Source: Oscillospiraceae bacterium
Lineage (GTDB): Bacteria; Bacillota; Clostridia; Oscillospirales; Ruminococcaceae
Direction: 5' to 3'
Assembly (NCBI GenBank): GCA_036635475.1
Contig: JAVWQH010000014.1
Location: 26,594-50,593, forward strand
Length of the DNA: 24,000 bases
Shown here: in pieces, positions 1 through 24,000 of the stretch
Layout: each line of letters starts with the position of its first letter
Position numbering within the stretch: the stretch's first letter is position 1
Notes under the pieces: model-generated
The model's input: the letters and a program-made list of their open reading frames with translations, nothing else
What the model was told of the DNA's origin: nothing
Database searches by the model: none
Program-made: the position numbers and the translations under genes

Positions 1-344
1 TCCCATATTTTCTAAGTCCTTTACTCATATGCCAGCGAACTCCTGTTTTTAAGAAATCTATTTCCTTTCCCTGTATAATACGAAGTAGACTTGCAAAATC
101 GGAATACACTTTTTTTACATCACCGTCAGTTGTATATTTGTTCTCTATACCTGTGGCGACATTGGTTATCTCACCAATTCGAGTGTCTCTTGTATTCATT
201 TCATACTTTACAATATTATCTTCATTATATTTAACCTCTTTAACAGTAACTTTATCTTCAATGTCAATAATAATAGGCTTGTCTATTTTTGAATTGACAA
301 TAATCGGGTCATTACATAAATAGACAGAGTCTCCATCGGCGTCC
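1..344 (-). CDS. RdRP/YonO-like two-barrel single-subunit RNA polymerase, exon 2 (3' partial, runs off the window start)
   Basis: The minus-strand frame is open from 344 to 1. After splicing it reads (M)DADGDSVYLCNDPIIV...TRIGEITNVA...GKEIDFLKTGV. It carries the DxDGD metal-binding motif and an EIDFLKTG motif resembling AVDFxKTG of PF05183-type RdRPs. The + strand ORF 138..323 is its antisense shadow. Confidence 0.75.
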
Positions 345-686
345 CAATTTGGGCTATATCTTTAGCATGTCTATAAAATAGATTTAGCTATATGGCGCTT
401 CCAAATGAAGAATTTCACTTCAAATGTACTCCCTTGCGGGATAGTCTCTTAACTTTAATAATTGGATTTAGGTGTGAAGTTTTCTGCTTTCAGATTTCTT
501 GCATAAAATCCTTTCTACCTAAATCCAATTACTCTTAGCACAGGATAACAAAATTGCTTCCCCTGTTAGCACAATTCCTATATATCATTTCCTATATATC
601 CTCAACGTGAATCGCACACCCTATTTTTATAGGTTCACCATATTTATTACCTTACAGTTTCCCATAAGGAGGACAGACGCCACTTT
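345..686 (-). ncRNA. Group I self-splicing intron (IA/T4-td-like core, ORF-less, 342 nt) interrupting the polymerase gene
   Basis: All elements read on the minus strand. P1: exon 1 end GGUGGGAU pairs with intron nt 13-20 GUCCUCCU, with a U.G wobble at the splice site. P10: exon 2 start GGACGCC pairs with intron nt 6-12 GGCGUCU, contiguous with P1. P/Q-like core: GCUAACAGGGGAAGC (570-556) and AUCCUGUGCUAAG (546-534). There is a 14-bp perfect hairpin (530-517 with 473-460). R-like element GUUAAGAGACUAU (453-441). CCC-GCAA-GGG tetraloop hairpin (440-431). S-like element AAGAUAUAGCC (362-352), 10/11 identical to the classical AAGAUAUAGUC. The terminal G is the complement of c345. Confidence 0.8.
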
Positions 687-2296
687 ATCCCACCTTGTTG
701 CGGTAAACTCAAATCATACATATTAAGCATCACAACATCTTGATTTTTAAAATGTGACAAATATTTTTTAGTAGTATCGCAAGACACTAAAGTCACAGAG
801 TTAACTTCCGACGGGCACACTAGGGGGGATCTAAACGATACCGCCTTACCTTTTGGTAATGTTTCGCAGTAAAACTCATGCTCCTTTAAACACCCAACAA
901 CTTCTCTCCCTGCAACATATTCTAAATATCCAATCATATCTCCAACAACAGTATGGTAAAAGCCGCTACAATAAATCTTTCCTATTTTTGCTTCTTGGAT
1001 TGACTTCTTAAGCTTCCTATGGATAAATTGCTTTACCGCAACATCTTTAAGCATAATATCATTAGTTAGAGCAGCTTTTAAATAATTACTTTCTGCTTCA
1101 TAGCCATCAGTATTATTAATGCCCATAAATTTATATGTATAAAATTTGTCGCCTTTGACGATTTTCTCAAATAAATCGGTAGTGTACTTAGCAATCGAAA
1201 TAATTTTACCATCATTTTTACTGTCTAAAATATCATATTTAGGATAAGACTTGTCGTTAAACCACTCTACATATTTTGGATTTGTTAAATCTAAGCATTG
1301 TAAATATTGAAAATTCATTCTTGCCATTAAGTTTATATTTTTAATATGATGGCTATATTTACTAATACCGAGAGGAAATTTATGTTTTTCTACAATTTCA
1401 CAATATTTATTCCAAGCTTCGTTGCCATATTCACTTTTGAATAATTTATGACCTTTAAACATTGAGGTGTTCCAAATACAATCTATTTCATCTACTTTAT
1501 GTACTTTCCCATAAACGTCAGTTATTTCTGTAATGCCCATATCCGCAAATATCGATTTGAATGGCACAAAAACACTATAACCCTTCATAAAAGGTTTGCG
1601 TATTTGCTCACCGATAGCAAGGTAGTCTAGTCCTAAAACCTCTGTTATTTTTTCTGAAAACTCTTTTTCATGGCAACCGCAGCCATCAAAAGGGGAGATT
1701 GTTATATCACGGTATCCTTCTTCTATTTCACGAGATTTATAGGTCTTATTTTCGCCAGCTACTTTATCTATAAACGGTATTTCTTTTTCAACTACATACT
1801 TAATTAACTGGTTTTTAATTACCTTTTCATACTCCCCAACAATAACTATTTTTGGATTATAATTTTTAATCAACGTACAAGAACTAAAAGGTAAGCATCT
1901 TTGTGACTCATATTTAGATATTACACATTCATCAATCTTAATTTCCAATTGAGTTATAAAATATAACTCCTCAAAAATATCCTCACACACAAAAGCTGTA
2001 ATTCCGTCTTTTGCTTGAGACTGAGATTTCCCAAAGCGTAGATATCGTTTGCCATTAAAAACAAAACCACTCCGTATTATGTATTCTAAATCATCTTTAG
2101 TTTTTGGATTTTTTTTAGCCTCAACCAAAATCATTTCTGAAATATAATTAGCGGGGACACCACGTATTCTTTCTATTTGGTCAAATAGCAGAGAATCTGT
2201 TTGTTTTATCAAGTAATCATTTGAGATAAGATAATTATTATCTGCATTTACAATAAATTCCGAATTGATAATTTCACGAATAGGTATTTTTACCAT
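687..2296 (-). CDS. RdRP/YonO-like two-barrel single-subunit RNA polymerase, exon 1
   Basis: This is the 549-aa track ORF 647..2296 minus its last 13 codons, which are intron read-through. Exon 1 contains KAVSFRSPLVCPSEV (compare RNPxxHPGD of the RdRP family). It ends ...MYDLSLPQQGG directly before the intron. The spliced junction reads QQGG-M-DADGD. Confidence 0.8.
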
Positions 2297-2388
2297 TTCA
2301 TATTGCTTTATTTGTATTTCTTTTCACCATCCTATTATTATGTATATTTGAAAATTCCAAGAGTTCCCTTTCTATATTATTTGCGATT

Positions 2389-2535
2389 TTAATTATTTAC
2401 TTCGTGTAATTGAATATTGTATATGTCTACACATTCCTTCACGAGTGAATGATAATACTGCTCCTTAGATATGAAATCACCAGACATATGATATTTTACA
2501 TTTGTTAGATACTTAGATTGTTGTAATTTAATCAA
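2389..2535 (-). CDS. small hypothetical protein (48 aa, TTG start)
   Basis: AAAGGAG lies 8 nt upstream of the TTG. The ORF reads LIKLQQSKYLTNVKYHMSGDFISKEQYYHSLVKECVDIYNIQLHEVNN*. It fills the gap between two minus-strand genes and is below the track length cutoff. Confidence 0.35.
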   Translation of the reverse strand: MIKLQQSKYLTNVKYHMSGDFISKEQYYHSLVKECVDIYNIQLHEVNN

Positions 2536-2562
2536 CTGCAATTCTCCTTTTAAAAATTATAA

Positions 2563-3270
2563 TTAATATAGTTGTGTTTGAACACTGTCCTCGTGTAAAG
2601 CTTTGTTATTCAATAAAAATTCTTCACCCCATTTCAGTTCATCTTCCCAGTTGCCAGTTTTGTCTACAAACAGTGTCACATCAGTGTGCCAGTTATCATA
2701 TTTGTCTTTGTATCGTGGCATTGGGCGAGAAACAATGATATTTAAACTTTCCAATGCGGTAATGCAGGCACTGACAGTTTTAGGACTGAGAGCAGTATCG
2801 TCTGCTATAGTTTTAATTTGACGGTAGAAGAACTCTGGTTTCTTCTTGTGAGCATTGTTTTGCTGGTACTCACTGCGTCGAAGCTTGTTGACACGTATGT
2901 AGCAAAGAATTAATAGTAGTTTGTCGTAGGAAACATTACGTAGCTTTGATTTATATTCACGCATTTTCTGTAATTCGTTTAATGAAACAATAGCAAATGA
3001 ATTAGCTGTATCAAATTTTTCGGAATTTAACTGCAAAATACAAACTTTATATCCAGAATATTCACCAAACTCCTTTATAAAATATTCAAGTCCTTCCATT
3101 GTGTCAAGAATAGTAACGAACTTTCTGTTTATACCGTTTTTGTTTTTATCTGGCTTATAACCGCTGGACACCACTAAATCGTGTAACGTAATATAAGATT
3201 TGTCATCTAATGAGCGACGAATAAAAAGATATACAAAAACGGATAATCGCATTGGAAATAAATTTTTCAT
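2563..3270 (-). CDS. hypothetical protein, probable winged-HTH DNA-binding protein (replication-organizer or regulator-like)
   Basis: 235-aa ORF co-oriented with its neighbours. The segment IKTIADDTALSPKTVSACITALESLNII looks like an HTH. The family is not recognised. Confidence 0.6.
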   Translation of the reverse strand: MKNLFPMRLSVFVYLFIRRSLDDKSYITLHDLVVSSGYKPDKNKNGINRKFVTILDTMEGLEYFIKEFGEYSGYKVCILQLNSEKFDTANSFAIVSLNELQKMREYKSKLRNVSYDKLLLILCYIRVNKLRRSEYQQNNAHKKKPEFFYRQIKTIADDTALSPKTVSACITALESLNIIVSRPMPRYKDKYDNWHTDVTLFVDKTGNWEDELKWGEEFLLNNKALHEDSVQTQLY

Positions 3271-3462
3271 CTCAATTATTTCTCGTGGTACTATTACAAA
3301 TTTTTCATTTATGGATTTTCGTTTAATAATTTAATCCCTCCAATTAATATCTTACTGACCGAAATGTAAGTCTATTTTACAAAACAGCATAATTATACTG
3401 ACCATTCAGTCAAGAATTTGTCCGTTCATAAACAACATGGACTCTTATAAACAAAAGATTAC

Positions 3463-4281
3463 TTATGCAACTGGGTTTATTCTGTATTTTTCTTTCATTT
3501 TATTTTCCACATATATTAATCCAAATTCAGTAATACAAATGTCACGATTTATAATTGCATATTTACTATCTTTTGCAAACTGCGTTATTTTATAAACTTT
3601 TGATTTAGGTTTTGGCTTTTCTATAATATTTAACTCTGTTAACATTTTATTTACTTTTAATAATGTGGTGAAGTCTTTTGGATATTCATAATTAAGCAAT
3701 TCTTGTAGACACCGAAGTGAGTAAAACCGCACGTCTTTTCGATATCCTTTTTCCTGATTTAGAATGTAATCTCTTGCAATTTTTGGATTTTTCTTTTTTA
3801 TCAAAATATCATCTTCTGTAAGTTGATACTCGCAATTTAATAAAAACGGAGACGAGCGGGATAGTCTATATACCATAGATACGCTTGTTTTTATATCAAC
3901 CATGGGCAACATACTACGATGCCCAGATATAATTTCGGACATAGTATCTTCAGTGTTGTATCCATTGAACAAGGCATTATACTTTAGCACATATGCGTTT
4001 TCTCTTAGTATGAGTACAGTCTTTAATTTTAATTTAGATGTGTACTTAAAATTACTTTCAGTAATGGGGAATAGTTCTTCAATTGAATAATTAAAAACAG
4101 ATTCTCCATATTGGTTGTAGTCATCTTGTAATGATTGAATAAAATGTGTGTTGTCTGACAAACTTAATCTGTGTTCATTCCATCTTCTATCAATATTTAG
4201 AGTTTCACCTATGTAAACTTTATTGTTCATTGTATTTGTGATTTTATATATTCCCACTTTATTTTGCAATTTTATCCTCAT
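3463..4281 (-). CDS. GIY-YIG family homing endonuclease (free-standing)
   Basis: The N-terminus GIYKITNTMNNKVYIGETLNIDRRWNEHR carries the GIY...YIG...R...H/E motif spacing of I-TevI/Seg-type nucleases. A long basic C-terminal half is typical of DNA-binding modules. There is no SD, which is common for HEGs. Confidence 0.85.
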   Translation of the reverse strand: MRIKLQNKVGIYKITNTMNNKVYIGETLNIDRRWNEHRLSLSDNTHFIQSLQDDYNQYGESVFNYSIEELFPITESNFKYTSKLKLKTVLILRENAYVLKYNALFNGYNTEDTMSEIISGHRSMLPMVDIKTSVSMVYRLSRSSPFLLNCEYQLTEDDILIKKKNPKIARDYILNQEKGYRKDVRFYSLRCLQELLNYEYPKDFTTLLKVNKMLTELNIIEKPKPKSKVYKITQFAKDSKYAIINRDICITEFGLIYVENKMKEKYRINPVA

Positions 4282-4310
4282 TTCTATTAATAAATATAAT
4301 GTTTTTTTAA

Positions 4311-5114
4311 TTATTTCAATTCAATCTGTTCAATCTGTGTGTCCAGCATTAGATCAAACAATTCCTTAAGCTTATAATCTGCGTCAATAGTATTAAGTGT
4401 GTACAGTCCATTATCTTGTAGGTTGTGCTGCGCACAATATTCTTCTTGGTATTCTCCCAAATCAATATCGTATGTATCTTGGAATTCAGTATATAGTTTG
4501 CGTAGCATCTGTTTGCGGATAATGCCGTTATATTCGGCTAATTTGTCTATCTTATCGTATGTTTTGCCCATCCAACGGGTATACCGGGGCTTGTATGGTT
4601 GTGGAAGCTGTGTTGTTATGAGAGCCGTTAGTGTGGTAATCTGTTGTTGTGCTTGCGTTTGGTTTGACTGCTGTAACGCTAATATGTCTGATTGTATTTT
4701 CAGTAATGTATCTGTGATTGGAGATAAATCTAGTTGCTGTGTATTTAAACGTCTCATTGCTATTTTTAATCCTTTTTCACAGGCTAGAAAATATTGTCTG
4801 GCTTGCTCTCCACGTTCTGATTTAGATAACATTGATAGTTGTTTTGCAAACTCTGATGTAAGTTTATAGTCGGTTGTTGGCTTAGGGTTATTTCGTTCTT
4901 CCTCTACGACGAACGGAATGTAATCTTTACTTATTTCTGCAAATTTATTTTTGAGTATGTTTGCGTTGCACCATCTTGAATAGTTTTTAGGCTCTAATTC
5001 TAAGAAGTCATAAAGTTTTTTTGCTGTAGTCATACCGTTGTCGTCGATACCAATAAGTATTTCAATAGGTGTTTTCTCTGTGATTTGGTTATTTGTTTTT
5101 TGTAATTTATCCAA
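4311..5114 (-). CDS. phage antirepressor-like protein (AntA-like N-terminus + KilAC/ANT domain)
   Basis: LTSEFAKQLSMLSKSERGEQARQYFLACEK matches the KilAC/ANT signature (G..aR.YFi..E). The start is TTG with a weak SD, so the start position is uncertain. Confidence 0.7.
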   Translation of the reverse strand: MDKLQKTNNQITEKTPIEILIGIDDNGMTTAKKLYDFLELEPKNYSRWCNANILKNKFAEISKDYIPFVVEEERNNPKPTTDYKLTSEFAKQLSMLSKSERGEQARQYFLACEKGLKIAMRRLNTQQLDLSPITDTLLKIQSDILALQQSNQTQAQQQITTLTALITTQLPQPYKPRYTRWMGKTYDKIDKLAEYNGIIRKQMLRKLYTEFQDTYDIDLGEYQEEYCAQHNLQDNGLYTLNTIDADYKLKELFDLMLDTQIEQIELK

Positions 5115-5376
5115 TATTTATTCTCTTTTTAACTTTGTGTTTATTTATGTTCTGTATGTGTGATAATCCAAATGAAGAAATTCGTACTTCTAAAATTCTT
5201 ACTTATATATAACCTACCTCAGATTAGGGTATACGATCTTTTATTTTTGCTGATGGGGATTTAATCTGTCGTCATTGGTATTGCAGTAAAAATTGCAGTC
5301 AAGATTATTGAATTGCTCCGCTGTGATTGGTTTTAGATTCATGTTTTGGTTTTGTCCCTTCAGTTTTGCATTTAAA

Positions 5377-5415
5377 GTATGTGTTGTTTATATTATTTCT
5401 ACCGATAGAATATTT
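5377..5415 (-). repeat. 39-bp perfect direct repeat, copy 1 (contains the dispersed 25-nt motif)
   Basis: GTATGTGTTGTTTATATTATTTCTACCGATAGAATATTT is identical to 5910..5948. It overlaps the last 8 codons plus the stop of CDS 5388..5609. Confidence 0.95.
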
Positions 5416-5609
5416 ATGTCTAACATTTTAGCTAACAAATAAGTTATATAACCATTGATTAAAATACCATTTTCATCAATTATAATAGAGTCTCTCAATT
5501 CATGTGTCATTTTATATAGACCATATTTACTTGCTAGTTTGCTAGTTGAAGGCAAATTATTTTTAAAATTATCGGGAATGATTATCTGTGATATATCTAT
5601 TTTCTGCAT
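5388..5609 (-). CDS. small ParB/Srx N-terminal-domain-like protein (73 aa)
   Basis: AAAGGAA SD. SIIIDENGILINGYITYLLAKMLDINILSVE resembles the ParB-N core (vvd.ng.liDGyhR..Aak.lg). The assignment is tentative. Confidence 0.5.
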   Translation of the reverse strand: MQKIDISQIIIPDNFKNNLPSTSKLASKYGLYKMTHELRDSIIIDENGILINGYITYLLAKMLDINILSVEII

Positions 5610-5642
5610 TTGTTAATTCCTTTACATTGTTTTAATAATTTC

Positions 5643-5670
5643 ATTATAGCATACAAGTAAAATTTGTCAA
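5643..5670 (-). promoter_or_regulatory. sigma-A-type promoter for the leftward arm
   Basis: The minus strand reads TTGACA (5670-5665), a 16-nt spacer, then TATAAT (5648-5643). It lies ~35 nt upstream of the 5609 start. The upstream flank ATAATATAAACGTTGACAAATT closely resembles the 9893 promoter region. Confidence 0.7.
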
Positions 5671-5671
5671 C

Positions 5672-5687
5672 GTTTATATTATTTCTA
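5672..5687 (-). repeat. partial copy of the dispersed motif, abutting the -35 of the leftward promoter
   Basis: GTTTATATTATTTCTA is identical to 5386-5401 and 5919-5934. Confidence 0.8.
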
Positions 5688-5706
5688 TTTGTTAATAAAT
5701 TGTAAA

Positions 5707-5734
5707 TAAAAAAAGCCTCTATAATATAGAGGCT
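5707..5734 (-). terminator. rho-independent terminator (minus strand)
   Basis: 9-bp stem 5714-5722/5726-5734 (AGCCUCUAU/AUAGAGGCU) with a 3-nt loop. An A7 run at 5708-5714 is a U-run on the minus strand. Confidence 0.75.
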
Positions 5735-5909
5735 AAATAGTAATTTATTCTATTACAATCTAAAAAATAAATAGGTATCAACACACAACGAAATTAAAGG
5801 CATTTTAAGACGATTAATATTTTAATGTCAAATTACATTAAACAGATATATAAATTAAAAATAGGTACAGTATTTTCAACATAAGCACAAAATGTAAGTG
5901 ATATTTTCG

Positions 5910-5948
5910 GTATGTGTTGTTTATATTATTTCTACCGATAGAATATTT
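5910..5948 (-). repeat. 39-bp perfect direct repeat, copy 2 (relic gene 3' end in non-coding DNA)
   Basis: Identical to 5377..5415 and 533 bp away. On the minus strand it still reads ...NILSVEII*, with no ORF attached. Confidence 0.95.
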
Positions 5949-6581
5949 GAATATATTATTAAAATTTATTTGAGTATATTGTCATCTTCGGTAAGATTGA
6001 AATAATATGAAAATATAATTATCAACAATAGGTAGATGAATTAGACTATATTAGAGAAATAACAGTTAATTTGGTATATAAATATTTAAGTTTACTTGCT
6101 ATTAAATTTATTATTTATTTGTCATTTATTTAAAATATTGAAATTTATATGAGGGTTCGGATGAAGTTCCCATATTTAATATGTTTTTTTCGTATTATAG
6201 AAGTTATATTTAAGTATTTATATGGTTTATTTGAGAATTACATATATATTTAATTTATATTTTATTTGCATTAAGTTAGTATTTATTATGGTTTTGCCGA
6301 AGTGAGTACCGAAGAAAATGGAGTTATTTTAGGAGAATTTTGTAATATTTTATTTTGAAATTTTATTTCGGGATGGTGGAAAAGTTGTGTGAGTGAAGAT
6401 GAACTACTATGAGGTTTTTGCTCTACTGTACCACCTTGTAAAATGTAAATACACCCCACTTGAACCAATGATTAATGCACGTTTATTATATCAAGTAATT
6501 TATCATACATAATAAATGACTTAATATGCTGAATTTCAATAATAATAGCAATGCAACTTTAATAATAGCGGGAAATAGCAT

Positions 6582-6636
6582 AAAAAAGCAACTGTGTATA
6601 CTGTATATATACGGTATACACAGTTGTTCGTTTTTT
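6582..6636. terminator. bidirectional rho-independent terminator
   Basis: 12-bp perfect stem 6589-6600/6615-6626 (CAACTGTGTATA/TATACACAGTTG). It is flanked by A5 upstream (6582-6586) and T6 downstream (6631-6636). Confidence 0.75.
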
Positions 6637-6769
6637 CATTAACGATAATCATTCCTATTAAGCTTACAATTATATCCAATTCATATATTTAATTAATCAG
6701 CCTTGAATCAAACCACCACTATATACAATTTACACAAAAAACTATCCATATTTTCTACACAATCCAGCA

Positions 6770-6798
6770 TTGCAATATGCTATACAACGCTATATAAT
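6770..6798 (+). promoter_or_regulatory. sigma-A-type promoter for the RHH-sigma operon
   Basis: TTGCAA (6770-6775), a 17-nt spacer, then TATAAT (6793-6798). The track ORF start at 6770 is the TTG of this -35 box, so it is not a real start. Confidence 0.65.
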
Positions 6799-6820
6799 TA
6801 TATACATAAAGGAGGTGTCT

Positions 6821-6979
6821 ATTATATCACAGCAGGTCAATACCCGCTTGCCTGATGCGCTCTATCAAAAACTAAAATCATATGCCGACAGTCAATATAT
6901 TGATGTTACAACAGTTATTAAAATGGCACTTGTTAAATTTTTAGATGAAGTAAACACAGACAGCGACAATAAAAAATAA
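6821..6979 (+). CDS. ribbon-helix-helix (CopG/Arc-like) DNA-binding protein
   Basis: QQVNTRLPDALYQKLKSYADSQYIDVTTVIKMALVKFL fits an RHH strand-helix-helix. AAGGAGG lies at 6809-6815. The only in-frame codons at SD distance are ATT (6821) and ATA (6824), so a non-canonical start is likely. The track ORF 6770..6979 is in the same frame. Confidence 0.6.
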   Translation: MISQQVNTRLPDALYQKLKSYADSQYIDVTTVIKMALVKFLDEVNTDSDNKK

Positions 6980-6980
6980 C

Positions 6981-7019
6981 GGTGTACCCTATACACCGAC
7001 TAAAGCAACAGGGTACACC
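6981..7019 (+). promoter_or_regulatory. 10-bp inverted repeat between the RHH and sigma genes (operator or RNA hairpin)
   Basis: GGTGTACCCT (6981-6990) and AGGGTACACC (7010-7019) form a perfect inverted repeat with a 19-nt spacer. No U-run follows. Confidence 0.4.
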
Positions 7020-7107
7020 ACCACAACAAAACCGTAACGGCTTTGCTAAATTTATTATAGCATACCTATAACCGGTTTACAACAAAAAATGAAAGAGGTA
7101 AACCACA

Positions 7108-7833
7108 ATGACAACTAAAACAACAACCGCCACCCATGACATTATTGAAGCCCTATCACGCAAGGCAACAGCCGGAACACTTAAACGGATATATGATGCA
7201 AGTGGCAACGATAATATACGCAAGCTGCGTACCGCCTTGCAACACGATTACAGCATACTTGATAATAATCTATCTGATACAATAAGCGACGCATACGATT
7301 GTCACTTAACCGCCTATAACTATCTACTAGAACAGTATAACAATGGTTTGACCGCTGATAATACAATTACAACCACCTTAAAAAATGGCACTGAAAAAAC
7401 CCGTACTATATATCAATGGGCATGCGTGGCAGTCCGCAAATACATTTATAGTAACAAGTCTATTGAGAATAACGGGAAATATATATATATTGAGGATATG
7501 GCCACTGAAAAAATGGACTCTAACTTAGCATTAGATTGTGAATATATCCGCTTAAATAAATACAGTGACTTAGCAAGTGACACACAATATGGAATAAGCG
7601 GTGCATACAATGATTATATAACTTATAATGATATTATTGCAAGTCTTAATCTAACACATAGACAATTAACAGTTGTTACAATGCGTATGCAAGGACTATC
7701 AACAGTCGCAATAGCGGATAAGCTACAAGTGTCGCAACAAGCTATTAGCAAAACATTAGCACAGGTGCAAACGTACGTTTCTACTCAATATCCTGATATG
7801 GTCAGACTTTTTAAAACCGCTAGAAAAGCATAA
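7108..7833 (+). CDS. sigma-70-family RNA polymerase sigma factor (phage/MGE-type)
   Basis: AAAGAGG SD. The C-terminus LTHRQLTVVTMRMQGLSTVAIADKLQVSQQAISKTLAQVQ is a typical region 4.2 HTH. DAYDCHLTAYNYLLEQ and TIYQWACVAVRKYIY are region-2-like. Confidence 0.7.
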   Translation: MTTKTTTATHDIIEALSRKATAGTLKRIYDASGNDNIRKLRTALQHDYSILDNNLSDTISDAYDCHLTAYNYLLEQYNNGLTADNTITTTLKNGTEKTRTIYQWACVAVRKYIYSNKSIENNGKYIYIEDMATEKMDSNLALDCEYIRLNKYSDLASDTQYGISGAYNDYITYNDIIASLNLTHRQLTVVTMRMQGLSTVAIADKLQVSQQAISKTLAQVQTYVSTQYPDMVRLFKTARKA

Positions 7834-7852
7834 AACCGCATAATAAACCACT

Positions 7853-7886
7853 TAACCGCCTTGAAATATAGGCGGTTATTTTTTTG
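7853..7886 (+). terminator. rho-independent terminator after the sigma gene
   Basis: 8-bp stem TAACCGCC (7853-7860) / GGCGGTTA (7871-7878), followed by a T7 run. Confidence 0.8.
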
Positions 7887-7905
7887 CAAAATTATTTTTA
7901 AAAAG

Positions 7906-7938
7906 GGTTGTAAGTAGTCGCTTTTTTTGTAGTAGAGT
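7906..7938 (+). promoter_or_regulatory. bipartite promoter-like repeat, copy A (GGTTGTAA-N15-GTAGTAGAGT)
   Basis: GGTTGTAA at 7906-7913 and GTAGTAGAGT at 7929-7938. Boxes and spacing are identical to copy B. It is a poor fit to sigma-A (TTGTAA-N19-TAGAGT). Confidence 0.45.
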
Positions 7939-8003
7939 ACAAGGCAAACAAGCGACACACAAAGACAATCTCAAAAAAGAATTTAAAAAAGTTTTAATTT
8001 TGA

Positions 8004-8036
8004 GGTTGTAACTACTTCAAAATTTTGTAGTAGAGT
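8004..8036 (+). promoter_or_regulatory. bipartite promoter-like repeat, copy B (GGTTGTAA-N15-GTAGTAGAGT)
   Basis: GGTTGTAA at 8004-8011 and GTAGTAGAGT at 8027-8036, 98 bp downstream of copy A. Both copies are followed by GCAAA(A)CAA. Confidence 0.45.
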
Positions 8037-8039
8037 GTA

Positions 8040-8590
8040 GAGCAAAACAAAAAACCCTTGCAAGTTGTTCACAGTAGTGGGTTAATTGTTACCCACAAAA
8101 TTAACCTTGCAAAATTCAACAGGTTAGACTTCAAGCCAACCGAAGTATAGCGGTTATGGCGGTAACACTCAACCAATGGGTGCGGTGGTTACGCTTGCGG
8201 ATTAAACGCAAGGCTCAACTGGTGAATATCGTAACAGGTGCGCTATAACCTAAATACGGCTTGTATGTGTAGATAAACGCAAAATTACAAGGACGCAAAA
8301 TACAAAGAAAACTACTTGACCGCTATATTCTTATGGGGTATGGCTCTAATGTTAAGCGGTCTGATGTTTCGCTATGCGGAAATAGGATTATCGTTGGAAG
8401 TCTGTTTTGTAAATTTGTTTGGATGCGTTGAAAAGTAAAATATAAAATGTGGCATTATGGCAATAGTCATGGTGCTTTTTATAGACCGCTTGTATTTATG
8501 AGGTGCAGGCGGTCTTGTTTAATGCAACTTTGGCTGTATAGTCAGAACCGTCTAAAGTCGGTATAAATGCAGATAGGACAAATTCACACA
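8040..8590 (+). ncRNA. candidate large structured non-coding RNA (class unknown)
   Basis: ~550 nt with no credible ORF or SD on either strand. GC is 42-52% by hand count of four 60-nt lines, against ~25% in a typical coding line. Nested helices include 8058-8064/8106-8112 around 8077-8082/8091-8096, and 8188-8193/8230-8235 around 8194-8199/8207-8212. Further helices are 8318-8324/8355-8361 and 8483-8489/8509-8515. The region lies directly downstream of the two promoter-like repeats. Confidence 0.4.
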
Positions 8591-8613
8591 AAAAATTATA
8601 TGGAGGGCATACA

Positions 8614-8883
8614 ATGAAAATGAAAAAAATAGTAATCGCACTATTAGCGTTGTCACTTTTGGCTGGCTGCGGGAACAAACAGCCTTGCAATGACAGTACT
8701 TATAATATGGACGGTAAAGTATCCGCTATTGACAGCGAATCAGTTGAATTTGTGACCGATGACGGGAATATATGGGCAATCGACTATAAAGATGGCTTTC
8801 AATTGAATCAAAATGTATCAATCATATTGGACGATATGGGGACAGAATCAATCTATGATGATACAATTCTTGAAGTAAAATAG
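8614..8883 (+). CDS. small secreted lipoprotein
   Basis: GGAGGG SD. MKMKKIVIALLALSLLAGCGNK is a signal peptide with an LLAGC lipobox. Confidence 0.85.
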   Translation: MKMKKIVIALLALSLLAGCGNKQPCNDSTYNMDGKVSAIDSESVEFVTDDGNIWAIDYKDGFQLNQNVSIILDDMGTESIYDDTILEVK

Positions 8884-8984
8884 CACCCTGATGAGTCGCT
8901 GAAAATTGCGACGAAACTATCTATAATGACAGTCGGTGCATACAGATTTACACAAAATATAAAACACATTAGGAGGATTTTATT

Positions 8985-9818
8985 ATGGAACTCAAGAAAA
9001 CATTATCCGAATTGCGTATAGACGCTGATACAGCAAAAAAAGAACTGAATGAGGCTATTTTGTCCGATTCATTCACTATGGTTGGCACAAAAAAGGATGC
9101 TATGGACAAGGCTGTAAAGGCTTATAATGACCTTGCTATTGTAATGGATTTCGCAACATTACGGGCAAAAATAGAGCCTATGAAGTCGGCTATTGAGCAA
9201 CTGTCTATCGCCATAATCGAAAGCAAGGCAAACAAGCAAAAAGACTCTGATATTATTACCTATACGCTGGAGCCTGCCACAAAGCAAATTGACTTGGTTG
9301 CATTTGATGAATTTTGTCAGCGTGAAAAGATGGATATCGCACACGATAAAATGTGGGCACATATGGTCGATAAAATGTGTTTGCTTGTAACTTATAAGAT
9401 TATGAAAGATGTCGGTAGCGATACTAAAAAGTTGGAAGACACTTATTATATTACCGATATTGCCAAACAAATTGACCTCGGCAAAACTCCAACGTCAAAT
9501 ACTCAAATTCTTAAGCAATTGCAATCCATTGTGGACGCTATCATTTATGAAACCGAAAATGACCATAACTCATACAAGGTTACCACCCATGACGCAAATT
9601 ATGTAGTTGCAACTATGACCAAACGTGGCGGAAGTGGCAAAGTTGTTGCACCTAGACCTGCAACTATGCACACACTTATTATGGACGTGCTGCATCGTAT
9701 TATTACCAATAGTGATTACAAGGTTGAATATATGACTAAAAAACAGGCAAAAGACGAAGTTGCCGATAGTGAAAAAACTAAGACTGTATCGTCTGAAAAC
9801 AAGCCAATTTCTGAATAA
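8985..9818 (+). CDS. hypothetical protein (277 aa)
   Basis: AGGAGG SD 7 nt upstream, and a long uninterrupted ORF. The internal + and - ORFs (9159..9470, 9409..9606, 9570..9854) are shadows. No family is recognised. Confidence 0.8.
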   Translation: MELKKTLSELRIDADTAKKELNEAILSDSFTMVGTKKDAMDKAVKAYNDLAIVMDFATLRAKIEPMKSAIEQLSIAIIESKANKQKDSDIITYTLEPATKQIDLVAFDEFCQREKMDIAHDKMWAHMVDKMCLLVTYKIMKDVGSDTKKLEDTYYITDIAKQIDLGKTPTSNTQILKQLQSIVDAIIYETENDHNSYKVTTHDANYVVATMTKRGGSGKVVAPRPATMHTLIMDVLHRIITNSDYKVEYMTKKQAKDEVADSEKTKTVSSENKPISE

Positions 9819-9892
9819 ATTAAGCTTGGCTTTCTGAGCCGTTTGAGCCATCAATCAAGCGGTATCCAACTATATCAAATTATATAAATACG

Positions 9893-9921
9893 TTGACAAA
9901 TTGGTATACTAGTAGTATTAT
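9893..9921 (+). promoter_or_regulatory. sigma-A-type promoter
   Basis: TTGACA (9893-9898), a 17-nt spacer, then TATTAT (9916-9921). Confidence 0.7.
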
Positions 9922-9977
9922 AAATAGTACAAGAGGAGTTTTCTTTGTTGTGATTGATTGCCTCCAATTGTCGGTTA

Positions 9978-10006
9978 TGGCGTTCCGTAAAAACGCCACT
10001 ATTTTT
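9978..10006 (+). terminator. leader hairpin plus U-run (possible attenuator) in the 5' UTR of the RHH gene
   Basis: 7-bp stem TGGCGTT (9978-9984) / AACGCCA (9992-9998), followed by CTATTTTT. It lies between the predicted TSS (~9928) and the ATG at 10020. Confidence 0.4.
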
Positions 10007-10019
10007 CAGAGGTGATAAT

Positions 10020-10202
10020 ATGGCAAGAAAATCATTCAATACTCCGATGGATGAAGATTTAGCTAATCAGCTAAGGCGAATTTGCAAAGAGAGAGATATT
10101 CAAATTACAGATGTAATTACTGCATTAGTGACAGCATATGTCAATGGTGATATAGATTTTCAAAAAAAAACAACTTATGAAATTAGGAGGACTGACATTT
10201 GA
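10020..10202 (+). CDS. ribbon-helix-helix (CopG-like) DNA-binding protein
   Basis: AGAGGTG SD 5 nt before ATG 10020. MARKSFNTPMDEDLANQLRRICKERDIQITDVITALVTAYV fits an RHH fold. The track start at 9954 (TTG) has no properly spaced SD. Confidence 0.75.
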   Translation: MARKSFNTPMDEDLANQLRRICKERDIQITDVITALVTAYVNGDIDFQKKTTYEIRRTDI

Positions 10203-10582
10203 ATTATGAGGATTTTGATATGGATGGACTTGATAAGGATGTTCAATTTGACGCATTTTTAGAATTACTAAAAGAAAAAAGTGAAATATCAAGCGTTATG
10301 ATTATAAATCCAGAACGAATCAAAATAATGAAGAAAGCTTTTTTGGGGTTGCAGCAACTTGTATTGTCAGAAACACCTGACGCAAAAATAATCTGCGGTA
10401 TTCATGAATCAAACAATAGTGTTGGATATATTATGATTGAAACAGATGAAATTATTGTTAGGGATATTAAAACATTTTTAAGTAGTATGGAGTTTGCTTC
10501 AAACTTTGAAATTTATCCCATAAAAAATAATCTTATCAGATTTTCAATTATGTTTTATGGTGTTATGACAGAAATAAAATAA
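10199..10582 (+). CDS. hypothetical acidic protein (127 aa), translationally coupled to the RHH gene
   Basis: The TTG start overlaps the upstream TGA (TTGA), with AGGAGG 8 nt upstream. An alternative start is ATG 10220, with GAGGA 8 nt upstream. Confidence 0.7.
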   Translation: MNYEDFDMDGLDKDVQFDAFLELLKEKSEISSVMIINPERIKIMKKAFLGLQQLVLSETPDAKIICGIHESNNSVGYIMIETDEIIVRDIKTFLSSMEFASNFEIYPIKNNLIRFSIMFYGVMTEIK

Positions 10583-10606
10583 TCTAAAAACAAACAAATA
10601 ACACTT

Positions 10607-10647
10607 AAAAGTCGTTACCTAAATTTATAGGTAACGACTTTTTATTT
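10607..10647 (+). terminator. strong rho-independent terminator
   Basis: A stem of 12+ bp (AAGTCGTTACCT / AGGTAACGACTT) with an 8-nt loop, followed by TTTTTATTT. Confidence 0.85.
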
Positions 10648-10783
10648 GAAATTATTTAAAATTATATTAACAGCATCATTAATTAGCCGAGCGAAAAAGT
10701 CTGCACTAACGACATATCTTGAAAAATGTTTAAAAGAATTGGACTTTACAACAATTTCATATTCAATATCATTAACGCAAACA

Positions 10784-10808
10784 AAATATTCTATCGGAAG
10801 AAATAATA
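10784..10808 (+). repeat. dispersed 25-nt motif, copy 3 (inverted relative to copies 1 and 2)
   Basis: AAATATTCTATCGGAAGAAATAATA. Its reverse complement is 24/25 identical to 5391-5415. It ends 1 nt before the -35 TTGACA at 10810. Confidence 0.85.
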
Positions 10809-10809
10809 G

Positions 10810-10838
10810 TTGACAAACAAAACTAAACAGTATATACT
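10810..10838 (+). promoter_or_regulatory. sigma-A-type promoter
   Basis: TTGACA (10810-10815), a 17-nt spacer, then TATACT (10833-10838). The track ORF start at 10810 is the -35 TTG. Confidence 0.7.
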
Positions 10839-10863
10839 ACAAAAAACTATGGAGGTGAAAAAT

Positions 10864-11139
10864 ATGCGATTATTAAAAACTATTCTACACGAAATAGCGA
10901 TAATATTATTATGTGTAGGATTTATAATGGCTGTTGGTACTGCAGGCAGTTCAGATTGTAATACAATATCGGATACACAATTTTACGCTCAAATACTGTT
11001 TACATTTATGTTGTTTGGATTAAGTGCAATTTGCAATATATCATCAATGCTAATACCTTCACAAAATGACGAGAGTGAAGCTCATAGTAATACATATTGT
11101 AAAAACATAGGATATTCTAATTATAACAGCAATTTATAG
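10864..11139 (+). CDS. small membrane protein (two predicted TM helices)
   Basis: GGAGGTG SD 6 nt before ATG 10864. The hydrophobic stretches are ILHEIAIILLCVGFIMAVGTAG and AQILFTFMLFGLSAICNISSMLI. Confidence 0.75.
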   Translation: MRLLKTILHEIAIILLCVGFIMAVGTAGSSDCNTISDTQFYAQILFTFMLFGLSAICNISSMLIPSQNDESEAHSNTYCKNIGYSNYNSNL

Positions 11140-11145
11140 TATAAT

Positions 11146-11175
11146 TATATTCTATAGGAAGAAATAATATAAAAA
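11146..11175 (+). repeat. dispersed motif, copy 4
   Basis: TATATTCTATAGGAAGAAATAATATAAAAA is 22/24 identical to copy 3. It also shares the AGAAATAATATAAA extension with copies 1 and 2. It sits between the stop at 11139 and the next start at 11189. Confidence 0.8.
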
Positions 11176-11188
11176 GTAGGTGTTTTTA

Positions 11189-11392
11189 ATGAAAAATTTG
11201 AAAATGAAAAACTTGAAAACTGTCAGAGGGCAGTCTGTCCGTATTGCACAAGATAAAAATGGCTTGTTCTCCATTGAGCTTTATGCAAATGGAAAATGGG
11301 AAATTCCTGCAAGCGGATATAATAAAAAGTTTAAAACTGCAACTGAGACAGAAGAGTTTTTTGAAGAAAATAGGTGCTGTATCCACAGCTAA
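11189..11392 (+). CDS. hypothetical protein (67 aa)
   Basis: AGGTG SD 6 nt before ATG 11189 (the track starts at GTG 11180). The 5' end carries a 15-nt tandem duplication (MKNLK-MKNLK). Confidence 0.6.
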   Translation: MKNLKMKNLKTVRGQSVRIAQDKNGLFSIELYANGKWEIPASGYNKKFKTATETEEFFEENRCCIHS

Positions 11393-11441
11393 ATTAAAAA
11401 ACATGAAAAAACATACATTTGAATTGTGAAAGGCGGTTACT

Positions 11442-11666
11442 ATGGAAAAATTCATCAAAGAACAAACAACAGGTTCTTATACAACAGAACTTGCCAATGG
11501 TATTAATTACAGATTTTACACTACGAATGACGGATGGATTGCGGTTATAGAAATGCATCCATATCAAGGAATGTTGCCCATTACGCAAGCGAAAGATAGA
11601 TCTAAGGCATTATCATACATAGCAATGATAGAGCCTGTTAGTATACCTGCACAGGTATTGTGCTAG
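11442..11666 (+). CDS. hypothetical protein (74 aa)
   Basis: GAAAGG SD, co-oriented with neighbours. The overlapping minus ORFs 11186..11458 and 11394..11588 lack signals. Confidence 0.6.
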   Translation: MEKFIKEQTTGSYTTELANGINYRFYTTNDGWIAVIEMHPYQGMLPITQAKDRSKALSYIAMIEPVSIPAQVLC

Positions 11667-11681
11667 ACGGAATTAAATTAA

Positions 11682-11708
11682 TAATCAATGAGGGGTTTGC
11701 TGTGCATT
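11682..11708 (+). repeat. second copy of the sequence found at the 5' edge of the omega-RNA-like region
   Basis: TAATCAATGAGGGGTTTGCTGTGCATT aligns with 16510-16536 TAATCAATGAACAGTTTGTTGTGCATT. That is 23/27 identical, including 10-nt and 8-nt exact blocks. Both copies lie just after a stop codon. Confidence 0.6.
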
Positions 11709-11789
11709 CTCCTGAAACAAATTGACGGCTGCAAGTGGTATGACCTGCCGTTTTGCTATATGCCGTTTTGGGAAAGAAAGGAATAGATT

Positions 11790-11939
11790 ATGGACAAATT
11801 ACAATTGAAAATATGGGATGCTTTATGCGAATTAAGCGGAGAAGAAGTTGCAAGAGTGTTTACTGATTTTTATGGCAATCAGTTATTAGATGATGAATTT
11901 CTTGAATATTTGCAAGAGGAAGAAATTATGGAGGAATAG
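11790..11939 (+). CDS. small acidic hypothetical protein (49 aa)
   Basis: GAAAGGAA SD. MDKLQLKIWDALCELSGEEVARVFTDFYGNQLLDDEFLEYLQEEEIMEE*. The stop lies 3 nt before the next ATG. It is below the track cutoff. Confidence 0.5.
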   Translation: MDKLQLKIWDALCELSGEEVARVFTDFYGNQLLDDEFLEYLQEEEIMEE

Positions 11940-11942
11940 ATT

Positions 11943-12794
11943 ATGTACACAATAGGAACTTTAAAAGAAATAAACCAGCAATATGACCATAATCACGGAC
12001 TAACTCAATCAGATGTAAATATGGCAAACACATATGTTGACGTTATCCAACGGAGTCGTACTGATAATCAAATTCAAGTCGGAGATATTGTTGAATTAAC
12101 AACTAAACATGGAGATTATTATAAAAAAGCACATATTGAATCCTATAATGCTGAAACCAGCAGTTGGTCTGTATGTCAAGAAGCGTACACACCGTTTGTG
12201 ATCTTTAATAGTGGCAAAACCAATATTATCTGTAATACATCAGGCGGAGCTTGGAGTGGCGTTCCAAATAAGTTAACACTTATCGGAAAACGATTAAAAT
12301 TATTTTGCGATTGGGGAAATTGTGGGGCGTGTGGAAACGGAGCAGTTAATTTTCAAGCAGAGGTTAATGTCTGGGAATATTCAGAGCCTAATAGATTGTA
12401 TGGTGAATTTTCAACGAAAGATTTTAATAAAAAATATATCTCTTACTGCGTTGATGAACACGGTCAACCTAAAGATGGAAGTCAATACAGATATTTAGGG
12501 GATGGCATTGCTTTCACTAATCGAAATGAATATGAAGCTTGGTTAAAAACATATAAGGGCGTTGAATTTAAAGGCAATTGGGAAAATCAAACGGTTGTAT
12601 TCCTGTATAAGGAAAACTCACATCTAATTTCAGAAGTAGATTGGGACAACTTAAATCTTCCGGTAGATAGTAGAATGTGTAATGGCACAATTCTTGTTAA
12701 AGTGAAATACGACGACGAACAGCATGTCATTGAAACATATCGTTTTACAAATGATGGAAGCAAATATCGTGGAGTATATCAAGTATATATGTAG
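11943..12794 (+). CDS. hypothetical protein (283 aa)
   Basis: Long ORF tightly packed in the operon, with GGAGGA upstream. No family is recognised with confidence. Confidence 0.8.
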   Translation: MYTIGTLKEINQQYDHNHGLTQSDVNMANTYVDVIQRSRTDNQIQVGDIVELTTKHGDYYKKAHIESYNAETSSWSVCQEAYTPFVIFNSGKTNIICNTSGGAWSGVPNKLTLIGKRLKLFCDWGNCGACGNGAVNFQAEVNVWEYSEPNRLYGEFSTKDFNKKYISYCVDEHGQPKDGSQYRYLGDGIAFTNRNEYEAWLKTYKGVEFKGNWENQTVVFLYKENSHLISEVDWDNLNLPVDSRMCNGTILVKVKYDDEQHVIETYRFTNDGSKYRGVYQVYM

Positions 12795-12831
12795 GCAAGA
12801 CAGATGAAGTGAAAGAATAGGGGGTTAAATT

Positions 12832-13155
12832 ATGACATTCAAAACAGAGTTTACAGATAAAGAGATAGATAATGCAACACTGAAATTTTCATCGTGGTGG
12901 AGGAAGAATATTCAAGTGCGGAATAAGAAAAATTCACATTCAACGGTTGATATTTTTGGACTACCATATACCTCGTCTGGAGAGTGTGCTGGGCTATGGA
13001 ATACAAATGCAGACAATATGTACCTTTACGATGAAGATTATCGTTTTGATGCATTGCTCATAACTGTAAAAAATGAAGTTATGGTTATGTTAAAAACTTG
13101 CAATGACAAAATTCAATATATTTATATTGGAAACTTAAACAACAAAGAATCATAG
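12832..13155 (+). CDS. hypothetical protein (107 aa)
   Basis: GGGGG SD 8 nt upstream, co-oriented with neighbours. Confidence 0.7.
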   Translation: MTFKTEFTDKEIDNATLKFSSWWRKNIQVRNKKNSHSTVDIFGLPYTSSGECAGLWNTNADNMYLYDEDYRFDALLITVKNEVMVMLKTCNDKIQYIYIGNLNNKES

Positions 13156-13199
13156 CATTGGCAATTAAGATTTACAACAATATAGAGGATATTTAAAAT

Positions 13200-14228
13200 A
13201 TGAAAGATACACAAAAAATAGTTGATAAAATTCAAAAGCAGATTGAAAGCACAAAAAAGAAAATTGAAGCATTGTCTGGTGATTACCAAACAAATACATA
13301 TAAAAGAATGCGAGAAAAAGACAGCCGTGACGCTAAAATAAGCGGATACAGGATTGATATGGATATTCTAGGATACCTATTGAATAAGGCGACATCCGAC
13401 GATATAAACCAACTTGAAATTTCCTTGATAATAAAATCATTTAGAGATTATTTACATACTTGCTATTTAACTCATAAGCGTTTTATTGATGGTTCACCGC
13501 ATGCTCAAGATGTTAAGTTTCCAGAACCATCAAGTAGTTGTGCTGATTGGTATAACAAAGAACAAGTTCCAAAAGAACAATCCATTTTAAAACGTGCAGA
13601 CATCTATAACACAATAGACCTTATTTCAGCGGTAAATATCTATGGTGAGATTTTAGAAAACTCACATAAGCCTGTTGACCAAACAGTTCTAAAAATCAAA
13701 AAGTTAGAGCGTGAGTGCAAGATGATGCAGAAAGGTGACATCAATTTTACGCCAAGCAAAGTGGCTACAAGGCTTGTTGAGATTGCAGGCATACAATCCA
13801 ATGATACAGTATTAGAGCCATCAGCAGGCATAGGATCAGTTGCAGACGCTATTCGTACAGCAACAGATAACATTGATGTTGTAGAGCAGATGTCAAGCTT
13901 TAGAGAGCTACTGCAACTAAAGGGATACAACTTGGTGGGCGATGATTTCCTGCAATATCAAACCGATAAACAGTATGATGTCATTGTTGCAAACCCACCA
14001 TTTTCAGATGAACAAAATCACGTCAAGCATATGTATGAATTGCTAAAGCCGGGTGGAAGATTGGTTACAATTACATCACCTCATTGGACTTTTGCAAATG
14101 ATAAAAAGTCGGTTGATTTCCGTAATTGGGTGGAAGAACAAAATTCATATACCGAGAATTTAGAAAGCGGCACTTTTGAAATGACAGGCGTTGCAAGTAA
14201 AATTCTTGTCATTGATAAAGCAAGTTAA
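13200..14228 (+). CDS. SAM-dependent N6-adenine DNA methyltransferase (orphan, no cognate nuclease in view)
   Basis: Motif I is VLEPSAGIGSVADAI and motif IV is DVIVANPPFSDEQ, about 55 aa downstream. The N-terminal ~190 aa is coiled-coil or unknown. Confidence 0.75.
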   Translation: MKDTQKIVDKIQKQIESTKKKIEALSGDYQTNTYKRMREKDSRDAKISGYRIDMDILGYLLNKATSDDINQLEISLIIKSFRDYLHTCYLTHKRFIDGSPHAQDVKFPEPSSSCADWYNKEQVPKEQSILKRADIYNTIDLISAVNIYGEILENSHKPVDQTVLKIKKLERECKMMQKGDINFTPSKVATRLVEIAGIQSNDTVLEPSAGIGSVADAIRTATDNIDVVEQMSSFRELLQLKGYNLVGDDFLQYQTDKQYDVIVANPPFSDEQNHVKHMYELLKPGGRLVTITSPHWTFANDKKSVDFRNWVEEQNSYTENLESGTFEMTGVASKILVIDKAS

Positions 14229-14249
14229 AAAGGAATAGAGGTTGTTACG

Positions 14250-14696
14250 ATGAAACTACAATATATTGGAGTAGACGATTGGAATTTACATACTTACAAA
14301 GATGAAAGCGGTAGATTTTGGAAAGATGATACACCGTTTCAAGAAGCTTACGTTTCTTTGTATAGTGTAATTCCAAATGCTTATGATGGAGAACTTGCAC
14401 ATCCTCTAAGTCAAATTTGCAATAATAAAAATATCGAAATTGAGTTTATAGGAGGGCGGGTTATAGATAGTCCTTATAAACGTGATTATATGCTTCTAGG
14501 CAGGCTTCAATCGGATTGTGAATATTATTTAGGCTATGGGAACAGATACGCTGGTCATTTATGGGCAAAAACAGTAGAAAAACAAATTGAAAAAATGAAA
14601 GAATTATGGAATAGTTTTCCCAAAAACGGAAAACCCGAATGGTTGACTTGGAAGCAAATATTGGAATACGAAAAACAAATGACAGCAAAGGAGTAA
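14250..14696 (+). CDS. hypothetical protein (148 aa)
   Basis: GAGGT SD. The C-terminal half (MLLGRLQSDCEYYLGYGNRYAGHLWAKTVEKQIEKMKELWNSFP...KPEWLTW) resembles domains seen in phage and conjugative-element accessory proteins. The family is not named with confidence. Confidence 0.75.
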   Translation: MKLQYIGVDDWNLHTYKDESGRFWKDDTPFQEAYVSLYSVIPNAYDGELAHPLSQICNNKNIEIEFIGGRVIDSPYKRDYMLLGRLQSDCEYYLGYGNRYAGHLWAKTVEKQIEKMKELWNSFPKNGKPEWLTWKQILEYEKQMTAKE

Positions 14697-14702
14697 ATAA
14701 TT

Positions 14703-14876
14703 ATGGAAAAATTATATTGTCCGTATTGCGGAGAACTGTTAGAAAATAATTGCGGTTGCGAGCGAGAAATTGCAGAGCAGCAAGAGGAATTAGTTGCGGA
14801 AATAGAAGAACGCCAACATCAAAGTGGATTTTACGCATTTCAAGATGTAATGGAAAATTGGCGTAATGAAAGATAG
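14703..14876 (+). CDS. small zinc-ribbon-like protein (57 aa)
   Basis: MEKLYCPYCGELLENNCGCEREIAEQQEEL... has CxxC...CxC. The ATG lies 4 nt after the upstream stop, with the upstream gene's terminal GGAG serving as SD. It explains why only spurious minus ORFs (14701..14904, 14790..15014) appear in the track here. Confidence 0.55.
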   Translation: MEKLYCPYCGELLENNCGCEREIAEQQEELVAEIEERQHQSGFYAFQDVMENWRNER

Positions 14877-14906
14877 GATGGAGTACTGGTAAAGGAGCAA
14901 ACAAAA

Positions 14907-15089
14907 ATGTACTACAGCATTTACGGAATAAAAGACTGCGAAGTAAAACTCGTATTTAGAAGTATCACTATGGGAGATTTCAACCGGCGAGGGAGAAAAA
15001 ATGCCGAGCAGCACGGTTACAGTAATTTCACCGCCAAAACCATTCCAGAGATAGGCAACGGTTGGAAAAGTGAAACTGTTAGGCTGTGA
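14907..15089 (+). CDS. hypothetical protein (60 aa)
   Basis: AAAGGAG SD 8 nt upstream. Confidence 0.55.
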   Translation: MYYSIYGIKDCEVKLVFRSITMGDFNRRGRKNAEQHGYSNFTAKTIPEIGNGWKSETVRL

Positions 15090-15123
15090 TATTTTAAATT
15101 AAAATTTAAAGGATGAAACAATT

Positions 15124-16104
15124 ATGACAACTTTAAAACAAACAATATTTGATGACATAATCGAAAGCATTGTGCCACGTTTAACATTAACCAGATGCAA
15201 AAATTCTAATCAAAAAGTATTCTTGGTGGCTAAAGACGACAATATTATACTAACAGATGGAAGTTTAAACAATTATTATGCATCAATACCGCATGAAATT
15301 AATTACAATAATGAAATGCAAAAAATTCACGGCAACACGAGAAATAGTCTTGCCAAAGAATTTATAAACAGCTATCCAATAGATTATATATTGCAACTAG
15401 AATCAGCCTTTATCGTTCAAAAACAAGCAGAAGAAAAACAATTTAAAATTGAGCAAAAAGAAATGGAACGGATATATAACGATGAGATATTGCCACTATT
15501 CAAAGATACAAGACTAAACAAACAGCCTGAATATAATGTATGGTGGGGAAATTGTGAACCATTAATTCAGTTTGAATGTAAATTTGAAAATCCGCTATCT
15601 CGTTGGAATGGCGAATATACAAATAAAATAGAAGTATTTTTTGACAATCATTCTTTGAATAAATTTGCTATATTAACAGGAATAAAATCAGGACGTAGCG
15701 ACAGGGTAAAAGGATTGTCAATCGAAGAAGTAAAGGCAGAGTGTTACCGTATTATTTCAGAATGTGAAGATGCTCTACAGGTTTACAATAATAGACTTAA
15801 AGAAGCAAATGATAAATGGGAAGAAGAAATGAGGTTATCCCACTTTGCCTCTGAAATTTATTATGATAAAGAAAAAGTAACAATATTGCGAAAGAAAAAT
15901 AACTTTACTGTAGTTGGGAATAGAATGAAATTCTCTACAGGTACAGGGAAATGTGGTAAATACTACGATACATCTGTTTCTCAAATCATGGACATGATTA
16001 AAGACAAAGGCTATACAGAATATTATCAGGAACCAAGAGAAGTATTTGAAATGAGAAATGACGAAGCACTCTGCAAATTAGAGTGGAGTAAAGTACCAGC
16101 TTAA
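15124..16104 (+). CDS. hypothetical protein (326 aa)
   Basis: AAAGGA SD and a long ORF. No recognisable motifs. Confidence 0.8.
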   Translation: MTTLKQTIFDDIIESIVPRLTLTRCKNSNQKVFLVAKDDNIILTDGSLNNYYASIPHEINYNNEMQKIHGNTRNSLAKEFINSYPIDYILQLESAFIVQKQAEEKQFKIEQKEMERIYNDEILPLFKDTRLNKQPEYNVWWGNCEPLIQFECKFENPLSRWNGEYTNKIEVFFDNHSLNKFAILTGIKSGRSDRVKGLSIEEVKAECYRIISECEDALQVYNNRLKEANDKWEEEMRLSHFASEIYYDKEKVTILRKKNNFTVVGNRMKFSTGTGKCGKYYDTSVSQIMDMIKDKGYTEYYQEPREVFEMRNDEALCKLEWSKVPA

Positions 16105-16134
16105 TTTAAGACTTTTTGAAAGGACGTATAAATT

Positions 16135-16512
16135 ATGAATGATACAGCGGTGAAACTATTTGTTGAACAAATTAGAGAGTCACGACCAATTGATGAGCTG
16201 ATTAAAATTGAAAACTTTAAAATTGGCAACAAATACACTGGATATTTATATGCTTATCATACAGATGTAGGTGTGCATATTGATACTGGCGTAAGCTCTG
16301 GCAAGCCATGTTTTAAAGACTTAGAGAATTACAGTGACATGTACTGTAATCATACGTTGCACGAATATTTGTATCAAAGTGCAGTTGATGATACTGATAT
16401 TACTTTAGAATCAAGGGTAGAAGAATTACTACAAAAAACTTTAGCTCAATTAATTATATTAGAACCAGTTCAAAAAGAATGTATGAAAAATAACAAAAAA
16501 TCAATATTGTAA
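16135..16512 (+). CDS. hypothetical protein (125 aa)
   Basis: GAAAGGA SD, co-oriented with neighbours. Confidence 0.75.
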   Translation: MNDTAVKLFVEQIRESRPIDELIKIENFKIGNKYTGYLYAYHTDVGVHIDTGVSSGKPCFKDLENYSDMYCNHTLHEYLYQSAVDDTDITLESRVEELLQKTLAQLIILEPVQKECMKNNKKSIL

Positions 16513-16775
16513 TCAATGAACAGTTTGTTGTGCATTTTGAGTAGTAAATGCTCCGTGAATTTCACGTACAACAATAGCTTGAGTCTTAGCTGACTACGTT
16601 GGATATAATATCACACCATAGAATGATGCTCTAGTTCTATGCAACTGTGCAGGCTCTGTAAAAGTCTTGAAAAATGACGAGGCGGTCAACCTGATTTGGA
16701 GATTTAATCTCAAATTATTTCCAACATTAGCGAAGGGCAACAACTCTGAAAGGAGAACGAAACTTGAGAGTATTC
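16513..16775 (+). ncRNA. omega-RNA / HEARO-like structured RNA upstream of IscB (exact 5' end and guide not determinable)
   Basis: A 251-nt ORF-free gap that abuts or overlaps the IscB start. GC is 40% in 16621-16680 by hand count. Helices: 16525-16533/16566-16574 (9 bp), 16617-16623/16635-16641 (7 bp) and 16699-16703/16707-16711. TTGTTG (16525-16530) can alternatively pair with CAACAA (16738-16743) next to the SD, which would form a pseudoknot-like fold. Confidence 0.6.
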
Positions 16776-18053
16776 GTTAAAAATCAAAGAAACGAGCCGC
16801 TTATGCCATGCTCAAATAGAAAAGCAAGAAAATTATTAAAAGAAAATAAAGCAAATATAATAAACTACAATCCTTTTACAATTCAATTATTATATTTTAC
16901 AGGCGAAACTAGACAAGAAATAAATGTTGGAGTTGATACTGGTGCGAAATATATTGGGATTGCAATCACATCGTATGACAAAATTTTAGCAAAGGGAGAA
17001 ATTGAACTAAGACAAGATATATCGTCTTTGTTAATTACAAGATCTGCACTAAGAGGCTCTCGTAGGAACCGAAAGACACGTTATCGCAAAGCAAGATGGT
17101 TGAACCGGAAAAGACCACTTGGGTGGGTTCCACCAAGCGTCCAGAGCAAGCTAAATTCAACATTTATGTGGATTGATAGGTTTGTATCGCTGGTACCTAA
17201 TGCCCAATTGAGCATTGAAGTTGGAAAATTTGACATTGCGAAAATGATTAATCCAAATATAGAAGGTGATGATTATCAAAATGGAGATACATGTGGATAT
17301 TATAATGTAAGGTATTTTGTGTTTGCGAGAGACAACTACACTTGCCAAGTGTGTAAAAAGAAAAATAAAATCTTAAATACACATCACATTTTATATCGTA
17401 CAATTGGAGGTACAAACAGGGCTAATAATTTAATAACGGTTTGCACCGATTGCCACACAGCAGAAAATCACAAATGCGGTGGCGTATTACACAATTGGAT
17501 GTTAAAAAAGAAAAAAGTCAAGAGATACAAAGAAGCGACGTTTATGAATATTGTAAGAAAGCGAATTTTTGAAAAATACCCTAATGCAAAAATCACTTAT
17601 GGATCAGAAACTTCTCCAAAACGAAAAAAGTTACAGTTAAATAAAACACATTACAATGATGCAATTGCAATTTGTGGGATTAATCAAATTAAACTTAATA
17701 TAGACGATTATTTTTATTATAGACAATTCAGGAAAAAGAAACGATCGTTGCATGAAGCGACACCGCGAAAAGGATTAAGCAAAAAGAACACAAGTAGTTT
17801 TAGGAACACTAAGAATGTAAAATTTAGAAACGGATATCATTTAAACGACAAAGTAAAATTTGAAGATCAGATTGGATGGATATCTGGGTTTTCAAGTAAA
17901 GAATGTTTTTTAAGAGATATAAATGGAGAAATAATTAAGACGAAAAGACGGAAAAACAATATAAATGTAAATATGAAAGAAATAGTGCTCGTTACTCATA
18001 ATAATGGATGGATATGCACAAACAAAGTATCTAAATAGACTGTGGTTTAATCA
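16516..18053 (+). mobile_element. possible non-autonomous IS200/IS605-family IscB element (no TnpA); boundaries speculative
   Basis: TAATCA lies immediately left of the RNA region (16510-16515) and again at 18048-18053, 10 nt after the IscB stop. In both places it is followed by (A)TGAA. The element is inserted between two SD-led operon genes. Confidence 0.25.
16764..18038 (+). CDS. iscB: IscB-type RNA-guided nuclease (PLMP domain, split RuvC, bridge helix, HNH)
   Basis: TTG start with AGGAG 8 nt upstream. Motifs in order: EPLMPCSNRKARKLL (PLMP), GVDTGAKYIGIA (RuvC-I), RGSRRNRKTRYRKARWLNRKR (Arg-rich bridge / RRXRR) and SIEVGKFD (RuvC-II). These are followed by CQVC...THHILYRTIGGTNRANNLITVCTDCH (HNH), THYNDAIAI (RuvC-III) and a C-terminal beta-rich tail. 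All catalytic residues appear intact. Confidence 0.85.
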   Translation: MRVFVKNQRNEPLMPCSNRKARKLLKENKANIINYNPFTIQLLYFTGETRQEINVGVDTGAKYIGIAITSYDKILAKGEIELRQDISSLLITRSALRGSRRNRKTRYRKARWLNRKRPLGWVPPSVQSKLNSTFMWIDRFVSLVPNAQLSIEVGKFDIAKMINPNIEGDDYQNGDTCGYYNVRYFVFARDNYTCQVCKKKNKILNTHHILYRTIGGTNRANNLITVCTDCHTAENHKCGGVLHNWMLKKKKVKRYKEATFMNIVRKRIFEKYPNAKITYGSETSPKRKKLQLNKTHYNDAIAICGINQIKLNIDDYFYYRQFRKKKRSLHEATPRKGLSKKNTSSFRNTKNVKFRNGYHLNDKVKFEDQIGWISGFSSKECFLRDINGEIIKTKRRKNNINVNMKEIVLVTHNNGWICTNKVSK

Positions 18054-18075
18054 TGAAAATTAAGGAGATAAAACT

Positions 18076-18405
18076 ATGAAAATTACAAAAAATCATGCAG
18101 AAGGATTTACGTTAGACGGTGTTAGAATTACAAACAATGGCATAAATGATGTGGTATCGCTTTCTTATAATGAGATGTGGCACATTTTTAATCATATGCA
18201 ACGGATAAATATTAAACAGCAATTTGAAAGCTATCTTGAATTGCGTAAAGATAGCCCCGATTATTTTGACGAATTTGGCAGAACAGCAGAAAATATGCTG
18301 GCAGATAAAGAATTATTAGACAACTGCGTTGAAGATATTAACGATGGCAGCTATGGGGATATTGATGACGATGATATTTATAGACTGCTTCAAAGATATG
18401 CTTAA
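18076..18405 (+). CDS. hypothetical acidic protein (109 aa)
   Basis: AAGGAG SD 8 nt upstream. Confidence 0.75.
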   Translation: MKITKNHAEGFTLDGVRITNNGINDVVSLSYNEMWHIFNHMQRINIKQQFESYLELRKDSPDYFDEFGRTAENMLADKELLDNCVEDINDGSYGDIDDDDIYRLLQRYA

Positions 18406-18475
18406 CAATGATTAGAAATCCACATCAACTAACGTTTTGATATTGAACAAAAAATAAAAAGGAGAAAACAATAAA

Positions 18476-19567
18476 ATGAAATTTACAATAAATACATATG
18501 ATTTTAAATCAGCAATGGAGAAAGCATACAAATGTGTCAATAAAAAGAGTGCAATGCCAGCATTACGAAACTTACTATTACATATTGAGAAAGGCAACAG
18601 TTACATAGTCGGCACAAATCTTGATAACTGGGTAGTTTCAAATGTACAAATCGACAATGTAGTAGAGCCGGCAGATATTGTTTTCGGAGATACAGACTCG
18701 CTGTTTAAAGCAATGAAATTCTTCAAGGGATTTGAGATTTCCTTTGACGTGCAAGACAGCAAAGTGGTTATCAGTTGCGGTGGGAAACAAACATCACAGA
18801 TATTCTCGGATAAAGACGAGTTTCTTCCAATACCCGAAATAGATATGGCAACAGCACAAGAATATAAATATAATATCAAAGACCTAAAAGAGCGTTTTAA
18901 TCTAGTCAAGTATGCAACAAGAAAAGACAATGTGAAACCAATCTTTACAGGTATACACTTTGACGGTACCAATATGGTTGCTCTTGACGGGTACAGAATA
19001 GCCATGAATACATCTAATGAACTTAATGTATCTGTACCATTTACGGCTCAATTAAACGGCTTGGCGTTGATGTGTGACGTGCTTAATAGGGATATAAACA
19101 TAGTGACAAACAATAAGTATATCAGCGTTTCTGATGGCGATACAACTGTAATGAGTAGACTGTTTGAAGGTGTTTATCTTGATTATAAGCAAGCAATTCC
19201 AAACAATGAAAATGAAGTGCAGGTTGATATGGCGGAATATTCAGAAACACTAAAATATTTTAAAGCGTTCAAAAAGTCTGGCAACAAGTGTCAAATAATT
19301 GCGTGGCTCAATGATAGTTTAATGTTACTTGGAACAGATAATTGTAGTGAGCTTAGCACACTTAAAGGGGAATTCCAAGACGCAATTGGATTCAACAATC
19401 AATATATGCTAGATGCCTTGACGCAATTCAAAGCGGAAAATGTAAAGTTTAATATGAGTAACAGTGTTACACCTATTGTTATCAGAGATGATGAGGGCAA
19501 TTTGGCATTAGTGTTGCCTATAAGACTTGCCGACGAAGTAGACGATAAAATGAAAAAATCTGCATAG
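18476..19567 (+). CDS. dnaN: DNA polymerase III beta subunit-like sliding clamp
   Basis: 363 aa, the length expected for a clamp. MKFTINTYDFKSAMEKAYKCV...PALRNLLL, KPIFTGIHFDGTNMVALDGYRIAM, RLFEGVYLDYKQAIP and TPIVIRDDEGNLALVLPIRL match conserved DnaN blocks. AAAGGAG SD. Confidence 0.8.
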   Translation: MKFTINTYDFKSAMEKAYKCVNKKSAMPALRNLLLHIEKGNSYIVGTNLDNWVVSNVQIDNVVEPADIVFGDTDSLFKAMKFFKGFEISFDVQDSKVVISCGGKQTSQIFSDKDEFLPIPEIDMATAQEYKYNIKDLKERFNLVKYATRKDNVKPIFTGIHFDGTNMVALDGYRIAMNTSNELNVSVPFTAQLNGLALMCDVLNRDINIVTNNKYISVSDGDTTVMSRLFEGVYLDYKQAIPNNENEVQVDMAEYSETLKYFKAFKKSGNKCQIIAWLNDSLMLLGTDNCSELSTLKGEFQDAIGFNNQYMLDALTQFKAENVKFNMSNSVTPIVIRDDEGNLALVLPIRLADEVDDKMKKSA

Positions 19568-19609
19568 ACGTAAATTTATTAATGAATTTTTATAAGGAGA
19601 AATAAAAAA

Positions 19610-20134
19610 ATGAGAACATATACATTGGCACAATTAAAAAGAGATTGCAAAGCCAAGATACTTAAAGCGGAAATGACTATTAGGTGTGGTGACACGGACA
19701 TTCCCGAACGATTACAAGGGATTAGACCATTGGTTGACAGCAATTCTGTAGCTATATTTTTTCTTAACTCGGATGGAAAACAATCGGAAATGCAAATAAA
19801 AAGGTCAAAGCTTGTAGAGTACACAGACGATACATTGACCATATTCTACCCTGCAAAAAGAGATTTTAATGAAAAAGAACAGAAAATCATGGATGGTTGG
19901 AATAAAATTGCAAGTACGGATGAATACAAGCAACGCTCTGATATGGACGCTTTAACAGATGGCTCATCTACATATTATCAAGAAAAGGCATATTTTGGGG
20001 AAAGCGAATGCCCGTATTTATTTGGATTTGAAGAAAGTTGCGGTTGCAAATATGACATCAATAGCAAAAAAATCGTAGATTATTCCTTGAAAAGCGATGA
20101 CATTGAAATGCAGTACAAATTGTACAGAAATTAA
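19610..20134 (+). CDS. hypothetical protein (174 aa)
   Basis: AAGGAG SD. The minus ORF 19579..19842 is a shadow. Confidence 0.8.
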   Translation: MRTYTLAQLKRDCKAKILKAEMTIRCGDTDIPERLQGIRPLVDSNSVAIFFLNSDGKQSEMQIKRSKLVEYTDDTLTIFYPAKRDFNEKEQKIMDGWNKIASTDEYKQRSDMDALTDGSSTYYQEKAYFGESECPYLFGFEESCGCKYDINSKKIVDYSLKSDDIEMQYKLYRN

Positions 20135-20151
20135 GATGGAGGCTAAAAGTT

Positions 20152-20457
20152 ATGGCTGTTTCCAGACAAGAACGATTAGTTAAATCGTGGGTTAAAAACG
20201 ACAATCTGTCGCTGATTGATATGTACAACAAATGTTATGAAGAAGGTTGGATGGATTATCTTGTGGGAACACAAGAAGATATCAGAGAATTTATTGCTGA
20301 TAAAGTGCGCAACGGAGATTGCCCTTGTGCCAAAACTCTTGCCGACATTGAGAGCGATACAAGAGCAGAGCTGTTTAAATTTGATGCTTCGTGTTGGGGC
20401 TTTGGTGCAGCACCGATTTATGATAAAGAAGAATTAGCTGAAGCAATGGGATATTAA
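20152..20457 (+). CDS. hypothetical protein (101 aa)
   Basis: GGAGG SD 9 nt upstream. Confidence 0.75.
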   Translation: MAVSRQERLVKSWVKNDNLSLIDMYNKCYEEGWMDYLVGTQEDIREFIADKVRNGDCPCAKTLADIESDTRAELFKFDASCWGFGAAPIYDKEELAEAMGY

Positions 20458-20482
20458 ATGAGCAGGAAAGGAAGGTTTTATT

Positions 20483-20662
20483 ATGTTGACAAACAAAGTT
20501 ATTGAAAAGGCAAGAAAACAAATGTTTATAATAGCTCAAAAATATAGTGTTTCTGAAAACAGTGTTATTTGGATGGGCGATGATAAATTTACAGTCGTTA
20601 AGGAGGGGCAAGAAATAGTTATAAGAATAGATGAAAATAACGAATTGTGGAAAAAAATATAA
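20483..20662 (+). CDS. small hypothetical protein (59 aa)
   Basis: GGAAAGGAAGG upstream. MLTNKVIEKARKQMFIIAQKYSVSENSVIWMGDDKFTVVKEGQEIVIRIDENNELWKKI*. It fills an operon gap and is just below the track cutoff. Confidence 0.55.
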   Translation: MLTNKVIEKARKQMFIIAQKYSVSENSVIWMGDDKFTVVKEGQEIVIRIDENNELWKKI

Positions 20663-20686
20663 TTAATACGAAAGAGGTATTTTATT

Positions 20687-20917
20687 ATGACTGATGAGTT
20701 TAGATATAATACAGAAGAAATGGTTTTAGAAATGGCAGACTTGGTGCGAGAATCAAGGTATTTACGGAAAGAAAATGAAAGGCTAAAAAATATCGAAACA
20801 CAATACCGTGAGCTTATTCATCAAAGAATGGTTGATAGCGAAGAACATTCTAAGGCTATGTTAGAAATGGCATTTATAATATCAGATGCAGACACAAAAT
20901 TAGAGGTGGTAAGATGA
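20687..20917 (+). CDS. hypothetical coiled-coil protein (76 aa)
   Basis: AAAGAGG SD. Confidence 0.7.
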   Translation: MTDEFRYNTEEMVLEMADLVRESRYLRKENERLKNIETQYRELIHQRMVDSEEHSKAMLEMAFIISDADTKLEVVR

Positions 20918-21192
20918 GAACAAAAATTTTAAATAAAGCCAAGCTTGTTGTTACGGTAGAAAGCAATAAAAAATCACGAGAAATTATAGCAATTTCTGTA
21001 TTTGATAATAGAACAAATGAATATTTACCAAAGGAATTTATTAAAGAGCGTGGTATTGAAAGTTTTTTAAATTTAGATGATTTAAAGGAAACATTGAACT
21101 GGAATTTAAATGGTGACAGTTCAAAATATCAATTTAAATGGGGACAATCTAATAAAGAATTTTCACAAGGTCAAGCTTATATTTTTAATTAA
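20914..21192 (+). CDS. hypothetical protein (92 aa)
   Basis: ATGA start/stop overlap with the upstream gene, with GAGGTGG SD. Confidence 0.7.
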   Translation: MRTKILNKAKLVVTVESNKKSREIIAISVFDNRTNEYLPKEFIKERGIESFLNLDDLKETLNWNLNGDSSKYQFKWGQSNKEFSQGQAYIFN

Positions 21193-21215
21193 GATGAATT
21201 TCAGTTTTTATATGC

Positions 21216-21245
21216 AAAAAAAGACTGAAATTAATCAGTCTTTTG
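21216..21245. terminator. bidirectional terminator between convergent genes
   Basis: 8-bp stem AAGACTGA (21221-21228) / TCAGTCTT (21235-21242). It has an A7 run upstream and TTTT downstream, and overlaps the last codons of the minus-strand XRE gene. Confidence 0.7.
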
Positions 21246-21491
21246 TGGTGTAAAGTTTGGGTCGTCTGAACGTCCTACGAGATAATCAAGTGAAACTTCA
21301 AAATAATTTGCAATTTTAATTAATGCGTCAAGACTCGGTTTCTTATTTCCATTTTCAAAATTTCCAATAGTCGCTTTAGTTGAATTAATTTCACTGCCAA
21401 GTTTTTCAAGTGTTAAATTTTTAGATTGCCTTAAAGTTTTTAGTCTTTCGGCAAAAGTAACCTCATTAAAATAATAATAGTAGTAAAACAT
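21231..21491 (-). CDS. XRE-family HTH repressor (cI-like, short)
   Basis: GAGGTGA SD. FAERLKTLRQSKNLTLEKLGSEINSTKATIGNFENGNKKPSLDALIKIANYFEVSLDYL is a canonical HTH_3 domain. It is divergent from a second XRE gene across an operator region. Confidence 0.85.
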   Translation of the reverse strand: MFYYYYYFNEVTFAERLKTLRQSKNLTLEKLGSEINSTKATIGNFENGNKKPSLDALIKIANYFEVSLDYLVGRSDDPNFTPQKTD

Positions 21492-21504
21492 TTTAAATCA
21501 CCTC

Positions 21505-21533
21505 TTGACAAAAGTATTCAAATGGAATACAAT
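21505..21533 (+). promoter_or_regulatory. sigma-A-type rightward promoter of the switch
   Basis: TTGACA (21505-21510), a 17-nt spacer, then TACAAT (21528-21533). Confidence 0.75.
21514..21530. promoter_or_regulatory. operator O1, GTATTC-N5-GAATAC
   Basis: Perfect 6-bp inverted arms. It lies inside the promoter spacer and overlaps the -10. Confidence 0.7.
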
Positions 21534-21541
21534 ACAGTTAA

Positions 21542-21560
21542 GGTATTCAAACAGAATACC
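21542..21560. promoter_or_regulatory. operator O2, GGTATTC-N5-GAATACC
   Basis: Perfect 7-bp inverted arms, with its centre 29 bp from O1, in the early transcribed region. Confidence 0.7.
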
Positions 21561-21584
21561 AAAGTCCATTAGAAAGGAGTATTA

Positions 21585-21779
21585 ATGAGAAAAACAAGAT
21601 TGGCAACTTTACGGCAAGAAAATAAATGGACACAACAAGAAGTTGCCGTAAGAATAGGGATAAGCAAATCTGCCTATTCAAACATAGAAACAAAAAAACG
21701 CAATCCATCAATTAAAGTGATAGTAAAGTTGCAAAACTTGTTTGATGAAAGCATAGATAAATTGCTAGGAACAATTTAA
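21585..21779 (+). CDS. XRE-family HTH protein (Cro-like)
   Basis: AAAGGAG SD. LATLRQENKWTQQEVAVRIGISKSAYSNIETKKRNPSIKVIVKLQNLF is an HTH_3 domain. Confidence 0.85.
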   Translation: MRKTRLATLRQENKWTQQEVAVRIGISKSAYSNIETKKRNPSIKVIVKLQNLFDESIDKLLGTI

Positions 21780-21829
21780 TGCTTAATCAGATTATATCAT
21801 TTCTAATGTAAAAAAGAAAGGTGTAATTT

Positions 21830-22549
21830 ATGAACCAAGAAATTAAAAAAATCAAATTTGGAGAAGACGAGCTTCTCGGAGTAAAAACAGATGACGGTCA
21901 AGTATGGCTAGCGGTGAGAAAAGTTTGTTTAGATATTGGATTAACCGATAAGCAGACTCAAAGGCAAGTAGCGAATATTCAAGATGATTTGGTGCTTTCA
22001 AAAGGGTACTCAAATTTGGGTATCCTTACAAACGGCGGTAAACAGAATATGGTGGTCATTAAAGAAGACTTTGTAACACTTTGGCTTGCAAAAATTTCTT
22101 TAACTCCGGCTATGCAAGAAAAGACACCAAAAGCAGTTGAGAAACTTGTTGCATATCAGCTCAAGGCTCAAAAAGTCCTTCACGAAGCGTTCACATCAAC
22201 TGAAGAAAAGAAACAGGACTTTTACTCAACGCTTGGAATTGAGGGAAAGATTGAAGAATTGTCAAGTGAAATGGCGGGACTTACTGAACAGGTAACTCTA
22301 CTAATTGACAGTGCAACTATCAATAGTAGACAGGCACAAAAATTGCTTGAAGTCGCAAGATATAGAGTGAAAAGCTTGCTTGGAAATGTTGATAGTATTG
22401 AGTACAAGAAAAATGCAAGAAAATATTTCAAACGTATGTGGAATAATTTTGCGGAGTTCTTTGAAACAAATACATACAAAGACTTAAATCCATTAAATAT
22501 GGATAGTGCCATTGAATATTTGCATCAGTGGAATTTTATTGGGGCATAA
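21830..22549 (+). CDS. phage antirepressor / regulatory protein (BRO-N/ORF6N-like N-terminus, ORF6C-like C-terminus)
   Basis: IKFGEDELLGVKTDDGQVWLAVRKVCLDIGL...NMVVIKEDFVTLWLAKI resembles the N-terminal DNA-binding domain of Ant/Bro-type proteins. It sits directly downstream of the cro-like gene. Confidence 0.55.
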   Translation: MNQEIKKIKFGEDELLGVKTDDGQVWLAVRKVCLDIGLTDKQTQRQVANIQDDLVLSKGYSNLGILTNGGKQNMVVIKEDFVTLWLAKISLTPAMQEKTPKAVEKLVAYQLKAQKVLHEAFTSTEEKKQDFYSTLGIEGKIEELSSEMAGLTEQVTLLIDSATINSRQAQKLLEVARYRVKSLLGNVDSIEYKKNARKYFKRMWNNFAEFFETNTYKDLNPLNMDSAIEYLHQWNFIGA

Positions 22550-22642
22550 GATTTACGGAAAGAGAGTGGGTGTAACAACCCACTGCTCAATCTATATAGA
22601 AGTACGGTTTGCTATTGAAAGTTAAAAAGAAAGGATATTTGT

Positions 22643-22957
22643 ATGTTAATTTATAAGAGAAATAGATTTAAACGATACACATATGACACCGATTCAAAAG
22701 AACTTATAATCCAACCAATGTGGAATGGATGCGCCATTGATGTAAAAAATGTAATGACACATAAAATTTTTACAATATATAAGAAAATGTTTTCTAAAAA
22801 TAATGGATTACGTATTATTGACAGAGATGATAGATGGTTTAAAAATACAAACGAAGGATTGATTGTTCATAACAAAGATACTATGTGTGACTGGTGTATT
22901 TCTAGACATCAATTTGACGGAACTTATTTGGAATTTTTAAATGGTTTTAAAAAATGA
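22643..22957 (+). CDS. hypothetical protein (104 aa)
   Basis: AAAGGA SD 8 nt upstream. Confidence 0.7.
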   Translation: MLIYKRNRFKRYTYDTDSKELIIQPMWNGCAIDVKNVMTHKIFTIYKKMFSKNNGLRIIDRDDRWFKNTNEGLIVHNKDTMCDWCISRHQFDGTYLEFLNGFKK

Positions 22958-22968
22958 GGAGAAATAAG

Positions 22969-23232
22969 ATGACAAGAATAGAGTTATGGAGCTTACACAA
23001 TACAACTAAAACAGCAAACTTATTTTGTAATTTATATGAAAGATGGCAAGACGAAAAAGATTATGAAGACATCGCCGAATATCTAAAAGTGATACAAAAA
23101 AGTATACCAGAAGCCATTAAAATTACCAAAAGACCTTTTAGTGTTATGTGTAAATGCGATGATGGTATTTTGCAAATTGGAATTAAGCGAAAAGGGGAGT
23201 ATATGCAAATATTTGCAAAATCGGTTAAGTAA
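22969..23232 (+). CDS. hypothetical protein (87 aa)
   Basis: AGGAG (22957-22961) lies 7 nt before ATG 22969. The track start at 22954 (ATGA overlap) is an in-frame alternative. Confidence 0.65.
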   Translation: MTRIELWSLHNTTKTANLFCNLYERWQDEKDYEDIAEYLKVIQKSIPEAIKITKRPFSVMCKCDDGILQIGIKRKGEYMQIFAKSVK

Positions 23233-23276
23233 AGAGGAATAGATTAAACATTTTATAGCGAATGAAAGGTTGATAA

Positions 23277-23558
23277 ATGATGATGACAATTGTATATAAT
23301 CATGAAGAAAATCGTTGGTTACGATAAAAAGAAAACGATCACGCTATAATCTTCCAAAATTACAAGAAACAAAAATACAAAGCCACTCATAAGCGTGTAA
23401 GTAAAAACGAGTTTTGGCTATTACTAAAGATATTTATCTATAAAAATAATGTTGCTATTGTTATAGGTAATCAGAAATATAAAGGCGTAAACGAATATAT
23501 TAAACATCGCAAGTCATTCGATTGTTCTGTTGATAGAGTAAATGGAATTGTATGTTAG
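23277..23558 (+). pseudogene. ORF interrupted by an in-frame TAA at codon 17 (possible decayed HNH-type endonuclease-like gene)
   Basis: GAAAGG SD and ATG 23277, reading MMMTIVYNHEENRWLR, then TAA (23325-23327). The same frame stays open for 76 more codons to TAG 23556-23558. That tail, ...KHRKSFDCSVDRVNGIVC*, faintly resembles the lsiDRid..gY motif of phage HNH proteins. Confidence 0.3.
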
Positions 23559-23613
23559 AGAAAATTGCGAAAGTAGACAAATCAAGCGATTTATGTGGAA
23601 AGGAATAACAAAA

Positions 23614-24000
23614 ATGAATTACAAAATTGGAGATACAGTTGGAGTGTCCGTATATGAATTATACCAACACTTTGGAACTCACTTAAACGATTGTACAATT
23701 AAGGTTTATAAGGAATCAGACACACAAAAAGAACGGTTTTATTACGATTTATTCACTTCAGGCTGTATTTTCGCCTGTTGCGATGGAGAAGAAGCTGAGG
23801 TTATTGGAATAGGAAACAACCGATATTTTCTAAAAAGTAAAGAAGAAGAGCGTGATGTCATCTTTTCACTGACAAAAGAGGAGCTTGGTGTTGCCAATTT
23901 CATAGTTAATTCTGTGGGTGATACTAATGATGATATTACATATATGTGTAGAGAATGCAAAAAGGATTTCACCGACCCAGAAATTGATTTCGATTTAGAA
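23614..24000 (+). CDS. hypothetical protein, 3' partial (runs off the window end)
   Basis: GGAAAGGAA SD and ATG 23614. The frame stays open for 129 codons to the window edge (MNYKIGDTVGVSVYELYQHF...). The minus ORF 23742..23972 is its shadow. Confidence 0.7.
   Translation, partial: MNYKIGDTVGVSVYELYQHFGTHLNDCTIKVYKESDTQKERFYYDLFTSGCIFACCDGEEAEVIGIGNNRYFLKSKEEERDVIFSLTKEELGVANFIVNSVGDTNDDITYMCRECKKDFTDPEIDFDLE

Follow-up and report, generated by a model that had tools for sequence, protein, structure and literature searches.

What occupies the interval between the two parts of a phage RNA polymerase gene that appears to break off inside its own catalytic motif? In the window, by which we mean the whole stretch of 24,000 nucleotides that was analysed, an ATG-initiated ORF (2296..647, minus strand) encodes 549 amino acids that run to ...LPQQGG, continue with IKWRLSSLWETVR and end at a stop 13 codons past the GG, and at position 344 the same frame picks up again with DADGDSVYL (DADGDSVYLCNDP...). 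The ORFs and their translation confirmed this layout, from which the initial annotation had started, including the resumption 342 nt later. The conserved part of the 549-aa ORF ends ...NMYDLSLPQQGG, the 13 codons after it are unrelated, and the unspliced exon-1 polypeptide would end ...QQGGIKWRLSSLWETVR. Stop codons fall in 3/3 frames of the intervening 342 nt (686..345). Gene callers break the polymerase in two, with 549 aa in the N-terminal ORF and 273 aa in the C-terminal one, which carries the NCBI label 'hypothetical protein', and the database entry for the exon-2 fragment is a hypothetical protein from an Oscillospiraceae MAG. Sequence comparison leads us to propose that positions 345-686 are very probably a group I intron in an essential YonO/RdRP-family single-subunit RNA polymerase gene, belonging to a phage in an Oscillospiraceae-labelled gut MAG. 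Other genes of the window code for free-standing endonucleases (GIY-YIG and HNH), a sliding-clamp-like protein and an Ant-like protein. We read the window as phage or prophage DNA. Megablast of window positions 1-4000 against phage genomes gave no match.

All parts of the interrupted gene are on the minus strand, with the intron at 345-686, exactly the coordinates first noted. Exon 1 (687..2296) was delimited by its ORF and translation, a match to PF05183 and colinearity with a phage homolog (below); it comprises codons 1-536 plus the AT of codon 537 and has the 3′ end ...CAA CAA GGU GGG AU. Exon 2 (1..344) opens with G GAC GCC GAU GGA GAC (M-DADGD) and leaves the window. Over 2296 nt the window matches NCBI contig JAVWTQ010000066.1 (assembly GCA_036667615.1) at 100% identity, and because that contig supplies the remainder of exon 2 the spliced protein can be given as 858 aa. 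Both exons are intact across these 858 codons, with no further lesion. Between them, the 342-nt interval has the 5′ end AAAGUGGCGUCU and the 3′ end CCCAAAUUG; its assignment as an ORF-less group I intron of phage IA type draws on its stop codons, a weak RF00028 alignment, homologs at the same site, and covariation.

Along its entire length the 858-aa product aligns colinearly with gp3 of Thomasclavelia phage TR-TP1, an uninterrupted 864-aa 'RNA-dependent RNA polymerase' (29% identity, E 7e-95), with GGMDADGD opposite NGCDFDGD. It matched the Pfam RdRP family PF05183 (E 4e-12; score 46.1 bits, cut-off 23.8) along one unbroken stretch, from residue 63 to residue 645, that spans the junction at residue 537. 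BLASTP aligned it with the N-terminal part of phi3T YonO (E 8e-13), GGMDADGD lying opposite QFDNDGD (MDADGD/FDNDGD), and a PDB sequence search with the spliced protein as query returned nothing meaningful. YonO itself has been studied experimentally; it is a two-barrel polymerase made of a single chain, and its aspartate triad is catalytic and essential (PMC5467207). Together with the DxDGD metal-binding motif, these matches assign the host gene to the YonO/RdRP two-barrel family.

Intron-less alleles locate the insertion precisely. We compared the locus with 11 of them, from three IMG/VR phage contigs (L026-L028; 72-76% protein identity) and eight Lachnospiraceae or Bacillota MAG contigs (L033-L040; 60-69%). 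All 11 read ...PQQGG[M/A]DxDGD, a single residue (M or A) separating GG from DxDGD, and their empty target site is ...GGTGGTATG/GAT... (here and below the slash marks the insertion point or junction). Where L026 has GGT ATG GAT, the splice proposed here would give GGG AUG GAC. The alignment with intron-less homologs that the initial annotation had suggested thereby confirmed the insertion site (11/11 QQGG[M/A]DxDGD), and its prediction that splicing restores the frame and yields QQGG-M-DADGD is supported both by these alleles and by the colinear homologs. Among the relatives retrieved, three sites were occupied and 11 empty.

Besides the window copy, the occupied sites are those of two IMG/VR phage contigs, L041 and L029, whose introns sit at the identical nucleotide position, which supports the exact boundaries 345-686. 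The consensus of the three is ...CAAGGUGGGAU/AAAGU(A or G)GCGUCUGUCC ... CCAAA(UU or AC)G/GGA(C or U)GC(C or U). The introns differ at P6: that of L041 (270 nt) has a minimal P6 (CAC-AAAAA-GUG), that of L029 (808 nt) holds in P6 a 162-aa ORF with HNH_3 and NUMOD4 domains, an I-HmuI-like homing endonuclease, and the window copy has a 73-nt hairpin in place of an ORF. No remnant of the L029 HNH ORF was detectable in the window P6, where no local alignment scored as high as the mean of the shuffles. Compared with the window copy, the intron cores of L029 and L041 are 78% identical and the flanking exons 43-61%. Lacking any ORF, and with it a homing endonuclease gene of its own, the window intron would be unable to home by itself. 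Given that L029 carries its HNH ORF in P6 at the same site, the window copy most likely comes from a lineage in which the ORF has been lost or was never acquired. Set against mostly empty sites, the three forms of P6 (with an endonuclease ORF, with a long hairpin, and minimal) fit the familiar cycle in which an intron invades and its endonuclease is lost.

We next describe the RNA fold, beginning at the splice sites. The initial annotation had proposed a single internal guide, GGCGUCU-GUCCUCCU (intron nt 6-20), that pairs with the last eight nucleotides of exon 1 and the first seven of exon 2. The guide and the U.G pair at the splice site are present in the sequence; the eight-nucleotide length of P1 does not hold, as it includes one U.C mismatch, and because intron nt 18-25, the distal nt 18-20 among them, form the covarying P2, we cut P1 to 5 bp. 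P1 (span 670..691), as read from the sequence, pairs exon GGGAU (687-691) with guide GUCCU (670-674), places the U687.G674 wobble at the 5′ splice site and contains the P10 strand in its loop; it is invariant across the three same-site introns, so covariation says nothing on it. P10, in which guide GGCGUCU (675-681) pairs 7/7 with the first seven bases of exon 2, GGACGCC (338-344), was confirmed as first described. Its columns 16/281 are G-C in the window copy and A-U in L029 and L041, a compensatory change, and columns 19/278 are G-C or G.U among the three; the wobble base of the exon-2 Ala codon (GCC or GCU) covaries with intron nt 6 (G or A). The P2 hairpin, CCUUAUGG-GAAA-CUGUAAGG (650..669), shows compensatory changes in 4/8 pairs across the three same-site introns.

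P3 pairs UAUGGUG (636-642) with CGCCAUA (391-397), that is, intron nt 45-51 with nt 290-296, and in an 11-member alignment of the intron family (below) both sides change in 5/8 pairs of the tested helix. It does not adjoin J3/4. The space between, 569..633, is filled by three family-specific helices: hairpin PX (620-633; covariation in 4/5 pairs), the 9-bp helix PY (609-617 with 569-577; 6/9 pairs), and, enclosed by PY, hairpin PZ (580-599; 5/6 pairs) with its conserved loop AGGAAAUG. A different P3, drawn by the Rfam alignment from GUGCU before J3/4 and AGCGC, was rejected: in L029 and L041 its 5′ segment becomes CGGC together with its PY partner rather than with the 3′ segment, and we consider it wrong because the nt 45-51/nt 290-296 helix covaries in the 11 sequences instead. 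The block at 540..568 starts with J3/4 (UAA, 566-568), followed by P4, in which ACAGGG (561-566) pairs with UCCUGU (540-545) and which aligns to the Rfam P4, and by the P5 hairpin (548-557); every cell of P4 is paired in the 11-member family and five of its six pairs never vary. The P/Q-like elements first noted, GCUAACAGGGGAAGC and AUCCUGUGCUAAG, are present in the sequence and correspond to this J3/4-P4-P5 block. P6 is an extended hairpin (459..531) of 15 bp plus an interior stem, at -22 kcal/mol; it had been reported as a 14-bp extension hairpin and is present as one of 15+ bp.

P7 crosses P3 as a pseudoknot and pairs G(A)GACUAU (441-448), with a bulged A, with 351-359 (AUAUAGCCC). The R-like element AGAGACUAU and S-like element AAGAUAUAGCC of the initial annotation are likewise present and are its 5′ and 3′ strands, respectively. 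Both sides change in 2/7 P7 pairs, the outer pair being G-C in three members and A-U in eight; next to the G-binding G-C pair, the A-U of the other 10 members is replaced by A.C in the window copy alone, the C lying at position 353. As a G-binding site, G(A)GACUAU/AUAGCCC aligns to the consensus GACUA/UAGUC. P7.1 (431-440) is the GCAA tetraloop hairpin noted at the outset, CCC-GCAA-GGG, and covaries in 3/3 pairs; P7.2 (402-426) has a conserved loop UGAAAUU and a UU/UU internal loop and covaries in 6/7 pairs (9 positions). In P8 (363..390), UAGC...GCUA closes UCUAU-UUU-AUAGA, and the basal stem shows a compensatory change from G-C to C-G in L029 and L041. The 3′ tail, AAAUUG (345..350), is six nucleotides long and ends in the terminal omega-G at position 345, which had also been noted first. 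P9 and P9.0 are both missing, since the sequence beyond the conserved AUAUAG in the 3′ strand of P7 amounts to just 8 nt (CCAAAUUG). This short tail is common to L029 and L041, whereas other family members have a P9 region of 40-60 nt, and inspection by eye of the first 60 nt of exon 2 found no hairpin conserved across the three alleles as an exonic stand-in for P9. Subgroup IA of the group I introns is defined by the extra helices P7.1 and P7.2 (PMC3984707), and the position of these two helices here, between P7 and the 3′ strand of P3, places the intron in that subgroup (phage IA2-like).

Support for this fold comes from covariation. For the 11-member alignment we removed P6 interiors, named the structure, and compared it with slid registers and 500 shuffles. 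Pairing was possible in 91.3% of cells (34-47% in the slid controls), both sides changed in 31 of 51 pairs (9-16 in slid registers), and the covariation score was 0.503 (slid registers 0.08-0.12); none of the 500 shuffles reached the observed value on any of the three measures. When P1, P2, P8 and P10 were added to the structure and only the three same-site introns (window, L041, L029) were considered, 98.7% of cells paired and 17 of 82 pairs were compensatory, against 0-2 in slid registers, with P10, P2, P3, P7.1, P7.2 and P8 among the helices so changed. That compensatory changes keep P10 and the other helices paired implies selection on the RNA. The minimum-free-energy z-score, -3.8, likewise goes beyond chance. 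A P3-P8 core with a P3/P7 pseudoknot, an omega-G (345) and a P10 to the 3′ exon are all present, and the reading as a group I intron is supported by the same-site homologs and by this covariation.

Rfam gave a weaker signal. At the gathering threshold there was no hit in the window. In permissive mode the whole RF00028 model aligned with 333..620, scoring 14.9 bits where the gathering score is 50, so that the scan with a group I model proposed at the outset produced an alignment over the full model at a score below threshold. In it, ACAGGGGAAGC...GUUAUCCUGU corresponds to P4 and P5 and GCUAAG to the start of P6; the aligned core takes in GUUAAGAGACUA and AAGAUAUAGCC, with AAAGUUAAGAGACUA set against the consensus AgGUUCAaAGACUA and AAGAUAUAGCC against the consensus AAGAUAUAGUC; and a 42-nt insertion falls where subgroup IA introns hold P7.1 and P7.2. 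The gathering threshold is a curation cut-off and no biological feature. At that threshold RF00028 also found none (0) of seven related intron-bearing loci, including an annotated SPO1-type intron, and for this reason we regard the low score as uninformative. The weakness of RF00028 for phage introns has been noted before (PMC11878797). No second copy of the intron-family core was found elsewhere in the window.

From this anatomy and established group I chemistry we infer splicing, its efficiency and any dependence on a protein cofactor being likewise matters of inference. The pre-mRNA would fold into P1-P10, and an external guanosine would dock at the P7 G-C pair and attack after U687, the U.G wobble of P1 (GGGAU/GUCCU). 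The terminal G345 would then take over the G site, and the freed 3′-OH of exon 1 would attack after G345 while the 7-bp P10 holds exon 2. The ligated product, with a predicted junction of GGUGGGAU/GGACGCC, would read ...CAA CAA GGU GGG AUG GAC GCC GAU GGA GAC..., encoding QQGG-M-DADGD and restoring the 858-aa polymerase with its metal-binding triad intact. The missing P9 is plausibly offset by the long P10.

Three other explanations of the interval were weighed against the intron. One holds that the gene is genuinely split, the spacer remaining unspliced and N-terminal ...QQGG and C-terminal DADGD... polypeptides assembling into the enzyme. Precedents exist, as split RNA polymerase subunits are known in jumbo phages (PMC7598289), GenBank lists CST179/CST177 of phage c-st as 'YonO-homolog N-ter only / C-ter only', and the PHROG family phrog_25339 is composed of proteins ending at the same point. 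We nevertheless consider a split gene highly improbable. No ATG, GTG or TTG lies in frame between the last stop and DADGD, the first canonical start being an ATG about 50 codons downstream; neither a sigma-70-like promoter nor an intrinsic terminator was predicted on the coding strand of the interval; the spacer is a covarying ribozyme core; and close relatives read through as one continuous protein. Even the c-st precedent turns the other way, since its gap too has group I signatures and a frame-restoring U/...G junction (NGMDMD/GDAV). The interval might instead be another kind of insertion, namely an intein, a group II intron, an IS or MITE, or a segment skipped by translational bypassing, and a break in the catalytic motif is indeed where inteins also tend to sit. 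An intein is excluded by the stops in all frames, however, the Rfam search gave no group II match, and the interval contains no transposase ORF. The known bypass, in T4 gene 60, is 50 nt, and 342 nt is far longer. With a group I core positively identified, the structural evidence already refutes insertions of these kinds, and we give them next to no weight.

That the element is a decaying intron, group I by descent but splicing poorly or not at all within a pseudogene or weakly expressed polymerase gene, is harder to dismiss, but we judge it improbable as well. The A.C mismatch in P7 is unique to the window copy among the 11 family members; this copy is without an endonuclease ORF and without P9; and the spliced product is absent from protein-database matches, a search for the assembled spliced transcript in the form of a junction-spanning database protein having given no hit 100% identical across the junction. 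However, an A.C pair within a helix is often tolerated, both exons are free of other lesions over all 858 codons, and P10 and the other helices stay paired through compensatory changes. The short tail is shared by two relatives, and because L029 has an intact endonuclease gene and all three introns keep their pairing elsewhere, we take it as a probable trait of the lineage rather than a sign of decay. The intact group I intron therefore remains the reading that we prefer.

Recognising the intron matters first for annotation, as it recovers an RNA polymerase of 858 aa whose catalytic triad is intact. The same annotation error is present in published phages (c-st 'YonO N-ter only / C-ter only', phi3T_60/59 and Enterocloster CB473P3), mis-splitting has even yielded a PHROG family made of exon-1 fragments, and the general Rfam model misses the whole phage intron family. 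The biological value is more modest: YonO-type polymerases join the phage genes colonised at active sites by group I introns, and that group I introns occupy active-site codons of essential phage genes is textbook knowledge (PMC3984707, PMC12908238). The natural series at one site, endonuclease-bearing, long-hairpin and minimal, illustrates the cycle of homing-endonuclease gain and loss. The intron is also mildly interesting as a structural variant that lacks P9, has a long P10 and bears additional helices after P3, and a P9-less core with a long P10 is a candidate compact ribozyme.

The closest relatives of the RNA are found in other phage introns, to which its 5′ domain matched by blastn at 73-85% identity. 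These matches lie in SPO1-like and Twort-like DNA polymerase genes, in an Enterocloster phage gene that adjoins an I-HmuI-like ORF, and in yonO of SPbeta-like phages, phi3T among them; searching with a 17-nt core pattern brought up 17 IMG/VR loci. For one SPO1-like DNA polymerase intron, that of phage Adastra, the GenBank annotation gives a spliced CDS and a homing endonuclease. With this SPO1/SP82-type intron and the related Twort-like ones, which belong to one RNA family with it, the window intron has in common the conserved 5′ domain GUGAAC...GGUGU...AGGAAAUG...GUGCUAACAGGGGAA and the architecture of P4, J6/7-P7 and P7.1/P7.2. It differs in its host, a YonO-type RNA polymerase gene, in its lack of an ORF, where relatives carry I-HmuI-like HNH ORFs, and at its 3′ end, where the tail is 8 nt without P9 (40-60 nt in the relatives) and P10 is unusually long at 7 bp.

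Introns have entered YonO-like genes repeatedly: unannotated ones also occur in Clostridium phage c-st (CST179/178), Enterocloster phage CB473P3, IMG/VR contig L022, and phi3T and other SPbeta-like phages (yonO). All of these share the host gene family of the window intron, and those of L022, CB473P3 and phi3T belong to its RNA family as well. In c-st, CB473P3 and L022 the intron is likewise inserted in the DxDGD codons, but 10 nt further downstream (DxD/GD), and in phi3T yonO it lies about 90 codons downstream of the triad; unlike the window copy, all of them keep the P9 region. Both target sites in the motif, GG-x/DxDGD and DxD/GD, read ...GAU/GGA. Further 3′, a second intron is present in both CB473P3 and L041.

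The initial annotation had remarked that an intron in the active-site loop of a two-barrel RNA polymerase was not something recognised as described. We would moderate this remark. Within an incomplete coverage of the literature we found nothing on introns in yonO or YonO-like genes, but the unannotated examples above are already in public sequences. For phage RNA polymerases at large, a putative group I intron next to conserved aspartates is described in PhiPA3 gp210, which encodes the beta subunit of the virion RNA polymerase (Birkholz et al. 2024, PMC11620839). In crAss-like phages, too, an intron-encoded LAGLIDADG endonuclease has been drawn in the transcription gene block (PMC7886860). The likeness to PhiPA3 is one of host gene and position, a phage two-barrel RNA polymerase gene interrupted beside conserved aspartates, and the same-site relative L029, though not the window copy, also encodes an HNH endonuclease. 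The PhiPA3 enzyme, in contrast, is multisubunit and from a Pseudomonas jumbo phage, and the interruption is in the beta subunit, not the DxDGD loop. We tentatively raise a broader possibility, in which we place limited confidence. The introns of the window, L041 and L029 might be a natural group I variant without P9/P9.0 whose 3′ splice site is chosen by a long, co-evolving 7-bp P10; and the DxDGD codons of YonO-type genes might be a multi-site homing hot spot (two points 10 nt apart, each ...GAU/GGA), at which Firmicutes phages would use introns and HNH endonucleases against intron-less competitors, as has been shown for PhiPA3 versus PhiKZ.

A last comparison, which draws on the Rfam alignment, is with the IA2 introns of T4 td, nrdB and sunY and of Twort orf142. 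These have in common with the window intron the place of the ORF in P6, P7.1/P7.2 between P7 and the 3′ strand of P3, the conserved R and S elements, and an insertion point within conserved codons of a gene that is essential. Unlike them, the window family carries two additional helices, PX and PY/PZ, which covary and lie between P3 and J3/4.

In Clostridium phage c-st (L002, AP008983.1), a CDS annotated as 'YonO-homolog N-ter only' is followed by an ORF-less stretch of ~335 nt, at about 5300-5634 between CST179 and CST178. We found that this stretch carries the group I signatures CAACGACUAC and GGUAUAGUCUAG together with a P9-like tail, and that the junction ...AUGGAUAUGGAU/...AACG/GGAGAUGCA restores the reading frame to give NGMDMD/GDAV (slashes here and below mark intron boundaries or insertion points). 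Judging from these sequence features, the c-st interruption looks like an unannotated intron, located 10 nt downstream of the window's insertion site, rather than a split gene. The sole annotation of the RNA polymerase gene of Enterocloster phage CB473P3 (L003, OP172757.1) is a 501-aa hypothetical protein. This gene contains two introns of the same family as the window intron, at about 2345-2835 and about 3060-3560, inserted at NGCDFD/GDAI and after ...QQNELD, and the polymerase gene of the related phage PMBT24 has no interruption. Two family introns also occupy a single polymerase gene in the IMG/VR contig L041 (IMGVR_UViG_3300045988_173931, reverse strand), one at the window's site and the second ~390 nt further downstream, at ...LLRLYQG/KEIDSIKTG....

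The yonO gene of phage phi3T (L007, KY030782.1) is divided into two annotated CDSs, phi3T_60 and phi3T_59, by a same-family intron of ~400 nt at 2459-2873, whose insertion site differs from the window's and lies ~90 codons past the catalytic triad. By blastn, yonO is likewise split in many SPbeta-like phages, including Goe11, Goe14, SPR and SPbetaL3-7; the SPbeta literature that we searched makes no mention of this intron.

The two insertion points in YonO-like genes at the catalytic motif are 10 nt apart, at GGGAU/GGAC (window 687/344) and at ...GAU/GGAG (window 335/334). Because each follows GAU and precedes GGA, similar P1 and P10 partners are available at both. The intron at the downstream point in L022, another IMG/VR contig, is closely related to that of the window, and site-shifting of one intron lineage might lie behind the two insertion points.

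None of the seven phage intron loci (L002, L003, L006, L007, L022, L029 and L041) was detected with the Rfam group I model RF00028 at its gathering threshold, and the misses include the annotated SPO1-type DNA polymerase intron. Genome screens that rely on Rfam will therefore overlook this family systematically.

A free-standing gene for a 272-aa GIY-YIG homing-endonuclease-like protein is located two genes upstream of that for the polymerase (window 3463-4281, minus strand; Pfam PF01541, 8e-8; PHROG homing endonuclease), the predicted product of which could act on nearby genes. Further away, a 424-aa protein with RRXRR (2e-55) and HNH endonuclease domains is encoded on the plus strand (16764-18038), adjoining a sliding-clamp-like gene (18476-19567). 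Beyond window position 1, in the identical contig JAVWTQ010000066.1, an IS200/IS605-type pair consisting of a Y1 transposase and a 443-aa ORF (5723-7623) lies ~1.1 kb past the polymerase stop codon. The next gene is YonJ-like, which suggests an SPbeta-like late-gene module.

A family-specific domain was identified in the window intron (569-633, minus strand) and in the corresponding segment of every other family member. Situated between the P3 5' strand and J3/4, it consists of two covarying helices plus an internal hairpin whose loop, AGGAAAUG, is conserved. No other part of the family is as strongly conserved in sequence, and the domain occupies a position at which, to our knowledge, the best-known group I introns carry nothing.

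What the first reader, a model, noticed from the sequence alone, without database searches (positions are those of the whole stretch)
8040..8590. ~0.55-kb GC-enriched, ORF-free, helix-rich region: candidate large structured ncRNA
A ~730-bp gap lies between the sigma-gene terminator and the lipoprotein gene in an otherwise tightly packed genome. It contains no SD-led ORF.

GC by hand count is 31/60, 25/60, 25/60 and 26/60 in four lines, against 15/60 in a typical coding line. There are several nested 6-7-bp helices with GC-rich stems. The region is preceded by two tandem promoter-like repeats.

Large ornate RNAs such as GOLLD and ROOL are characteristically found in prophages of Firmicutes, and this region is of ROOL-like size. 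I cannot match a consensus from memory.
Basis: inference. Interest (0 to 1): 0.65.

Follow-up and report, generated by a model that had tools for sequence, protein, structure and literature searches.

The report
Phage RAGATH-16 leader RNA ending in twister
The ORF-free gap is a conserved, roughly 0.5-kb structured phage RNA built around a divergent copy of the known RAGATH-16 motif and ending in a twister self-cleaving ribozyme, which gives a concrete setting for asking why ribozymes cluster in such phage regions.

Summary
Positions 7834-8613 contain no conserved ORF, fold better than shuffled sequence (z = -3.7), are mildly GC-enriched, and follow two 43-nt promoter-like repeats.

It is not ROOL or GOLLD. 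Rfam finds nothing at gathering score. Relaxed scans give full-length, sub-threshold matches to RAGATH-16 (8168-8237) and twister-P1 (8516-8580).

I fetched about 25 related loci from gut Clostridia phages and MAGs. They share the order: sigma-like gene, terminator, 1-7 promoter-like repeats, 0.45-0.6-kb RNA, conserved 250-305-aa protein of unknown fold. Several of their RAGATH-16 copies pass Rfam's gathering score.

The RNA extends beyond the 72-nt Rfam model. It has a 5' pseudoknot, helices P5 and P6, and a junction that carries two C(YNAG)G hairpins in 18 of 21 relatives but not in the window.

The window's twister keeps all helices. Its deviations from consensus sit in the two pseudoknots and are compensated. 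In other relatives a minimal HDV-like ribozyme or an intrinsic terminator takes this place.

A type I hammerhead (8883-8939) follows the next small gene.

Best reading: a promoter-driven RNA of about 475 nt, released by twister cleavage. Its function is unknown.

The parts
7853..7885 (+). Intrinsic terminator of the sigma-like gene (7108-7833). It marks the upstream boundary of the unit.
   Evidence: A 9-bp stem followed by TTTTTTT. The same terminator position is seen in L001, L004, L006, L008, L018 and L021.
7906..7948 (+). Promoter-like repeat, copy 1 (GGTTGTAA..N..TTTTGTAGTAGAGTACAAGGCAAA).
   Evidence: Direct-repeat family D1. The box is conserved in the aligned relatives. Promoter function is inferred only; the sigma-70 consensus scan does not call it.
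8004..8046 (+). Promoter-like repeat, copy 2. The inferred transcription start lies near its 3' end, about 8042-8047.
   Evidence: Relatives carry 1-7 tandem copies. The start site is inferred, not measured.
8057..8113 (+). 5' hairpin domain: UUGCAAG/CUUGCAA enclosing GUGGGU/ACCCAC.
   Evidence: Present in the MFE and the centroid structures. This part is poorly conserved among relatives, so it is the least certain part.
8128..8160 (+). Pseudoknotted hairpin. The stem is 8128-8132 with 8142-8146. Loop bases 8135-8141 pair with 8152-8155 and 8158-8160.
   Evidence: Read from the sequences listed. The stem is ACUUC/GAAGU in the window, ACCUC/GAGGU in L001, CCUC/GGGG in L003 and ACUUU/AAAGU in L044. 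The loop pairing is AACC/GGUU, replaced by AGUC/GACU in L044. The GCC/GGC pairing is replaced by CAC/GUG in L003. An analogous GUCU-ACCUU-AGAC..AAGGU pseudoknot occurs in L017, L021, L047, L048 and L010. No formal statistic was run.
8167..8238 (+). Divergent RAGATH-16 domain. Hairpin 8167-8181. P2 is 8188-8192 with 8231-8235. P3 is 8194-8199 with 8207-8212. The conserved internal loop ..GGUGAAUAUC is at 8213-8230.
   Evidence: RF03047 scores 39.7 bits (gathering 65.6), E 8.4e-6, over the full model. My model R1 scores 90 bits. P2 is 98% paired with all three pairs covarying. Syntenic copies pass gathering score in L027, L023, L036, L026, L021 and L038.
8239..8281 (+). 3' extension absent from the Rfam model. 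P5 is 8239-8245 with 8270-8272 and 8278-8281. It encloses AACCUAAA and hairpin P6 (8254-8257 with 8263-8266, loop GGCUU).
   Evidence: P6 is 97.7% paired and P5 is 86% paired, each with changes on both sides at every pair. Examples of P5: GCACAC/GUGUGC, GCCUAU/AUGGGC, GCGCU/AGCGC, ACAUU/AAUGU. The P5 pairing register in the window itself (with its AUAAA bulge) was read by eye; the model R1 alignment does not reproduce it.
8318..8381 (+). Junction domain. Helix 8318-8323 with 8356-8361 encloses hairpin 8325-8341. A second hairpin is at 8367-8381.
   Evidence: Homologous by position to the three-way junction of relatives: CUUGNNN/NNNCAAG, for example CUUGUUU/AAACAAG against CUUGAAU/AUUCAAG. Relatives carry two C(YNAG)G hairpins here; the window has loops UUAUG and UAU instead. 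Assignment in the window is by eye plus the MFE, so confidence is moderate.
8451..8515 (+). 3' domain: two hairpins, 8451-8476 and 8483-8515. The second carries the UUAUGAG loop motif.
   Evidence: Both are terminator-like by the scan. The 8483-8515 hairpin recurs with covarying outer stems in L047 (AUACUGUUU/AAACGGUAU) and L018 (AGCCGUA/UACGGCU).
8516..8580 (+). Type-P1 twister self-cleaving ribozyme. The expected cleavage is between U8520 and A8521.
   Evidence: RF03160 scores 44.2 bits (gathering 67.2), E 2.8e-8, over the full model. Across 7 related twisters, P1-P4 plus both pseudoknots are 95.5% paired, the pseudoknots are 100% paired, and 0 of 500 shuffles reach this. The window's departures from consensus at G12, C41, C42, C46, G62 and G63 are pairwise compensated; C14 to U falls outside the pseudoknot pairs. 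The cleavage position is taken by analogy with published twisters, from memory.
8614..8883 (+). 89-aa lipoprotein-like ORF lying between the twister and the hammerhead. It looks like a variable cassette.
   Evidence: ORF list. Weak lipobox matches. It is unrelated to the 81-aa gene in the same position in L001.
8883..8939 (+). Type I hammerhead ribozyme. The expected cleavage is after C8934.
   Evidence: Sequence: GCACC-CUGAUGAG-UCGC..GCGA-CGAAAC-UAUC..GACA-GUC-GGUGC. Rfam gives only weak matches: 24.1 bits to Hammerhead_3 and 19.4 to RAGATH-1-hammerhead. Five further examples, in L001, L023, L027, L030 and L036, have covarying stems I-III.
8985..9818 (+). Conserved 277-aa protein that always lies downstream of the RNA. 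Its function is unknown.
   Evidence: 58 homologues, none named, none with a Pfam domain. AlphaFold model pLDDT 87, pTM 0.80. No PDB fold match at E < 0.001. Only two uncharacterised phage proteins in BFVD.

Best explanation
The gap is a dedicated non-coding transcription unit of a Clostridia phage.

Two tandem phage promoters (7906-7948 and 8004-8046) lie just after the terminator of the sigma-like gene. They drive a multi-domain RNA of about 475 nt, from about 8046 to 8520. Its domains, in order, are:
- a 5' hairpin;
- a pseudoknot;
- a divergent RAGATH-16 core;
- a P5/P6 extension;
- a junction domain;
- two 3' hairpins.

The type-P1 twister at 8516-8580 then cleaves between U8520 and A8521. 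This releases the structured RNA with a 2',3'-cyclic phosphate end. It leaves the downstream message with a 5'-OH and the twister fold at its 5' end. A hammerhead at 8883-8939 likewise separates the small lipoprotein cistron from the conserved 277-aa gene.

The released RNA is the functional product, a stand-alone phage ncRNA. It probably acts together with the conserved neighbouring protein or on a host target.

Shown here: the identity of the motifs, their conservation, synteny and covariation, and the interchangeability of the 3'-end-forming element.

Inferred: promoter activity, cleavage in vivo, and that the RNA acts after release rather than only in cis. Its molecular function is not known.
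For: Motif matches. Full-length matches to RAGATH-16 and twister-P1 have E values of 1.9e-4 and 6.5e-7 for the whole window.

Synteny. Homologous loci keep the order: sigma-like gene, terminator, promoter-like repeats, RNA, 277-aa homologue. Model R1 finds the core on the same strand upstream of that gene in 25 loci, usually 350-550 nt upstream and further in L036, and then in L044, L047 and L048, where it lies 320-1,700 nt upstream.

Covariation in the core. 84% of cells are paired against 59% in shuffles. All 19 pairs show changes on both sides. 0 of 500 shuffles reach this.

Twister. The fold, including both pseudoknots, is kept by compensatory changes.

Interchangeable 3' end. The position is filled by a twister in the window, L001, L004, L018 and L044, and further downstream in L047. 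In L006 and L020 it is a minimal HDV-like ribozyme; across six such ribozymes (L006, L020 x2, L038 x3) the fold is 97% paired with P1 and P2 covarying. L017 has an intrinsic terminator, and L006 has one as well.

Autonomy. L017 carries a short version with its own repeats and terminator in an unrelated gene context. L020 and L032 also have an HDV-like ribozyme upstream of the RNA.

Folding. z = -3.7.
Against: - There are no expression or cleavage data.
- Both Rfam matches fall below gathering score (39.7 against 65.6; 44.2 against 67.2).
- The repeats do not fit the sigma-70 consensus scan, so promoter function is unproven.
- Many relatives (L010, L021, L022, L023-L030) have neither a recognisable ribozyme nor a terminator between the RNA and the gene. 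This fits a plain 5' leader as well.
- The window copy lacks the twin C(YNAG)G hairpins present in 18 of 21 relatives, so it may be a degenerate member.
- The alignment used for covariation was fitted to the model, which favours the structure.
- The protein partner idea rests on adjacency alone.
Confidence: 0.5

Rival explanations
1. The region is a cis-acting 5' leader of the downstream operon. The structured RNA controls the downstream genes while still attached. It could do this by attenuation or antitermination at the 3' hairpins, or by controlling translation or stability. The ribozyme merely trims it off afterwards, giving the message a 5'-OH end.
For: - The RNA is always on the same strand directly upstream of the same gene family.
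- Two terminator-like hairpins sit at its 3' end in the window. The scan finds 5 such hairpins in 7700-9050 against 0.9 expected.
- Many relatives have no ribozyme between the RNA and the gene.
- Processing of polycistronic transcripts is the function suggested in the literature for bacterial ribozymes (PMC6765202).
Against: - Terminator-like hairpins with U-runs are absent from the 3' domain in L003, L010, L020, L022, L026, L030, L031 and L044.
- In the window the 'U-run' of the last hairpin is part of the twister itself.
- About 450-600 nt with several pseudoknotted domains is far larger than known attenuators.
- In L047 and L048 other genes separate the RNA from the gene by 1-2 kb.
- L017 has the RNA with no such gene at all.
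Confidence: 0.33
2. There is no single functional large RNA. The gap is a patchwork of small independent elements (promoters, the RAGATH-16 sRNA, the twister) separated by drifting spacer that happens to fold.
For: - Only 8168-8237 and 8516-8580 match curated families.
- The 5' leader and parts of 8290-8450 are poorly conserved.
- The window lacks the twin-hairpin loops of its relatives.
Against: - The P5/P6 extension, the 5' pseudoknot, the junction helix and the UUAUGAG hairpin are conserved with compensatory changes across loci whose proteins are only 30-60% identical.
- The order and spacing of the modules are kept in both RNA subtypes.
Confidence: 0.12
3. The region is a decayed pseudogene or a DNA-level element, such as a replication origin with iterons or a packaging site.
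For: - Tandem direct repeats lie upstream of it.
- An O-like replication initiator gene is nearby at 2563-3270.
Against: - No frame is conserved among homologues.
- Substitutions preserve base pairs, including pseudoknots, on one strand only.
- The repeat boxes keep -35/-10-like blocks with variable spacers across phages of different GC content.
Confidence: 0.05

Closest known systems
RAGATH-16 RNA (Rfam RF03047)
   Same: 8168-8237 matches the full 72-nt model. It has the hairpin, P2 enclosing P3, the conserved GUGAA-AUC internal loop, and proximity to twister and hammerhead ribozymes. Syntenic copies in related phages pass the gathering score.
   Different: The window copy scores 39.7 bits against a gathering score of 65.6. 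Here and in all relatives the motif is only one domain of a conserved RNA of 0.45-0.6 kb. The P5/P6 extension, 5' pseudoknot, junction domain and 3' hairpins are not in the Rfam model. I found no paper that mentions RAGATH-16, so its function is undescribed as far as I can tell.
Type-P1 twister ribozyme (Rfam RF03160)
   Same: It has P1-P2-P3-P4 in type-P1 order, UAA at the cleavage site, the L4 loop G-U-N-N-N-A-A-G, UAAA, and both pseudoknots.
   Different: It falls below the gathering score (44.2 against 67.2). Six consensus nucleotides are changed, but they change as three compensated pseudoknot pairs: A-U for G-C in T2, and U-A and A-U for C-G in T1. A seventh change, C14 to U, lies outside the pseudoknot pairs.
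ROOL and GOLLD (large ornate RNAs of Firmicutes phages)
   Same: Similar size class, phage location, many helices, no known function.
   Different: There is no sequence or structure match at any threshold. The architecture differs. Here the RNA is tied to a specific protein gene and to self-cleaving ribozymes.
HEARO/omega-RNA with IscB, and RAGATH-18 reRNA with IS607 TnpB
   Same: Each is a structured RNA encoded immediately next to a conserved protein. RAGATH-18 was first catalogued in the same RAGATH series and was later shown to be a guide-RNA scaffold (PMC11061315). A HEARO-IscB pair sits in this same window at 16525-18038.
   Different: The 277-aa neighbour has no nuclease or other recognisable domain. 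No guide-like segment was identified. The analogy is a lead only.
Minimal HDV-like ('theta') ribozymes of gut Caudoviricetes (bioRxiv 10.1101/2023.06.13.544163)
   Same: Relatives L006, L020, L038 and L032 carry minimal HDV-like ribozymes in non-coding DNA, in sense with the neighbouring genes. This matches the description of the non-tRNA-associated theta ribozymes.
   Different: The window itself has none. In the relatives they occupy the position that the twister holds in the window. They were not tested against the published theta descriptor.

Membership tests
Twister-P1 ribozyme (RF03160) | Score at or above Rfam's gathering score (67.2 bits) | tested here: not met
   44.2 bits. E is 2.8e-8 for the local scan and 6.5e-7 for the whole window. 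The match covers model positions 1-68.
Twister-P1 ribozyme (RF03160) | Helices P1, P2, P3 and P4 in type-P1 order | tested here: met
   All four form in the window. Across 7 related copies 95.5% of cells are paired, with 15 of 22 pairs changed on both sides.
Twister-P1 ribozyme (RF03160) | Two pseudoknots linking the P4 loop to the 5' internal loop and to the 3' strand | tested here: met
   Both are 100% paired in all 7 copies. The window has A-U/C-G in one and C-G/U-A/A-U in the other, compensated relative to consensus and to L001, L004 and L018.
Twister-P1 ribozyme (RF03160) | Conserved unpaired nucleotides (UAA at the cleavage site, GU..AAG in L4, UAAA, GA) | tested here: met
   All are present in the cmscan alignment.
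Twister-P1 ribozyme (RF03160) | Site-specific self-cleavage | not testable with these tools
   This needs in vitro transcription or mapping of 5'-OH and 2',3'-cyclic phosphate ends.
RAGATH-16 (RF03047) | Score at or above Rfam's gathering score (65.6 bits) | tested here: not met
   39.7 bits, E 8.4e-6 locally, full model length.
RAGATH-16 (RF03047) | A hairpin, then P2 enclosing P3, with the conserved asymmetric loop GUGAA.AUC | tested here: met
   Seen in the alignments. P2 is 98.4% paired with covariation at all three pairs. P3 is optional: L003 and L017 lack it.
RAGATH-16 (RF03047) | Homology to accepted members | tested here: met
   Model R1, built from the window and 8 relatives, also finds copies that pass Rfam's gathering score: L027 91.6, L023 89.8, L036 76.9, L026 75.1, L021 72.2 and L038 67.1 bits. 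Five of them lie in the same place upstream of the same gene; in L036 the copy lies about 1.9 kb upstream.
RAGATH-16 (RF03047) | Location near twister or hammerhead ribozymes and their associated genes | tested here: met
   A twister lies 279 nt downstream and a hammerhead 646 nt downstream.
ROOL / GOLLD | Match to the Rfam covariance model | tested here: not met
   Neither family is listed at gathering score or at E <= 10 over 7700-8750.
Hammerhead ribozyme, type I (for 8883-8939) | Core CUGAUGA...GAAA...UH cleavage site, with stems I, II and III and stem I open | tested here: met
   The sequence shows it directly. Stem III has one A-C mismatch. Five related examples have covarying stems.
Hammerhead ribozyme, type I (for 8883-8939) | Rfam gathering score | tested here: not met
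   24.1 bits to Hammerhead_3 (a truncated match, gathering 48.5) and 19.4 bits to RAGATH-1-hammerhead (gathering 56.3).
Transcription attenuator / riboswitch-type leader | A conserved intrinsic terminator (hairpin plus U-run) at the 3' end that alternates with an antiterminator | tested here: inconclusive
   Terminator-like hairpins occur in the window, L001, L004, L006, L017, L018 and L047. None is found in the 3' domain of L003, L010, L020, L022, L026, L030, L031 or L044. Alternative pairings were not examined.

The most novel reading that the evidence does not exclude
RAGATH-16 is the 5' domain of an undescribed class of large phage RNA, 0.45-0.6 kb, whose ends are defined by ribozymes. This RNA forms a ribonucleoprotein with the always-adjacent 250-305-aa protein of unknown fold. 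By analogy with omega-RNA/IscB, reRNA/TnpB or phi29 pRNA, the pair would be a new RNA-scaffolded or RNA-guided phage system. That would explain why self-cleaving ribozymes of several classes cluster around this gene family.
Probability: 0.15. Interest if true: 0.85.

Novelty: new variant of a known kind. Interest (0 to 1): 0.55.

Why it matters
Twister and hammerhead ribozymes in bacteria share a set of neighbouring genes. A 2019 review states that the reason 'has not yet been determined' (PMC6765202).

This locus and its relatives give a concrete, repeated layout:
- A conserved large RNA and the cistrons after it are separated by ribozymes.
- The ribozyme class is interchangeable: twister, minimal HDV-like or hammerhead.
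- In two cases unrelated small genes sit as cassettes between two ribozymes.

The data also show that a catalogued orphan motif, RAGATH-16, is one domain of a much larger RNA. That RNA is linked to a phage sigma-like gene and to an uncharacterised protein family.

Both points turn a vague association into testable predictions: a defined 3' end at 8520, a released RNA of about 475 nt, and a candidate protein partner.

Tried and rejected
Searches that found nothing:
- Rfam at gathering score over the whole window.
- blastn of the gap against 50,697 phage records.
- Single-protein scans of IMG/VR with the sigma-like and the 277-aa proteins.
- A first DNA pattern in IMG/VR.
- Full-text search for 'RAGATH-16'. 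The 2017 paper's main text does not use the word and no supplement is held. The 2015 Nature Chemical Biology paper is not held.

Partial yield:
- The second DNA pattern in IMG/VR gave 8 loci, of which only L010 was real.

Function of the 277-aa protein:
- Pfam, PHROGs, a PDB profile search and Foldseek against PDB and BFVD gave nothing informative.

Ideas considered and rejected:
- CsrA-binding twin hairpins. The loops resemble the CsrA SELEX motif CAAGGAUGU. However, only C(YNAG)G is conserved, GGA is not, and stem covariation fixes a register that pairs the second G. They look like stable YNMG-type tetraloops (from memory).
- A conserved attenuator. Terminators are not consistently present.
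- A pseudogene. No shared frame exists.
- Structural late-operon leader. The downstream genes are of replication and anti-restriction type, not virion genes.

Not attempted:
- A covariance model of the full-length RNA, because it would exceed the tool's size and time limits.

Full report
**1. The observation**

The sigma-like ORF (7108-7833) is followed by a strong terminator (stem 7853-7878 plus a T-run). The next ORF with a ribosome-binding site starts at 8614.

No ORF longer than 40 aa lies in between. The longest stop-free stretch in 8040-8590 is 53 codons.

GC is 39.7% in 8040-8590, against 32.6% for the window and 31-38% for its ORFs.

The RNA 8044-8520 folds at -143.2 kcal/mol, against -119.5 +/- 6.4 for shuffles (z = -3.70).

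Two 43-nt repeats lie 98 nt apart, at 7906-7948 and 8004-8046. Their core occurs nowhere else in the 24 kb.

**2. What the databases say**

At Rfam gathering scores the window has no hit. With E-value reporting, three full-length sub-threshold matches appear:
- twister-P1 at 8516-8580: 44.2 bits, gathering 67.2, E 6.5e-7 for the whole window;
- RAGATH-16 at 8168-8237: 39.7 bits, gathering 65.6, E 1.9e-4;
- HEARO at 16525-16744, outside the finding.

ROOL and GOLLD do not appear even at E <= 10. The gap has no blastn relative among deposited phages.

**3. Relatives**

The sigma-like protein has 15 homologues. Their contigs (L001, L003, L004, L006/L007, L008) all show a non-coding gap of 0.8-1.07 kb after the gene. 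The gap aligns with the window over its whole length: terminator, repeat boxes, leader, and an element just before the next gene.

L001 and L004 have the twister, and L001 and L006 have RAGATH-16, in the same places.

A DNA pattern taken from the conserved core recovered L010 (IMG/VR) and three MAG loci: Eubacteriales, Oscillospiraceae and Clostridia.

A profile of the downstream 277-aa protein recovered 20 IMG/VR loci from phage contigs of 5-125 kb (most over 40 kb). Exact-protein look-ups added L041-L048.

I built a covariance model (R1) from nine copies. It found the core on the + strand upstream of the 277-aa homologue in 25 loci, usually 350-550 nt upstream and further in L036. It then found it in L044, L047 and L048, 320-1,700 nt upstream.

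Six of those copies pass Rfam's own gathering score for RAGATH-16, at 67-92 bits. The window's element is therefore a divergent but genuine member, linked to accepted members by homology.

**4. Structure beyond the Rfam motif**

On the model-fitted alignment, 84% of cells pair, against 59% in shuffles. All 19 pairs show changes on both sides. No shuffle or slid control comes close. The alignment is fitted to the model, which flatters it, but the slid controls stay at 30-44%.

The RNAs fall into two subtypes that differ in the sequence 3' of P2. The window subtype has an extension that Rfam does not model. P5 encloses AACCUAAA and hairpin P6, which has a GGCUU loop. P5 varies as GCACAC/GUGUGC, GCCUAU/AUGGGC, GCGCU/AGCGC and ACAUU/AAUGU.

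Upstream lies a pseudoknotted hairpin. Both its stem and its loop-to-downstream pairing covary: AACC/GGUU becomes AGUC/GACU in L044, and GCC/GGC becomes CAC/GUG in L003. Other members have an analogous GUCU-ACCUU-AGAC...AAGGU form.

Downstream, relatives share a junction (CUUGNNN/NNNCAAG) carrying two hairpins with C(YNAG)G tetraloops. These occur exactly twice in 18 of 21 RNAs of both subtypes, with very different stems. Their density is 3.1 per kb, against 0.027 per kb elsewhere in the same loci.

The window keeps hairpins at the corresponding places (8325-8341 and 8367-8381) but not these loops. In this domain it is an atypical or partly degenerate member.

The last hairpin (8483-8515, loop UUAUGAG) recurs in L047 and L018 with covarying outer stems.

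**5. The 3' end**

Aligned with six related twisters, the window element forms P1-P4 and both pseudoknots. Pairing is 95.5% overall and 100% in the pseudoknots, and 0 of 500 shuffles reach this.

Its departures from the Rfam consensus (apart from C14 to U) form three compensated pseudoknot pairs, which explains the low score.

In L006 and L020 the same position holds a minimal HDV-like ribozyme. Aligned with three more copies from L038, P1, P2, P3 and P1.1 are 97% paired, and P1 and P2 covary. L006 adds an intrinsic terminator, and L017 has only a terminator.

L020 and L032 also have an HDV-like ribozyme upstream of the RNA.

Such minimal HDV-like ribozymes are known from gut Caudoviricetes. 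The function of the non-tRNA-associated ones is unknown.

**6. Neighbours**

After the twister comes an 89-aa lipoprotein-like ORF, then a type I hammerhead (8883-8939) with a canonical core. L001 has the same twister-gene-hammerhead layout around an unrelated 81-aa gene.

Hammerheads also follow the 277-aa homologue in L023, L025, L027, L028, L030, L036 and L037.

The 277-aa protein family has 58 members and no name or domain. It gives a confident AlphaFold model (pLDDT 87), with no PDB match and only two uncharacterised phage matches.

The rest of the operon encodes DUF4121, a DNA methyltransferase, an LPD11 protein, a sliding clamp, an IscB with its HEARO RNA, and Ant-like proteins.

**7. 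Interpretation**

Identity is well supported. The region is a conserved, multi-domain, non-coding RNA unit containing RAGATH-16 and ending in a twister.

I favour a stand-alone RNA of about 475 nt released by self-cleavage (confidence about 0.5). The reasons are:
- three different devices define its 3' end in different phages;
- L017 has it with its own terminator in an unrelated context;
- some members carry ribozymes on both sides.

A purely cis-acting leader remains a serious rival (about 0.33). The RNA always precedes the same gene, and many relatives lack any 3'-end device.

A conserved attenuator is not supported. A pseudogene or a DNA-level element is unlikely.

**8. Novelty**

The two motifs are known, but the window's copies are below Rfam thresholds. 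What appears new:
- the 0.45-0.6-kb architecture around RAGATH-16;
- its fixed synteny with a sigma-like gene and an uncharacterised protein;
- the interchangeable ribozymes at its 3' end.

These features are not in Rfam or in any paper I could search.

Noticed in passing
window 16525-18038 (+): A HEARO (IscB omega-RNA) match lies at 16525-16744: 72.5 bits, gathering 83, E 4.3e-13. An ORF at 16764-18038 with RRXRR and HNH domains follows directly. This is an IscB-type RNA-guided nuclease pair inside the phage operon.
   Followed up: partly
window 8883-8939 (+); L001 about 3093-3150: A type I hammerhead ribozyme sits between the small cassette gene and the 277-aa gene. It overlaps the stop codon of the lipoprotein ORF by one base. 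Rfam detects it only weakly (24 bits).
   Followed up: yes
window 8614-8883; L001 2867-3112: The small genes lying between the twister and the hammerhead are unrelated in the two phages (no BLASTP alignment). They look like variable cassettes bounded by ribozymes. L047 and L048 have several small genes inserted at the same place.
   Followed up: partly
L030 2065-2520; L031 2254-2493; L026 2110-2481; L017 about 5500-5700: The promoter-like box upstream of the RNA is multiplied in tandem in relatives: 6-7 copies every 57 nt in L030, 3 copies every 80 nt in L031, 4 copies in L026. It is unclear why so many copies exist, or whether they are promoters at all.
   Followed up: partly
L047 about 900-1050 (two copies); L017 about 6015-6090: An unassigned conserved three-hairpin motif: a hairpin with a GAGNAU loop, then a YNUAAU linker, then a hairpin with a GGAGGYU loop, then a third hairpin followed by GGACA. 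The first hairpin's stem covaries between copies. It has no Rfam match at E <= 1.
   Followed up: no
L030 2769-2901: RAGATH-4 (105 bits, just above gathering 104.4) lies between RAGATH-16 and the 277-aa homologue in L030. RAGATH-4 may therefore be the 3' domain of the same long RNA in the other subtype.
   Followed up: no
L031 3771-3832, 4021-4088, 4647-4718; L040 about 313 and 2027; L038 about 1334, 2068, 3295: Several twisters (L031, L040) or minimal HDV-like ribozymes (L038) punctuate successive intergenic regions of the same operon in relatives.
   Followed up: partly
window 3463-4281 (-), 4311-5114 (-), 13200-14696 (+), 18476-19567 (+): A GIY-YIG homing endonuclease, an AntA-like anti-repressor, an N6 DNA methyltransferase followed by an LPD11-domain protein, and a DNA polymerase III beta clamp. 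The flanking genes are of early, replication and anti-restriction type, not virion genes.
   Followed up: partly

Follow-up and report, generated by a model that had tools for sequence, protein, structure and literature searches.

How does a gene for an RNA-guided nuclease come to lie between two genes of a phage-like operon, and what keeps it there? IscB, a small nuclease that cuts DNA under RNA guidance, is related to Cas9 and has been proposed as its ancestor. The DNA analysed here (the window, 24,000 nucleotides in all) belongs to an Oscillospiraceae MAG and holds at 16525-18038 an intact IscB/omega-RNA (OMEGA) module, set among co-directional genes in an operon of a phage-like element; the window also carries Ant anti-repressors, a GIY-YIG endonuclease, a sliding clamp and a methyltransferase. 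As an IscB locus it is one more among thousands known; its clade, however, is without transposase-type ends and yet is found at new sites with nuclease and RNA intact. The answer that we favour, at a probability of about 0.55, is that the window IscB is a selfish element which homes into IscB-less alleles. The features of the locus are collected in Table 1.

Table 1. Features of the iscB locus and its neighbours, in window coordinates
Feature	Position	Strand	Basis or remark
Upstream gene, 125 aa	16135-16512	+	ORF list
Flanking direct repeat, left copy TATGAAAAATAACAAAAAATCA	16482-16503	+	sequence comparison
Putative 16-nt guide GTAATCAATGAACAGT, left-flank DNA directly 5' of the scaffold	16509-16524	+	inferred position
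Omega-RNA scaffold, HEARO-type	16525-16744	+	Rfam RF02033 match and covariation
Shine-Dalgarno (SD) AAGGAG	16750-16755	+	read from sequence
Start-codon hairpin, 16757-16763 with 16770-16777, TTG start in loop	16757-16777	+	read from sequence
iscB, 424 aa, TTG start at 16764, TAG stop at 18036-18038	16764-18038	+	ORF and profile matches
Spacer to next gene, 37 nt	18039-18075	+	ORF list
Flanking direct repeat, right copy TATG-AAAATTACAAAAAATCA	18074-18095	+	covers the downstream gene's start codon
Downstream ORF, 109 aa	18076-18405	+	ORF list
Sliding-clamp gene	18476-19567	+	downstream of the 109-aa ORF

The identity of the protein is already named by NCBI/GenBank, where the same sequence appears as 'RNA-guided endonuclease IscB' (MEF9983740.1, MEG3007368.1). 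An earlier note on this DNA had described an intact IscB of 424 aa with the full domain order, to be checked with IscB, RRXRR and HNH profiles; all three profiles matched above their cut-offs. The NCBIfam equivalog model guided_IscB (NF040563) scored 349.8 bits at 1.2e-104 (cut-off 175), Pfam RRXRR 187.6 bits at 2e-55 (cut-off 25) and Pfam HNH 32.4 bits (cut-off 21.4), and phmmer matched the solved IscB structures OgeuIscB (7xht/7utn), TbaIscB and HfmIscB at ~1e-28. The domains follow in the order PLMP (residues 12-15), RuvC-I, Arg-rich bridge helix (RRNRKTRYRKARWLNRKR, residues 100-117), RuvC-II, HNH, RuvC-III and a C-terminal (TAM-interaction) region. The catalytic D/E/H/D and HNH residues to which the note had pointed are all found, and they are conserved in relatives: D58 of RuvC-I, E152 of RuvC-II and H296/D299 of RuvC-III align to OgeuIscB and are kept in 29-31 of 31 relatives, while H207/H208, N222 and H231 of the HNH domain and the zinc cysteines C194/C197/C227/C230 are invariant among the 31. 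What separates IscB from IsrB is this HNH nuclease within RuvC, which has the catalytic His/Asn and a zinc site of four Cys. Domain order and catalytic residues are shared with OgeuIscB and with GstIscB of the Geobacillus ISGst elements; the positions altered in the GstIscB triple mutant (D58/H209/H210) are D58 and H207/H208 of the window protein. Judged by its sequence, the ORF is a full-length, intact IscB.

The 251 nt upstream of iscB (16513-16763), previously described as ORF-free, are without a + strand ORF; a trivial ORF of 49 aa lies there on the - strand. The GC enrichment reported for this region is there too but is modest, at 0.40 for 16550-16799 against 0.28-0.34 in the flanks. The proposal that a HEARO or omega-RNA lies here has held up well. 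The Rfam HEARO model (RF02033) is matched over its full span with 72.5 bits and E = 1.1e-14. The curated gathering score is 83; the match falls short of it and is therefore not reported at the gathering threshold. Two relatives exceed that score (L001 with 89.6 bits and L002 with 115.8 bits), the window RNA can be aligned to both of theirs across the entire core, and we treat it as a divergent HEARO member by homology and not by the Rfam threshold. While the single-sequence fold of the window RNA is unexceptional (z = -1.3), covariation is strong. The 40 consensus pairs are 97.9% paired in an alignment of 25 sequences, as against 30-45% for slid partners; compensatory changes occur in 24 of the 40, and the observed values were reached by none of 500 shuffles. 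The window sequence forms all 40 pairs.

The first helix joins 16525-16533 to 16566-16574 and encloses two small hairpins, and the core helices follow at 16577-16747. Across relatives the first helix takes the forms TTGTTGT/ACAACAA, TTGCTGA/TCAGCAA, TTCAAAG/CTTTGAA and GTCAAC/GTTGAC, a covariation that supports local pairing, and not CAACAA at 16739-16744 as a long-range partner; the SD-proximal CAACAA had been suggested to pair with the 5' TTGTTG, and that suggestion is rejected. Compared with RF02033, the window RNA retains the helices as well as the bracketed long-range pairing, whereas the inserts of the first helix differ and the CCCACC...GGTGGG hairpin is missing. On the strength of the model match and the covarying pairs, the 239 nt before iscB (16525-16763) are assigned as omega-RNA scaffold. 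The start-codon hairpin is likewise kept in relatives with other sequences (GAATACG/CGTATTC, GCCGGA/TCCGGC, AACACT/AGTGTT), its register varying among groups of relatives, and the region of the SD and this hairpin (16750-16777) is probably a 3' extension of the omega-RNA; downstream structural elements are missing from RF02033 according to Meers et al. (PMC10055086).

The covarying first helix starts at 16525, as does the HEARO match, and the scaffold opens with TTTGTT. Homologues of the upstream gene with 56-78% identity occur on four contigs (L008-L011) with no IscB after them, and the similarity of the window to three of these IscB-less relatives (L009-L011) ends at ~16524, where the scaffold begins; every contig with the exact upstream gene carries IscB. 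IscB guides lie outside the element and 5'-adjacent to the scaffold (PMC10055086), which places the putative guide at about 16509-16524, within the stretch 16500-16525 where it had earlier been expected. The stop codon of the upstream gene (16510-16512) falls inside it, and no second match with up to 3 mismatches was found in the 24-kb window. Since a guide outside the element must be transcribed from outside, iscB is as a rule co-oriented with the gene before it, and the dependence of IscB on outside transcription is established (PMC10055086); the co-directional position of the locus, once taken to be unusual, follows that rule. Between the upstream gene and iscB, a scan for promoters and terminators gave no signal that exceeded shuffles. 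Two candidate starts for the RNA were rejected: a left-flank promoter, for which the scan was no better than shuffles, and an ATRRAA motif as -10 box, of which only some loci show a likeness and from which a transcript would contain no guide. HEARO RNA directly upstream of the nuclease gene, a guide expected 5' of the scaffold, a co-oriented upstream gene and no adjacent TnpA are all shared with systems of the OgeuIscB/GstIscB type.

It is at its ends that the window element departs from those systems: it has no IS end hairpins, its end falls on or close to the iscB stop codon, and its setting is a phage-like operon. Chromosomal relatives from Bacillaceae carry IS200/IS605 end hairpins on both sides, and canonical relatives have TTCATCCCCCACC...GGGGGACTTCTTGC...GTTAAA after the iscB stop. 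In a neighbour-joining tree the window groups with L001, L026-L031, L033 and L036; this clade is monophyletic, and each of its elements consists of omega-RNA scaffold and iscB only, lacking on the RNA side the GTCAACTACCCACC...GTGGGG hairpin and after iscB the TTCATCCCCCACC...GACTTCTTGC...GTTAAA end. Ends were classified by reading the aligned ends, because automated hairpin scoring was confounded by terminators downstream of L001, L026 and L033. The window's right end folds no better than shuffles (z = +0.8, against -2.3 to -4.2 for the right ends of several canonical relatives), no IS200/IS605 end hairpin was found in 18039-18075, and the SD of the next gene (AAGGAG, 18062-18067) begins 24 nt past the iscB stop. 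The short gap of ~37 nt to the next gene, to which the earlier note had drawn attention, is thus genuinely informative; it reflects the loss of the canonical transposon end that is common to the window's clade of 10 loci.

Two members of this clade, L026 and L033, have elements that are 90% identical in unrelated flanks, and their similarity stops 4 nt past the iscB stop codon. The right boundary of the element appears to lie within a few bases of that codon, and the predicted TAM should therefore start there. Attempts to read a TAM from the bases after the stop were set aside: the conserved TAR is merely the stop codon itself, and the sub-clade motifs TKTGG, CCACC and CTTAA, each from 2-4 loci, are not taken as findings. 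With up to 2 mismatches allowed, the expected number of occurrences of the 17-mer core of the flanking direct repeat is 0.18 in 24 kb. Clade members occupy unrelated sites, usually 11-20 nt past the stop codon of a co-oriented gene, and phage-type neighbour genes are shown for two of them: L026 lies among tail, integrase and endolysin genes, and L001 comes from a viral contig of IMG/VR. The window's own element is recorded in a single copy. At 65-72% protein identity, ORF and RNA are intact across the clade, which implies purifying selection.

An IscB-less allele of the window's phage locus was not found. The left-flank relatives without IscB do not have the right flank in common with the window, and since the downstream 109-aa ORF has no homologue but itself among 5.8 billion proteins, no true empty site could be found. 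Close relatives of the clamp, of a 326-aa gene and of the 125-aa gene were likewise missing from IMG/VR, as was a match to the junction 20-mer; a Megablast search for the empty site against 50,697 phage records returned no match, and searches for the empty sites of L001 and L026 returned only the same filled alleles.

Such a pair of alleles does exist in Staphylococcus phages. Seven related genomes carry a 1530-bp insert of IscB and HEARO RNA which is missing from about 40 genomes with flanks 97-99% identical; the comparison is between the Silviavirus CIFT_MFB_MRSA13 with its relatives (IscB+) and Remus with about 40 others (without). The HEARO RNA of Silviavirus phages has previously been listed as annotation only (PMC13346280). 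The protein of the insert matches NF040563 with 277 bits and is only ~28% identical to that of the window. Like the window element, this is a phage-borne IscB with HEARO RNA that lies just past a gene's stop codon; its ORF extends as far as the insert's end, and no end hairpin is seen in the right-end sequence. Unlike the window, it has a true empty site, a recoded copy of the target and a new start for the gene that follows. In the copy of the 16-nt target at the insert's right end, TGACAAATAGTAAAAA has become TGACAAATTCGAAAAA, with 3 mismatches and a synonymous Ser recoding, and the insert brings a new SD together with an ATG, by which the resolvase gene downstream is restored. The target is thus intact only in the empty allele, and this filled and empty pair bears the signature expected of an active homing nuclease that protects its own allele. 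A degenerate guide copy of the same kind was sought at the window's right end; shuffled sequences do as well as the candidate, TAATCAATGAA against TAATC-ATGAA (p = 0.37).

For the window, the reading as a homing element would work as follows. Read-through from the upstream gene would produce the RNA, whose 5' part (~16509-16524) would serve as guide while the rest folds into the scaffold. IscB with this RNA would cut double-stranded DNA in which the left-flank sequence is followed by a TAM; because the scaffold replaces the TAM in the IscB+ copy, that combination would exist only in the element-less locus. In a cell with both an IscB+ and an IscB- phage, the empty allele would be cut and repaired from the IscB+ copy, so that the element is copied in; alternatively, cutting of the empty allele would exclude the rival phage. 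A rare ectopic insertion would automatically acquire a new guide from its new left flank. The read-through, guide and cleavage steps are modelled on the established mechanism of the family. Since no transposase-type ends are left, the element would persist and spread mainly as an RNA-guided homing endonuclease. For OMEGA elements, homing into co-infecting phages or plasmids is an existing proposal, and one TnpB element is reported to spread in plasmids independently of TnpA (PMC13565253).

The strongest alternative, though an unlikely one, treats the module as a conventional IS200/IS605 (ISC-type) transposon that is non-autonomous: a Y1 TnpA acting in trans would move it, and IscB would serve only to restore it after excision. 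Peel-and-paste transposition with restorative homing is the established role of IscB (PMC10055086), and the presence of the clade at many unrelated sites requires that some insertion mechanism exists; a related Staphylococcus-phage element at another locus in a Baoshanvirus is consistent with such movement. No Y1 transposase was found in the window or beside iscB. The earlier note was correct on this point but had called it unusual, whereas absence is the rule: tnpA is nearby in only ~1.5% of iscB genes (Meers et al., PMC10055086; also PMC9755519). A possible source is not far away, however, as a Y1 TnpA (NF033573, 4.9e-40) and a TnpB-like gene, together IS605-like, lie on the same contig 1.7-3.7 kb past the window's left edge, the TnpA, at 5708-6133 of L063, ~18 kb from the iscB element. 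Against this, the end hairpins of that resident IS605 (L063, 5662 and 7764) are absent throughout the window, canonical end hairpins are missing on both sides across the clade, and the window's right end is unstructured, with the next gene's SD following closely. There is a weak TEM/TAM-like likeness between the start of the element and the start of the right flank, with 7 of 8 bases alike in L026 and in L036, but over all loci it is not significant (combined p = 0.06) and it is not relied on.

A domesticated phage nuclease, no longer mobile, that excludes competitor phages or cuts a host or plasmid target is improbable, and clearly more so than movement in trans. The intact ORF and RNA would suit such a role, as would the long co-directional operon beside replication genes, a position that permits expression early on; the same cleavage would, as a by-product, exclude relatives without IscB. 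The guide region, however, is the phage's own flank and not foreign sequence. Furthermore, the lineage is mobile, as its close relatives lie at unrelated sites in other phages, and it has no fixed synteny, unlike the syntenic, RuvC-dead loci L019 and L020 of Sporosarcina. That the locus is a stranded, non-functional remnant in which decay has yet to set in is highly improbable, for although the missing transposon ends, the HEARO score under the gathering threshold and the ordinary single-sequence fold could be so explained, all catalytic and zinc residues are intact, every covarying pair is kept, the clade appears to be under purifying selection and three independent datasets contain the locus in identical form.

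A wider form of the homing reading is tentative, and we would put it at somewhat short of even odds. The window's clade would be a phage-adapted IscB lineage that has shed its transposon ends and homes among co-infecting phages, its guide rewritten by each left flank; it would prefer sites 11-20 nt past a stop codon with A-T-R-R-A-A ~12 nt before the insertion point, and the Silviavirus insert would be an independent example.

Among known systems, homing by the window IscB would resemble that of the free-standing homing endonucleases of the T4 Seg/Mob and HNH types, whose genes are likewise wedged between conserved phage genes without disrupting any, are present or absent among related phages, and are predicted to cut the allele without the gene (for the concept, see PMC13565253). 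The predicted difference is that the window element would recognise its target by an RNA copied from the flank and not by protein, and that a new insertion would re-target itself automatically. For TnpB in TnpA-less IStrons and IS605 elements of plasmids, homing of an OMEGA nuclease without transposase has been proposed or shown (PMC13565253); these systems differ from the window IscB in nuclease family, in having the guide at the 3' end and in their carrier.

The phage homing mode has been proposed in reviews and, as far as the searched literature shows, is undocumented for IscB. A ready experimental system is provided by the Staphylococcus phage pair, cultured phages that differ by a 1.5-kb insert containing IscB and a recoded target. 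As genome-editing tools, compact IscBs from phages are of interest where they bring new TAMs. If elements of this kind do spread by cutting IscB-less phage genomes and being copied into them, phage populations would harbour natural, RNA-guided gene drives.

By every sequence test the 424-aa protein is an IscB. Profile searches found the Pfam RRXRR domain (2e-55) together with an HNH domain, and matched the NCBIfam equivalog guided_IscB at 1.2e-104 and 349.8 bits (cut-off 175); by phmmer, the solved structures of OgeuIscB, TbaIscB and HfmIscB were matched at ~1e-28. Aligned with 30 relatives, the protein has the RuvC residues D58, E152, H296 and D299, the HNH residues H207/H208, N222 and H231 and the four zinc cysteines, all of them conserved, which confirms the earlier note's claim that the nuclease is intact. 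The locus adds a new IscB to a known kind, and in the Oscillospiraceae MAG the protein had already been named "RNA-guided endonuclease IscB" in GenBank.

The region upstream of iscB had been proposed to encode a structured omega-RNA, and this holds: with E-value reporting it matches the HEARO model (RF02033) end to end at 16525-16744 (E = 1.1e-14), although its 72.5 bits fall short of the gathering score of 83, so that by Rfam's rule it is not a member. At gathering thresholds no Rfam family is reported anywhere in the window. The corresponding RNAs of two related loci, L001 and L002, score 89.6 and 115.8 bits, both above gathering. In an alignment of the stretches preceding iscB at 25 loci, RNAalifold called 40 pairs, 24 of them with compensatory changes; by formal count 97.9% of cells pair, compared to 30-45% with the partners slid, and none of 500 shuffles reached the observed values. 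The window sequence forms 40/40 of the consensus pairs. The first helix, 16525-16533 with 16566-16574, covaries across relatives and replaces the long-range pairing to a distal CAACAA suggested previously; since the covariation begins at 16525, the 5' edge of the scaffold was set there. Outside the RF02033 model, which lacks downstream elements (Meers et al., PMC10055086), lies a start-codon hairpin whose upstream strand varies in step with the opening codons of iscB (GAATACG/CGTATTC and AACACT/AGTGTT among others); at three related loci (L002, L037 and L041) it is kept although the ORF begins 20 nt later.

Coordinates of the features discussed (window positions unless another sequence is named)
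Feature	Location	Strand	Details
GIY-YIG homing-endonuclease-like gene	3463-4281	-	272 aa; Pfam 8e-8; PHROG homing-endonuclease families 1e-14
Upstream gene stop	16512	+	ORF list
Direct repeat (~21 nt) bracketing the IscB element	16482-16503 and 18074-18095		TATGAAAAATAACAAAAAATCA and TATG-AAAATTACAAAAAATCA
Start-codon hairpin	16757-16763 with 16770-16777	+	start codon in loop; kept in relatives with different sequences
iscB ORF, 424 aa	16764 (TTG) to 18038 (TAG end)	+	ORF list and sequence
Ant-type anti-repressors	window		annotated gene
Replication-initiator-like protein	window		annotated gene
Sigma/LuxR-like protein	window		annotated gene
DNA methyltransferase	window		annotated gene
LPD11 protein	window		annotated gene
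Sliding clamp	window		annotated gene
IS605-like element	L063 (leftward extension of the window's contig) 5708-7623; 1.7-3.7 kb left of window position 1	window's -	~18 kb from iscB
Filled/empty pair	L067 (Silviavirus phage CIFT_MFB_MRSA13) 2202-3763; L068 (phage Remus) 1703-1718		16-nt target

Two of the features that the earlier note considered unusual, the missing TnpA and the co-directional placement, are the norm for iscB. tnpA is near only ~1.5% of iscB genes, and the genes upstream of iscB are strongly co-oriented with it, since transcription of the guide, located beyond the element, has to come from outside (Meers et al., PMC10055086); few TnpA associations were likewise seen by Goltsman et al. 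(PMC9755519). Here all ORFs from ~7100 to 23200 are on the + strand, and a scan for promoters and terminators around the element gave no signal above shuffles, which fits read-through expression. The third feature, the short gap after iscB (the next ORF in the ORF list begins 37 nt beyond the stop), is real, and the clade to which the window belongs is without transposon ends.

This was seen among 50 related IscB loci gathered from IMG/VR and from genomes and metagenomes. Both ends are present in the chromosomal relatives (Bacillus methanolicus, Sporosarcina, Domibacillus and others): the RNA-side end has a CCCACCAC...GTGGGG hairpin inside the first helix, GTCAACTA...TAGTTGAC, and 20-90 nt past the stop a similar hairpin recurs, with GACTTCTTGC...GTTAAA after it. 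Neither is present in the aligned ends of the window and of the relatives nearest to it (65-72% identity); the first helix encloses other small hairpins, and the ribosome-binding site of the next gene lies within 17-70 nt of the ORF. The right end of the window element has no stable fold (z = +0.8 relative to shuffles). A neighbour-joining tree places the window, L001, L026-L031, L033 and L036 in one clade; L001 is an IMG/VR viral contig, and L026 has tail, integrase and endolysin genes as neighbours. Insertion sites vary: the elements of L026 and L033 are 90% identical in unrelated flanks, with similarity stopping 4 nt past the stop codon, and these limits indicate that the mobile unit is the scaffold and iscB alone. 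Literature searches turned up no account of an end-less IscB clade in phages.

Two IscB homologues, L019 and L020 (both 3001-4278, from two Sporosarcina genomes), carry Lys in place of the RuvC-I Asp and Leu in place of the RuvC-III His with the HNH intact, no recognisable end in the sequence inspected 3' of the gene, and downstream genes that are homologous between the species; their product may be a RuvC-dead, domesticated IscB. In L035, directly 3' of the IscB stop (~4290-4430), an in-frame TnpB C-terminal zinc ribbon and RuvC-III (NTSQICSSCG…CPYCG…DHDVNAAIN) is found, and this looks like an IscB element adjoining a TnpB fragment.

The left junction could be compared with IscB-less sequences, as homologues of the upstream 125-aa gene (56-78% identity) occur on four short contigs with no IscB after them. 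Anchored on the stop codon, the window reads ATATTGTAA-TCAA-TGAACAGT/TTGTTGTG and the relative L011 reads ATATTGTAAACCAAATAAACATTTCATAGGG; similarity ends at ~16524, exactly at the scaffold start, which fits a putative guide of ~16 nt at 16509-16524. In each relative the 125-aa homologue is followed by different genes, and the 109-aa ORF downstream in the window is without any homologue; the locus therefore lacks a true empty site, and we infer its TAM and right boundary.

The left flanks of 11 clade loci (the window, L001, L026-L030, L033 and L036, which are the tree clade except L031, plus L039 and L048) are otherwise unrelated and have A-T-R-R-A-A in common at positions -12 to -7 relative to the scaffold, at exactly -12 in 8 of them (background 0.02 per position, P = 4e-12, for a motif defined post hoc in loci that are not fully independent). 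It takes the forms ATAGAA, ATGAAA, ATAAAA and TTGAAA, lies inside the presumptive guide (window 16512-16521 region) and is absent from the chromosomal relatives; at a similar distance the phage targets described below have ATAGTA (Silviavirus) and ATAGAC (Baoshanvirus). The upstream stop falls 11-20 nt before the scaffold in 8/11 loci. Furthermore, a direct repeat brackets the window element: the left copy codes for the C-terminal end of the upstream protein, and the right copy takes in the downstream orphan's start codon. With ≤2 mismatches allowed, 0.18 occurrences of the 17-mer core are expected per 24 kb, and comparable flank repeats occur in L036 (GTTGAAATTTCAACGxTTAT) and L026. Motif, stop spacing and repeat may reflect site preference, RNA processing or insertion history.

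A filled and an empty site are available in Staphylococcus phages. When 50,697 phage genomes were searched by tblastn with the window protein, distant IscBs of 25-42% identity came up, labelled in the records as HNH endonuclease or hypothetical protein; their carriers include Clostridium phage c-st, a Clostridioides phage-plasmid and Ralstonia, cyanobacterial and Staphylococcus phages. In seven genomes of the Silviavirus group an insert of 1530 bp encodes both a HEARO RNA (36.7 bits, E = 5e-6) and an IscB (NF040563, 277 bits); this insert is missing from ~40 others with flanks 97-99% identical; the only mention found of HEARO in these phages is an annotation (PMC13346280). The empty site of Remus reads ACATGACAAATAGTAAAAA/AAAAGGTGATG. 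In the filled allele TGACAAATAGTAAAAA is retained beside the scaffold and the right end reads GGAGATGCTCAATC TGACAAATTCGAAAAA, then AAAAGGTGATG. This end is a copy of the 16-nt target with three mismatches (AGT to TCG, serine kept), and it adds a new ribosome-binding site and ATG, thereby restoring the resolvase gene downstream, the original start of which is inside the target. A three-mismatch copy with the right-hand neighbour kept would be expected of an active nuclease from which the IscB+ allele has to be protected. In Baoshanvirus phage vB_SsapH-Golestan101-M (L075 1778-3298) an element 83% nucleotide-identical to the Silviavirus one is at a different locus, between the RNase H region and phoH; an annotated transposase gene lies 1.4 kb downstream of it.

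From the established biochemistry of the family, the guide would be taken from the left flank, and the left flank with the TAM would be cleaved. Spread and upkeep by homing into IscB-less alleles, not by a transposase, is the reading we favour, with a probability of about 0.55; homing of OMEGA elements in phages and plasmids has been treated in theory, with plasmid data for TnpB (PMC13565253).

The main alternative is that a Y1 transposase mobilises the element in trans, and the contig itself offers a candidate. L063 matches window 1-3961 exactly as its reverse complement and extends the contig leftward to an IS605-like element with a 141-aa TnpA of IS200/IS605 type (Y1_Tnp 1.7e-36, NF033573 4.9e-40), then a 443-aa TnpB-family ORF (NF040570 1e-21, under the model's cut-off); together with iscB this gives the replicon two different OMEGA-type nucleases. 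The hairpins flanking that element, CCCACtcctttaggtGTGGG at 5662 and CCAACGcgctttagcCGTTGG at 7764 (CCCAC...GTGGG and CCAACG...CGTTGG), were sought throughout the window and not found, and we regard mobilisation in trans as unlikely. Domestication is less probable still, and decay very improbable in a gene that keeps its catalytic and zinc residues; the identical sequence is found in one GenBank MAG and two Logan assemblies, each time with IscB present.

Those genes of the window that could be annotated are of kinds usually seen in phages or related mobile elements, and structural phage genes are lacking within it, so that "phage-like" is a fair label. The GIY-YIG ORF would be a second selfish nuclease of the window, protein-guided. 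On the IscB-less relative L009 (2-415) a 77%-identical homologue of the window's 174-aa gene (19610-20134) lies 5' of the 125-aa gene homologue, unlike the window's own copy downstream of the clamp; judging from this arrangement, the region is mosaic between related phages. The interest lies not in the locus itself but in an end-less, apparently phage-borne clade of IscB and in the testable hypothesis that it spreads by homing.
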